Origin: Lytechinus pictus
Taxonomy: Eukaryota
Assembly: GCF_037042905.1 (NCBI RefSeq)
Contig: NC_087246.1
Coordinates: 12,834,001-12,898,000 of the forward strand
DNA: 64,000 bases
Reading direction: 5' to 3'
Part shown: piece after piece, positions 1 to 64,000 of the stretch
Layout of the letters: every line of letters begins with the position of its first letter
How positions within the stretch are numbered: the first letter of the stretch is position 1
Made by a program: the position numbers and the translations under genes
The notes under the pieces: generated by a model
Told to the model about the DNA's origin: nothing
Databases searched by the model: none
What the model saw: only the letters and a program-made list of their open reading frames with translations

Positions 1-2859
1 TGGAGCTAACGGTATAGCAAGGATCGAAAAGGCCAAACGATTTATTTGATTAGAAAAGGGAAACATAAATGATCAGTCCTGTAAATGATTGCACTTTCAT
101 TTCCATTTTGACCAATGCCACTCACAGTTTCGGCACTTACAATAATTGGACGATGAATAAATTAATTCTTTCCCGACTTGAAACGCACCAATTTGCCAGA
201 TTGCAATATTGCAAATAATTACTTTATACGCAGAGATGTAGATATGGTTTTGGAGGTCGATAATAAATAAACCATAAAACATATTAAAATGTCCAATTGT
301 ATTGACACCTTGGTGTTTGGGATGTGCGTGAGAATGTGTTGGTGTGGTGAGGGAGGGTGTGTGTGTGCGAGTGTGTAACATTCACGTGTACGCTAGAGTG
401 TATGTCTGTACGTGTTGAGATTAATAAAGGTATTAAAAATACTATGCAACAAAATTACATTACAGCATTGATTTCAATTTTTATGTGTATAATTATATTG
501 AGATGTCTCATGACTCAATAACCTCGCAAAAGTCAATGTAATTCATTATATTGTCTTCTTTGTATTTGCCCTCCCTCCCCTCTCTCTCTCTATCCATTTA
601 TAAACCTCTCTTCCTTCCTTTGGCTCTCATTCCATTTATCTATCTTCCCATTCTCGGCAATAATTAATAACGCTGTCTTCAGTTTGTTTCTCATTTTAAC
701 TTTATACTTCCAATGCTCATCACGCATGTGAGAACCTTTAGTGTTTTTTTTTTGGGTGTAGATCAATTATACAAAGCTTAAACAAATATTGAAGATACCA
801 TAAAATAATAAAACGATCATTTAAATTATAGAATGAAAGCGTCTGATAAGTAACTTCTTTTTTTAAAGTTCGTGTTCAGTCTAGAATTAAAGGTTGATGA
901 TTATGTAATACATCACCAAACCCAATAACCAGCAATTCTTAAAAGAAAAAAAAACTGTGAAAACATGATCACTTTATGCTTGCCTCCTAATTATATATTC
1001 CAAAACACGTTTTCTGTTGAAAAAATGTCATAATGACTTTGAAAAATAATTTGAAATAATATTCAATAAAACCCATTGAATTCATTCGGTGCCATATTGG
1101 GGTCAAGTGTGTGTTTAAGGACCATTCTCCTTCACAACCCATCTACTGTAACTCCTATGTGTCGTTTATTATGGTAAAAGAAAAACATAGTGTGCTCCCG
1201 TCTGCCATTTAAAGACTTATTGTCAATTGAATGAATGAGAGGGTATTGTGTTGATAATAGTGTGGCTAGTTAATCTTGATCATCAAGAGGGTCACCCTTT
1301 TCTTGATTGTGATATGATCTATGACACTTAAGGTTTACACATCGATGAGTATGACGAGTTTGAAATTTTAATGCCAGAATCTAGTTGCATCTGTCCGTTG
1401 ACGTACAATCACCAGCATCTGGTTGTCGCGTACGTTTGAATCCATGATGGATCTAGTTACACAGAAAATTAGTCAAAATTCATTTAAGACACGACGTTTT
1501 GTGTGAAAAATCGCTTCTGTTGGGCATCAGTTTTTTATTGATCTTAATCTGTAATTTGTGATGGATCCAGTATTAAAGAATTCGGTCTCAAATTGAAGTA
1601 TTGATTTCACTAATTTTAAAGCAAATACGAACCAGGACCCCTCAAGTCATCAACTATTCATATCCGGTCAGGTTCCTAATCCATAATGCATCATTCTCAG
1701 CAGTGTAATATTGTTATATAAACCCACTTGAATGGTAAAACACTAATCGTCTACTTATTATATTCATACCACAAGTATTATGTTAGCAAGTACCTATAAA
1801 CAAGAACTTTTCCTGTAGAGATTTTTTAATATCTCTCTTCAAATGAAATGATAGGCTAATTCGTTCTCTAAATTATTAATTGTTATTAGAAAAATACATT
1901 TTAAGACTAGCCATTTATGCAGGCAGTCCATGACAGACCACACCCAATGTCGCTCCCAATTCAATGAGTAAAGAGTCAAACTGTCAAATATGAAACCAAA
2001 TATTGGGATATCTCTTCCAGAAAATATGTTTCAGTTTTCTTGGACGCACGTTACAATTTTGATGACAAATGTGAATAATTGGACTGATATTTAGTGTTCT
2101 GAAACAGATCCTGCATTAAATTACCAGGACCGGACATCCCTAATGGGAATATGTACGGTACGTCTCTTGAGGTCCCCAGTTCTCATCCCTCCGTTGACGC
2201 ACCGTCTAATAATCTATCGCTTTAATGCTACCGGTGTTCGGTAAAATCATAATCCCCTTTAAATGAAAGAGTTTGTCTGCCAATGGCGACTTTCCTATAA
2301 CATGGCATGCGATGTCATGTGAACCAACAAATCACTGCATTCCCCATAATCAGATAATCATGGATATTGATATGGTTTGAGATAGAAGTCGTGTTTTATA
2401 ACATGTGTTCGAGTGGGCGATTGAAAAACCGTGGAGCAAGGTGTGAACCAAGATGTGATAGCGTGTATGTGGATGAGGGTATGGGTGTGTGTGTGTGTGA
2501 GAGAGAGAGAGGGGTTTGGGTGTGTGTGGGTCGGTATGGACCTATGGTGACAATTTTGTGTAGCAGAATAACTTGCAACGCCCGACAGAGTGAGGACGTC
2601 CCCAGTCAGGATAGCCTTTCAAATCAATCCTCATCACATTTAATCTCACTTCAAAAGCTAAAATGGCTTTTGCATACTTAAACAAATATTTCGTTAAGAT
2701 GAATTAATTACCCATTTTCTGTGTAATGAGTATAGATAGCGTCTCCATTTTTGTGTTTATCATATCCGAAAATGAGCACGGTTAGTGAATACAATTTTTT
2801 AATCGAGTGTATGACATCGTATATGCACACACACAGGCCTACACGTATCGTCTAACTTT

Positions 2860-3246
2860 TAGTCCAGAAAAATAGCCGATTTGGGGGGCAACCTCAAACA
2901 AGTTGCAACAGAATGTTTTTCACCGCATTGCTTTTCTCTGAAGTCCCCAAAATGACGTACTAAAAGTCCAGAAAATCCCAGTGGTAAGATATAACACTGG
3001 GAACATTTAATGCTTTTAATCATAATTTTTAAAAGTGCTATGATCAGACCAGTGTACTACTATTAATAATCATGAAAAGTTCTCACGATGGCCGCCATTT
3101 TGGATTTATGCAAATTAGGCGTCTTTCCACCACTTTGATTTTTCTGGACTTTCAGTATGTCGTTTGGGGGACTTCATGGAAATGCATTGCGGTGAAAAAT
3201 ATCTGTTGCAATTTGTTTGAGGTCAAACCTTATTTTTCCTGTACTA
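2860..3246. mobile_element. Foldback MITE with ~130-bp imperfect TIRs
   Basis: Left arm (acctcaaacaagttgcaacaga..aaagtccagaaaa) is the reverse complement of 3125-3246. Confidence 0.75.
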
Positions 3247-3641
3247 TTTGTAGATAAAAGATAAATAGGTCCCCATATAGACATATGTCCATGGTAGGGT
3301 GTTTGGATGCCTGAAAATGTCATATTTGTGGATGTGTGATTTGTTTGAGTAGGGTCCCTGGTTTGAGTGTGTTCTGGATTGTTGAAGAGGAAAAGTCTAC
3401 ATTTAACTATATACTTCCAATTATAATTATGAGGAAATTATAGGTGTGAATAATTTTTGAATTTATAATTTGATTGCAGTCAGACGAATAAATGTCAGAA
3501 ATATGTCGGGAAGGAGTCCTTGGATTTGCTTTTAAGATTCCAGTCATCTTTGTTATACATTATGTGTAAATATCAGAGATAGGCCCACCGATGGCAGACT
3601 ATATATAGACAGAGATCTTTATCTTTCTGTTTATTTCGTAT

Positions 3642-3654
3642 TATATATATATAT

Positions 3655-3688
<34 letters not shown>
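3642..3688. repeat. (AT)n microsatellite
   Basis: Direct reading. Confidence 0.95.
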
Positions 3689-3689
<1 letters not shown>

Positions 3690-4154
3690 AACTAATGCTT
3701 CAGTCTACATACGTTTTTTTTTTAATATTGATCAAGGAAATTCTAATGTTTCACTTTACATACAGTATCCATTTCATTTAAGGAAAAAGCTACAGAAAAT
3801 AAGGGAAATCTTTAGAATTATTTAGACACAGAGTACCTGAAAGTTTGCAATGTTTCATAAGAAGTAATTTCTAAGAAAAATATGACGACATAAGCACTGG
3901 TTGTTTTCATTAATCCATGAAGACACTTAAGGGACTAATCAGGAAGTATAGACCTCCTGACCATAGATTTTACTGGATGGACACATGCATGAAGTTTGAC
4001 GAAATTTATGTTTTCCCATAAAACTTGTATTTTATCATTTTATGACATTCTGGTTGATTTGTTTACTAAATATTTTATTGTGATCGCATTCAATGCACAA
4101 AATACTTTCCTGAAAGTGAGTCCCACTATAACATGAACTACAATACATAATTAA

Positions 4155-4753
4155 AGGTTAAGTCATCCCAGAAAAATCTTAAATTGAATCAATAAAGAAA
4201 AATCGAACGAGCATAACACTGAAAATGTAATAAAAATCGCATGTAAAATAAGAAAGATATGACATTTTAAAGTTTCGCTAATTAAAAAAAAGAATATTTC
4301 AAGTTTTACAGATTTTGCAAATGCACAACTCGGTGACGTGCAAATGAGTCGATGATATCGCTCACTCACTCACTCACTCTTTTTTTATTATTTGAACAAT
4401 GTAATATTTCAATTTTTACAAATCTAACATCGAGGACCTACTTTACTGAACCATAAGTTAATAAAACGGTGACGATTCCACGTGTTCTAGGAGGAATAGA
4501 ACTTTGTTTCACAGGACAATGAGGAGAAAATTGGAATATTTCATATTTCATATAATAAAATACAGAAATAGTGAGTGAGTGAGGTCATCAGTCCTCTCAT
4601 TTGCATACCGACCAGGATGTACATGTAACTGTTTTGTGAAATTAAGCAAAACTTAAAGATGTAACTTTCTTGCATTTTACATCCGATTTTAATGAAATTT
4701 TGTGTGTGATGCTGGTTAGATTTTTATCTTCATTTAAATCAACTTCTTGTCCT
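4155..4753. mobile_element. Kolobok-like MITE (TTAA/AGG..CCT), long TIRs, right end partly deleted
   Basis: Same family as 6994-7881; inverted arms (acactgaaaat..atgtaaaataagaaag vs ttttacatccgattttaatgaaatttt). Confidence 0.75.
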
Positions 4754-4929
4754 TAAATTATAATAATAACAAATAAATTATACGTCACTAATTATTAGTA
4801 CAGACCTCTCTTTGAAAAGAATGTGTAATGATCTAATATGGTATTCAATAACGCTGTAGTTAAAGCTTATGATCTTAGGAACGTTACAATCTTCTGTATG
4901 TCAGTAGCTCAGAGCCTACAGACATACAA

Positions 4930-5127
4930 GCCTCGTTCAGACGTATTTTTCTCATCTAGAACCAGACCTAGGCTATTTTGGTCTAAAGGAAGCCAAGTCG
5001 GAGAAAAGGAGAAGTCCCCGTCTGGACAGAGTTACTTCGACCTTCCTTCGACCAACACACTCCCATAATCTTAAACCACGCATGATAAAGATTATACTCT
5101 GACTATGAACTAACGTCTGAAAGAGGC
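4930..5127. mobile_element. PIF/Harbinger-like MITE (GCCTCGTTCAGACGT termini)
   Basis: Terminal inverted repeats and internal palindrome; related copy at 23232-23535. Confidence 0.6.
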
Positions 5128-6323
5128 CAAGTTCAGTTTGAAAGAACAAATATCTCAGATATTTCACCGAGTCAAGAAGCAACGATGCATGAATATATAG
5201 AACACCATCATATTCGAAAGGGATGATTTATCATTACCGTTGATCATCATGCTACGATGGTAACTGGATCTCCTGTGGAGAAGGATCGCCAGACAATACC
5301 AACGGACGGAAGGCGATAATTCATGCATGTGCGTCAAAATGTGACGATGTAGCAATGATTCCAAACAGTGACGTAATTCAGAATAGGCATTGTGGCTTTA
5401 GGATAACTAAAGTTAGTTTCATTTCCAAATGGATCTGGTAACCTCGGTAGAGGCTTGATTTGATTTAGAATATGTATATATGTGTTATTCAGCTGTTATT
5501 AACTATTTCCTTTCCATTCATTGTGACGATTATGTACAGCTAGGCCTATTGTTTCGCACAAAATCGTTTACTTACACCATACAAGATCAGCAGTTGCTGC
5601 CGAAAATGTATCTCGAATCTTTCTTTACGTACTTATTATAGGTAATTTTGTGCGATTTTTTTTTCTCGCAGAATTAAAAATCGACAGAAATGATAACAGG
5701 GCTTTAGGGAAAAATTAAGAACAACGATGATGACAGGATAATTAGGAATAAATGATAAACAAACTGAAATATTATGAAACATTTCTTCATTTGAATGTCA
5801 TTAGATAGTACTACATACTGCATATTTAATCATACTCTTAACATTTCTGAGAAAATTTGGCTTCTATAGTACTGCCATCGCGTGAAGGGGGTAAAGTAAC
5901 TGAGGTAAAAATCAAATCTTGCACTTTTCTGTAGACGTCGTTGAAAAATAATAACTTTATAACAAGCTATACTTTTATGATATCACTAACGAAAATATAT
6001 GTCACCTACAATAAATTGTTATTGCTCTGCAATCATTATATACCACGGACCAGAAAATGAAATATTGAAAGCGATGTAGATTTCATGTAGTCTATTTCTC
6101 ACCATAGCACTTGCGTCATTTTGGCAAAGCGTTTATCCACATTTGCCACACTCTCTACAGGTGTAGTAGATTGGTATCTAGTAAGAAAGAATTTATTGAC
6201 TGCTGGAGCACTTGATCAGCCATTCTAAAGCCATAGTAGCATATGCACTGCTTAAAAACATATTAAACGCTACATAAATTTTGAGTATTGATATATTGAA
6301 TATTATTATTATCATTATACCAT

Positions 6324-6453
6324 NNNNNNNNNNNNNNNNNNNNNNNNNNNNNNNNNNNNNNNNNNNNNNNNNNNNNNNNNNNNNNNNNNNNNNNNNNNNN
6401 NNNNNNNNNNNNNNNNNNNNNNNNNNNNNNNNNNNNNNNNNNNNNNNNNNNNN
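6324..6453. other. Assembly gap (130 N)
   Basis: Run of n. Confidence 1.
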
Positions 6454-6993
6454 ATACCCTTTTCAATAGACAGAGTGGTTCTCAACACACTGGCAGACTC
6501 AAAATTCCATCTAGTGCAATGGCTTTTTTTTGCACAATAAAAAGTATAGTAATAATGTCCACGAATTGAAAATGATGCTATCTCAAATATCATTTCATGA
6601 GTTTATGATCATTGTATTCTAAGCCCCAAAGCAGTAACACTACTCCTTGTTTAGATCAATTTTACCTCTTTATTTGATTATAGATGCCTATACCAGAACA
6701 AAACATTATACATAAATCGTTTTCCTTTGTGTTTTGTGAATTTAAAATATATAAAGGTACACACCGCTTATGACAAAACGTAATTTATCTCGGTGATTGA
6801 CAGATGACTCACTCTAATAAATAATTTTGTGGGGTCGTGCCAAGAACAGAATGTGAGTTTGGGGAATTTATTTTGAAGTTACCGGAAATATTATAATAAT
6901 AGAAGATTATGTACAACAAATTTCACATCAGTATAGAATCAACCTGTACTTGTATGTCACAGGAACTGTGTAGTAAATGATTGTCAATATTAA

Positions 6994-7881
6994 AGGTCAA
7001 GTCCACCCCAGAAAAATGTTGATTTAAATAAACAGAGAAAAATCAAACAAGCATTATGCTGAAAATTTCATCAAAATAGGATGTAAAATAAGAAAGTTAT
7101 GACATTTTAAAATTTCACTCATTTTTCCCAAACAGTGACACGAACAGCTCAGTGACGTGCAAATGAGACAGTCGATGATGTCCCTCACTCACTATTTGCT
7201 TTGTTTTTTATTGTTTGAATTATACAATATTTCATTTTTTACAGATATGACAATAATAATAATTGGCATTTATATAACGCTTTATCAATCTACGACTGTT
7301 CAAAGCGCTTCACAATTATTATTACCCGGTCACTGGATTCATAGCATTTCAAGCAGCCTGTTAGGCGCAAACTTGCTAAACCAACCACAATGACGGTTGT
7401 TCCCTACCGGTACCCAATTAGCACCTGGGAGAGAGTGGCAAAGTGTGGTTTGACGCCTTGCCAAAGGACGCTAGACCATGGTGGGATTCGAACACACGAC
7501 CCTCTGATTACAAGGCGAGAGTCAGAACCGCTACACCACGGCGCTTCCAATAAGGACCAACTTGATTGAACCATTTAGTATCAAACAATGCTAATTGCAC
7601 ATGTTCAGGGAGGAATTAACCGTTGTTTCACACGACAACAGGGAGAAAATAGGAATATTTCATATTTCACATAATAAAATACAAAAGAAATAGTGAATGA
7701 GTGATGTCGTCAGTCTCCTCATTTGCATACCGACAAGGATGTGAATATAACTGTTTTGCGAAATTTAAAATGTCATAACTTTCTTATTTTACATCCGATT
7801 TTGATGAAATTTTCAGTGTTATGCTTGTTGGAATTTTCTCTTTTTATTCAAATCAACTTTTTGTTGGGGTGGACTTGTCCT
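6994..7881. mobile_element. Kolobok-like MITE with TTAA TSD, interrupted by a SINE
   Basis: ttaa|AGGTCAAGTCCACCCCA...TGGGGTGGACTTGTCCT|ttaa; long inverted arms. Confidence 0.85.
7257..7547 (-). mobile_element. tRNA-derived SINE
   Basis: Minus strand: A box TGGTGTAGCGG, B box GTTCGAATCC, central CCTTTGGCAAGGC..CCCAGGTGCTAATTGGGTACC, (ATT)n tail; CAATAA flanks both ends; second copy at 57752-58048. Confidence 0.9.
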
Positions 7882-10800
7882 TTAATAAACGCAGGAAAGA
7901 CAGGGGTTGAGGCGAAAATAAGGACGTTTGGAAACAAGTGATTACTTACATACGCTAGTATAAAATCAACAGAATTATTTAGGTTTAATGCATTTTATAA
8001 TAATGTTCTATGACATTATTTGCCTTCACCATCCACTTAAATCTTTGATTCAAGGAAATAAATGAAATGGAAAGGCTTATGAAATCTCTAGATCTTATGG
8101 GTTCGTTTAACATGAACCTTTCGGGATAGTAGCGCATTGAACCTAGGGGGGGGATGGATATAAGGACATTGACCATCTCTCATTCACATGCAGACAACTC
8201 ATTAGTGTACACGCGTCATCGGGTGGATAGTGTGAAAAAAATCTCCCAAAAGTCCAATCCTCGTTATCAAGAAATTTACAACGGGTCCACGGAACAAAAT
8301 GAGGCTACAGAATGAAAACATACAATATTTCACTTCTCCTTTTATGATAAGACTTTAACATTGATTAAAATTATTAAAATAAAAATGATATTAATAATGT
8401 TGAAAAAAATATTGAAACCATGCTATATTTTCTTGTTGAAATAGTATTATGAGCTTATATATAAGCATAATTATTAATTTACTTCTTTGATTTTATTTTG
8501 TTTATTTGTATATTTTATGTGTTTCATTCTTTAATCAGGTTTCACTTTCATTCAAAATAATAGTTCAAATCAAAGAACAAGAACATAAACAAGATTTATA
8601 CAGTGTGCTTTATACTGTTTTATAAAATGATTAAAAGTTACGATTGTAGCTTTTGTAAAGGTTCAATGATCATGATCATGCTAATTATACTATTGTATTC
8701 TATCTTTAAAAAATTGTAGAGACCGGTTTGCACTCTCCATTGTGAGTTTCTTTTTGAAACTTTGAATTTCAATGAACCCCACACTTGGCTTGCATCGTTA
8801 CGTTCTGGAACGAACGCTATGTTGTCAGAATAATGTCATTAAAAATCTCGAAGGTGAACTGTGGTAGCCTTGCTGTAAGTTTATCAGAGATTGAGCAAGG
8901 TATTTGTTCTCCGAGCTGGAGTGAGGAAAGTTCATATCTTACTAAGATCATTCTTACATGTCTTGGAGTGGTTTAAAATTATTTTCCGTTTCAGCTATTC
9001 GGTTTAAATGTCTTTTGTGCGACCTGAATATAGATTTGCTCTTTGACTTTGTTCTATTGGGATGGCCTATTTTAATGGTCAAATTTGAATTACATTTTAT
9101 TAAAGGGACCCGTAATAATTATCAGAATGAATAGATTTTGTTATAATAAATGACAACAAAATACCTAAAAACCTTTTAATTTGATATTTTTTATGTGCTC
9201 TAATAAAGTAAATATTTTGGTATAAGATTATTCTTATAGTTGTATTTGATCCATTATCGGTCGTTACAAGTCATATTCCCATCTAATAAACACGTGATCA
9301 GTGTAACGTGATCGGATTCTTTACCTTACAACAAACGTGACAATGAACGAGTTTTCTACAAATAATGCATTCATCAGAATCTTGCAGGTTAAACCTTTTG
9401 TGTTTGTTTGTTTGGGTTGTTTTTCAGTTGGTTTAATTCAACGTATTACTTTGGGAATATACCCAAGAACATAATCGTAAAGCGCTGTTGAAGGACTTTT
9501 ATTCATAAAGGGAAAAAGATAAAGCAGTGGCTTCTATTTTTGAGAAACCCGCAGCGATTTTCGTTTTCACGTTGGGGTATTCAACGCGGTTCACCTGTGC
9601 ACTGTGATCTTACAGACCGTAAAAAGCAATGACTGATCACTGCACGCCACGAGGTCTGTCAACATCCCACAGGACGAATATTCGTGCGATGCTTGATCAG
9701 TGGTTTTCCCGCCACAATTCTTATCGTCTGCTGTATGTGGGTGGAAACGAAGCGCCAATGAATAGTCCGCTCGCCACAGATGTCAAATTTCTCGGTGGCG
9801 GAAATACAGTGCAGGCTACTAGTATAGACCGGCACTGACCAGTTAGTCTTCGTGAACGAAAAGAGGGCGCACAATGAACTCACCCTTATCTTCCTATACT
9901 GAATAAAATTCCATAGTAGGGGAAAGAGACTGACAAACCGGATGCATTTCAGTCAACCATTACAATAGGCCTATATTTTCTATTTATTATGTTAAAAAAT
10001 GCATCTCGATGTATTTATTCTATTAAGTATGGTGGGTTGATTTTTTTCAGTTTCCACTGTATCACAATTTCAGAAAATCTCAACAATCATAATGCGTCAT
10101 TGAACCACCACATGCACAAGGAACTTCAATGATTTCCCCGTTCTTAAGCTATCAGAATATTGCATTTTTTAAAAGAATGATAAAATAAAAAAGAAATAGA
10201 CAATGAATGATGCATGATTAGTAAAGGAGGTACCTCATTTAGTTGCGAATGCTTGCGTACGTAGCAAATTTGAGATTTCGCCAAGTTTGTAAAAGGTTGC
10301 AAGATAGCTCGTAAGCAGTTTTGTCAGTTTTTTTTTCTTGTCGCAAAGAAATTTTGAACATGTTCAATATTTCTTAGCTAAGATAAATTTCCCCACACAA
10401 ATAGTTGTTAGCGTTCGCAAAACAGACATAAGCATTTGCCAAAGTTCTTCATTCTGCTTTATTCGCCAATGATAGCGACCAATTAATGACCACAAAGTCA
10501 TGTCCCCTGTGTGACAAATAGACCCACTGATTAAAAATTTCCTTCGAACTTTTGCAAACATATATTTTCCGCTTTCAAGCAGTTCGCAAATAAACATAAA
10601 ATCTAACGAGGCGTAAGAGTTTGCAACACTCGTCAGAAAAGTTTTGAAATGTTCAAAACCAACCGATCACCCTCCAAAACATTCACCTTTATCTATCATG
10701 TCTATCCAGAAACAATGTGATTAAGTGACTGCTTAGGCTATAGCGTTTCGGGAAAAGGGACTAGGCCTAATATACCAAGGTGTTTAATATTGGTAACATC

Positions 10801-11451
10801 GCATCGTGAGATTGACTCGTTTCTAAACAAGATTTGACTATCCGGGCACGTATTTTCATTGCATATCAATCAATGACAGTATTAATGGAACATAGTGTAA
10901 AAAAACACACTTCACGCCTATTTTCTATTTCTTTTACACTATACGGCGAGCTAGGATTGATTGTATTTTATGTGAGGTATATCCATAATGATTGAGAATC
11001 CTATGCAATATCCTAGTGGTTCGTATCGTGGTGGAGCGTATCTTGTCGGAAAAAAAAACTGAAAATAACTAACTCGTAATGCTTGTCTTTCAAATAAAGT
11101 GGCTTTATCTTTTGAAACAGGATAATATTTTCTCATTTTATATAAAGTGTAAACAGAATTAGAAATCCAAACAAAACTCTGCGTGAATCACAGGATTGGG
11201 ATCGTCTGCACACTGAACAGCACGTGTTGTGCACATGTTTCATGTCGAGATTTCTCTAGATGTCACAATCAGCTTCTATCAAGTTCAAGTAAAAGCGTTT
11301 GACAGATCGGAATAATTGTCTCACTTCCCTGGAAGTGACTTGAAATAAGATTAATTCATTTTCGCTGCTGTAATGCGATCGCATTAATGATTAAATTTGT
11401 AAGGAAAGTGGATAAAGGAAATTGAACCCAAAACTTATGTGAAGCTATATA

Positions 11452-11668
11452 CACAGTAAAAAAAATTATACAACGCTGTTTACTATATGAACCTTACAGT
11501 AATTGTTTAAACAGTTTAAACAAGTGTTTAAATCTTAAGCAACAAGTTTAATTTTCAATATCTAATCTTCAATAAATTAAACATGATTGTTTAAACGGTT
11601 AAACAAATACTGTAAGGTTCATATAGTAAACAGCGTTGTATAAAATCTTAAACAGCGTTTTTACTGTG
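11452..11668. mobile_element. Palindromic MITE with CACAG termini (CMC/EnSpm-like)
   Basis: CACAGTAAAAA..TTTTTACTGTG; near-perfect internal foldback with GTTTAAAC repeats; related element at 21346-21558. Confidence 0.7.
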
Positions 11669-12597
11669 CAGGCGATCATCAAGTTTTTCTGATAATAAAA
11701 CTACAAGAGGGTATAATATTACGCAGACCAAATCGGCAATAAACAAAAATAAGTCTATCAACATATCATGCTTTTAGTATTCTTTATAACTTCATGATTT
11801 GTAATTTCTGATCCGAGCGAAACAGCAGGAAACTTAAAAGTTGACTTTGCTCCCCTAGCATGGGAGATACAATCAATTCACCTCAAGGGTGGGGTGGGGC
11901 CACGGAATTTCCTTGGGTGGGGGCGTGGGGCTACAGGATCCTTTCGTCCACATGGCTTGCTCATCCATCCGTACTAAGATATGAACTTCAAATGACGTGA
12001 TCTTATTATCCAAATAAGTAACGTATGAGGAAAGCACCCCCAAGTGTCACGGACAGAGAATAATTCTGAGTCCCCAAATGGAATTGAACAGTAAATAAAA
12101 TCAATTAATTTGAATCCCTTGTGATCTGAAAAAATGTAATTCAAGAGTAGGACATAAACCAAAATGGGTTCACATAAACTGTTATTGGCCTACATTAATG
12201 ATGTTCCAACTGGCGCATAACCCAATTTGCAACCCTTTGTGAATTCGGACCATATAGGCTGAACGTCACGAACCCCCCAAAATTAGCGTGCCCAGGGACC
12301 GGGTAACGAGTTTTTAGCCAATTTCGCCGGGCACTGACCGGCAGCCGTCCGGGCACCACTGGTTTTGGGGGCATCGCTCGGTCGCCGCTCAAGATTTAGT
12401 GCGGCGCCTGCTCACTTCTCACTCGCCGCCCTAATCACGCTCGCGCTCTGGTGGTCGCCGTTCGGGCGTCGACGTAATAGAGCGGTCGCCGTCGAACGAT
12501 TAGGTCAAATATTGAACTCGTTTGATCAAAGGCTGTCGAGCGGTCACCGGCCGGTCGCCGGCCGCTGGCCATTCGGTCAATGATCTCGGGGCTAATT

Positions 12598-12688
12598 CAT
12601 GGACCTGGCCACGGAGGATTATCTATTGTTACTTGGGGTGCTGTGACAAGCAGTAACAATAGACTAATCCTCCGTCGATAGGTCCCTG
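12598..12688. mobile_element. 91-bp hAT-type MITE
   Basis: Perfect 8-bp TSD GGCTAATT (12590-97, 12689-96); ~37-bp TIRs, CA..TG termini. Confidence 0.85.
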
Positions 12689-12987
12689 GGCTAATTTAAG
12701 ATCGGCAGGGCGATTACTTAAAAACGAGCCGGTGGGAGGAGGGAGACCGCCCGGAAATCGGTGGGTTGTCAGCCGATCATTGCTCGGACGTTAAACAGAA
12801 AAGTTCCCTGATTTGACCCAGATTTGGCCTCGGTAATCGACAGGCGGGTCGACAGGGCACTGCTCGGCCACCGATAAGTCTTAACAGCCCGCTCGACTTC
12901 TACAAAAATCGTTGGGCAATGCCAAAATTCCGGCGGCGCTCGAGCAGGCTATACTGGGAGGTCGGTGCTCTGAGTTGTGACTGAAGC

Positions 12988-14048
12988 TAGGGGCGGCGGA
13001 GCGAAGTTGAAAGTGGGGGTGCACAGGCAAAAAGGGCACCTTTTCTTTTGAAAAGGGCACTATCTTAAACATGGGTGTATGCAGAAATTTTTCGCTGAGG
13101 GGCAGCATGCGTAAACCTTTTGGAAAAAACTCAAAAGCGAGGGAGCGAAGCAACCGAGCTTTTCATTGAGGCGCTTTTGCATTTTTTAAAGTGAAATTGA
13201 TGGATTTTGTGCATACTTTTGGTGAATTTTGTGTAAATCTGCAGTAAAACAATGTGAGTTTTCATTTTTTTTTGGGGGGGGGGGGAGAACTGCCCCCGCT
13301 GCATACGGCCATGACCTTAAAAAAAGAAAAATGACTTATTTACCCCCACTCGCATGACTCATGAAAATTAAGGCACGTAGGATTATTTTCACAATTTTTT
13401 TATTCATTTTGCACTTGCAGAAAGAAGCAGAACTGTGCTAAATAAAGAAACCGGGCGCTCCTCGGGAACAAAAAGGTTTTTCAGGACAACTTATCTGATA
13501 TGAAGAACAGGCACCTTTTAGAAGGCAAATGGGCACTCGTTAACACATAAAACAGGCCCTTCTCATATGAAAGGGGCACAGAACACGTTCGTGAGGGGCG
13601 CTTTTCTTGGGTAAAAAGGGGCACTGATATAAGAAAGGGCATGCACCTAAAAGTTGGCAAAGGGCACTTGCAAACGGCATAAAACGGACCCTTCTCAGGT
13701 AAAAAGGGCACCGGACATGTTCGTGAGGGCACTTTTCTTGGGTAAAAAGGGGCACTGATTCGAGAAAGAGCACTTACGAGAAGGCAAGGGGGCACTTGCT
13801 CAGGCAAAAAACAGATCCTTTTCAGGTGAAAGAGGCACAGAACACGTCCGTGAGGGGATTTTTTTTGGTTAAAGTTTGGCACTGATACAAGATATGGCAC
13901 TTTGTAACACCTAAAACGGGTCCTCTTCTGATGGAAGGGGCACAGTACACGTTCGTGAGGGATGAATTTTCTTGCGTAAAAAGGGCACTTTTTCAGTGCT
14001 TCAAAAAGTGGGGGGCTGTGCCCCCGACCCCCAGGATCCCCGCCCCTG
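12988..14048. mobile_element. hAT-type MITE with internal AAAAGGGCAC tandem array
   Basis: Perfect 8-bp TSD ACTGAAGC (12980-87, 14049-56); TAGGGGCG..CGCCCCTG termini; ~125-bp higher-order repeats at 13500-13990. Confidence 0.85.
13070..13313. mobile_element. hAT-type MITE nested in 12988-14048
   Basis: TIR CATGGGTGTATGCAG / CTGCATACGGCCATG; TSD ATCTTAAA/ACCTTAAA (7/8). Confidence 0.75.
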
Positions 14049-14689
14049 ACTGAAGCCTAAAATGGCTCCCCTAATTTAAAAAAAAAAATTAAAATCTCTA
14101 CTTTTTATTGCAATTAATATCTACACTTTAATTTAGAAGACTGTAGAAGACGTGCCGCTTACATACTATTACTTATGTTCGCGAACAAAGTTTTACCACA
14201 CATTGCACAATACAACAATCCTGTAGCATATCATGCATATCATGCATATGGTCAATCATCATTGCGATACAATACACAACTCATTCATTAAAAGATCACC
14301 GGGTAAAACGAAAACAGTGATGCAGAAAAAATAACAATGCAAACCCATTAATTAAAACGTGATTTACATTGAAAGCATGCTGGGCAAGAAGACGTCTCGT
14401 GAATCGGCACGTTTTTAGTGTTTGTGACTGTCATTGCACGCGCCAAAAAGTGATGGTCTTTATCCATCACATAACTGATGATTTTTTTTAATACCGTTTT
14501 TGTTTCCGAGTTCCTTATTGTGGTAAACGGTTTGTTGGGTGAAAGCCCCAGGGGTGGTAACATCTAGTCTTAAAATGACCAGGGCTCGTAATGATAAATC
14601 CTATAACAAGTATACTAGCCAATCAAATTGTATTAATTTAGTAGCTTAAACAGTTATTGACGAAGTACTTATTTATTTATTTATATATA

Positions 14690-15470
14690 TCTATTATGTT
14701 TTATTATTTTATACTGCAGGGTGGACCTGTTCAGTTTTGAAATAAAAAATGCTTTACAAATTAAGGCGCCCTGCAGTTATATAAACATCATTTAACACGA
14801 AAATAGACCATAACATCATAAACTACAAACACTTAATATAACGTCATGAACTTTATCTAAAACTATTTACAACATAAAACAACAAAAAATCGAGAGTGGA
14901 TAAATCTAGAAAGTATATACATGTTAAGTAATACTAAATTATATGAATCATCATGAAAGGCTTTACATAGACATTTTAAAAATCTAAACAGGGATGTACG
15001 TGTTTGAAAATTTACAGGGAGTCCATTAAACAAACTGGCTCCAAAATGGGACAAAGATTTTTTTAATTCGATCGTTGCGCAGGGAAATTGGAGGGGGCAA
15101 TTTGAAGAATAGCGGGTCCTGTAATTTGGGGTTCGTTCACATATTAATGATTCAAGATAAGTCGGTATAAGATTGTTTAGTATTTTAAAAACAAGAACAC
15201 AATATTGATATTTAATGCGCTGCTCAAAATGATTGCCATTTCATTGTGTGTAATGAGGAGCTATCCATTCCATTCCTTGTTGAGATGTAATATGATAGCT
15301 TTTATTCGAATCATTCTGGCATATCTATTTTGGAGTTTTGTATCCTACTCAATGGGTTTTTGCACAGCTTCCCTAAGATGTACCACAATAATCAATATAA
15401 GGAAAAATCAAGGCAAAGTACACATTTTACATAATTTAAAAATACCGTAAATGCGTAATCCTTCGTACAC
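14690..15470 (-). mobile_element. 5'-truncated, decayed CR1/L2-group LINE (ORF2 C-terminus + 3' tail)
   Basis: Broken minus-strand peptides IDYCGTS.GS, LQNRYARMI, VLVFKILNNLIPTYL and GASLFNGLP..TSLFRF match the typical C-terminal end of non-LTR RT ORFs. Confidence 0.7.
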
Positions 15471-15772
15471 AACCAATTGCCCGAGATATTTTACAAACAA
15501 TAGAAATATGTTCACACCAAATCAAACCGGAGTCGAGCATAACACCGAGGTATTTGATCGTCTTTACATTTCCCCCCATATTACAAAGGTAAGTTTCTAA
15601 AGATATTGACAAAACATCATTTTCATTTTTTTCATATTACAAAATGCCACGACCTTCGTCGTTTGTAGAAGCAACGAAGGAATGAGAAAACACTAAGTTT
15701 ACGATAAATATACATGATTTAGTTTAGCATGATTCTCGACAGGATTATTGAGAAATTAGAAATAATATTAAT

Positions 15773-15980
15773 TATAATAATGACATTTTATGTAACCAGG
15801 GTAACCACTTTAATTGGGGAACTGCCCTACAATGTCTACCAGCGAGCCCTGCATAACATTATTATTATCTTTCCCCAATCTAAACGCTGATCGCATAGCA
15901 AGAAGGTAAAGTGCTATTTTTAGAAGTCTTTGGTATAACCAAGGGATCGAACTCACGACCTGCAGTTCATGAGGATAAGC
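15773..15980 (-). mobile_element. Decayed tRNA-derived SINE, second family
   Basis: B box (GGTCGTGAGTTCGATCCC on minus strand), ATT tail, cagggt..gccctgca 3' stem. Confidence 0.55.
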
Positions 15981-16236
15981 GGTATACGTTATGACTCATT
16001 GTCTGGACAAAATAAATAGTGAAATACTCCACTCGTTAGGGCCAACATCTTTAATTTGTGCAATATGAAGATATTCCCTATGTTGTGGAATATTTATGGT
16101 ATCCCATTCTGGGCCATTCATTATCATGTAAATATTGCATAAGCTGGACAAAATGTGTCATTGCATACACCAATTTTGTTTAATGTTTATTGGTTGTTAG
16201 AACACGAAAAACAGTATGAGAGAGTTCACCTGTCTA

Positions 16237-16999
16237 CGATGCGTATAAGTTTAAATTTTGAAAAAGTCCCGGGATTTTTGTTCACATAATATTCTTTGAG
16301 CTGGGTCACATTTATCCGATGAAAGTAATACGTTAAGCTTGAGTGAAATCTCATGCTAAAGAAAACAAAAATTCACGCTGTAGTTGTTTCATTGGAAAAG
16401 GTCAAGAAACGAACTGTGCTTTACATTTCTCATATTTTTCTTTCAGTGCATTTTTAGTCAGTGGAAATAAAACATATACATCTTACCATTATGTAACAAC
16501 CATGACAACTCTGCTATCCAAATTAACACTTTAACCTTATAGGTAAGCGAAACTTTTACCCTTTTCGTGCCGGCTGGATCTCAGCACATAACATAAAACA
16601 AATCAATGTGTTTATTTTGTAATGTATAGGGAGAATGAGAGAGCTCATTGGCGCTCTAGGGAGTGTTTGGGCAAGGAAACGAGTTAAGAGGTAAAAGATA
16701 TTTTCAAATCGATCCTCTTATCTAAAGTCCATGAACTCTTTATGAATAATGTCTTCTTTTATCCATACATCTATTTAAACATTTTGGGCAAATCATTTTT
16801 CCCCGGGCATTTTTCACAATCTTTTTAAAATAAGTAGTGCTCACTCGAGAGGAAAGATCTGCAGACAGTCATATCGTCATTCGCTTAAAGGGGTCTATAA
16901 CAATGTATAAACGTGGAAAAAACTGCAGGATATTACAGATAAATCATTTTATATGATTATGTTACAGTGTGAACTATATTATTTTGGATATACGCACTG
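16237..16999. mobile_element. Decayed Tc1/mariner-like MITE (relative of 31767-32751)
   Basis: Shared blocks such as ggcaaggaaac.ag..aggtaaaagatat.ttcaaatc; right terminus atacgcactg|ta. Confidence 0.75.
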
Positions 17000-18523
17000 T
17001 ATGAAAGAAATCAAAGAAACAAAATAAATGAACTAATCAATCAATGCAGGATAATGTTGCCTAAAGTTAATTTCATTGATTGTAATATGTTTGTTAAACT
17101 GTAATGATCATTGATCGGCCTATAAACGTATTTGGTAAGACTTGAAATGTTCAAAATCTGCCAAAAACAAGAGAGAGTAAACAGAGAATGTTATTGTTTT
17201 GCAACAGACCTAGGGTATACTGTCACACAATAAAGACTGTTTTGATTAATTAAGATGTATGGATTCATTAATTAGACGTAAGGGCAAAGAAGATAATAAT
17301 GACGTGCATGCCGTGACGAAAAACGTAAACATCGACTTTAAAACACATATGAAAATGAAAAAAAATAATTCACGGTTTATAGTTCTGCAAAAATGAGCAT
17401 TTATCTATGTGTGTATAGGCCTAACATGTATTATAAATATTGATATAACGTATAGATATTATACAAAACTGTTGTAAAAATGTTTTGATTTGAGAAAAGT
17501 TTATGCAATAATAGCGTCAGTACTTCTCAGTTTAATTTCCATGTCCACGTGTTTTGTGCTCTATTGTTTATTTGATGTAACATAGTGGTTTATAAAAACA
17601 AACTAGACCTTAGTTAAAAAAAATAATAATCTCGGTAAAAACGAGCATCTACTTTAAAAGTAACAAAGGTAAAGAAAAATGTGAATTAGATTAATACGAA
17701 CGCGGACTTTTCTAATCAAATCATTTTCCTAGCATTCAAACTTGATGCATACTTTTCACACAAAAGTGTTTTTTTACGAACTGAAAGTAATATGTCAGAG
17801 GCTTGCCAGACATAGCAACAAGTAATATATGCAAACTGGTTTTCATGTATGGAACTTAATTCTTTAAAGTAGGTCGGTGGACTACCTCTTTGTTCATTCT
17901 CCAACATCCATAAATTTGAATCGCTGATTGGCTATGCATTTCCAAACAAAGACGGTACCTTGGTAACCAGCCGACTCATCAGCAACATTAACAGAACATG
18001 ACTTGGACTATAGCTGCTGTCAGGTTATGCTCTTCCAAACTGAACAATTACTATAATTAAAAAAATACTTTCTTGTTCTTTTTGTGTGTGTTATTCATGA
18101 TCGTGCACTGATGGTGCACAACTATTTCAAATTGACATTTTCCACAGTTCACTAGCGCGAGATGAGAAAATGTCATGAATACATGCAAGTGCAGTGCACT
18201 GATGTGACGCATATTACCCCGTATGACTTTTCAAAATCGTTGGGTATATACTTAGGGAGTGATGTTCTACTTCTACTTTAGAACTTGGCAAGATATACTA
18301 CTCTTTCAATGGTCTTGAACTTTACTTGAGGAAATTTTCTCGATCAAGAAAATGTTTGTTTTCAGTTTTATCAACCTGCAGGCCAAAAGTAATTGAAAAA
18401 TAACCCAAATTGTAATAGCCCATGCACTTGCGTCGATAAGAGTCCGGAATCAATTACAAGTTATAAGTCAATCTAGTAAATTTTAAGCAATTTTCACGAT
18501 TATATCGATCTACTATAATTATT

Positions 18524-18672
18524 ACCTGTCATTTTTACCCCTGCCATATTTTCATCTGCAGATTTTATCCCTGCTTTTTTTACATCTGCCAATTTTATCC
18601 CTGCCATTTTCGTCTGTTTTCACCCCTGTCATTTTTAACCCAGTCATTTTTACCCTGCAATTTTTGCCTGGC
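18524..18672. repeat. ~15-bp minisatellite (CTGCCATTTTTACCC)n
   Basis: About 10 degenerate tandem units. Confidence 0.75.
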
Positions 18673-20157
18673 ACTACTGAGGTTGACAGCTTGCAATGTT
18701 ACATTAGCGACTGATTCCGGGACTGATTATTGGTTGCAATCATTCGCTAAGCTTTGTGTGACAGGGTTATGATGAAAGAAATACGATTCACACAATGCAA
18801 CTACTTCACCAATGCTTACTTGACTTTACCTATAACATACAAAATATATACATTTATTGTGACGGAGAGAACGCGCGTTATAATCATGGATCATTTTCCT
18901 TCGAGGATTACGTTAACATACCCTTAACGTATCGCAAACTGAACCTCTAGCAAAGCACCATAAGAATAAACAATTATTGATTTCTATTAACATGCAGGCT
19001 AATTAGGTTAAATCCACGGATCAAAAAGAAAAGCAACACTCTAATGGAATTGCCCCTTGACAATTTTAAGTTTGCATGATGACACCCATGACAGATGGTA
19101 ATGTATAAAAGGAAATGAGTCCATGTTTTACACGTGTCTATAATTCGCGGACGGAAGTATAAATTATTTCAAAAAGTGATCTCGATTATCATGACTCTTC
19201 TGAGAAATATGGTCTCACTCTATCGTCCGGCCCACTTTCCTGTGCAACAAAACGCGCACTCGTCGATCTGCATAGACTTTTTAAATCGCGAACTGGCAAA
19301 AACGTAGACAGATCAAACTTCGTCGAGCGATTTGCAGTGCAAGGCCTTCCCGTATTTTTTTTTTGGGGGGCGGCTATTGCCCCTCCCCCAATATTTCATC
19401 AAATTGGTATTTTGTTCAATTAACATTTTCAAAATGGAATTTCTTATAATATCGGGTCGATGTGTTACTCTTTACACGCCAAATTGATTACAAAATTAAT
19501 TATATATATATTTTTAAATACCGATTGGGGGCTCTCTTGCTCGCTTCACATGGTTCGTAGGTCTTCCAGACAAAAGCGCACCTTACCACAAACTCAGAAC
19601 CGTCCGATCAATAATTATTGCCTCGTTACTAGATGATAAGAGAACGGCAGAGACAGAGGGGAAAACATCAACAAATATCAAATACACTACTAAATAGTAT
19701 AAAACTTTAATGTAAAAGCATTCGTTTGCTTTATTTTTGTTTAGAAATTTACAGTACAATTTACCCCAACAAACACATTCAACCTTTGATAACCATAAAA
19801 CCAACATAGAATAACTTAAGGTTAACAAGTATATTTAAGATTAGTATCAGACTATCAGTGCATTTTTTAGATGATTTCAAATTACCGGCATGAAACATTG
19901 TGGAACACATTCTAATTATTTCCCCTCTATCTGAGTCTAAAACTCGAAGAAGGGTATAATTCCTATACTCAACCGATATAGGCCTGTTTTTTGGTTGTTT
20001 CTTACTCACTTAAGTAATGAATCTTTATAATTTCGACATGTTTTCAATACTGCTGTGTGACGTCATCATTCGATTTCACTGACCAATCAGCTACCATATC
20101 AATCGTATAAGAAATGAATCCATACATTATTCTGTTGTGTAACATCAGCTTGATTAA

Positions 20158-20536
20158 AGATCACCTCCATTCTAACATCACGTTTATTTGAATTGAGGAA
20201 AATCAGACATACATAACACTGATAATATGACTCCAAACATTCACTGTTTAATATTTTTTTGGGGGTATCTAATATAAAAAAAATACCTAAGTTAAATCAT
20301 ATTTACTTCCAATAAAGACTATTTCAAATGTTCAAGTATAGTGAAATTATGGTTTACAACATAGATGTGAAAATGGATATGATAAGATACAAAAGATACA
20401 AGATAGATAAGATACAAAATAGTGAGTGTGTGGTGTCATCATCTCCCTCAATTTTATGAATTTTTCATGGATTGGTATTGTGCTTGTTTGGTTTGTCTCT
20501 ATTCGAATCAACTTGTGACTAAGGTGAATTTGTCCT
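20158..20536. mobile_element. Decayed Kolobok-like MITE
   Basis: ttaaag.. left end, ..ttgtcctttaa right end; blocks shared with 6994-7881. Confidence 0.5.
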
Positions 20537-21345
20537 TTAATCAAGCTGACTTTACATAAGTCTGTAAGAGGATTAAAATTATATGGATTAAAAGTGGCTT
20601 CTTGTCAGGAAGTTCATATGTCACACGGAATCATTATACGTCATTGCATTTATGCATAATGCAGGTCAGGATACTGTCGTATACCGTGTCAAAGGTACAC
20701 ATACGGCATTATATTTCTGCATGTTTTATACTTAGACCAGAATTCACCGTTGAAATTTTGAAATTATTGTAGATATTTACTGATTCTCTGTGGGTTATTC
20801 AGCTGGTTTTGTGGGGTTTTTCAACTTGTTTGTGTAGCGATAATTTACCTAGTAAGCACATGGGGAATGTTTGGTCTTATTTCATGCTTTTATTAATTTT
20901 AATCACAGTAGATACATGACTCACCAATAATTCAGTTAGATTTAGCAGAGCTCTGTGTTGCACGTAGACCAGTCTTGACTCCTGTGGTGTGAATTAAGCT
21001 ATATTGTTAAGGATTAATGTCTTTCTCTTATTTGAGATCTACTGGCTCTGAAAATATCAGTATTTACATATTATTAATAAAATTCCCTGCTGTCACCCAT
21101 GTTCAGTATTATGGGTAAGTTGTGAAAGATATTGGTGTACTTTAGAAAGTAAATTCTGATGAGTATTTTATGGACTTGCAACAGAGATCCATTCTACTAT
21201 CAAATGACACTCGATACACATTTATTTTAACCACATATCATAAGCAAGATAACAAGTTCTAATGACTTTGTAATAAAACAATATCAAATAATAACAGATT
21301 TTACACCATTGGTGAAACACCTTGGTTTGCTTTAAACCTTCTTTA

Positions 21346-21558
21346 CACAGTAAAAAAAAATAGCACGTTTTTTAAGCCTGTCACTCTAACAACAAGTTGT
21401 TTAAACTTTTTTTGTATTTTTAAAAACCTTTTAAACACCTTGTTTAAAAAGTTTAAACAGTTGGTTAAAAAGTTTAAACAGTTTAAACCATGGACCTATT
21501 AAACAGAGTGACGGGCTTAAAAAACGTGCTTAAAATTTTAAACAGCGTTTTAACAGTG
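21346..21558. mobile_element. Palindromic CACAG-terminus MITE
   Basis: ta|CACAGTAAAA..AACAGTG|ta; internal IR agcacgttttttaagcc.gtcactct. Confidence 0.7.
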
Positions 21559-21681
21559 TATTTAAATCATACTCATGCATGATCCTCTCCCTTTTACATG
21601 TATAGTTTAAGAGTTTTATATACGTGAGATGTCTTAACATCCTTTCTTATATCGAGTTTGAGAAAATACATCCCTAATTAA

Positions 21682-22240
21682 AGGGGTACTCCGGGCTGAA
21701 AATATTCCTATCTAAATAGAGTAAAAAAATTACACCGTAAAATGCTGAAAATTTCATCAAATTCTGATAACAAATAGTAAAGTTATTAAGTTTAGCAATA
21801 TATTGTAGAATCCGTTATACGCTGGTCGTCATGGGAATGATGACGTCACTTCCCCACTTTTCTTTTTCTCATGTTACTACATGAAATTATAATTGTTTCA
21901 TTTTTTCGTAATGTGTAAATGATATGTCTCCCTTATAATGAAATAAGTTGCAGTAATAAATATCTACTGCACTAAATCAATTGTCAATCCATCTTTTTAA
22001 CTGTTGGAGGAAATAATTTGAATAAACCCAATTTCTTATAATATATTACAATAGAACAAGTGGGATAAGACATCATCAGTTTGCTCATTGAATATTCATG
22101 AAGACATGCCTATAATGCAAATATCTGAAATGCCATAACTTTTTATTCTTTGTCCGATTTTGATCAAATTTCCATTGTTTTGATGGTCTGATTTTCCTCC
22201 ATCTGTTCAAATCTTATTATTTTAAGCCTGGAATATCCCT
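21682..22240. mobile_element. Kolobok-like MITE (TTAA TSD), second subfamily
   Basis: ttaa|AGGGGTACTCCGGGCTGAAAAT...AAGCCTGGAATATCCCT|ttaa; same left end at 63905. Confidence 0.8.
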
Positions 22241-22713
22241 TTAAGACCCCAACTGTCAAACATATCTTACCAGCAGACCAGTCAAACAAGAATTTCTCTG
22301 AACTCGCATAACCGTTTTAGTATAAGTATAGTTGTTTCAAAAGCCTCCAGTGACAGCATTTTTATCATTTATTTTTGTTTGAATGCATGTGTCATTTTCT
22401 AGTCATCGGAAAAATTATTTTTATTTATGATAATAATCGACCATCAACATCAAATATTACTAATTTAGAAGTATAGATTAAAAACCGTGAACAACGAGAT
22501 GATCATTAAAATGTGGGCAATTTTGTAAATGGATAAGATATGAACATGGGTGCCAAATGCAAGTGCAATTCATCTCCATTTACATGATTGATTGATGAAA
22601 TTTTCAGAATACCCCCATCATTATGTTTCAAGAAGGAAACCTTGGAATATTATTGGTGATTCATCATAGAAACATTACAATGGGCAAGTTATTCAATGAA
22701 TTATTCATATTAT

Positions 22714-23027
22714 GTAGATTTCATTACTTTCTATTGTCATAGCATATACCATCGTTACAATGAAGAGACGATGAAAGTACACATCGTAAATCGATTTGAA
22801 CTCCACTAGAAAATGTGAACTTTCCAACATAACGAGGCTACAGAAATAACAGGATGATGACTGTTATGAACTTTAAAATCAACAGGATATCTACAAAATA
22901 CATATTAGGCTATATATACAAGAAGAAGAAGAAAAAAAAACACAAGAAGAGTTTTTGTGAAAAGCCTTCATTGGCCTTTCACGATGAGCAATTTGTTTAC
23001 CTTTGATATAGCCTACTTCGTAGGCTT
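22714..23027 (+). repeat. ~310-bp direct repeat, copy 1
   Basis: Near-identical to 24854-25163. Confidence 0.92.
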
Positions 23028-23231
23028 ACTTTACTTTCAAGCACCTCCTGCGTTCTAACATTAAAAAAAAATATGAACCTATGGGACTAACAAATTAATA
23101 AATCAAGATGGATTTGTCTTTTATTGAACTGAATTGAATACATACTGTGTGTTTACTTACATCTGGAGCATTTTTGCATGATTTTACATAAAAGCCTCTC
23201 AGAGGTGTGATGACAAACCTCCAACATACTA

Positions 23232-23535
23232 GCCGTGTTTAGACATGGGATTCCAGTCGGAGTAAACTTATATTATGAATGCATTATAATTCCATTTATC
23301 TTGACACGACGTACGCTGTTTTGGTCGGAGGAAGGGTCGGAGTATTGCCCGTGTGGACAGAGTTACTCCGACCTTCCTCCAATACTATCTTGGTCGGAGG
23401 AAGGTCGGAGTATCTCTGTCCAGACGGGCATTACTCTGACCTTCCTTCGACTAAAACAGCCTACGTTTGGATCGTGATAAGATAAGATAATCCATGTCAT
23501 TATAATTTTACTAGGATCCTACGTCTGAACGAGGC
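23232..23535. mobile_element. PIF/Harbinger-like MITE
   Basis: GCCGTGTTTAGAC..GTCTGAACGAGGC termini; two tandem GGTCGGAGGAAGGTCGGAG / CTCCGACCTTCC hairpin units. Confidence 0.65.
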
Positions 23536-23579
23536 TACTATATATAGCAACACACTTTTTGATGGGAGTTGTGGGTCAA

Positions 23580-23715
23580 TTTATTGAACCCGTCTGAATT
23601 GAATTGAAATTAACTGAATTCATTTGAATTGGAGTGAATTGAGCTGAACTTAATTAGATTGAAATGGACTTGATCGAAATTAATTCAACAGAATATTGCA
23701 TTGAAATTTAATCGA
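23580..23715. repeat. Degenerate (GAATT)n satellite; similar tract at 25165-25270
   Basis: Direct reading. Confidence 0.7.
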
Positions 23716-24853
23716 GTTGCAGGCGCGGTTCTATACTCATAGTTTTTGGTTAGTTTTTTTTCGGGGAGGGGGGGGGGGGGCTTCTGGGGGCTTGAGAATT
23801 TTCGACGTTGGTTTATTCAGTACAATGAAATGGCCTTTTGTGGGTAGCCTTATACTGACCAAGCAGCTAATTTCCCCTTCCTATAAAAAATATAATATTA
23901 TGCACAGGAGCGTAGCGACCGAGCGAAAAAAAAAATCACATTTTCAAAGTACTTGAAAATTTGTCATCTATAACATGCATCAGGTCCTGATGGGTATTAT
24001 ATAGATGAGGGCATTTGACAATAAGGGGGAAGGACTGGTTATCAGGAAATGGGTTAGTGTCTTTTACTCTCTCCATGCGTTTTTTAGAGCCTCCTTTGAA
24101 CGAAAAAAAAGGTGTAATAGAACATGGCAGGGAATGTTAAATGTTAATGACACCCCTTACAAATATTACGAGGGAATGTGGTGACAAGGGAGAAAAATGT
24201 ACAGTAATAGTTAAATGACTAAATAAGATACTCAACATGCACATAGGCCGCAAAAGAATACAATAATCACTTCCCTGTATAGCACAAGAACTCTACACAA
24301 TAGATTACTGTAGAGAATAGAGTCAAATCATTCTTCATGTTGCTTCTATCATGGGGCGGGGGCAGGGGGCGATCGCCATGAAAAAATTGGGAATGCTGCA
24401 AACATCGATTTGCCCTGCCCAATTCTGACTAAATGAAGAAAAAATAATCCAATGCAAAAAATGTGTTTTAAAAAACATCCGAAAGCGCTGTAAAATCATC
24501 AAAATTAACATAAAATACTATTAAATATATAAAATTGTTAATTTTTCGGTGTGCTTCACGTGCAAAATTGTGTATTATAATTTGGCACGCAGAGCGCGCT
24601 GAAAATTTTGGATATAGTCGTTTCCCCCTCTCGCCATTCGAAACATGGATCGACACTCCTGACTCTAAAATATATGATTTAAATAACTTTAGCCTCAGTC
24701 ATGGAGTATATCGCGACAGAGCAATAAAAAAAAACATCCTAAAGAATGACAAAAATTCAGAGCGCTTTTGACAAAACACGGTCAGGTTTTAGAATTGAAA
24801 CTATTTTTTATGGCATTAGTATTGAGCGATTTTTTTTTTGGGGGGGATTTTTG

Positions 24854-25163
24854 GTAGATTTTATTACTTTCTATTGTCATAGCATATACCATCGTTACAA
24901 TGAAGAGACGATGAAAGTACACATCGTAAATCGATTTGAACTCCACTAGAAAATGTGAACTTTCCAACATAACGAGGCTACAGAAATAACAGGATGATGA
25001 CTGTTATGAACTTTAAAATCAACAGGATATCTACAAAATACATAGGCCTATATACAAGAAGAAGAAGAAAAAAAAACACAAGAAGAGGTTTTGTGAAAAG
25101 CCTTCATTGGCCTTTCACGATGAGCAATTTGTTTACCTTTGATATAGCCTACTTCGTAGGCTT
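24854..25163 (+). repeat. ~310-bp direct repeat, copy 2
   Basis: Near-identical to 22714-23027. Confidence 0.92.
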
Positions 25164-27349
25164 TTGAGCCTGTTGAGTTGGCTAATTGGAGTGAACCCAA
25201 TTGAAATTAATTGAATTGAAATGAGATTTTTTTTGATTGAGCTGAATTGAAATCCAATGAAATTGAGAATTGTGTGATTCACATATATATGAAGGAGTTA
25301 TGTGGTATAGATAAAAGTAAGATTGAAACTCGTTAGCAGACATGTGTTGACACCCTCGGTGAAGAAGCTATTGTCATCATTTTTTTCACGCACCCACACA
25401 TCCATCTCTAGATGTAATGATTGTTTTAATCGCATTAGTATTTTGAACATATCGTAATCCAATTTGATGGAATAATGCCTCTAACCAAGGAAATAGCTCT
25501 AACAACCACATACGGTTGGCAGAGGCACAAGAAATAGTTTGCAACCCCTTCCCAATTGCATGCTCATCCCCAATGGTCAGCTGATAATCTATTCTTGAGT
25601 ATAGGACAAAATTAAATTCATGTAATTAAAACTCCGCTTAATTAGCAATACTTGGCACAACGAATCGACATTTATATTGCATTTCGATGCCTATTGGCCT
25701 CCAAAAGGGAATATTTGATTAACGTTATCAATATTACATTGATAATAAATTAATTCATTCAGTTTACTTAGCCGTTACGTTATGCTTCACCTGCATAGAG
25801 TAGTCGTTGAAAATTTTATTTTTTTGTATGATTTTGGATTATGTCTCCGTCCTGATACAATTTATCTGCTATTTTATTTTCCAATTGTCTATAATGTTAT
25901 TTGATTTGTGTATTCACAGCTGCAATTAATTTGTTATATTATTTTGTATGATATCTTCTAGATTATGTATGTCATGAATTTCATTTGAAGTGAATGAATA
26001 ATAAAGATTATTACAAAATAAAAAGATAATACGTCGCTTCAATTTTGATTGGTATAACTTTTTTTTTAAACAAAGCGATTTGAATTATCATGTATGCAGC
26101 GATATGTTGAATTAATTTTTGCTCTCCAAATTAAAATATTATTGTTATATTATTATTAAAATGATGATTACACCGAAAAAATAACAGAGATAAAGAAAGA
26201 GAGGAGACAGATAAATAGGTAGAATGCATAAAGAAAAAGAAAGAAAGGGGGATGGAGAAATATGTTACAGAAAGATATCAAAGGGGGTGAGAACAAAAGA
26301 GGGAAGACAGAGAAACTAAAATAGACTACAAGAAAATGAAACAATGTAGGCATGTAGTATTTAATTTCATATCGTGAAGAATCAATTCAACTAATCTTGA
26401 AAAATGCTAAGTTGACACCTTTTTTTCACTTTACAAAATGTTGATTAAATTCAATATGCTCATGTTCGTTATTGTACAGGTGTAAAGTGATATCCGATGC
26501 ATGGGCTCTTTTCGAAATTAATATCCATTATTCATGTGTTGTTTTATTGTATGCTTCACTGACAAAAACACTAATTTCATCCCCTATTGGTGTCCTCATT
26601 ACTTGGCGCGTATAATCACTGAGTGAGACAGGATACCCCATTAAGATAATGAAATTGGTCGCAAATAAGGATATCTTTTGTTTAGTTTTAGGAGAGGAGG
26701 GAAAAGGAGTTTCGAACCAAAGAAAAACTAAAATGAGCGACAGTCAAGGGCGTCGGTAGGCCTAGGGAAAATAAGGCATATAGCAACAATTAAGGGTGAG
26801 ATTTTTGTTTCAGTTTGTCCATTCATTTATTTTAGTCCATTTTCTATTTGTTTATTTATTATTAATTATTTATACTTTTATTTCTGTTATTGTTTATTTT
26901 ATTTTTCATTCAATTTCGTTACATTTATTTAACTAAATTTATATTTTATCGGGGGGGGGGGGAGGGCGCTGTCCACCCTTCTAGTATGAACAAAATTGGT
27001 TTATTGAATGCATTGAATGGTAAAGGGTCAGGAGGAAGGTTAGAAACAAAGATGTGTCATAATAATTCTAATCCTAAACAGTTGCATGTATAGTGTGGAA
27101 ATAAAAACATAAAAACTGACACAGTTACCACTAATTAGTTTTTCATTTGTATTACACTTAAAAGGGTTTGTTGGGCAGGTAGTAGGGAGGGGGGGGGGGG
27201 GGGGGGCTCTTGTCCCCTTGTTACACCACTGAATCTTATAATAATGAGAGGCATGCCCCTTGGTACTCTTGGCATGTTTATATTATACATGTAAATAAAT
27301 ATAAGGCACTCTGAAAACACAAGCAATAGCACCAAATGAATTTGAGGAT

Positions 27350-27355
27350 TTTATT
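27350..27355 (-). terminator. Candidate polyadenylation signal (AATAAA) for PNLDC1, implying a ~2.7 kb 3' UTR
   Basis: AATAAA on the minus strand followed by a GT/T-rich tract; other AATAAA hexamers exist nearer the stop. Confidence 0.35.
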
Positions 27356-30026
27356 TCATTACAAAACATACTTTATGGCATAATCATCATATATGTACAT
27401 GGCTCTTATTTAAAACGTTAATACATTCAGGGAATGAATGATCAGGCACTGTCTGAGAATGGTTTTAATTTTCAAATGCAGGAAAAATATATTTTTTTTT
27501 ATCTAAAGCACTGACAAATGATAGTTACAATTAAAACTTATTTAAATAAAATCCAAACCCATAAAAGACTCCAACATTCAAATACTTTTGTGTTAACTGT
27601 CAACGATTTATATTTTTATGATTCAATCATTCCCATATTCAAGAGTTGAAAGAAAAAAGAAAGAAATAAATATGTGTATTGTGGTATTGTCAGTGGTGCA
27701 ACCACTGTGGATTGTCTTGAGCAATAAAAACCAAAATAAAACATGCATTTGTATTCTAACAATTAAAACAAAATATAAAATAATTACAAATGTATGCAAA
27801 AAGGCACTGAAGATGACTGACTACCTTTCTGGAAGTTACATCCAAAGTAACAATGAGCATACAGGATAATAATCACAATGTTGTAAGAAATTGTGAAAAC
27901 TCCTTATTTTTTCTTGGTATTAGGAGAGAATTTGGCAAGTTGCTATTTCTAAGACATTTTCTAAGTTTTACAATACACCTCCAAAATCCTATGAAAATAA
28001 TTAAAAAGGTCACAAATTATTCACCCAGTTTTAGGGATGATAAACTTGTTGAAGTTAAATAAACTGATTATAAAAGCCCTATACAGATTGATGGTTATAC
28101 AAGGCTGAAGAAAAAAAGGGTGCTGCTTTAAAAATTGTTAGCATCATAAGACAGACTTTTCATACACAAATGGCAATATTTACTGTATGCAATGTGTCTT
28201 AATTATCTAATGGCTATGGAATAAACAAATAACTAAGGAATCTATGCCACACTCCCAAGAAATGTAATATGTAAGGTTCCACTTATCTTCATTCTAAATT
28301 AAATCTTACATTCAAGTTTGTAAATTGCATTGCACTGCAATGAAAAACACAAGTAGCTTGATAAATACTGTATCAGCATTGCACATGTTGGTTGCACAAC
28401 TATGAAATGTCCACTGAATAAGAGATTCATACCGAAAGAGAAATTTTTCGGTTGAGAGATGGCAAGATTCTTTAATTATTACATCACTAGAGAACATGTT
28501 CTTATGTTAAATCAAATTCTCAATCAGTTTCAATTGGATCAGCTGAAATTGAAAAATGATACACTCGATTTGCAATCAATATACACTCAATTGCAAGAAT
28601 TACACTTGATCAAGCATATCTTTTTCTTGCGCAACTATTGATTAGTCTGCAGGCACAGACCCTGATTGAACCTTTGATCAACAAGTGTGTCTCCATGCAA
28701 AGTCTAGCACATACAAAACTTGCTGTTTCAATTCAGGAGGACTTTCAGTACACAAGGCATATGTAACTCGAGTGAAGGGTTTGCACAGCAGACTAACCAT
28801 TGATTGGTCACTAGAGCCAATGATGTAATGCACCCAATATATCTTTTGTGTTGTATTATTTGAAATATCAAATATATCAAGTTTTTCCTCCAATAATGTC
28901 AATCTTGATTTTATTCTGCAAGAAATGTATGAAATCACTATTACTATAGTTGTGAGTCAGTAAAAACTTTATCACTACAGCTATACAAATTGACATCTTT
29001 CATAAGACATATAATAAATGTAAAATTTATAGCGGGTATGTGACATCAGCGACTTCCTCATTTGAGTACAGGCCAGGATTTGCATATGAATATTTTTTTT
29101 TAATAAGCAAAATTTTAAAACTCTGTAACTTTTTATCTTACATACAAATTTGAAAAAAAAAATCATGGTTACACTTGTTTCATTTTCTTTTCAGGTAATC
29201 AGATCAACTATATGTGGAGGTTGACTTGGCCTTTGATAAAAATTTGCAATACCTACATGATATATAAGGCTTGTATGCAGGGCTTTATCCATAAATGAAT
29301 GGAGCGTGTTTTTGTGATAAATGATATACCAGTACTACAAATTTCCCCTTATGTTTCAACAAAGTGAGATTGAATTTCCTATAACCCCACTCAAATTCCA
29401 ACCACTAATAAGATTTGCATTCACAAACTTCTTAATAACAATCATTTAATCTACAGCAATCACATTTTAAATTCAGCTGAAAGAAATCAATATGACCAAG
29501 AATCCGATTTAGCAATCAAGAACATCATGACTTCATAAGTTAAATGTAACTTACTAACAGCTTTGAAGAAACACACTGGCCAAATTTCAATTAATTCAAT
29601 AGTGGGACATAGAGCTATCACGCAATAATCAGAATAATATAAGTTCCTACTCTCAGTTAGTGAACTAGGGGCAGATCCAAGTGGGTTTATACACCATTCA
29701 ATGGGCCATACTGTTTTGCAAAATGGTAATCAGGCTAAACCCGCCACTGAGTGACTGACCTGGAACTCAAATGATGCAAGTCAACAAAAGAAATAAGTTT
29801 GTGGTTTGGTCAAGATTAGGTGGAAATTTTAGGTCATAGACAGATCTCCTTCTTCTAGATGAGGACTCAAGAAGAAATCTGATGAAAAGATATTACCATA
29901 AAAGTAATGGTTGTATAACTACCCCTCATTGCCTCATTCCAGCACAATATCTGAAGAGGTGGTCGTGTGACTTGGTCACATGAGTTGGTCACCTGATGTT
30001 AGTCACCTGACTAAGGTATGGAGGAA

Positions 30027-30099
30027 TCACCTGGCTGGTTTGGGTTGGTTGCCAAAGAAAGCCCAGACACATATAGCTCCAGAAAACATCAAGGCACTC
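30027..30099 (-). CDS. PNLDC1: PNLDC1 terminal coding exon (SALMFSGAICVWAFFGNQPKPAR*), membrane tail anchor
   Basis: cag acceptor, TGA stop at 30027-30029; hydrophobic stretch followed by a short basic tail. Confidence 0.85.
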
Positions 30100-33000
30100 C
30101 TGGTAATGAGAGAAAAAAAACCCATCAACTTGGCTGCCAAATTATGACATGGTCATGCTAAATTATTATAAATGCAAAATCCCCATAATTTCATGATATT
30201 GAACTACTCTGTTTCTCTTGGAAAGTATATGAATACACAACTTCTTAACTGTCATATGTTACTTATAAACACATTCATGTAAGTGAAAAAATACATTTTT
30301 AGCTAGCTATCAAACTGAAAAAAATTATGGTGAGTTACGTCGCATGGACAACAAAAACTTAATGACTAAGCAAAGCAGTTGGAGGCTGCTTCATTCATGT
30401 TCATCAAATCAATTTTTCCTTTATCTGTATCTGCTTTTTCATTTTTAAATATATGATAATTTTGAAATAGAGATTACATTAAATGACTTACCACAGTCCT
30501 ATCCTAACACGTTTGCTGTGGTGTAAGGGGCTGTACTTGACAACTGAAAGAGTGTCATGTTCTTTGAAAGCTCTCATGATATCTTTGCATCTGTAAATCA
30601 GAAATTGTGGAAAGACAACAATACACAATGGGTGATTTGAAGTTTAGTGTTGGAAGCACAATTCAGGTTGTTTTCTACAATTCTGATCTCTAATGCGACT
30701 TCAGAAAAGTGATTAATTAATTATATCTCAAAACCTGGTGACATTTGTCCTAGGAACAGCTTTCAAGTCTGGAGCTGTGCTGATGCAATCACCAGCATCA
30801 AAGGGGCAGAACCTAATTTGAAATTACCCGATAGGCTCATGTCTTATATCACCTTATTTTAAACAGTCACAATGAGAAATATTATCTGGGAATGTTTCAT
30901 AGGCTTTACAAATGGTTGGAATATGAAATGCTAAAGACAATGGCAGTTGAAATACTTTGATGTAGAATTCTACTTTGCTACATATTGTACAGGCAGAATA
31001 GTAATCATAGAAAAAAGTATGGGAGAGGAGGAAGAGGGGTTAGGGAAGAGAGGGGGAGGAAGAGGGAAGGTGAGGAATAAAGGAAGAAGGGGTGGTATTT
31101 AGTAATAGCAGTAACAGTATAAGTAGATGAGGTACAAGTATTGACAATGATGGTCGAAATAGTAATACTTATGGATTATCTATTCATGAAAACACTATGC
31201 GATATTCTTCATAATCTGAGATACACAATCTCATAAGCCCCAGCAATGATATAGATGGACTTTGAGTGATACATGTATATTAGCAAGAATGGATATATCA
31301 CCAATTCCATACACAGATAACGTTAAATACACTGCGCACCCTCCAAAAGTTGCTACAGCTAATAGAGCATGTCTTCTGTCAATAACCTGAACATCAACTG
31401 AGCTGTAAGAACCAAAGATGTGTGCAAGCTGAAAAAAAGAGAGAAAAAACAACAACTTTAACAAACTTAACTGGCTGTAAATTGATTTTCATTGTTTCAT
31501 TGCTGAATATCAAAATGTACTCAACTACTGAAGGATATGAGCTATTCTTGAACATGAGTAATAAACTTTATCATTAAACTCAATCAACACTGAACTTAAT
31601 CTAAATTAACAATGCAATGGTAATACCAGCTATTTTCAATGTAAATTGGTATTTTTTGTATTGAATTTTCTTTTTTTCCTTCAAGGTCATGTATTGCTAA
31701 GGAAAACAAAATATTGCCCAGTTTCAGAAATGAAAACACATTCAATTTCTGACCACTAACGAACTACAGTGCGTATCAAAAAAAAGTTTACACTTTGAAA
31801 AAGCCCTGGGAATAAAAAAATATACAACATGTGGGTATTTTTTTCACTTATAATCTTGGGTTTGGGTCTCATCTATCCAATGAAAGTAAAAGTTTTGACT
31901 AAATGTTACACTTGAGTGAGCACTGTCCTTTTTTGTAAAGCTTGTAGAAATCTGTTTGCGCAGAAATGCTCATTTTCACGCAGTGTCAAGGGGAAAGGGC
32001 GAAATCAAACTTACCCTGCGAAACATTTCTCATGCGTTTCCCTTGCACTTTTAGTCAATTGAAATAAAACGGATACATTCAAGCATTTTGTAATAATTTT
32101 GCCACCCAAATTGAGATTTTTACATTTAGTAAGCACAATCTTTACCCTTTTTGTGCCAGCTGGATCTGAGGACATAACTGAATCTGAACAAAAGTTTATA
32201 TCAGACATCTCCAGCATTGTTTCACTATGTTTTTATCATTTAAAGTGGGTTTACATTTCATTTTTCATTTAATACTTGTTTCCCCACACTTTTCCCAAAC
32301 TTGACAATGATTAACTAAATGAAAATCAAGCATAAGCCTTTTCATGTAAATCACAGCTCAGTGTAAAGCAAATAACGTCTCGATGGCCTCGTTGTGTGGG
32401 GGAGTGGGGTGGGGCGCAATGCACTCTTCGAAGTCTTTTGGGCAAGGAAACAAGTTTTAAAAGGTAAAAGATATCTTCAAATCAATTTCACTAGCTAAAT
32501 TCCACATGTTCTTCATGATTAAGGTCTACTTTTATTTGCATAACTATTTCAAAGTTCTGCGCAAATCATTTTTCACTAACTTTTCAAAAGTAAGTGGTGC
32601 TCACTCAAGCGGAAATATTTTTCGACAGTTATATCGTCATTTGTTTGAATGGATCTGTACCAATGTTAAAATGTGGAAAAATCTTCAGGATATTACAAAT
32701 GTGTAATTTTACAGGATTTTTTCAAAGTTTTAACTTTTTTTATACGCACTGTATAGGACAATTTCCTAATAAAAACAACTTTTGTGTAAATCTGATACCA
32801 ATTTTATTCCATTCTTACTTCACTAAATAAATCTTTACCTTTTCTCATATGAACTAGAAACAGACAAAAACCATTTCAGGAGCGTACAACATATTTAGAA
32901 TTGGACATAGGCCATAGTTTTATGTGCTAATAAATTACCTTAACCCCATCCAATGACTGAGTTAGTTTCTTAGATGTTACATGAAGCCACTGTGGTCTCC

Positions 33001-36000
33001 TGCTAGGTGGGTCTGACCCTGAGAGATTCTTGAGAAAACAATTTGAAGACAAAAAAATATGTTATGAAACAGAGTATGATTTGAAAGAAAATGTCATGAA
33101 ACCCTACAAAGAACCACTACATCTATCTACTAGATCTATTTCCACCTCTTAATACCAGTCTCATGATTGAGCATTGATAGTCTGAGCCTTTCGTCATGAC
33201 CTCTTGCATTATTGAGTTCATGGTCTAGTTTCCGGTATCAATAAGGTAGAACCCAATCAAAGGCCATCTTCCAAGAAGCAGATATTAACAATGGACAATG
33301 CAGAGCAGGAGAGCCCATTGTTTTGATTGGTCAAAGGATGTAATTACATGCCCCAGTACATGAATATTCCTTTATTACTCCGCTGACAACAAAATTGCCT
33401 CAAATTGTCATAAAATTAGTTCAGGAAGCCATAAAAAGAAGACTATGTGCTTTAAACCAGTTCATATAAGAATGGAAAGGGTTACTGAAATACCAATATG
33501 ACAAATATCTTGAGACTTTTTCACCTGTTCTTTGCCCTGTATAAATCGTTTCATTAAACTGAAACATATCTCTATGGCAAACTGTGTACAAAAGTTAAAG
33601 TCAATAGAGGATATTAACTATATCTCTTTTTTTTTACCATCTTGTCTTTAATTGGCACAGTTTACATTGTTGTTTTCAAAGATTGTTTAAAAATTAATTG
33701 GGATGATCGATCACCTTATCGTGTCATTACATATGCAATATGATGCTGGCCTAGTATCTATTATATCAATTTGTGCTTATTCTCCAGATGGGAATATATA
33801 ATGCATGTTTTATTCTCACTTACAATAATATACAAGTATCATGTACATTGACATAGTATTGTCAAGCCGAGCGAGTTCTGACTATTAACCAGATAAATAA
33901 ACTCACCACATGGTTTACAGCAGCTCTGATGATGTTGACCTTATCCTTGTAATCTTTCAGCTTCCAAATGTATTCTCTGAAGTCAAGAGGTCGACTTGCC
34001 ATGACTCTACAAACAAGACAAGGGTTTGCAAGCAATATCAGGGATATGTTTCATGAAAGAATAACATAAAGCTCAGCAATTGCTTGTAAAGTTGATTTGT
34101 ACGATTGATTATGCATAATGATCAATGTAAGCCATTGTCAAAATCAACCTTATAATCAAGTGCAAAGCTTTGTGATAAGAGGTCAATGCTTTATCACTTA
34201 CAAATCAGGGGGGCGTTTCATGAAAGGACTTGTCGGACGTTTTATCCGACAAGTCCCATTTTATCCGACAGTTACCATAGTAATAGTACCACTCAGCCAA
34301 TCAACATCAGAGAAAGATGTCAGATCTGACAACTTGTCGGATGAAAATGTTGATGAAACACTCCCCAGGTAGGTGTGTCATAAAGCTTTTTACAAGCGAC
34401 TTTACGAATGACTGGTGATCATTTCTTAGGAGCTAAATCAACATCCATGAAAATCTAGTGTACACATATCATTTATCACAAGAAAGGTTTACCAGTCGTT
34501 CTTAAAGTCGCTCGTAATTTACGAACAGCTTTATGAAAGACCCACCTGATGTAAGGAATTAAGTAGCTTACAACAATTACAGGTGAAAAATACTAAGAAA
34601 TTAATTTGTGAGAGGCTCTCCAGATGAAGAGGGGATGATATAAGTGATTATTACCAAAATGCTAAAGCTACATAGACTTGACTTTATGTTAATGGGAAAA
34701 CACACATTTTGATTTCAGTTTCAATTCATTGTTTTATATTCTCCTTACACATGATTTCCGATTTATCAAGGCTCATCACATTCACGGCTTACTATTTAAT
34801 AAATCCAAAGAAAGAAATTGAGACTCGTCTATCCAAATTTATTTCAACTTCGGAATGGCAAATGCGACAATTTGTCATCTACAACAAGGCATACACACTT
34901 ACCAAGCTATATTACAAAAAAGGAGTGAGTTGATTGGTCAAACAGATGATTCATCACTTAAATTAAGAGCATTATTACCTTGTTCTACATAGTGAGGTTT
35001 GAGATGCAGGCTTTCCATAGTTATTATTGATTTGAATCAGTGATTTTCATATGACATATGATAGTCTCCTGATCCACTAGATATGCTGCACTTTGTAATT
35101 GCAGCTGTATGACCCCTGCTGCCCCCTACTTTGAGAAGATGTTTAAATCCATCTTTTATGCAACACTGAAGGGGTAATATGTCTTATTCTTTTCTATCAT
35201 CCGAATTTCATCCATCACTGATATAAAGTTATAGATTTTATATTAGCTTAAATAGAAGACATGAATAATGTGAAATTTGGAGCTTACTTACTTGATATCC
35301 TTGGCAGTAATGTAATGTGCTAGCCTCATAAAAACTACAATTCAAATGGAAAGTGAAATATACATCATAAATTTAGACATAAACACACACATTTACATTG
35401 TTTGGGACAATATCAAAATAAAGTTTTGCTGAGAGTCTTGGCCCAATTGGAATATACATAACATAGAACACTCTAAAATTAACTACAGAGCAAATGAAAT
35501 ATTTCACTAGGGATGTCTGAGAAACAAAAATGATTTGTTATTGATTATTTTAGAATGGGCATACAGATGGACAGCAGGATTGCTGGCGGGAGATCCAAAA
35601 TTGTTTCGCAAAAGTGGCAGAAGTTCAAAAAAAGTTACAAATAAAAACAAGGAAATGGTGGTCCCAAAAAGAAATATGAAAAAACATAAACAACAGCTCT
35701 GAATTTGAATATTTGAATTTTAAAGGAAAAAAAATCAATGAAAGAATGTGAGATCTCTCCCCAATAACATAAAAGAGGTAACCAATCTGTAAGAAAGGGG
35801 ATGGGCAATTAGTCATGCTTATGAAAATCATTTGATTTTCAAATCTGAAGAAACCTGGTAGCCATAATCATAAACAATAGAAAGGGTCTTGATGGGAGAA
35901 ATGATAAGGGTATAATGTTTGTACATGGAAAGTAATGTTTTTACATGTCAGATATAGTGTTCCATGGAGGATAAAAGTTCCACATGGAGAAAATTGTTTC

Positions 36001-39000
36001 ACATGGAGAGTTATAGTTTTGCATCAAGTGCAATATTGTTACATGGAGAGTAACAGTTTTACATGGAGAGGGTTATATTTTCACATTGAGAGTAAATAAA
36101 TACACTAACCATATCCAGCTGCATATGCATCATAACCCGCTTCGTGCAAGACACCACCATCCACTGTAATCACAAAGAGGAGAAAAACTAGAATTATAAT
36201 CAAATGCAGGATTGATATTTGCAACAGTTTGTTAAAACAAAACTTTTGTACACAGAAAATATTGATGACAAAAATCCTATCATTATGAGCACCAGGGATG
36301 CCATTAAGAATTGATAAAAAGATGCAAAATTATCTGCAATTGGCTTTTCATACATGAAACATAGTTTATGTGACTGAAATATATTGAAAAGTAGGTATGC
36401 CCAATCTTGTTAGAGAAAACATCAGATGACTATATTATGAATATGAAATGGAGTATTCAATAAATCTTTTCTACTTGCTACTGTACTAATCATATGTGCC
36501 ATCCCCTAAGCATTATCTGAACAACTTTTACTCAGTCTTTAGTACATCTTTGTAAAACATCCTCCTCACTGATCTACAAATGTTCATATTTACATGCAAT
36601 AAGATTTTGATCATGGAATGAACACAATTCACGTAACGTCTTTAACTTAAGTTAGTGATAGTTTTTACTAATCAGAAGTGATTGACTGCTGCTAGAGATC
36701 AAACAAACAACATAGATACTCTTAAAATCTTACCATATTTGTGAAACCTTTCCCCATGGAAGATATGGGGTGAATGAAGAACAATCAGTGTTCCTTTTTT
36801 CCTGTACCAAAAAAAAAAAAGTTTAGTATGAGAGCATGTAACTTGGATTGTTAATATTACTCATTTCAGTCCACAATATCATGAATATTTATATTATATT
36901 GGATGGCTCAACATGGAATACCAGAAATATTCCAAGAGTTTGGGAAAATATTCCACGAATCGCAGATGAGTGGAATATTGACCCTAACGAGTGAAATATT
37001 TCTGGTATTTCCTGAAATACAGCCATCCAATATAATTATCATCTATACACCCCCCCCCAAAAAAAAAGAGGGAGAATTTTGATTTAACAAGTCATATCAT
37101 TTATCACATTATGGCATCATACCTTTAGGATCATTTTTTACCATTGACATGCGACTTAAATGTAGTTCATTATGACGTCATTGAGCGCAATTGTGATCTA
37201 TGCTGCGCATCGCACTGCTTTCATTGTTGTACATGTTGTATATTTCACGAATTTCGCGCATGCGCACTAGACTGTTGATTATGGTTTCATACTCAACGGC
37301 AAATTTTGTACACGAGCCTATGGGATAATCGTCGGATTTCAGTCATTTTAGTGATGCACTCTGATACTGCACAGGCAATTGATGCGAACCAAAATATGTG
37401 TTTTTATTGTATGGCTAAAATGCTCTATATAGATGATAATATTAAAGATTCATTTATATATATGTTATTTATCACATCAGAATGAGGTATCTAAGCACTT
37501 TAGTACAGATATATATATTATACACAGGCCATTGGATTCTGGCCTGTTGACATGTAATGTATGCATGATCTCCACTCCCTGAAGAGTATTCCAGCAGAAA
37601 AAAAAAAACATGTCTCATAAACCATGATTTAAAAAAAAGTCTGCAAATTATGAAAAGATGGATCTACTTAGGACACATTATCCATGTTCTTATTATGTAC
37701 CAAATTCTGTAATATAGCTTTCCGATGCAGTGATCATTTGACAAAACGATACCATTACTAAATGCTAGACCTCAAGTTTGTTTGCACCTTGAAAAATGTA
37801 TGTAGTCATTTATCAGATTGCATTTAGAAGTAAATAGGCATTGAGGAATGAATATTAGAAATCTGATCCTGTACTCACGATGAAAGGTTTTCAAGCAAGC
37901 AACCTAGACTTGTGTTTTGGACCGGGAGGCCAGCATCAATTAGATTCTGCAGGCAAAGCGAAAATTAGCCTGTTAATTCTTATGAACAGCTCACCACTTG
38001 GGTTGTGATGATATAGCAATCAACCAAATATACATTACTTTTGTTTTTTGCCCTACTGCTACTGCCACCATAACATAGATTAATAAAATACAATAAGGTC
38101 TTCAAAAAAGAAAAGTGCTCTGTTTTTTCTTAAACCCACTGTAAGATCAAGTCATGTGGAATGATGATGATGTTGATGATGAAGATGATTATTATTATTA
38201 TCATCACTATTATTATCATAAGCATAATCATTATTATCATTATTATTATAATTATTATTGTTATAAATTATTAGCTATTTTTTAATTTATTATTTTTTAT
38301 TTTGGGGGAAGGGGGCTCTTTACCTTTCTCATTTCATACGACAGGTACTTTGTGTCAAACACTTTAGGAAACAACTCATGAAGTTGGGCCTTGAATGATG
38401 AATAACTACCTGTAAATAAAGAAAAAATATTTTGAGCCTTGCTATACAGTGCGTCCCAGAAAAAACGAAACCGAGATTTATCGATGATTTATCATAACTT
38501 AATCACAAATACAATAGACAAATGACCTACCAATGTAAAGCTGAGGATCTCCTCTTTCATCTGAAATTACTTAGATTATTCCTCATTCACGCATGATTGA
38601 GCAAAAACAATTTGAAGAAAGGTTACCAAAAACTCATTTGGCGGGGGGTATCTGAATTTCAAAAAGAAAATCACATGACTAAAAAGTTCAATATCTGTTC
38701 TTTTGTTTGATACCTTCATCACAGAAAATGGTCAAGAAGTAAAGAAGTTATGATCCCTCGAAACAATGCTTGTATTACCATAATTTCATTAAATAAACGT
38801 GTTTTCACCGGTTTCCCACAGAAGCTATCGCACGGTAACAAAAGACTCAATGCATGGCTGATCGTCAACAAAACGGAGTGTCGAGTGAGTTTGAACGCTA
38901 GCCTGTAAAACCTCTTCATTTTATGAAATTATTGAAATTCAAGCCTTATTTCAAATAACCAGAACTTTGTTATTTCTTGACCATTTTCTGTAATTGAGGT

Positions 39001-42000
39001 ATCAAATTAAAGAGCAGATATTGAACTTTTTAAAAATGTGATTTTCTTTTTAAAACCCAGATACGGCCCGCCAAGTGACTTTTTGGTATCCCCTTTTCAA
39101 ATTGTTTTTGCTCACTCGTGAGTGAATGAAAAATAATCTAAGTAATTTCAAATGAAAGAGGAGATTCTAAGCTTTAAAATGGTAGGTCATTTGTCTATTT
39201 TATTTTTGATCAAGTTATGATAAATCATCGATAAATCTCGGTTTCGTTTTTTGTGGGACGCACTGTATAATCAGATCTGTAATAGAATGTGCTTAAATCA
39301 CAGGGGTCTATTACTGATTAGAATAGATTCGTTGAACTGAGGGTGTGCTAAATTCATCAAATATTCACAAATCCTGTTACTCATGAAGACTAGAATGTTA
39401 CAGCTCTGGCCATATTTCATAAACCTTGTGACCTATGGCATAGGTACAAGTGACATTTACAAACTGCTGATATAATCTATTGGAGTTGTGCCATTTGATT
39501 GGATAAGAGCAAATTTGTAAAATAACTTTAGCACTGTGAGTCCTTGATGTGTGAGAATGAGTATCGAGAGAAGTTCTTACGTGGTAAAGGTCGGTGGAAC
39601 TTCTCGTAAAACAGCATCAGATCGGTGAGCAGATTGTGACCTATAATGGGCTAAATAGTAAAAAGATACAACTATTAAACAAAAAGAACAACACAACAAA
39701 ACATTTAACGCTACTTCTTAAAACACTCATAAAAAGAATTACCATTGCAAACAGGCCTCAAAACAAAAAGATCTTCACACTATCACTCAATGCAACATTT
39801 ATATTATATTGGATTGCTCAGAATGGAATACCAGAAATATTCCAAGAGTTTGGGCAAATATTCCACGAATCGCAGATTCATGTATTCCTGGTATTCCATG
39901 AAATAAAGCCATCCAATATAATTGTTATCATCTATTTGGTTATGGCATCATCACTTCATTAGGATCAATTTTGTTGTTGACATGCGACTTACATGTAGTT
40001 AATTATGACATCTTTGAGTGTCCTTTTGATCTATGCTGTGCATCGCATTGCTTTCATTGTTGCACGCGTTGTATATTCACGCAATCGCGCGTGCGCAATA
40101 TACTGTTGGTTTCATATTCAACTGCAAATTTTGTACAGGAGCCTGTAGGATATTCGTCAGATTTCGGTCCTTTTAGCGATACGCTCTGGTATTGAACGGG
40201 CAATTGATGGAGACCAAAGTACATGTTTTTAATGTATCACTAAAACACTCTACTGTATATAGATGATAATTCAAAATATCTAATTAAATGGCCTGTTAGC
40301 AATTTAGTTCAGGATTCAAAATAAAAAGGACCTTTCCAGCTGTTGGGTGATACAGGAAACACCCGAGATTTACAGACTAAGCAGTCTCTTATCAAGAATT
40401 TCATATTCTATCCACTGTGTGCTCAAAGGTATGGTGTACTGTAAACCCCAATTATTTGTCACAATTATGGATAATAAAGACTTTCATTTATTACCCCCTC
40501 CCCCTTTCCTGCCTTTATCTTAATTTCTCTTATCTTTGCTTGTTGATTTGTATGTTTACTATATGTATCGTGTAATCTTTTGTGTGTATCATGTGATATT
40601 CTAAATAATTTTGTGCGAAAAAATTGAATTTCCATTTGTACTCGATTGTAATTGGACAATAACATTTTTTAGTATTGTTGATTGTACACTAGGAAAAGAA
40701 AAAATATAACTACCACAGAATTCATCCATCCCCTTTTGAATGCCTCAACCTACCTTTTTACTTTCGACAAGGGCCCTGAAAACTTCTGTAAACCCCAACA
40801 GTTTATCAACGATCCTAACACACACAAAAAATGAAAATCGTAATAGTGTAATCAAATTTTCATGTCATTTATTATTTCAAATCATAATTACAAAAAATAT
40901 AATAAATATAATATGAATACTCTATTTCTATATAGCTAACAATCATTATGATTTTAGACCATGATTACTATACATTATTTTCATATTTAGAATTTAGTTT
41001 GACATCTTATATAACCGACAAAATGAATGGCCTTTCAGCGCATGGTGAATAGGGGTGGAAAAAGGGTATGGTAAAAAGGAACTGTGTCTAACAAACATTT
41101 CTCATAATTGGTATTGTAATCTTGCAAGCTATTTAGATACAGAAAGCATAATTCATGTAAAAAAATTACAAACCAACAGAGCTATTGTGTTGTTATGTGA
41201 GCCCATTATCATGATTATCATCAGCATCATCACTATCACCATCATCATCACCACCATCATCATCAAAACCCTCATCCCCATCATCATCATCATCATCATA
41301 ATCACAATTATCACAAATAATTTAAATTATATCAAACTTTACTACTCAGAAAACAATTTTAATGATAATTAAATGTACTTATCATATGAATAGGATTACA
41401 AATCTTAGTAGAATTTTTGTTCTTTACCTGTTTGCTAATTTGACTTGGTCCTCCTCCAACCTATCCCTATTTTCAGCTGCCATTACTTTCACCTTCAGCT
41501 GAATGAAAACAAGAGAAAAGGAAAAACTTTTGAGTTTCTGAAAGTTTAAATCTTTGTGAAAGTCATTTAACATTTATTTGTTTGACTCACTTTGGATTTG
41601 AACCTTAAACAATTTACCAGATTCATTAATATTAAGAAAAGGCAACTTTTCATAGATTGTATCTTCTTTTGTCTTGTATCTTGCATAGAATACATTACCT
41701 ATAAAAAAAGACAAAGTCATCCTGATAGAAATCAGTGCAAAGTCAGAGTCAAAACATATTTCTTCCGGCATCCCTATGACTTCCTTCTGGTCAGAATCCA
41801 GTATTCCGATAAAAGTGGAATCATGGATTTTTATGAACCTCACAACTAAAATTTAGTATTTTATTTGTATATTGAACAAAAGAGTTCCGAGCCTCAAAGA
41901 ATTATGAAGAAAATTTTATAAAGTATGAAAGTATTGGTCTGTCATATTTCTTCATTTTCTTGTCCAAAGTAAGCATTGTTTATAATATATGAGGAATACC

Positions 42001-45000
42001 AAAAGTTTTACTCTAAGATAGACTCATAAGCATCAATAGCGCTGCTGACACTTGTTTCATTGGAATACAGAAATGCATAAAATGTAACTGGAATCTGATA
42101 GAATTTGGTCAAATTCTTGAGTGCCAGCACAATGGACACAGGCCAATTAAAAATGGGCTTTTATGAGGAGCTTACTTGCGTGGTGTTGACATCAAAGCGA
42201 GCATTGAGAATGGGAAAGGATTCTTGAATAACAAGCTGCAACAGAAGACCATTTAGTTCTGCAAATAACCAATGAAAACAAAATAAAGGAATATTTGCAT
42301 GGAACTATGATGATGGAATTGTGTGAAATGTATGTAAAATGAACATTCCTCAAATCTACACTCGGTAAAATAGATTCCAAGAGACAAGGTATGATAAATA
42401 ATCTGAAAGAAAAAATGTCCATGTCCAAAACATCTCATCGCATACTCACACCAAATCAAATGGAAATTAGACCAACTGGTTCTGGAACAAATAGCTATTA
42501 TACATAGTTTGGGAAATAATTATAATGTAAGGCCACTTTCCTCCTAAGCTCCTATATGGTATGGTCTAATAAATTATTTCTCAAGTTGTATAGAGTAAAC
42601 AATATAGTTATCATATGTCAACAAGGCCATAGGCTATTAAAGAGATATATAATTTTCATGAGAGAAATTCCACATCTGTGAATACAAATTTTACGGAATT
42701 TGACAAGTAGCAAGCATGATGTGTTATATGATGGTAAACTTCTTGCAATGCTCAACAAGTAATTGAGTATATGAATATAAAAAAGGCCCAAGTCCATAGG
42801 AGGTAATTTCAAGAAAATAAAAAAAAACGGATATTTTTTTAATTTGGGCAATTAAAGTATATTTGGCCAAATGATATCAGAGAACATCATGAAACAAATT
42901 TAAGTGTACATGAACATTTATATTCACGTTACTTGCGGGCGGGGAATTTTTTCTGGTGGATTGGGTCATTTTTAGAATCATTCTTACATTCATATACATG
43001 GTAGACTTCTGTAGTAAGTAGTAGAAGTAATGAGAGCGGGCACTATGATATGAATGTAAGAAAAGCCCAAGTCCTGGACTTGGGCTTTTTTTACACTCAT
43101 ACCAGATTTTCCTCCTTTATTTAAGGCATTTCTGAGATGACTTCAGATTTATCATTTATACACAAGATGAGTCATTTTATAAGGAACAATTTCCCATATT
43201 TAACTCAATTTCGCCAAAATTGGACTTGGGCCGTTTTTATATTCAGATACTCAATTCATATTAAGATGATCCATCAGACTTGATGTGCAAACATTATGAC
43301 ATCACAATGGCAGTCCAAATCATAAGCAATGCAGGTGTCACACCAACTCATGCTTGTATCATTTCTATAACTTAAAACATCTGCCGTTTCATCTTATGGG
43401 ATAAACATGGGTACAGATATTGTTGCAATATACAATGGTCATTATGTTTTATAACCATATAATGAATTCGTCTCTGTTTTCACGAAGTGACGGATACAGG
43501 GAAAATCCCATTATTTTTCAATTTCGAGTTATTTGCATTTTTAGACATCTATGACTAAAAAGTTTCAGATCACAAAAATGTCTAATTACGTTGCTATGAC
43601 GACATGACATTCAACAAAATACCGGGTAAAAGGATTTCTTGTTTTCACGAAGTGACGGATATGTACGCACATTCAGCCGTCACTTCGTGGAAATCAACGA
43701 ATGCAGTTGTCGCTGATGTTTTTTTTCACGAAACGACGGATGAGGCCTGGCGCGAAGTCAGTGACAATTCGTCACTTCGTGAAAACCGTCGCCTGACTTT
43801 CGGTGCAAATGATTTGGTTACGAAGTGGCGGGAACGAGTTTCGAACAGCTTAGAATGGTCAGAGATCGTGAAATGGTGAGTTTTTTTTAATATAAGAAAG
43901 TAAAGAAATGTGATGCACCCTTTTAAGTCTTTCTGATTATTTTTAATGACCTTTTCAACCTTTGATTAACGTCTCTGTGCGCAAAAACCTGAATATAATA
44001 CAGTCGCTCTATACATTGTCCCATGTACTTATTTTTTTGTAAGTGAGATTGAGAATGGGGTGAAGGAGACTTCTGCCGTGTCACAAAAAAGAAACACCGT
44101 AACTTATTTTACACTAACAGGAATAAGAACATTTTCAGACACAGATCACGGCTAAAAGTGGATTGAGTTGGGGATTTAGATCTATGACTAATACAGATGA
44201 AATTATATTTCTAAAATAGGCTATTTAGAGTGTCAGTCTTAAAATTAAAAGGCAGGCTCTCGTAATTTGTTCCTCTCACTCAGTCACAGCTCGGACTCTT
44301 CATTCTCTCTCTGCCACAGGAGTGTCACTCTCAAAAAGAGTAGAACTATTAAGAATGAATGATAAGAAGCCCCCCCCCCAAAAAAAAAACAGTCAACATC
44401 TTTAATGTTAGGCCTACTGTAGTGTAACTCTAAAGTATAATTTAATGTGAGGGCCATTTAAAATGTCCAAGCCAGGAGGATGTGCACTAACTCATGAAAA
44501 TTTAGTTTGTTGGCGTTGCTTTTCCCCAGCCTCCTCTCTCTGTTACGAATCTTAAATCAGTGTAGGTGTTGGACGCAAGAGTAAGATTTGTTTAGCCTCA
44601 TTTGCTGGTGACTGGTGTTAGTAAATCAATAACTGTAGAGTCTATGGGAGGAAGAGGCTTGTGTCGGCACAACCAACAGTGACATTCATTTGAAATCGAC
44701 GAGCCTATTTTTTTTACATAGGGCTAGCACCAGGAGCTTCCTATATATTTGTGTTTTATGGGGGGGGGGGGGTCTCCTGTTACGATCCATAGATGATTTA
44801 GAGTGTGATTCAAAATTGAATTAAGAACAATGCATTTTCGCAAGAAAAAAAAAAACAATGGTGTGAAGAAAGAGGTTCGATGCATGCACTTGGGAGGGGG
44901 GTAGTTTGAATGCTGGATTTTTAAGGGCATGTGAACAGAAATACATGAAATAAACATTTTCTCATTTTTTCACTGATTATATCATTGTAGAATGAATGGT

Positions 45001-48000
45001 GGAGTTGTATGTCATATTCAAATTTTTATGACAACCCTTGACTAATCACAAATAATTAAGTTCATTAATCTAGATTGAAAAATCATCGAATTGTTATTAG
45101 AGATTTTGACTTTGGATTATATATTATAAAGGTCTTAAAATTGTGTAATCACTTCAAAGAGCCGTGCAGGCAAGCACCTTATTAGGTGATAAACATGTAA
45201 TATTTTACATAAAATAGAAGAATGTTTTTGAAAAAAAAGTGTACCTCAGGTTTGGTGATTATGATGAAGGTCTTCTTGTGCTTCCATTTCTTTTTCAGAT
45301 ACAGTAGATAAAATTAGCATTTCCATCATATTTCTGCTATTGGTACACAATGCCGCTGGCCAGAGAAAAATGCAGGTAAGAGTTTTCATCATGCAATAAT
45401 TCCACACATTATGACAACCTGTTGGTGTTCTGCCAACCATTGATTCTCCTTTTTCTTCCCATAATTACAGACTGCCGTTGGCATATTATCATATTAGTTT
45501 TTGCTTTTCAAGTGCCCAAATGAAAATTGCCAGTAGAGCTACAAAACCTTTGTGGCTAAAACAAGCTTTAACAAAGCCTCCTTTGCTGAAACTCCTGCTT
45601 AACCACTTGACTGCGTAGCACGTAATATTACGTGCTGGGCGAGCGTACGATCTGTGCGAGGCACGTAATATTACGTGCTTGACCTATCTTCTGTTTGAGG
45701 CGTCAGCACCGCGCTGTTAAAGCCCCTACAATGAAAACAGCGTGTGTATATCAAATTTCTGACTATGGACGCCAGATGGCGCCATTCCAAAAAAGTTATC
45801 AAAACTTTTGCAGTGATTTATAAATGTTTGTATTCACTCTGCCATAGTGAAAGTGTACGACGCTCAGTTCAAAATGGCGACTCGCAGTGGAGAAGTGAAT
45901 CAGAAGGATTTTGAAGAAACTTTTGACAATAGGAGTGATAAATTTAGTGAAAGATCTGGGTCAGAAGGGGAGGATGATTTTATTAATGGATGTTGGAAAT
46001 AGTGATGAGGAAAGTGATGTGATTATTTATAATTTTTTTCCCCCAAGTTGCTGTCGGTTGTAGTCCCAAATAGATCTAACTTGTTAGTCCCATTCAGTAG
46101 CACCAGGGGGGTCAGTGCGCAGTACAGCCTATAGCAGTCAAGTGGTTAAGATACTTGACCTGCTACATTTTGTACATGTATTCTGACTAACTTCTACAAT
46201 TACTATCAATAGTTCATCTGTTACAATAATATTGAATTGTACAGTAACAAGAGAGTATAAATTTAGAGTGTTATCTTTTAGCAGCTAACTTGGACCTGAA
46301 AATGTTTCTGATTTTGCAGGAATGAAATAGGCCTATGTTTAAATGGAATATTTGTTGTAAAAATATGCATGAAATATACTTTTGATATGACAAGCACCAT
46401 ACTCACTGTATGGGCAGGATTTAGTTTGATGGAGTAATTTGAAATATTGAGTCTGCTTTCCAATCTATTGACATGCAAATTTTAACATTGGAAAGCCCCC
46501 CCCCCCTCCCCGAAATAATTTTTTTTTTCAATCATTCTTCTAACTCAGATTGGATCCAGACACTGACATGCAAGTAAGATGGGTAATCGATGGTTCTCTG
46601 AACACCGTCAGAGCTGGGGATGTCACCTGGCATGGCGCCCTAAAAGTTGGTATGATGGTTACGATGGATTGGAAAGGCGTGCCCTGGTATGGGATTGTTC
46701 AGGAAGTTTACCTGGACTCATCTCCTGAGGACTGCGACTCAGACGACGAACCACTGTCTGTGCTTTTGGATAAGTCGAAAGGTATTTCATTCCCTTGTTA
46801 ACGACACTAACTTCAGAACTTATGTTAAGTCCCCTGTGAATTATTTGTGCACTTGATTGATTTGTGCATTTGTGAAATTTCACAGGATAAAAATCCACCA
46901 ATACTTTCGAGCAACAATTTTTTTTAATTTTAAATCCAAAACCATCAGATCAATTTTCGCCAGAGCAAATGTCATGGAGCCATATGTACAGCATAGAATA
47001 TTTCATACCAATTCAGCAACATATTTTAGATAGAGTTATTGCTGCTCAAAATACAAATGAATTGACAATGTCATATGGCCTTTACAGGAGTTTGGGATAA
47101 TCTTCATTGCTTTAATGTTTCGGTTTCTTAGTAAATTAAGTGGAGAATCCTATCATGCAGTATCCTCGATGGTACCCAGTAGGGCTGCCTTTATGCTATG
47201 GGGAAGAGGGGGCAGGGCCTTGCAACTATTGATTGCCATATTCTACCTAAATTTAATATATATTCACCTGTGGTCACCTGACTGCCCCCGTCAGTAACCA
47301 TGGTAGGCCCTTGGGTCCTATAAGGTTCAGCATCTATTTGCATTAAATCCTTAATAAAAAGTGTCAGTGCTACAATGATTACAAGAATTTCTTATAAAGT
47401 TGGTACTTGGACAAATGTTTGAAACATGTTTACAAGGTTCAGTTGAACACACTGTAAGTAAGAAGTGCGTATGTACCCACAGTATAGCAGACTGTGTTGT
47501 GTTTATTGGCTTAAAATACAGCGGTGCAGAAAACATTCCACTTTTTTGTACAATGAGCTAAAAGTAAAAAAAAAATTATAGAACCACTGTGTGCATCTTC
47601 CGTATTTTCATCCCAAATTAGTATTAATATTTTACATGTTTCATCTCTTAAATATATTTTTTCATCAGGAGCTCACAATGTTAGCCAATGCCTTTTAATA
47701 CCACATAACTTTTTATACTCTCAAAACTATGCTCCTTATAATAACTGTTTGGCTCCACATAAATATGACCGTTCTGTGTTTCTGTACATGTGATTAAAAG
47801 TAAACAAATTTTCTCTTTTCTCTAGGCTCCACAAGTGGGAAGTGCACTTTGCAAAGTGAACCACCAGTTCATCCAGCTCAATGTGACAACTTTTTTTGTC
47901 AGAAGGAGGTGTGGGCAGCATGTCATAGATGCCTGTGTTTCTTATGTTTTGAGCATTTTTCTTTAAGTGATGATTGTCTTTCCCACAATGTAGCATTTAA

Positions 48001-51000
48001 TTCTAATAATGTAAATGTTGAACAACTTGGAATTCTAACAGAAACAGGGTCCAAGTATAAAGAGCAGGAAGAGCAAGAGGTAAGACAGAGAATCCCTGGA
48101 GCCATGGTGCAACCTCATGAAGTTCACAGCAGCATGACTCCTCCGGACAACGATGGAATGTCACCCTTGCCTCAGTCAAGTCTCACCAGTACTCAAGAGG
48201 CTGCTGTTCAAGAGATTTCGAAGAGTCCATCTGCAGCCTCTGGTAATGTTGATACCCTGAATCCGAGAGAATGCGTGGGAAGCATTCCAGAAGACATGGC
48301 TCAACCAAGCCTTCCATCTCTGTCTTCTGTTTGTGAAAGTCATCCTTCCTCATCAAGCAGAGAAACCCTAGAAAACTCAAGAGGTAATCCACCCTTACTT
48401 CATTCCAAAGAATGTGAAGGCCAGAGCATTCCAGTAAATGTGTCTGAATCAGCAAACCAACCTCAGGATGTAGATATGGATTGCAGCGTGATAACTCTTC
48501 CCGATGAAATGCTTCAAGTGGATCCAACACCTGTGTTGGAAAGTTGCACCCAAGCTCAACCGGAGACATTTGTTGTAGATGGCTTGCCTGCAGTCCCGAT
48601 TCCAGAAACACCTACAGAATGTAAGAGTAGGAACCTACTCGTGAAAGAGTAACGGAACCGTGGGCAGTGCTACTTCACTGAAAAAAGTAAGAAGTTTGTG
48701 CCCTCTCGCAGACAATCAAGCTTTGATTGTGATTGCTTGAAATGTGATGGAAGAGGCCTTTCTTGTCAGAAGTTTAGCCAAGAAGACAGAATTGCAGTAC
48801 GGAATGCATATTTTGACCTCGGCAATTTACAGGAACAGAGGCATTGGATTGCAAGACATACAGACGTAAAAGGAGAACTTGGGAGGAAGAATCAACGGCT
48901 AAAATATTTCCTGCCAGCTCCACAAGACCAGTTCGCAAGATTTAATGTTTGCCAGATGTTTCTATCGACTCTTGGAATTACAGAGGCAAGTAAGGACTGC
49001 CACCAAGAAGAGGCTTACATGTGGCATCTTACAAGAAGACAGACGTGGGGGCAGACAATCTAAGGAGAAAGATGCCATGCTGCGAGAAGGTGTTGAAGCC
49101 CATATCAAGCGGTTTCCATGTATGGAGTCTCACTATTGCAGGTCAAAGAGTAAGTGCCAGAACCTTTCTGCAGATTTGAATTTGACCATGATGTATGAAA
49201 TGTACAAGCAGCAGCAGGAAGGTATTCTAGCATCATACTCCTTATACAGGCAAGTATTTCAAGACCTGAAGCTCAAGTTTCATAAGCCCAAGAAAGACAC
49301 CTGTAGTCTTTGCGAGACTTATCACCGTGGGACCTCAATGGAAAGGGAAAAAACAAAGATCGGTATCTCAAGCACACAGCTCAAAAGGAGAAAGTAAGAC
49401 AGCTGAAAGAAAGTGCAAAGGGAAGATCAAAAGCAGATGGTACATATGTATCGGCTGTGTTCGATCTTCAGCAAGTTATCTACTTGCCTAAATCAGCAAG
49501 ATCTGAGCTATTTTACAAGAGGCGTCTGAGCAACTTCAACTTCACTATTTTTGAACTTTCTTCCCAGTTTGCCTGTGTTATCTATCTCATGAAGGTATCA
49601 CAAGACGAGGTGCTTGTGAAGTGGCTTCCTACGTCTATAACTACTTGCAAACCCTTGACGAGAAGGGTGTCAAAGAGGTGGAACTATTTGCTGATGGCTG
49701 TGTTGGCCAAAACAAAAACAGCATCATCGCAAGTATGATGCAGTTTTTTGTGGAGCACTCATCCTCTGTCAGAGTTGTCACAATGAACTACTTTGTGACA
49801 AACCATGGACAGTCAGAGGGGGATTCAGTTCATAGTGTCATACAACGTTGTATGGACCGTGTAACTGAAATCATGATCCCAGGACAGTTAGCCAGCATCA
49901 TTCGCATGGCAAGAGTCCAACCTCGCCCATACTTTGTAAATGAAATAACATCAGAGGATATCAGGGACTGGAAGATGCTCGGTCAACAGAGTGGCATTCT
50001 TCGTGTTCGTAAATCACAAGGTGGTCAATGCATGGACTGGACTCAGATCATGGCCCTCCAGTTCACCAAGGACTCTCCAAAGGATATCAAGTTCAAGATG
50101 TCTCATTGTGATGATGTGTTTGATGCCATCACAGTGGGAGGAATCCGCCGAAATGAGGAACATGAAAGAGAACTGCCAGATCCCTTGTATAAGAATGGGC
50201 CACCAAAGGTACCGCAAGCAAAGTACCTTGATCTAGAATCATTGTGTACGGGGAATACTCCTGCTGTTTGGCATCCTGACTACAAACAATTCTACAAAAT
50301 GCTACCCCATTGAATGCAACACATATAGAAATGGCAATTGTGAGTGAGCATCGGGATTATCATCATCATTGCCGTCGTAGTCGTTTTTCATCATGATTAT
50401 CTACATTACTACAACTTATTTTCTTTCATTTTTTTGAATTCATATTTAAATTATTTGTCATGCATTCTGCTCATTTTATGTTTTAAATAATCTTAAGCAA
50501 TCCGTCCTCAGCAAGTGTTTTTATGTTTAATGTATATATCTGATTTATCATCAAAATATTTTTAGTATATTTGTGTTACCATATTGTATTATTATGCCGA
50601 AGAAAAATAAATGAATATAATCAAAGCATGTAATCTTCATTTACTTTGTTACATGTCGGGGTCCAAATGTTTTTTTGTTTCATTTTATCTCATTCTTGTT
50701 TCTTGGTTTCATTTATATTGACTTTTTATTTGGTTTCCTCTAATAATTTTTTTTTCTTTCAGGCAGTCGTGATCAGGATTTATTAGATCACAACACTGAC
50801 TTCTCTGATATCGATCTGTGCGGCACAAAATTACTATTAAGTAAACCTTTCACCATCAAAATTCTTAGTTTTGATTTTCTTATGATTTTGGCTTAGATAT
50901 AAGTCTAGTTTTTATTTTGATTTGATTTTCATTTTTGGTTTCATTTTTCTTACATTTTATTTCAGAGCCATCTATATCAAGAAGTGCCTCAACCATTATT

Positions 51001-54000
51001 GCGGGATGAGAAACTTGAGGAACCTCATTTGTTGTAGTGATCGACGTAATGATTTCGAGAAAGGAAGACTAACTTACAACAGGTCTAATATCCAGGGCCT
51101 TTTTACTGTAATAGAGAACATGTACTCTTACTGGACCATATGACTTCCACATTCTAAATTATCCTTTTTGCAGGACTAAGGTGTATTTGGTTTCATGGAA
51201 TGCTGTACAAAGATACTCATTACTGCAACTCTTGTTTTAGATATATTATTCATATATTGATGAATTTAATTAGTCAATAACTTGAGGATAATTTGATAAT
51301 GAATTAAATGACTTTTCATTAGTACTTCGATTATTGTATTCTATACCTTGTATACTACCGTTTCTGATTCTAATTAAAACATAATTGGTTTGTAGATGAT
51401 TCTGTATGATACAAAATTATATTGATTGAAAACTATAATAATAATTGATGGAAAATGATCCTTTTACATAAATTGGTTAGTTATTAATTGTGTATTGAAT
51501 CATTAGCATGTCTCCTTTAGAAGAGATAAGTGTTTTGCACTGCTAGGTTTCATAGTCTTTGAGACTGTAAAAAGATGAAATAACCTTTAATGTCAGCGGA
51601 ATTTCTGCTGACATTCTTCTCACTAAAGATGCCCAAGAGTGATGATTGAAATAGGCAACGGTGATTATTTTACTTAAATTTCATTTGTTATAAAAGATAT
51701 ACACTCATTTTACAAATGTAAATATCTATGTCAATATTGAATTTAAGAGAATAAAGCGGTTGTGATAATTCGCCAACGGCCAGTATACTTAAAATTACAT
51801 GATTTATTATAACATCTTCATGTAAACATTTCACTTTACATAAAAGTATTGTTCACAATATCATTTTGTTATTCGAGATATGAATTGTGACCTTTCAATT
51901 TTAATGAATGTTACATTGGTGCCCGAAAGTTCTGAGAAGGCAACAGATTGGAGGGGCATGCGATTGTGTGTGATCAAAACTTTTCTGTACCACTGGAAGC
52001 TGATTATTTCAGAATGTTGCAATGTAAAATTTTAATTTATGTATATTTATTTCTTGAATTTGATACTTTTTTGTCAACAAATCTGTATAGCAAAATGCTG
52101 CATTCACATGATACGATTGCCTCTAATCTTAATCAGGATGAAATGTATACTTGTTAGATATTTTCAAGTATTCTACGTAGGATATACAATTACTGAAATA
52201 ATCATATTCAGTTGATGTATTCCAGATTATTCAATTTACATGTAAATTTCACAATACAGCATTGATTATTATTGAGCTAATATTTCAAATGAATTTTCAA
52301 TTTATTGTATTCCAATGTATTTGCCACTAGCTATGCTTGTATCATATGTTATTGAATCCAAAGTGTTCTTAATATATTTCAATTATTATGTAGAGTTTAC
52401 TGAGATGTAGTTGATATCTTTAATGAATTTCTTAAGCATGATTTTTATATGTACAAAGAATCTGATCTTTTTGTCTGTTTTCCACCTCATGTTCTGTTTC
52501 CAAATATTATAAATTAAAAGTGTTCTTCCACATTTAATGTACATTGTAGAGTATTGTTATAATGCTAATATTTCAAATGAAGTTTAAATTTATTGTATTC
52601 CAATGTATTTGCCACTAACTATGCTTGTATCATATGTTATTGAATCCAAAGTGTTCTTAATATATTTCAATTATTATGTAGAGTTTACTGGGATGTAGTT
52701 GATATCTTTAATGAATTTCTTAAGCATGATTTTTTATATGTACAAAGAATCTGATCTTTTTGTCTGTTTTCCACCTCATGTTCTGTTTCCAAATATAAAT
52801 TAAGTGTTCTTCCACATTTATTTTCATCATGTGCATTCTTGAGTATTGTTTATGTACCCAGTATTTTCAATAATTTTCCCAAAAGTCACAACTCTGTAAT
52901 TTTTCATAAAGGAGACATTTCAAAGTGATGTTTTTTCAATTTCTTATGAATTCCAAATATAATTTTTTTCTTTTCAGAATTGATCATATCAAAATGCAAT
53001 AACATTTTTTTTTCATTCTACCCGAATGAAGCCCAGGAACACAGCAGAATGCATGACCATTGTGATTTTAAGGTAAACTTGAGTAGGAGGGGGTTAGGTT
53101 GGGGAGAGGTAGGTGGACGGGGGGTGGAAGGGGAGAGAGAGGAAGAGGATAGAGAGAGGGGGAGGGGTGGGAGGAGAGGGGAAGTGGGTGGTGAGAAAAA
53201 GGGAAGGGTGGAAGGAGAAAGAGAAGGGAAGTGAGTGGAGGGGGAGGGGTAGAAGGAGAAGGGAAGTGGGTGGAGAGAAAGGGGGAGGGGTGGAAGGAGA
53301 GAGAGGGGAAGTGGGTGGAGGGGGAGGGGGTGGAAGGGGAGAGGATTGGGTGGAGGGAGGGGAAGTGGGTGGAGAGAGTGGGAAAGGGGCGGAGAGAGAA
53401 GATTGTAATTTGAAATTTAATTTAATTTTGACAGCTGCTTCAGCAGATCTCTGCTTCGTTCTTTAAAATAATTAATCATCAAGGAATAATACTAAATAGT
53501 CAATTCAGCTTTGACAGAGAATACCTATAGATGGGATTTAAGAAATCTCAATTGTTTATATATATATATTTTTTTTTTTTTGGGGGGGGGCAGTGAGGCA
53601 AGTTAGTCAAAACAAACTGACGCTTGTTGGTGATGTTACTTATTCAATTCCAACGAAGTAAGTGTTCTCGAACGGTATAATTCTACTTTCTCAAACATAA
53701 AATTACAAGGAAGACAATGTGTTACATGTTGACATTATATTCATTTAATCCATAGCCTGATTGACAGATGAGTAGAGATTTCAGTGTCCTCTAAAACGTG
53801 GAGATAAAAAGAAAGTGAAAAAAATGGCCTGATTGACATATATATGAATAGAGATTTCCATATTTCAGTGTCCTCTAAAACGTAGGAGATAAAAAGAAAG
53901 TAATCCCCGGCCCCGTGCGTCTCCACGGTATTCATTGTGAAAATAAAATTATATTTGTACCAAAAGGGGAAAATGTAGGGCTAATTGATCTCACATTTGG

Positions 54001-57000
54001 AATTATTTCGTCTGCAATAGCAATTAAATCAGTTATTTATGATATCTATAGCCTACTTATAGAATTACAACCAAGACTATGCGTGGGACTGAGGCAAAGC
54101 TTCTACCGTCACTTCGTAAAAATAAATTTGCAGCGCGTCCTGAATTTAGGGTTTTCACGAAGTGACGGTTATACGCGCGGAGCACCATCCGTCACTTCGT
54201 GAAAATAAATCTAAGCGCGTCCCGTAAAATATTTTTTTCACAAAAATATGGTTCTGCTTACAGCTCATTATCTTCTTATATTTAAAGAAGATGCAAATGA
54301 TTGGACTTGAACATTGCCTAGAATATGCCCTAAACGATAATATGAAATTTATCCACCCTGCATACTTGAAAGACGTTGAGATTGAGGTCTAAACCTTTGA
54401 AAGCGATTTACTAAAAACTAACTTTTTAAAAGTTGCGCGCTCATCCGTCACTTCGTGAAATAAGGGACGAATTGGCAATGGCTAGAAGATCAAAACTTGA
54501 CCAACAAGAAACTTTCCACCCAATGGTGTGTCTTCTGTAAAGCGATATGGAGAATTAAAAAAAAATGTTGGGATCAATTATACAAGGTGGGATTAAATTA
54601 ATGTTTATTCAATTACATTCTATGCTATCTAGGAATAAAGACTGTCTGTTACAAATACATATATAATAAAAGTGGCATTTCTTCTAACCTTCATATTGTC
54701 CAACTGTAAGTTCACCTCCTGTGTCTGCTTCAGATAACCATTCAGAGATGGTTGTTAGTGCCTCTCTCTGCAGATCTTCATCCATATACCTATGTACAGG
54801 AATAAATTATTAGAAGAAAGCTGTGTTCTGGTAATTTTCATCATGATTTCAGCATTTCAAAAGTTAAGATGATAATGGTCAGTTAAATGATAGCGTGCCA
54901 TATTTATAAAAAATTCCCTCTTTTGTGACAAACTGCGAGTACCACAACAAAATTATGGAACCATTTCTATTAAAAAACATCTATTCCTGTTACATGCCTT
55001 AAGCCCTCAATAGAATTATAATAAAAGATACATACTTTCATACAAATAAGCAAAACCCGACTTCAAATACAATCTGCCAACAAATAAATTCTTAATGGCA
55101 ATGTTTTTTTCTTGTTATAAAAGTGGCACCACAATATAATTTATTCAGTAAGAACTAGTTATGCAAATATAACGATAAAAATAATTAGTTACAATAGGAA
55201 TTACCAAATTATGACCATCTTTACCTTGCAAGTTGAACAGGTTTGGTTTGTGCTTGTTTTCTCAGTTCATCTTCCTGATCTCTTGTAAGGTAACTCAGAC
55301 CTTCATAGAAAAGCTGACAATATGAGAATGAAAAGAACACTAGAACAAAGGGAATTTTCCTCTACAATTCTTCTCTTATCCAAGGAACTCCCTCTCCCAT
55401 CATCTCTTAGTGAAATGACCATTTGGAGCACTTCACTCAACACTCTCATTTTCCATCAGACACTCAAATGCTAACTTTCTCAGGAGCAGTCTGCTCTTCT
55501 GATTTTTTTTAAAGAGAACATTCAATAGTTGGCAAGTTTTCACTTACATGTAGAATATTTCAACTACTTTGTCAGCTGGAATGAAAATGGGTACATGCAT
55601 TGGTGTTAAATCAACATATTTAAACACAACTGATATTGGTGTGAGCAAAATTGGTTTAGAAGCAGCTAAAAATATCAGACATAAAATCAACCTAGTGAGT
55701 GGGTATCGTTCAAGGAACCACTCACGTGTAGATCCAATGTGATGACAATTTATGCACCCACAAACATGTGCAGTTAAGTTTTTTTTTAGTATCATGTGCA
55801 GTTAAGTGTATTTTTAGTATGGAGCTACCCTGGGAATGATCATAGCTTGCACAGACAGTGACGGTTGAAATGTGATCATTTGAAATATCTTATTAAAATG
55901 TCATCTAAAAATGTGGGTGGAATATAATAAGATCTCTTGAGCGATATCCATAGTTTAAGATTGACAATAAGAGACTAGCAATTTTGGAATAGATTTCATC
56001 CAGATTAACATTTAGCAAACACTACTTGATATTAAACTCTAAAGAGATATCCTCGGTGAAATGTTAAAATCTTGTATCTCAAAATTCAAACATATATATA
56101 TAATAGGGTAGTTATGTAAAAGCTTGATTTTAGAGTAATGACATAAATAACAACCTTTTTTAATTTCTAGATCAATGGTTTTAACACGCAGTGATGATAT
56201 GGAACCATACAAATGCTGTGGATTATTATTAATATTCCCCAAGTTGGTATTTGAAACAAAAAATATTTTACCAACAGTCTCAGCACTTTTTCACAAAACA
56301 ATGAACCCATTGACTACTGTATTCCGAAATTTCCAAAGGCTAATTACAGGATCTTCCAGTTCTAGAAGGCAACAAGTTGACAGCGACTTGTAGTTAAGAA
56401 TATGTGCATATTACTTAGCATGTAATATGCAGTAGCACCTGTCACCTGAACATGATGTGGCCAATTTGATGATGTACTATAGCATTGAATGTAGGGATTT
56501 AGGCATGAATTATAGTTCTACTGGAATCTTTGTAAAAAATAAATCATAGAGCTGCCAAATGGGATATTCATCAATTCAGGAAGAATTCACTGAGGACTTT
56601 GGGAAGTCCACTTTCAATCACACAAAATACAATGTAAATCAGTATGTTGATTATTTCTGGTTATTCAATTCAAAATATTGTCAACTTTTCAGAGTCTTTC
56701 TGACAACCAGGGAGATTTGGCAGCTCTGAATTACAAACACTATATTATGTTATATTTGTACATTGTGCCCTCACCTTATTAAAGTTGAAGTTATGTTTGC
56801 AAAGGAATTCGATACTTGATGCCTGAAAATCAGAAAAATCACACAAAAACATGGTCAGCATTAATAATGAAGTGTCATTTCATCTTTAAATAAACCTTTG
56901 CTTTATATTACACCAACAAGTGAAAATATTAAAAGGATACTATCATGATGACTTAACTCCATCTTGCTCTAAAGGTTAACTATTTTCCAAGATGTTTGTA

Positions 57001-59699
57001 ATTTCAGTGTAGATGGGGGTGGGAATCTGACACTCTAGTAAATTATTTATTTATCTTTTAATCCTTAAGATGTGGCATTGGTGTGATTTAGCCAAGGTTA
57101 AATATTTTACCTTTGATGAATATTCATCTGCAACTGATAAAAAGTATTATTAACCGTATCAGACATCTGAGCAGGGCAACTTTGAAACATTGTTGCCTGC
57201 TTAAGACTGGGATCAAATGGCCGGTCAATAAAATTCCAATTGTTTATCCACGGGCCCAATTTATTGCCCGCTCAGGAAAGTCAATGAGAAAATGCGTGGA
57301 AATGTAGCGGGCAATAAAAGGCAGCGCTAATATCCGGGTATTCTACGCGTTTTTGCACGCGTCCTTGAACCGCGCAGTGCTATACGTCATAATGGTAATC
57401 AAGTTAAGACAACGCTGGATACTGCGTCCCTAGGCCAGGGACTCGTCATTTCAATTACGTCACAATGGTAAAGTTCAGAGGCCTAGTCTGCTCAACATGA
57501 TAAACTAGATTCTCATTCTAAAAATTTAAAATATCTAAATTTTAACGATTTTTGCTCTAGATGTCTGATTTGGTTAATAATAGCAATATTGACTGGCCTG
57601 GGGGCGAAAGGACATATATCGCCCTCACTAAATTGATATCACCCTCGTCTACGACTCGGGCGATATAAATCTAGTTTGGGTGATATATGTCGTATCGCCC
57701 CAAGGCCAGTCAATATTGCTTTATTATACCAAGTTACATGTACCTACTGTTGATAATAATAATAATTGGCTTTCATTTTGCACTTTATCAATCTATGACT
57801 GCTCAAAATGCTTCACAATTATTATAACCCTGTCACTGGATTCATAGCTTTTCTGGCAGCCTGTTAGGCGCAAACTTGCTAAACCAACCACAATGACGGT
57901 TGTTTCCTACCGGTACCCAATTAGCACCTGGGTGAGAGTGGCAAAGTGTGGATTGACGCCTTGCTAAAGGACGCTAGGTCATGGTGGGATTTGAACACAT
58001 GACTCTCTGATTACAAGCCGAGAGTCATAACCGCTACACCACGGCGCTGATTGTTATCAGATGGTGCTTGTACAAAACCTATTTGAATTATGAATAAAGT
58101 GGTCAAAGGGTTTAATACCTGGCATGTAAATCTGGAATCCACAGAGGATATACTCCTTGGAAAGAGATAGAAGTTATATGTGTGTGCCTCATACCTAGAC
58201 AAAAAACAAAAGAATACAAAATGAACATCATCAGGGTCCATTTTCAAAAACCTTCACTGGTCTATAGATATCACTTTATAATTGTGTACTGAATTCAATG
58301 AAGTTTACAATCCTAATGAGAATATATGAATATTTCTGCTTGTTTAATCATATTCTTAGATTTAAGGGAATAGCCTGAAGGGCCTGTAACTACAAGCTCT
58401 CCATTACCAAAATCACTAAAAATGTTCACATCTAAATTAAAAAAATCTGTTCAGCTAAGAAATTGCTTCATAGAATTAAGTAAAAAGAGCTCTTACAAGA
58501 GCAGCAGAATATATTCCAAATAAATATCTAGACACTTTACAAATTTGTTTATTATTGCTACCATTCAACTATAAACAAATGTCTACCAATACTACCAAGG
58601 AGGTGTTTTGTAAACCTGTTATTAAGTTACACATAACGACTTACACATCATTTTTACACAAACAGGTTACTTGTTTTAACATGTAATGTAGGTTTCATAT
58701 AAGATTCCCAATCTCTGATTACCATTACAAGGAAAGGTTGACATCAGACATGTTTACATTAAATTCTTGCTGTTAACAAGCATGTGAGTGAAAGTTTATA
58801 ATTTGTCCATTGATAAATTGAGGTTAAAGGAAATTCACTCCCATGATATGAAACAGGGGGAAAAATATGGTATCTCATTAAGGACTAGAACAGAACACCA
58901 GTTGTAGATGACTTGTGATCAGCTGTAGGAAACTACATCCAGTATACATGAACATACTTACTCATTCTTATTTGGTACTTTGACAAATGCAGATATTCCT
59001 TTGAGAACAGAATAGAGAGAGGGAAAATGAAAAGAACAATGTCATGTCACAATTTACAGAGGTTGAGTGTTTTTCATTATTTTGGTAATTCAGTCTTCAG
59101 TCTGATTTTTTTCAAAGAGAAATGATCTCTTCTCATTGTTGTAAAAATCATGCTCTGAAATATTTCTAAAGATCAGTAAATTACACTATCACTGAAGAAA
59201 ATATGATTACTCACTCTCTTTCTTGACTCAAGGCTCCACACTAACTTTTTTTTCTTGGTGGCCCGAATGGTCCAACAAAATTATAAATTTTACATTCTTG
59301 GTGGCCCGCAAGGCAAATTTGGTGGCCCTAAAACAATAGAAAACATTACAATTTTCCAACACTTTGGTAGCCCAATTGGACCACCAAGTGTGGGCTTTTG
59401 CAGAATTTTGGTGGCCCTACTCTCATTTATGGTTGCCCCGGGCCATCGCTAATGTCACGCCCTGTCTGGTACTTATCTCCAATAGGTTTACCCTTTGTTC
59501 TCGCTACCCGCCAGTCCCCCTTCTCTTTTTCACTGCATCTCTCTCTCTCTTTTCCATGTCATTTGCATCTCACCTAGCTGACAGATGGTATACTGCATGG
59601 CCATTCTCCTAAGCTTCTCATATCGCTGAGCTGGGGTGTCAAACAGGCTGTTGATATCATCCTGTGTTGCATGAAGACCAGTGAATTCTGTATCAATGG
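30027..59699 (-). CDS. PNLDC1: PARN-like ribonuclease PNLDC1 (piRNA Trimmer); 20 coding exons recovered, 5'-most coding exon not found
   Basis: Manual splicing gives one open frame of 1532 nt with all GT-AG junctions in phase. Motifs: AIDTEFTGL, SLFDTP..RY, YTICQLGISAF, YNFYLFP, ASSIEFL..HNFNFNK, LGFTEVF..L..SKKPIIGHNLLTDL, FP.VFDTK, HEAGYDAY, VNIIRA..NLSGSDPPSRRP, an RRM-like segment, and a hydrophobic C-terminus (IGLWSALMFSGAICVWAFFG). The tail and SLFD/TICQ motifs favour PNLDC1 over PARN. Confidence 0.9.
30492..30590 (-). CDS. PNLDC1: PNLDC1 observed exon 19 (CKDIMRAFKEHDTLSVVKYSPLHHSKRVRIGLW)
   Basis: cag/gtaagt sites; phase 2 to 2. Confidence 0.88.
31340..31428 (-). CDS. PNLDC1: PNLDC1 observed exon 18 (LAHIFGSYSSVDVQVIDRRHALLAVATFGG)
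   Basis: RRM-like segment; strong acceptor, weak gtgcgc donor; phase 0 to 2. Confidence 0.85.
31767..32751. mobile_element. Tc1/mariner-like MITE in PNLDC1 intron
   Basis: ta|CAGTGCGTATCAAAAAAAAGTTTACACTTTGAAA...TTTCAAAGTTTTAACTTTTTTTATACGCACTG|ta. Confidence 0.85.
32939..33028 (-). CDS. PNLDC1: PNLDC1 observed exon 17 (NLSGSDPPSRRPQWLHVTSKKLTQSLDGVK)
   Basis: N.SG.D...R motif; aag/gtaat sites. Confidence 0.9.
33907..34006 (-). CDS. PNLDC1: PNLDC1 observed exon 16 (VMASRPLDFREYIWKLKDYKDKVNIIRAAVNHV)
   Basis: VN.IRA motif; tag/gtgagt sites. Confidence 0.9.
34207..34548. mobile_element. Two adjacent short palindromic MITEs (34207-34369 and 34371-34548)
   Basis: gggcgtttcatgaa..ttgatgaaacactcccc and ggtgtgtcataaagct..agctttatgaaagacccacc inverted ends. 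Confidence 0.65.
35292..35334 (-). CDS. PNLDC1: PNLDC1 observed exon 15 (FMRLAHYITAKDI)
   Basis: tag/gtaagt sites; phase 1 to 2. Confidence 0.87.
35912..36092. repeat. ~20-bp minisatellite (ACATGGAGAG core)
   Basis: About 9 degenerate tandem units next to the exon 14 donor. Confidence 0.75.
36110..36163 (-). CDS. PNLDC1: PNLDC1 observed exon 14 (DGGVLHEAGYDAYAAGY)
   Basis: HEAGYDAY (DEDDh motif III); cag/gttag sites. Confidence 0.93.
36734..36801 (-). CDS. PNLDC1: PNLDC1 observed exon 13 (KKGTLIVLHSPHIFHGERFHKY)
   Basis: cag/gtaag sites; phase 2 to 1. Confidence 0.85.
36889..37440. mobile_element. Double-foldback non-autonomous element, copy 1
   Basis: ~140-bp palindrome (ttatattggatggct..agccatccaatataa) abutting a second IR pair (attatcatctata..tatagatgataat); copy 2 at 39797-40270. 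Confidence 0.75.
37879..37946 (-). CDS. PNLDC1: PNLDC1 observed exon 12 (NLIDAGLPVQNTSLGCLLENLSS)
   Basis: NTSL motif; cag/gtgagt sites; phase 0 to 2. Confidence 0.85.
38161..38260. repeat. (GAT)n/(ATT)n microsatellite
   Basis: Direct reading. Confidence 0.85.
38324..38409 (-). CDS. PNLDC1: PNLDC1 observed exon 11 (SYSSFKAQLHELFPKVFDTKYLSYEMRK)
   Basis: FP..DTK motif; cag/gtaaag sites. Confidence 0.93.
38447..39265. mobile_element. Tc1/mariner-like MITE with ~300-bp TIRs
   Basis: ta|CAGTGCGTCCCAGAAAAAACGAAACCGAGATTTATCGATG...CATCGATAAATCTCGGTTTCGTTTTTTGTGGGACGCACTG|ta. Confidence 0.9.
39581..39650 (-). CDS. PNLDC1: PNLDC1 observed exon 10 (PIIGHNLLTDLMLFYEKFHRPLP)
   Basis: GHNxxxD motif (DEDD motif II); tag/gtaag sites. 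Confidence 0.93.
39797..40270. mobile_element. Double-foldback non-autonomous element, copy 2
   Basis: Colinear with 36889-37440, with a deletion in the palindrome. Confidence 0.75.
40754..40814 (-). CDS. PNLDC1: PNLDC1 observed exon 9 (IVDKLLGFTEVFRALVESKK)
   Basis: GF..VF motif; tag/gtagg sites; phase 2 to 0. Confidence 0.9.
41205..41312. repeat. (CAT)n microsatellite
   Basis: Direct reading; explains the poly-Ile ORF. Confidence 0.9.
41428..41498 (-). CDS. PNLDC1: PNLDC1 observed exon 8 (LKVKVMAAENRDRLEEDQVKLANR)
   Basis: cag/gtaaag sites; phase 0 to 2. Confidence 0.82.
42176..42258 (-). CDS. PNLDC1: PNLDC1 observed exon 7 (LNGLLLQLVIQESFPILNARFDVNTTQ)
   Basis: cag/gtaagc sites; phase 1 to 0; R3H-like region. 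Confidence 0.82.
42765..43252. mobile_element. Sola-like MITE (488 bp), AATT TSD, GAG termini
   Basis: TIR GAGTATATGAATATAAAAAAGGCCCAAGTCCA vs GAGTATCTGAATATAAAAACGGCCCAAGTCCA; AATT at 42761-64 and 43253-56; internal palindrome of the same motif at ~43047-43103. Confidence 0.8.
45603..46145 (+). mobile_element. piggyBac-like non-autonomous element nested in the Sola1 element
   Basis: TTAA on both sides; TIR CCACTTGACTGC / GCAGTCAAGTGG; two copies of palindrome GCACGTAATATTACGTGC; short acidic ORF remnant from 45874. Confidence 0.8.
46568..50313 (+). pseudogene. Sola1-like DDD transposase, spliced (46568-46781 + 47826-50313, ~900 codons), disrupted
   Basis: Motifs RN.G..Y..K.VP.R, VC..FL.TLGI, D.RG, HI..FP..ESHYCR, F..PKKDTC..C, FDLQQV..LP...FYKRRL..FNFTI, LFADGC.GQNKN, HGQSEGDSVHS.I, K..DL..LC...FY..L. 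In-frame TAA at 48650-52; frameshifts near 48985, 49350 and 49572. Confidence 0.87.
52276..52818 (+). repeat. Tandem duplication (period 288 bp) inside the Sola1 element
   Basis: gctaatatttcaaatgaa at 52276 and 52564, near-identical through gttcttccacattt. Confidence 0.92.
53085..53402 (+). repeat. G/A-rich polypurine low-complexity tract
   Basis: Repeats of GGGGAAGTGGGTGGAG / GGGGAGGGGTGG. Confidence 0.9.
54689..54789 (-). CDS. PNLDC1: PNLDC1 observed exon 6 (YMDEDLQREALTTISEWLSEADTGGELTVGQYE)
   Basis: tag/gttag sites; phase 2 to 1; an in-frame alternative donor (gtgaac) lies 27 nt upstream. Confidence 0.8.
55225..55313 (-). CDS. PNLDC1: PNLDC1 observed exon 5 (LFYEGLSYLTRDQEDELRKQAQTKPVQLAR)
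   Basis: G..YL...QE motif; cag/gtaaag sites; phase 0 to 2. Confidence 0.88.
56547..56728. mobile_element. Short hAT-like MITE
   Basis: AGAGCTGCCAAAT / ATTTGGCAGCTCTG inverted termini; TSD not clear. Confidence 0.55.
56775..56822 (-). CDS. PNLDC1: PNLDC1 observed exon 4 (ASSIEFLCKHNFNFNK)
   Basis: SSI.FL...FDFNK-like motif; cag/gtgag sites. Confidence 0.92.
57145..57727. mobile_element. Double-foldback non-autonomous element, different family, mirror orientation
   Basis: ~30-bp IR (57145-57173 / 57553-57582) abutting a ~150-bp palindrome (57577-57727). Confidence 0.75.
57752..58048 (-). mobile_element. tRNA-derived SINE (same family as 7257-7547)
   Basis: Colinear high similarity; B box mutated (GTTCAAATCC). 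Confidence 0.9.
58119..58194 (-). CDS. PNLDC1: PNLDC1 observed exon 3 (YEAHTYNFYLFPRSISSVDSRFTCQ)
   Basis: NFYLFP motif; tag/gtatt sites; phase 2 to 0. Confidence 0.92.
58962..58998 (-). CDS. PNLDC1: PNLDC1 observed exon 2 (ISAFVKVPNKN)
   Basis: aag acceptor after pyrimidine tract, gtaagt donor; phase 1 to 2. Confidence 0.85.
59229..59464. mobile_element. hAT-like MITE with GGTGGCCC repeats
   Basis: CAAGGCTCCACACTAAC / GCTAATGTCACGCCCTG imperfect termini. Confidence 0.55.
59574..59699 (-). CDS. PNLDC1: PNLDC1 observed exon 1 (AIDTEFTGLHATQDDINSLFDTPAQRYEKLRRMAMQYTICQLG)
   Basis: cag acceptor, gtgag donor; contains DEDD motif I (DxE); phase 1 to 1. Confidence 0.93.
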   Translation of the reverse strand, partial: PLIQNSLVFMQHRMISTACLTPQLSDMRSLGEWPCSIPSVS

Positions 59700-62600
59700 C
59701 TGCATTAATGAAAAAAGAAAAAGAAATAAGGATAATCAATTTATTAGACCTCAGCATCCAAGCACCTTTGAAGTTTGTTTGCCATACCAGCACTGAAAAG
59801 TTTTCCTTCTATTTTATAGTAGTAGAAGAGTTAGAGAACAGTGCAGTTATTTAGAATCAAGATTTCACTGCACTTGTCAGACTGATGTGATTATTTACTC
59901 AGATAGCAATGCTGACAATTTTCATGAAACAGTTGCATCTGTTTTTGGCCCAGAGTCTAGAGCTGAGCTACTGAAGACTCTGAGCCGAGTGCAAAATTTG
60001 TTAGTGAACACTACTACAACCGAGATGGTTCATGACACACTTTTATGCGCACCTACTTGGTGGTCACCAGCTTAAATACAGCTCTATTACAGAGATCATA
60101 AGTTGATAAATTACAACTTGAAAATAATCTCACAACAAAATTTCAGTGGTTATGGCTTTTCTCTTAGACAATAAAGGACATCTCCTTCAGTGTGTCTACC
60201 AAGGCTCCCCTTGCTCAGTCATTGGTCTGGTCCAACGAACCAACTTTTCACTTTTGACGTAGAGGATTACATTTAGATTCCCATTTTGGCTGTTTACTGA
60301 TTATTACATCGTCTACAGAGAGTTTGTGAATGATGAAGACTAGTACATCCAGGAAAATTCACAACATCCTGAGCCTAAAGGATTTTGCAATACCAGAGTA
60401 ATGCACCCGCAATTTGACATGTGCCTCCATTCAACATGGCAAACTCATTTCACAAGCCAGCAGTGTCAATCACCACAACACACACCGGCACTATCACTCA
60501 CCACATGAAATTCCTAATTTCAACTCCAAAATCCCCTTTAAAAGGTAAAATTTTGTCATAAAAATTTGGATACTGCGCCATTTTCCAGAGCGTGCAAAGG
60601 CTTAGTTCACATTTAAGAAGTGGGTTCACAAAAAAATGTGTTAAAAATGATGATATCTGTGGTTTAGTTCCGAGTTTGTGGACGTTCTCGCAAATTCAGG
60701 ATCTTATCTTTTACAAAATAACTAATCAAAACAAAAAAATCTACCGCATTGAATTTGCACAGAAATCAAGTTGACGGCATGCTAGCGGCCTTAAATCGAC
60801 ATGGGGTCAGAGCGTGATGCGGGAGCAAATGGCCACTGCTGCAACTCCCATGTTGCATATCACGTGCGGTGTGGCGTAATTCAGCGACGCTCGCTTGCAT
60901 TGATTTCTGAACATGGGAGTGCTATGTCGAATGAAAGATGGGAGCTGTTGATTTGCAGCCACAAATACATTTCAAGATTAAGGTACTAGAAATTCATTTC
61001 CGACATTTATACAATATTGATTTCATTTTTAAACAAATATTCATTAAAAACAAGGCATAAGCGATTTTGTGTCTTGCCCACTTATGAAAATAATCAGAAA
61101 TATTGTGATTTGCGAGGGCACGCAACAGAATTGTATCAAAACTTCATTGTGAAATAACTGGGATGGAATAACATTTGTCATAAGGGCATTTTCACCACAG
61201 ATGGACACATAGGCGAAAAAAATCAAACTGATATTCATGTCAAATGCTTTATGTTTTTCAATAAAACAAGACCTGAAGTTTCTGGGACATTTTCTTTTTC
61301 CGACTCTGGCAGCCATTTTTACTTCAAAATGGCCGCCAAAGTATGGATACAAATTAGTGTTGAAAATGGTATATTGATACATATGTTATTTTGACAGTTT
61401 TTTTAAGAACAGGTTTGATCATGATGTTTTCCCCTGTGACTTAGCTTGCTATTATAACACTTTATAAAATCCCATAGAAAGAAATTCCAGTAATTCATTT
61501 ATCTGATAAAAAAATATTGATGAAGTACGTGATATGGTATGTAACGTCAGTTACCAAGAACATGAACTTTTTTCTCATTTCCTAGAAAAGAGGATATATT
61601 ATATGAAACTTGGTAGATTTCCTCCTTAGGTAACACCCCTCATTTCTACACCAAAATAAAAGATAATCAAATAACAATCAAGCCATAGGGTACCATTATA
61701 TGTGTAACGTCAGTTATCAAGTGGAAAACGTAATGTAAGTTACCGAGATGTAATGTCAGTTACCATGATAAAACATTGGTTACCAATAGTGAAATGCAAA
61801 TGTGGTCAATTTTATGGTGAAGAAATATTGTATACTTGTTATTTAAGTCTTTCACTTAGTTAAATCACACCAGAAGGAGCTTGCTTATGACTTTTAAAAG
61901 ATATAAGTTCACAAGGAATACTATATAAAATTATGAAGGAAGTTGCATTCCCATCGTGCAAAAAAATACTATGAATTGTTTTGCATATGTACATGTACTT
62001 ACCAAGTACCTAATTGTTTGTATCAGACAATTTTTTTGTCATTTGTCTTTTTTTTTGGTTTTCGGGGAGAGGGGGTACTTTTTTCAACCTATTGCCTAAT
62101 ACTGCAACATTTGATAAGCTTAACATTGCGATGAATGGGGGTTTCCAGGGCCCCTTTTTTAGTTTCTATGGTTATTTTGAGCATTGCCAGGCTAAAAGTA
62201 AATTCCTGGTTTTTAAACATGTACCTGTTAGTAACTAGATGTGTGATACAATTTTTTTGTTTTTGGTTTACAAGTATAGATGAAAAGTAAAATTTGACAG
62301 TTCTGATCAATGCTGCATGGATCTACTAAAACTGTTTCTTTTTTCTTATTTACAAATAGTTCAGTTTCAGTTTAGAAGCTGGAGTTTATATTTTGTTGAC
62401 AGCTTAAAAAAGAAATTAGCAAAGAGAATGATTAAACAAATTATGAAGAAAATTTGAAATCCGACAGATATGAATAAGCATTGCAAGCTTGCACTGACCA
62501 GAATAGAAATCAATAAAACTGCATGGCTGCATGATATTCAGGTGAGGGATAGCCTAGGGGAGGAGACCCTGATTCATTTTGCTTTTTTTGAGGGGAGGGG

Positions 62601-63904
62601 GAGGTTAAAGAAGGAAAAGGTTTAAAAAGTCAAAATATGAAACTGATGAATATATGTAAATGGGGGTATAGTCAGAAAAATCCATGTGTAAATACAATGC
62701 AATATCAAATTACTATAGGAATACATGTAGCTGCTATGAACCCCCCCCCCCCCCCCCGAGTAAATAAAACAATTCCTATTTTTTGATGTATTATGAAACT
62801 TTTATGATTTTAAAAAGCCTTACAGATAAGTACCAAGAAAATTATTCCTTTGAAAATCATTAAGCTCTGGTAAATGTTAATGTGTAATGTAAGTTAGCGA
62901 CAAGTAATAATAAAATGTTCAAATAAAAAAAAAGGAATTAAGAAAAAAAGGAATAAAGAAATCAAATATCAATAGATTTTGTATCATTTCAAAGCTCTTA
63001 AAAAGACCTTTCAAATGATACCAAGAACTCTAATTTTCCTCAAGAAATTACAAAGTTATTCCAGTTTAAGTCACGCATATTCAGTCAGACTGCAGGTCAC
63101 AAGAAAGTGGCTTCTTTCATCCAAGTGATATTCATGACTTGAGATGTTTTGCATATTTAATGAGCTTGATGCGGACCAAAACACCTCTTTTCAAAAAATC
63201 ACACTTTTCATTTGCCAAGTACATAAAGCAGCTTGAAAACAAGTATACTGCACTCTGATTGGTCAAAAAGACCACACAATGGCAAATTCCAACGGTTCCA
63301 GTGCTTGGGTTCGTGGGAAGGTCACACTTCCCATGTGGTAATCTCCTCAAATACCCCGCGCCTGTTGTTCTGTGAACCTTATCCAGCCAATCAGAACTCT
63401 GGATTTCATGCAAGTACAAAATTTAGAAATCTCGTCTTGCACCTTGGTGGGAAAAGTGTGATCTTGACCCGATTAAAAGGTGCCGCATATCAAGAGTGGC
63501 ATTGTGAGAAAGTACAGAAGTTCAGCTTTATGGTGATATAGATATCATTGAGGCTCAAAATAAAAAGTTTTGCACAATTTGCAAAAGAAAACAGAGGAAG
63601 AAAATTCAGTTTTGAGGCACAATTTCAGGCCAGAAATTTACTTATTTAACAAAATATTGTATACAAAATAAATGACCAATATGAAAGAGTAACTTTTACT
63701 CTATCTGATGGTGCAATAATATTTCATTTAACTTGAGGTTAAAACAGGTAAATTCTTAGAGAAAGAAAATCTCACGAATCACGAGATTATGCAAGGAGGA
63801 GGATTCAGCCACGAGATGATTTGGATGAATCTGGCCTTTTTGCTCATTAGCATAGGGACCTGCGGTCTGACTGTATTCATCCAAATTTGTGGTCATTGTC
63901 TTAA

Positions 63905-64000
63905 AGGGATGGTCCGGGCTGAAAATATTTATAGCTCAATAAATAGAGTAGAACTCACTGAGCAAAATACCGAAAATTTAATCAAAATCGGATAACAAGT
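63905..64000. mobile_element. Left end of Kolobok-like MITE (runs off window)
   Basis: ttaa|AGGGATGGTCCGGGCTGAAAAT, similar to 21682. Confidence 0.75.

What the first reader, a model, noticed from the sequence alone, without database searches (positions are those of the whole stretch)
43465..54473. 11-kb Sola1-type transposon with intact ends sits antisense inside the piRNA-trimmer gene PNLDC1
Seen: AATT-flanked, TIR-bounded element of 11,001 bp in intron 42259-54688. Removing it and the neighbouring MITE leaves ~930 bp, similar to the gene's other introns. The transposase is on +, the host gene on -. Known: PNLDC1 trims pre-piRNA 3' ends in the germline; Sola1 elements make 4-bp AWWT TSDs. 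Inference: each PNLDC1 pre-mRNA would carry ~11 kb of antisense transposon RNA in the cells that make piRNAs, so the locus could act as a self-targeting trap. Alternatively the insertion could dampen a TE-defence gene through convergent transcription or heterochromatin.
Basis: partly seen in the sequence, partly recalled or inferred. Interest (0 to 1): 0.78.

Follow-up and report, generated by a model that had tools for sequence, protein, structure and literature searches.

The report
Dead Sola1 transposon in PNLDC1-like intron
An 11-kb cut-and-paste transposon of the Sola1 kind really does sit backwards inside an intron of a PARN-like (probably PNLDC1) gene, but its transposase gene is broken, the intron is spliced out cleanly, and nothing shows that it is more than an ordinary intronic passenger.

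Summary
The element is 43469-54469 (11,001 bp), with 27-nt inverted ends, AATT duplicated on both sides, and nine copies of a 15-mer in its subterminal regions. Twelve full-length relatives in the same genome share these termini. Each has its own matching 4-bp duplication (AATT x9, ATAT x2, AAGT x1), which is the AWWT/AWDT hallmark of Sola1.

The transposase (DDD triad, RNase H-like fold, Pfam DUF7869 only) lies on the + strand. It is broken by one in-frame stop and three frameshifts. The relatives are 5.4-kb non-coding derivatives; one pair is 99.6% identical.

The host gene on the - strand is a PARN paralogue. It lacks the PARN RRM and has a candidate C-terminal membrane helix, so it is PNLDC1-like (about 0.8).

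Stranded RNA reads join exon 54689 directly to exon 42258. They give no coverage over the 48900-54469 part of the element that was laid, on either strand.

The piRNA-trap and gene-dampening ideas remain untested speculation: no small-RNA or same-species DNA runs were available.

Verdict: a new member of a known kind, of low interest. The scan had noted this only on this same stretch, not on other DNA.

The parts
43465..43468 (.). Left copy of the 4-bp target-site duplication AATT
   Evidence: The same 4 bp recur at 54470-54473. Relatives show AATT, ATAT or AAGT pairs.
43469..43495 (+). 5' terminal inverted repeat (27 nt). Position 5 carries a substitution private to this copy (T where the relatives have C).
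43469..43790 (.). 5' subterminal region with 5 copies (both orientations) of the 15-mer TTCACGAAGTGACGG, presumed transposase-binding sites
   Evidence: 9 copies in the window, all near the ends; 0.04 expected
45600..46149 (.). Nested ~550-bp MITE with 12-nt inverted ends, flanked by TTAA on both sides. It inserted into the Sola1 element later.
   Evidence: at least 40 genomic copies, 86-99% identical; sequence of the ends
46568..46757 (+). Probable first exon of the transposase gene (small beta-rich, Tudor/chromo-like N-terminal module). Coordinates are approximate.
   Evidence: weak tblastn match to residues 1-77 of homologue P0002, E 0.01; open frame, donor site
47826..50313 (+). Main transposase exon: Cys-rich finger, helix-turn-helix-like region and DDD catalytic domain. 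It is colinear with 700-790-aa homologues but broken.
48650..48652 (+). In-frame TAA stop inside the conserved region
   Evidence: A paralogous fragment (L037) has a sense codon here.
48981..48985 (+). Frameshift 1, not at a homopolymer
   Evidence: L037 reads through in one frame.
49355..49361 (+). Frameshift 2, next to a run of six A
49549..49576 (+). Frameshift 3, near a run of five T
53121..53398 (.). G-rich tandem repeat (41/82-bp period) inside the 3' non-coding part
54106..54469 (.). 3' subterminal region with 4 copies of the 15-mer, ending in the 27-nt 3' TIR (54443-54469)
   Evidence: This end is 88-92% identical to about 19 relatives, which end at or within a few bases of 54469.
54470..54473 (.). 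Right copy of the target-site duplication AATT
42259..54688 (-). Host intron (12,430 nt) that contains the element and a neighbouring MITE
   Evidence: 38 junction reads; GT...AG
54689..54789 (-). Host exon upstream of the intron. Reads lie on to 54791 because the last two letters of the preceding exon equal the acceptor AG.
42176..42258 (-). Host exon downstream of the intron (degenerate R3H-like stretch)
42761..43256 (.). Neighbouring 496-bp MITE with 36-nt inverted ends, in the same intron but not part of the Sola1 element

Best explanation
This is a decayed, once-autonomous DNA transposon of the Sola1 kind.

Insertion. A DDD (RNase H-fold) transposase, recognising the 27-nt terminal repeats and the reiterated subterminal 15-mers, inserted it by cut-and-paste into an AATT site and duplicated those four bases. 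The site was in an intron of a PARN-paralogous gene of PNLDC1 architecture, in the orientation opposite to the gene.

Later events. The element then picked up a nested TTAA-flanked MITE. Its transposase gene acquired one stop codon and three frameshifts.

Present state. The host spliceosome removes the whole 12.4-kb intron precisely, so the element is a tolerated, probably neutral passenger.

Family. It is the only copy in the assembly that carries the transposase belonging to these ends. About twenty 5.4-kb non-coding relatives share the ends and were mobilised in trans, some recently.

Shown: boundaries, duplication, family, broken frame, fold, splicing. Inferred: the binding role of the 15-mers, neutrality, and the PNLDC1 identity of the host.
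For: Ends and duplication.

Sola1 signature. A 4-bp AWWT/AWDT duplication is called the hallmark of Sola1 in PMC3845634. Sola elements have a DDD transposase, 4-bp duplications and sizes of 2 to more than 15 kb (PMC10741241).

Transposase.
- 2,038 homologues at E<=0.001. The full-length ones (about 700-800 aa) end where this frame ends.
- The alignment to them is colinear across the frame changes, with no missing residues, so these are frameshifts and not introns.
- D / DxCxGQNxN / HxQxxxDxxH is invariant or nearly so across 15 sequences.
- The AlphaFold model has pLDDT 90. Its best structural matches are integrase cores and Mos1/SETMAR transposase domains, at Z 9.5-10.2.

Lesions private to this copy.

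Relatives. They have no transposase and no ORF of 80 aa or more. One pair is 99.6% identical with different duplications.

Splicing and RNA coverage. Splicing is exact, and there is no RNA over 48900-54469.

Host gene.
- CAF1 Pfam hit in the window.
- The best solved relatives are PARN.
- Five exons are colinear with the C10 PARN locus at 36-61% identity.
- The PARN RRM family is found only at C10.
- There is a candidate terminal exon with a 19-residue hydrophobic stretch, mean Kyte-Doolittle 1.89.
Against: - No reference Sola1 transposase could be compared. Pfam gives only DUF7869, at or just below its cut-off.
- No same-species DNA reads were available. Two of the frameshifts lie next to short homopolymers, so they could be assembly errors; the stop and frameshift 1 are not of that type.
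- The tissue of the RNA runs is unknown, and only about 6% of each run was read. Low or gonad-specific transcription and small RNAs are not excluded.
- One RNA data set (X1) has contigs running from the exon through the intron into the last 870 nt of the element. Some unspliced host RNA carrying antisense element sequence therefore exists.
- PNLDC1 identity rests on architecture. The membrane-helix exon is not linked to the gene by reads.
- Near-identical non-autonomous copies imply a working transposase recently, and this broken copy cannot supply it now.
Confidence: 0.8

Rival explanations
1. Self-targeting trap. Host pre-mRNA, made where piRNAs are made, carries 11 kb of antisense Sola1 sequence and is processed into piRNAs that silence this transposon family.
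For: - The orientation is antisense, and the host is a PARN paralogue of PNLDC1 architecture.
- X1 RNA contigs run from the exon into the element's 3' 870 nt, so unspliced RNA with antisense element sequence exists.
Against: - Two stranded total-RNA runs show no reads over 48900-54469 at exon depth 17-20.
- The X1 contigs stop at a genomic A13 tract on the - strand, which is typical of internal oligo-dT priming.
- Introns are not a known regular piRNA source (own knowledge).
- No other transposase of this family, intact or closely related, was found in the assembly as a target.
- No small-RNA data were found.
- The coincidence of an 'interesting gene' with a transposon is expected somewhere in an 812-Mb repeat-rich genome.
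Confidence: 0.04
2. The insertion lowers or alters host-gene output. It would do so through convergent transcription, heterochromatin spreading, or premature 3'-end formation inside the element.
For: - X1 contigs cover the exon, the intron and the element down to 53596 at a depth similar to the exon.
- An AATAAG lies about 55 nt upstream of the A-tract on the - strand.
Against: - Exon-exon junction reads across the intron are plentiful (38 in about 6% of two runs).
- Those random-primed runs show no intronic or transposase-strand reads.
- The transposase is not detectably transcribed, so there is nothing to converge with.
- The A13 tract explains the X1 pattern as a priming artefact.
Confidence: 0.06
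3. The copy, or an allele of it, is still the working autonomous source of the family. The four lesions would then be assembly errors or private to the sequenced haplotype, and it would drive the recent movement of the 5.4-kb relatives.
For: - It is the only locus that joins these termini to a transposase.
- The catalytic residues are all still present in the broken frames.
- Two frameshifts abut homopolymers.
- The relatives include a 99.6% identical pair with different duplications.
Against: - The stop codon is a substitution and frameshift 1 is not at a homopolymer. Four independent errors in 2.4 kb of a chromosome-scale assembly are unlikely.
- There are no transposase-strand RNA reads.
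- A MITE is nested upstream of the first exon.
- The 5' 272 nt are only 76-81% identical to the relatives, so this lineage split from theirs long ago.
Confidence: 0.1

Closest known systems
Sola1 DNA transposons (Sola superfamily; Bao, Jurka & Kapitonov 2009, as cited in PMC3845634 and PMC10741241)
   Same: - 4-bp target duplication with AWWT/AWDT preference.
- Terminal inverted repeats.
- DDD transposase on an RNase H fold.
- Large size.
- Non-autonomous derivatives that share the ends.
- The terminal motif loosely resembles the published insect Sola1_NA end (TTTT..AAGTG), a weak, by-eye comparison.
   Different: - No reference Sola1 protein could be aligned here.
- At 11 kb, this copy is about twice the mean length reported for bivalve Sola1 elements (5,445 bp, PMC10294476).
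- Part of the length is a nested MITE and a satellite.
- The N-terminus carries a small Tudor/chromo-like module and a Cys finger.
PNLDC1 / Trimmer (pre-piRNA 3' trimming exonuclease; architecture as in PMC5062988)
   Same: - PARN-type CAF1 nuclease.
- A PARN paralogue lacking a recognisable PARN RRM.
- A candidate C-terminal transmembrane helix.
   Different: - Orthology is not shown by a tree or by a named homologue.
- The helix exon is not joined to the gene by reads.
- Function was not tested.
piRNA-cluster 'trap' loci (for example uni-strand clusters such as flamenco; own knowledge)
   Same: Transposon sequence is transcribed antisense as part of a longer host-driven transcript.
   Different: - This is a single element in a spliced intron of a protein-coding gene, not a dense graveyard of fragments.
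- There is no small-RNA evidence.
- The intron is efficiently removed.
Ordinary intronic transposon insertions
   Same: It is antisense to the host gene, spliced out with the intron, decays in place, and is itself a landing pad for later MITEs.
   Different: Nothing found here sets it apart, apart from the identity of the host gene.

Membership tests
Sola1 transposon | 4-bp target-site duplication with AWWT (AWDT) consensus | tested here: met
   The window has AATT on both sides. Twelve complete relatives have matching pairs: AATT x9, ATAT x2, AAGT x1. Of the 20 related 5' flanks fetched, 13 are AATT. The hallmark is as stated in PMC3845634.
Sola1 transposon | Terminal inverted repeats bounding the element | tested here: met
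   24 of 27 positions are complementary. The termini are shared by about 20 relatives.
Sola1 transposon | DDD transposase with an RNase H-like catalytic core | tested here: met
   D43, D120 and D163 are conserved in alignment A1. In the model they sit on beta1, just after beta4, and at the start of the helix after beta5 (pLDDT 90). Z is 9.5-10.2 to integrase and mariner catalytic cores.
Sola1 transposon | Transposase groups with reference Sola1 transposases rather than Sola2, Sola3 or other superfamilies | not testable with these tools
   No Repbase or Bao 2009 sequences are held, and those papers are not in the library. Pfam gives only DUF7869.
Sola1 transposon | Not a member of the other superfamilies with 4-bp or TTAA duplications (piggyBac, Ginger/integrase; Kolobok has no Pfam model and was not assessed) | tested here: met
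   There were no Pfam hits to DDE_Tnp_1_7, rve or other transposase catalytic families, at E<=1 for the window pieces and E<=0.1 for five full-length homologues. The observed targets are not TTAA.
Autonomous (active) element | Uninterrupted transposase reading frame | tested here: not met
   One in-frame stop and three frameshifts, measured against colinear homologues.
PNLDC1 | PARN-type CAF1 (DEDD) nuclease domain | tested here: met
   PF04857 hit at window 59539-59730. The best solved relatives are PARN 3d45 and 2a1r. Exons are colinear with the PARN locus on C10.
PNLDC1 | Lacks the full PARN RNA-binding RRM and the C-terminal domain | tested here: met
   PF08675 has a single genomic hit, at C10:31603876, downstream of the other PARN-like locus. 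There is none in this window.
PNLDC1 | C-terminal transmembrane helix | tested here: inconclusive
   A candidate exon at 31231-31428 has a strong acceptor in the right phase and a 19-residue stretch with mean hydropathy 1.89, followed by a stop. No read joins it to the gene.
PNLDC1 | Orthology to characterised PNLDC1 (tree or reciprocal best hit) | not testable with these tools
   The exons are too short for the length-filtered protein search. A search with the longest exon frame found nothing.
piRNA source locus | Small RNAs of piRNA size with 1U bias and strand asymmetry mapping to the locus | not testable with these tools
   No small-RNA run was offered. The long-RNA runs show no coverage of the laid part of the element, 48900-54469.

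The most novel reading that the evidence does not exclude
The trimmer-like gene's own pre-mRNA, carrying the whole Sola1 element in antisense, is fed into piRNA biogenesis in germ cells. On this reading, a piRNA-pathway gene doubles as the trap that silences this transposon family, and that helped to kill its last autonomous copy.
Probability: 0.04. Interest if true: 0.7.

Novelty: new member of a known kind. Interest (0 to 1): 0.22.

Why it matters
As found, it matters little. It is a well-delimited example of a rare transposon superfamily, Sola1, with a clear pairing of one autonomous copy and about twenty large non-autonomous derivatives. It also gives a working annotation for Pfam DUF7869, as the catalytic core of a DDD transposase tied to AWWT duplications.

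The recent mobility of the non-coding relatives hints that a working Sola1 transposase exists, or existed very recently, in this species. To my knowledge no Sola element has been shown active experimentally, so this would interest transposon biologists.

The link to piRNA biology is only positional.

Tried and rejected
- Introns as the cause of the frame changes: rejected. Homologue alignments are continuous across each switch.
- AATT as part of the inverted repeat rather than a duplication: rejected. Relatives with the same termini carry ATAT or AAGT instead.
- The 5.4-kb relatives as autonomous copies: rejected. They have no transposase similarity and no ORF of 80 aa or more.
- Other transposase loci as the source: every clear relative (E below 1e-15, up to 52% identity) carries stop codons; a few weaker short matches (26-49%) show none.
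- Empty allele and verification of the lesions by reads: not possible. The best holders had at most 14% of the words and turned out to be RNA contigs or other species.
- Naming the host gene through a protein search with the longest exon frame: no hit.
- The ESM Atlas look-up gave only 'CAF1 family'.
- The Bao 2009 and Yuan & Wessler 2011 papers are not held, and no paper mentions DUF7869.
- TOE1 or CNOT7 identity for the host: unlikely. The exons are colinear with PARN, there is an R3H-position insertion, and the C20 locus carries the CNOT7-type motif.
Full report
**Observation**

The stretch is as described. AATT stands at 43465-43468 and again at 54470-54473, and the 11,001 bp between them (43469-54469) end in inverted repeats that match at 24 of 27 positions. 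A 15-mer, TTCACGAAGTGACGG, occurs nine times in the window with up to two mismatches. All nine lie within about 320 nt (5' side) or 365 nt (3' side) of the two ends, in both orientations. Shuffles give 0.04, and none of 100 reached nine. This is the usual layout of reiterated transposase-binding sites, although binding itself is inferred.

**Boundaries tested by paralogues**

No empty allele could be examined, but the genome supplies a better control.
- The first 272 nt of the element match about 22 other places at 70-81% identity. All 20 that were fetched begin at or within two bases of the same nucleotide, 18 of them exactly.
- The last 420 nt match about 19 places at 88-92% identity, and these end at 54469 or within a few bases of it.
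- Pairing the two sets gives complete elements of about 5.0-5.7 kb, plus a few longer ones.
- In twelve of them the termini are identical (CGTCCCTG...GGGACG). Each is flanked by its own matching 4-bp duplication in otherwise unrelated sequence: AATT nine times, ATAT twice, AAGT once.

AATT is therefore a target-site duplication and not part of the repeat, and the target preference is AWWT/AWDT.

**What the element encodes**

Open frames on the + strand between 47849 and 50313 fall into four overlapping pieces in different frames. A HMMER scan of 1.8 billion representatives with the last piece found 2,038 relatives. The full-length ones have about 700-800 residues and end where this frame ends. 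The named ones are uncharacterised multi-copy proteins of a limpet and a sea urchin.

Aligning six of them back to the window shows one colinear gene, with the following lesions:
- an in-frame TAA at 48650-48652;
- a frame change near 48983, not at a homopolymer;
- a frame change near 49355, next to six A;
- a frame change in 49549-49576, near five T.

The alignments are continuous across each switch, so these are frameshifts and not introns. A 77%-identical fragment elsewhere on the same chromosome reads through the first frameshift site and has a sense codon at the stop position, so these lesions are private to this copy.

A weakly matching first exon (about 46568-46757) and an acceptor at 47825 indicate one genuine intron. 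This agrees with another note on this window (s1-329247).

**Kind of transposase**

Pfam gives only DUF7869, at or just under its cut-off. It gives no hit to piggyBac, integrase or any other transposase catalytic family, either for the window's pieces or for five full-length homologues.

Fifteen aligned sequences share a nearly invariant FDLQQ aspartate, an invariant DxCxGQNxN, and an invariant HxQxxxDxxH. The window copy keeps all of them in its broken frames.

An AlphaFold model of the homologous catalytic region is confident (pLDDT 90, pTM 0.89) and has the beta1-beta2-beta3-alpha-beta4-alpha-beta5-alpha order of the RNase H fold. The three aspartates sit at the canonical positions. Foldseek finds only RNase H-like proteins, and weakly. 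The second-look aligner gives Z 9.5-10.2 to retroviral integrase cores and to Mos1/SETMAR transposase domains, over 127-171 residues.

A DDD transposase with 4-bp AWWT duplications is what the literature describes for Sola, and specifically for Sola1 (PMC10741241; PMC3845634). I could not align a reference Sola1 protein, so membership rests on the target signature, the DDD core and the exclusion of alternatives.

**The family**

The 5.4-kb relatives contain no transposase similarity and no open frame of 80 residues. They share with the window copy only the ends and patches of non-coding sequence.

A DNA search with the transposase region finds only this copy and one fragment. A protein search finds a handful of more distant loci; every clear relative among them (E below 1e-15, up to 52% identity) carries stop codons, and a few weaker short matches show none.

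Yet the non-coding relatives include clusters at 98-99% identity and one pair at 99.6% with different duplications. They were therefore mobilised recently, by a transposase that this assembly does not show in working form. This is the most interesting loose end. The window copy is the only candidate partner, but it is broken, and its 5' end is only 76-81% identical to theirs.

**Other contents**

- A 550-bp MITE with TTAA on both sides is nested at 45600-46149. It has at least 40 copies, up to 99% identical.
- A G-rich tandem repeat lies at 53121-53398.
- A separate 496-bp MITE (42761-43256, at least 40 copies at 77-88% identity) lies in the same intron.

**The host gene**

Minus-strand exons encode a CAF1/PARN-type nuclease.
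- There is a Pfam CAF1 hit in the window.
- The best solved relatives of the first catalytic exon are mouse and human PARN.
- Five exons are colinear with a second PARN-like locus on C10, at 36-61% identity.
- The PARN-specific RRM family has its only genomic hit at that C10 locus. C10 is therefore PARN, and the window gene is its RRM-less paralogue.
- A candidate last exon (31231-31428) has a strong acceptor in the right phase and encodes a 19-residue stretch of mean hydropathy 1.89 before a stop. This would match the C-terminal membrane helix described for PNLDC1 (PMC5062988).
- No read links that exon to the gene, and a protein search with the longest exon frame returned nothing.

I put PNLDC1 identity at about 0.8.

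**RNA evidence**

Two stranded, rRNA-depleted runs of the same species label were laid on 48900-54850.
- Reads cover only the exon, at depth 17-20, with the first mate on +, so the RNA is on the - strand.
- 38 reads carry at 54689 a loose end identical to the reverse complement of 42229-42258, and 63 carry at the other side the end of the upstream exon. The 12,430-nt intron is therefore removed exactly.
- No read lies on the laid part of the element (48900-54469), on either strand.

A third data set (X1) proves to be RNA, because it holds spliced contigs. It has contigs running continuously from the exon through the intron into the element down to 53596. There the - strand has C9A13, which most simply points to internal oligo-dT priming on pre-mRNA.

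A DNA data set of another species shows depth of about 10,000 on 54399-54460, so the terminal motif is highly amplified there.

No DNA run of the same species and no small-RNA run was offered.

**Interpretation**

The element is a dead autonomous Sola1-type transposon in a tolerated intronic position.
- The intron is spliced out cleanly.
- The transposase strand is silent in the data available.
- The family has no living transposase in the assembly to be defended against.
- An antisense intronic transposon is the default outcome of selection against sense-strand insertions.

Another agent's note calls this genome a sea urchin. I did not test that.

Noticed in passing
L021-L032 (e.g. G000:C17:10287591-10293059, C8:6914369-6919795, C6:10650122-10655539): A family of about 5.4-kb non-coding elements shares this element's ends. 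Several copies are 98-99% identical, and one pair is 99.6% identical with different target duplications. No intact matching transposase was found anywhere in the assembly, so the source of the recent mobilisation is unexplained.
   Followed up: partly
window 45600-46149: A nested ~550-bp MITE with 12-nt inverted ends and TTAA on both sides has at least 40 genomic copies, up to 99% identical. This is a young, probably piggyBac- or Kolobok-type family.
   Followed up: partly
window 42761-43256: The neighbouring 496-bp MITE is also bounded by AATT on both sides, and it has an internal palindrome resembling its own ends. Whether AATT is its duplication (another AWWT-targeting family) or part of its repeat was not resolved.
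   Followed up: partly
window 54399-54460, run X4 (organism B): DNA contigs of a different species pile up to depth of about 10,000 on the subterminal motif just inside the 3' end. Elements with this motif are hugely amplified in that species.
   Followed up: no
window 53596-54718, run X1: RNA contigs run unbroken from the host exon through the intron into the element, and stop at a genomic C9A13 tract on the - strand. This is probably internal priming, but a real alternative 3' end was not excluded.
   Followed up: partly
L016 (G000:C26:32199-37459) and L017/L028 (G000:C13:29981364-29986621): Two copies of the 5.4-kb element have identical left flanks on different contigs. This is likely a haplotig or a recent segmental duplication rather than two insertions.
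   Followed up: no
G000:C10:31570190-31604037 and G000:C20:8843425-8843559: The C10 locus is the genuine PARN, with CAF1 exons plus the PARN RRM. The C20 locus carries the CNOT7-type motif around 'IYDVKYL'.
   Followed up: partly
window 53121-53398: The G-rich 41/82-bp tandem repeat inside the element resembles longer arrays elsewhere (e.g. C14:16.98 Mb, C12:11.43 Mb, C9:20.85 Mb).
   Followed up: no
Pfam PF25273 (DUF7869): This 'domain of unknown function' covers the second and third catalytic aspartates of a DDD transposase tied here to TIRs and AWWT duplications. It could be annotated as a Sola1-type transposase core.
   Followed up: partly

Follow-up and report, generated by a model that had tools for sequence, protein, structure and literature searches.

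A predicted Tudor-like barrel and a Cys/His finger encoded ahead of the transposase core in a Sola1-type DNA transposon of a sea urchin

A short exon with conserved tryptophans lies upstream of a degenerate DUF7869 transposase in the genome of Lytechinus pictus, which raises the question of whether the two belong to one gene and what such an exon could do for a mobile element. The analysis covered a 64,000-nt stretch of DNA (here called the window), for which a preliminary description had proposed that a Sola1 transposase gained a spliced N-terminal Tudor/SH3-like module and a Cys/His finger. The features that we located are collected in Table 1.

Table 1. Features of the element and of its transposase gene, in window coordinates
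Feature	Position (strand)	Details	Basis
Left end of element	43465-43495 (+)	AATT at 43465-43468 (candidate 4-bp target-site duplication), then terminal inverted repeat	Inverted-repeat search
Upstream exon, coding end	45350-45375 (+)	ATG 45350; donor CAG/GTAAGA	RNA joint, sequence, frame
Intron 1	45376-46548 (+)	1,173 nt	RNA joint and depth
Module exon	46549-46781 (+)	Internal; intron phase 2 at its start and 1 at its end	Encodes whole N-terminal module
Tudor-like four-strand barrel (predicted)	46565-46711 (+)	Residues 6-54 of the translation of 46550-46780	AF2, Foldseek, VIA
Acidic Ser/Asp/Glu stretch and [DE]-x-P-L-[AS]-x-[LY] motif	46712-46765 (+)	EPLSVL here	Predicted disordered, pLDDT 59-70
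Intron 2	46782-47825 (+)	1,044 nt, GT..AG	Alignment with L001
Exon C	from 47826 (+)	Carries finger, linker and transposase core	
Putative two-zinc Cys/His finger	47882-47986 (+)	C19, C24, C32, C35, C40, H43, C50, H53 of the translation from 47828	Alignment
S/P/E-rich low-complexity linker	48014-48652 (+)	212 aa; ended by TAA 48650-48652	
Degenerate DUF7869-type DDE transposase core	48653-50313 (+)	Pfam PF25273, E 2e-5	Pfam; sister-copy comparison
Right terminal inverted repeat	54443-54473 (-)	AATT at 54470-54473	Inverted-repeat search

The terminal repeats form a 31-nt pair with 90% complementarity, and inverted repeats of 27 to 31 nt adjoin both copies of AATT. Subterminal CACGAAGTGACGG motifs run on to ~43790 at the left end, and the subterminal motifs of the right end begin at ~54100. 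A 4-bp AWWT target-site duplication is named as a hallmark of Sola1 in PMC3845634, which cites Bao et al. 2009. The single element analyzed carries a candidate for such a duplication beside its terminal inverted repeats (AATT at both ends), a sequence that, being palindromic, could also be read as part of the terminal repeat. The features that place the element in Sola1 are this duplication and its terminal repeats; at the protein level the only family assignment is Pfam DUF7869, and we refer to the element as Sola1-type. Besides the ends that it has in common with Sola1 DNA transposons, the element also encodes a DDE-type transposase that belongs to no older Pfam family.

To establish the gene structure, we searched with each window exon separately and examined the joined architecture on two natural proteins (P0014 and P0016) and on sister contigs. 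Six RNA reads with six starts (run X4) join 45375 to 46549 across a GT..AG intron, which confirms the acceptor of the module exon. The exon upstream of this joint encodes MPLAREKC plus two bases of an Arg codon that the intron splits; a stop lies in the same frame at 45305. The sister contig L001 carries a counterpart that likewise measures 26 nt from ATG to donor (MPQSREKS; donor CAG/GTGAGA). ATG 45350 is likely the true start codon. The ATG at 46568, which had been taken as the start, is probably not one, as its exon is internal and both the RNA reads and L001 show an exon upstream of it.

The open frame of the module exon was confirmed, with its donor reading AAG/GTATTT at 46781/46782. The proposed acceptor and the in-frame join to the finger-bearing exon also held up: a polypyrimidine tract precedes ctag/GC at 47825/47826, and the split codon G+GC encodes Gly (the frame at splice joins was checked on the split-codon letters only). 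The positions of donor and acceptor, together with phase 1, are kept in the window copy, L001, and L003, whose proteins are ~45 to 68% identical. The intron phase is thus kept in three of four copies, the donor and acceptor phases of L002 disagreeing; conservation of the splice frame in sister copies had been named beforehand as a check on the exon. Intron 2 is unalignable with that of L001 save for its last ~120 nt, and the exons are 71 to 77% identical. No read across 46781/47826 is listed in three RNA runs of the source organism, about a quarter of each of which was covered. As RNA depth on 47833-50400 is close to zero and only that quarter of the runs was covered, the absence of such reads is not evidence against the junction.

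The module exon has 16 independent homologues over its full length (36 to 68% identity). Module, finger, and DUF7869 transposase follow one another on the same strand in four sister contigs (L001, L003, L004, and L011), and the partial contig L002 keeps the same order up to its end. P0014 and P0016, which are NCBI gene models from sea urchins, join module and finger, a contiguity that reflects predicted splicing and not intronless DNA. The module has a dN/dS of 0.136 against L001, and the finger one of 0.156. A value below 1 had also been proposed as a check, and the ratio found (~0.14) shows, on the evidence of sequence comparison, that the gene is under purifying selection.

An exon that is merely a chance ORF, or part of a host gene unrelated to the transposase, might lack a junction read to the finger exon in the source organism and lie beside a dead transposase, as is the case here. 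This explanation is effectively refuted by the 16 full-exon homologues, a dN/dS of 0.14, the linkage to finger and transposase in five other contig lineages (one partial) and two sea-urchin gene models, and the location of the exon within the terminal repeats, and we consider it scarcely credible. We take exon 46549-46781 to be a true coding exon that belongs to the transposase gene carried by the transposon itself. The statement that the transposase "gains" the module is misleading: the module is ancestral to a clade with members in a sea urchin and in marine metagenomes and was not acquired locally. An Atlas feature search with the module exon returned unnamed clusters only, all below 0.9.

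The transposase of the window copy is a dead pseudogene, because a stop codon and frame changes occur where sister copies stay open. The long ORF described earlier does not hold for this copy, as an in-frame TAA lies at 48650-48652, and the core changes frame three times (~48983, 49352, and 49570-49588). L001 reads through the codon equivalent to the TAA, and the sister copies are uninterrupted at each frameshift. Short introns were rejected as an explanation of the frame changes, since the sister copies continue without a break there. The degenerate core piece scores 24.7 bits against DUF7869, just under the gathering cutoff of 26 bits, and the intact relative L004 scores above it (37.7 bits; E 2e-9). 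Beyond subthreshold noise, DUF7869 was the only Pfam family found for module, finger, and the transposase pieces. A Cys-rich and helix-rich region of the transposase directly precedes the core.

We then asked what the module exon encodes. AF2 predicts a barrel of four strands (residues 6-11, 17-21, 36-41, and 44-54, plus a 3-10 turn), with a pLDDT of 88 to 94 over residues 1-50 of the window exon and of 88 to 98 over the barrel in both family members modeled (window and P0016). In the two models, ARID4B was the best structural match (Z of 6.7 and 8.0); the values were 5.8 and 7.1 for RBBP1 and 5.5 and 6.8 for KDM4C, with UBE2O SH3-like domains next at 4.6 to 5.5 and unrelated entries at 4.3 or lower, and a Z of 5.5 to 8 is modest for a small barrel. 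The KDM4C match has an rmsd of 2.2 to 2.3 over 52 residues at 19 to 23% identity and aligns residues 905-963 to model residues 4-56. Foldseek gave the ARID4B, RBBP1, and KDM4 entries probabilities of 0.96 to 1.0, and an Atlas shape search returned RBB1NT/Tudor clusters. The Tudor-like barrel suspected from the Trp-rich pattern is thus borne out at the level of predicted structure, which has the size and topology of the Royal family (~50 to 60 aa and four to five antiparallel strands in a bent barrel). At the level of sequence profiles, none of the Tudor-type Pfam families (TUDOR, Tudor_2, RBB1NT, Agenet, and others) matched any of 17 members at an E value of ≤1; the only hints for the module were subthreshold (Spin-Ssty, Agenet, and Hva1-type, and an IntS14 barrel at 0.037). 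When profiles of the module and of the finger were run on PDB sequences, no match reached significance.

Hybrid double Tudors consist of two strand-swapped lobes, and the second lobe (HTD-2) spans residues 35-86 in ARID4B (PMC8038949) and 909-960 in KDM4 (PMC5114558). The ranges matched by our models (ARID4B 35-96 and KDM4C 905-963) are HTD-2 lobes. The window barrel has four strands only, all of HTD-2; ~15 aa precede them, and the sequence that follows is acidic and disordered. On these models, we rather favor a strand-permuted single Tudor, equivalent to HTD-2, with the strand order b3-b4-b1'-b2'. These four strands are shared with HTD-2 of KDM4A/B/C (JMJD2), and the conserved aromatic residues would lie near F932, W967, and Y973. 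Unlike the KDM4 lobe, the module stands alone, with no HTD-1 strands on either side; it is carried by a transposase and not by a demethylase, it matches no Pfam Tudor family, and its methyl-lysine binding is only putative. It is also conceivable, though rather doubtful, that hybrid double Tudors arose from half-domains to which the barrel is a free-living relative.

Conservation within the barrel is centered on W11, N18, W41, and W46, with the three Trp residues present in 16 to 17 of 17 sequences. Methyl-lysine and methyl-arginine readers hold the methyl-ammonium group in a cage of three to four aromatic residues. By alignment ranges rather than coordinates, W11, W41, and W46 map to, or next to, positions that form this cage in KDM4A (F932, W967, and Y973); the counterpart of Y973 may instead be residue 47, which is variable (Tyr in 6 of 17). 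The mean charge is −3 for the barrel and −5.8 for the tail, values that point to a basic ligand and away from DNA. This bears on the possibility that the barrel is an ARID4A/B-like DNA-binding domain, acting on the element ends or on target DNA. ARID4A/ARID4B (RBBP1; Pfam RBB1NT) is the closest structure in every search (Foldseek probability, 1.0), and the top matches, ARID4B and RBBP1, both bind double-stranded DNA (PMC8038949). However, the ARID4 Tudors have no aromatic box, and their contact with DNA is made mainly by HTD-1 and a basic RGR tail (PMC8038949), whereas the module here has conserved Trp residues and neither HTD-1 nor the RGR tail. Moreover, the barrel carries a net negative charge, the tail behind it is strongly acidic, and the transposase has a Cys-rich, helix-rich region of its own before the core. 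ARID4-like DNA binding, which we rejected for an acidic module without HTD-1, seems improbable.

The preliminary description had also raised the idea that the module mimics the Tudor proteins of the piRNA pathway, in which case it would bind PIWI methyl-arginine and blunt silencing. Tudors that bind PIWI proteins are of the extended type: SN-like flanks surround the core, which lies within an SN-like OB fold of ~180 aa. The module, by comparison, consists of nothing more than one barrel with four strands, ~50 to 55 aa in length and with no folded flanks. Apart from the Tudor-type fold itself, the comparison therefore disfavors such mimicry: the nearest folds are KDM4 and ARID4 lobes, and no TDRD or SND1 domain appears among the top structural matches listed. 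We consider this reading even less probable than DNA binding.

The barrel is accompanied by two other conserved features. In the motif of the acidic tail, P68 is found in 16 of 17 sequences and L69 in all 17. Downstream, the finger pattern reported earlier (C-x4-C-x7-C-x2-C-x4-C-x2-H-x6-C-x2-H) is present, and the alignment has all eight ligands conserved along with invariant Cys, Phe, and Leu columns. The finger region of the P0016 AF2 model has a pLDDT of 66 to 81, and the only fold match in its range is the zf-HIT domain of yeast Hit1 (2n95; Z of 3.4, covering 42 of Hit1's 49 residues). Pfam gave no zf-HIT or MYND match for the finger and only a weak one to Transp_Tc5_C (E 0.065). Like zf-HIT domains (yeast Hit1 and the ZNHIT family), the finger has eight Cys/His ligands with a spacing compatible with two interleaved zinc sites, but its first pair is C-x4-C instead of C-x2-C and its last pair is C-x2-H. 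The model weakly suggests a cross-brace-type two-zinc finger that is HIT/MYND-like.

The predicted protein would thus comprise a short N terminus, the barrel, the acidic stretch, the P-L-[AS]-x-L motif, the finger, the linker, and a DUF7869 (Sola1-type) DDE core. By analogy with other mobile elements, we infer that the barrel, which is acidic and has three conserved Trp residues, may act with the finger to tether the transposase to chromatin. It would bind either a host factor located on chromatin or a histone tail that is basic and probably methylated, and the tether may bias the choice of integration site or keep the enzyme at chromatin, a role that chromodomains play for Ty3/gypsy integrases. 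Taken as a whole, a transposase-gene exon encoding a permuted Tudor that acts with the finger as a chromatin tether seems to us the best explanation and a reasonably probable one.

The main competitor accepts the module and finger as real but assigns them no chromatin reading, making them a regulatory or assembly device: the acidic tail could act as a DNA mimic that restrains a DNA-binding region, or the barrel and finger could serve oligomerization or recruit a nonchromatin host protein (an import factor or a chaperone factor, for example). Proteins with zf-HIT domains typically function in assembly complexes, and the sole fold match of the finger is this protein interaction module. The acidic Ser-rich tail with PL[AS]xL resembles a short linear interaction motif, residue 47 is variable at a putative cage position, and no Tudor sequence profile matches. 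On the other hand, chromatin Tudor lobes come out as the closest folds throughout, and the three Trp residues are nearly invariant at or near cage positions. We regard the device as a less likely but serious possibility.

To our knowledge, no mechanism by which a mobile element chooses its landing site is clearer than a reader domain of its own, and the known examples are almost all chromodomains or PHD fingers, found mostly on the integrases of retrotransposons. If chromatin tethering is correct, it would extend the reader strategy to a new class of element, an animal DNA transposon, and to a new type of domain. Chromodomains of Ty3/gypsy integrases and PHD or Chromo fusions are thought to tether integration to chromatin (10.1101/2021.11.30.470311), and a 2025 study of Ectocarpus (PMC12477816) describes the C-terminal Tudor of Gypsy-10_Ec32 as the first to be reported on a transposable element of any kind. 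The logic is the same here, with a mobile-element enzyme fused to a small reader-type domain of the Royal family or zinc type. In contrast to those readers, which are mostly C-terminal on retrotransposon integrases, the module is N-terminal and permuted, has an exon to itself, and occurs together with a putative two-zinc finger, and its carrier is an animal cut-and-paste DNA transposon.

In the literature searched, we found no description of a Tudor-like or HIT-like N terminus for Sola1, in agreement with the earlier remark that this layout had not been described for the superfamily. It is tempting, although rather doubtful, to go further and suppose that the module is a Tudor-type reader of histone marks, the first of its kind on a DNA transposase of the cut-and-paste class, that its three Trp residues recognize one particular methylated histone tail and thereby steer Sola1-type integration in marine animals, and that the HIT-like finger and PL[AS]xL recruit a second chromatin factor. 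A barrel of ~55 aa with three conserved Trp residues would then be a compact system for chromatin-directed cut-and-paste integration, as well as a natural instance of a single-lobe, permuted Tudor. Surveys based on Pfam are blind to the architecture because neither module nor finger matches a profile. For annotation, short ORFs upstream of Sola1/DUF7869 transposases would need to be treated as part of the transposase gene.

Further observations concern the parts of the gene outside the module and finger. The S/P/E-rich linker reported earlier is present as 212 aa with 13.7% S, 11.3% P, and 10.8% E, and it is probably fast-evolving and disordered. Intron 1 holds an unrelated expressed repeat at ~45445-46240. 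Atlas relatives of the transposase core fall in DUF7869 clusters from molluscs, arthropods, and rotifers.

In this Sola1-type transposase gene, the exon encoding a Tudor-like barrel with an acidic tail (the module) is predicted to be spliced to the exon carrying a Cys/His finger and the transposase, a gene model well supported by order of parts, splice phase, exon identity, and dN/dS in relatives. The exon, donor, acceptor, and in-frame join of the preliminary description were borne out by the sequence. Exon 46549-46781 has one open frame and ends in AAG/GTATTT, the acceptor at 47825/47826 is preceded by a long pyrimidine tract, and the codon split across 46781/47826 (G + GC, Gly) keeps the frame with the downstream ORF. 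That ORF contains the finger motif C-x4-C-x7-C-x2-C-x4-C-x2-H-x6-C-x2-H and a subsequent linker of 212 aa (S, 13.7%; P, 11.3%; E, 10.8%).

Features of the element and of related contigs (window positions unless a contig is named)
Feature	Position	Remark
Element ends	43465 and 54473	~11 kb, encloses transposase gene
Terminal inverted repeats	43465-43495 and 54443-54473	27-31 nt
Nested unrelated expressed repeat, intron 1	45445-46240	reads of all RNA runs and X1 contigs 90-95% identical
Palindromic pair AGCACGTAATATTACGTGCT in nested repeat	45612-45679	
RNA signal, intron 2	46942-46983	~40 nt, depth 24-42 per strand, all three RNA runs
Alignable end of intron 2	47707-47825; L001:2600-2722	within 77%-identity block
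Finger motif	47882-47986	
T-run in finger	47891-47897	one base different in length in X1-contig copy
G/A-rich degenerate tandem array, element's 3' part	53113-53466	gives spurious Gly/Glu/Arg ORFs
Linker, L001	L001:3064-3738	internal duplication, repeat ~110 aa
Linker, L003	L003:4950-6100	long tandem array, internal duplication
Upstream ORF, L003	L003:376-990	204 aa, 3 kb upstream of module exon
Four tandem Cys/His fingers, L011	L011:5104-6607	between module and transposase

The exon peptide, used as query in an exhaustive phmmer search, gave 16 cluster representatives, all short ORFs, covering the full exon at 36 to 68% identity. Contigs of relatives with module homologues have the same order of parts on one strand. 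The module is followed in L001 by one 614-aa ORF that spans finger and linker and takes in the start of the core, in L002 by the same order as far as the contig end, in L003 by finger and transposase, in L004 by finger and an intact transposase of 545 aa, and in L011 by four fingers and the transposase. Two NCBI gene models of Strongylocentrotus purpuratus (P0014 and P0016) have module and finger in a single protein. This joined layout was read from natural relatives only; the window exons were searched singly, and the fold was predicted for the module exon by itself. The splice sites proved conserved in part: the window, L001, and L003 share phase 1 and the positions of both donor and acceptor, while the phases disagree in L002. 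Between the window and L001, exons are 71 to 77% identical and the intron is unalignable apart from its last ~120 nt, a stretch that might be an alternative exon or a region conserved for its branch point or a regulatory role. Against L001, the dN/dS ratio, expected to be below 1, came to 0.136 in the module and 0.156 in the finger. As the module recurs across relatives, it is ancestral to the clade and not, as had been implied, a local gain. The linker between finger and transposase appears to evolve by internal duplication while module and finger stay conserved. The upstream ORF of L003 has a basic start, MPRSKR, that recalls the P0014 N terminus, MPRPKKSK; it is a candidate for the upstream exon in that copy.

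We compared region 44450-50400 with three raw RNA-seq runs and one contig set of the species. Six reads with six start points in run X4 span a GT..AG joint from 45375 to 46549, so acceptor 46549 is real and exon 46549-46781 is internal. The upstream exon has the donor CAG/GTAAGA and an in-frame ATG at 45350, preceded by a stop at 45305; its counterpart in L001 has an ATG 26 nt ahead of the donor CAG/GTGAGA (peptides MPLAREKC versus MPQSREKS). Because of this RNA-joined exon and the similar arrangement in L001, the start codon is probably at 45350 and not, as first proposed, at 46568. RNA depth on the downstream exon is about zero; the absence of a 46781/47826 joint from those listed therefore speaks neither for nor against the junction in this species. 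The RNA signal in intron 2 comes from reads with unrelated loose ends on both sides and fixed differences (T>G at 46950, T>G at 46956, and G>A at 46979). These reads stem from a highly expressed repeat elsewhere, of which the intron holds a short piece, and not from expression of the locus.

The long ORF of the preliminary description does not hold for the window copy, where a TAA at 48650-48652 ends it. The core past this stop runs in other frames, changing at ~48983, ~49352, and 49570-49588. Sister copies read uninterrupted through each of these places, which rules out introns and marks the changes as frameshifts; judged from sequence, the transposase of this copy is a pseudogene. The X1 contigs derive from another copy, ~96% identical to the window, with length differences in the T-run and at ~49568, beside the third frame change. 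Besides the window copy, the species thus has at least one other with different damage.

The predicted Tudor-type barrel was upheld in predicted structures. AF2 on the window exon with the 16 homologues gave pLDDT 88 to 94 over residues 1-50 and strands at 6-11, 17-21, 36-41, and 44-54; a second model, of P0016, gave 88 to 98 in the barrel and 66 to 81 in the finger. VIA Z scores (window model and P0016 model, respectively) were 6.7 and 8.0 for the ARID4B Tudor (7dm4; chain range 35-96 with the window model), 5.8 and 7.1 for RBBP1 (2mam), 5.5 and 6.8 for KDM4C (2xdp; rmsd, 2.2 to 2.3; 52 residues), 4.6 and 5.5 for the UBE2O SH3-like barrels, and at most 3.5 and 4.3 for the remaining, unrelated rows. 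Foldseek ranked the ARID4B, RBBP1, and KDM4A/B/C Tudors top (probability, 0.96 to 1.0), and an Atlas shape search led to RBB1NT/Tudor clusters. The matched ranges, ARID4B 35-96 and KDM4C 905-963, are the HTD-2 lobe of these hybrid double Tudors, as delimited for ARID4B (PMC8038949) and KDM4 (PMC5114558). The module would therefore be a stand-alone barrel with strand order b3-b4-b1'-b2'; in these models it is a circular permutation of the canonical Tudor. Searches of Pfam and profile searches of PDB sequences gave no Tudor match to the module, which the permuted strand order would explain.

In KDM4A HTD-2, F932, W967, and Y973 hold trimethyl-lysine (PMC5114558). By range arithmetic on the alignments, W11, W41, and W46/Y47 would fall at or beside these positions, and W11, W41, and W46 are conserved in 16 to 17 of 17 sequences. 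The mean charge is -3 for the barrel and -5.8 for the tail; this acidity favors a basic ligand, for example a histone tail, over DNA binding of the ARID4 type. All eight ligands of the finger are conserved, and the one fold match to it is the zf-HIT finger of Hit1 (Z, 3.4; predicted model, pLDDT 66 to 81). Given the conserved Trp near the cage positions, the acidic barrel, and the finger, we favor a chromatin tether: module and finger would tether the transposase to chromatin and so bias integration. The main rival is a regulatory or assembly role of module and finger unconnected with chromatin. Extended Tudors carry SN-like flanks; the module has none, making the suggested mimicry of piRNA-pathway Tudors unlikely. 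A chromatin tether would have parallels, since Chromo and PHD readers fused to transposable elements are documented (10.1101/2021.11.30.470311). In 2025, the Tudor at the C terminus of a Gypsy element from a brown alga was called the first on any transposable element (PMC12477816), and our literature search found no published description of a Tudor domain on a Sola1 transposase.

Many CACGAAGTGACGG motifs lie subterminally, close to both element ends, and AATT adjoins both ends; a 4-bp AWWT duplication is reported as a hallmark of Sola1 (PMC3845634). At the protein level, the core could be placed in Pfam DUF7869 only, scoring 24.7 bits for the window piece and 37.7 bits for intact L004 (cutoff, 26). 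Its Atlas neighbors are from molluscs, arthropods, and rotifers.
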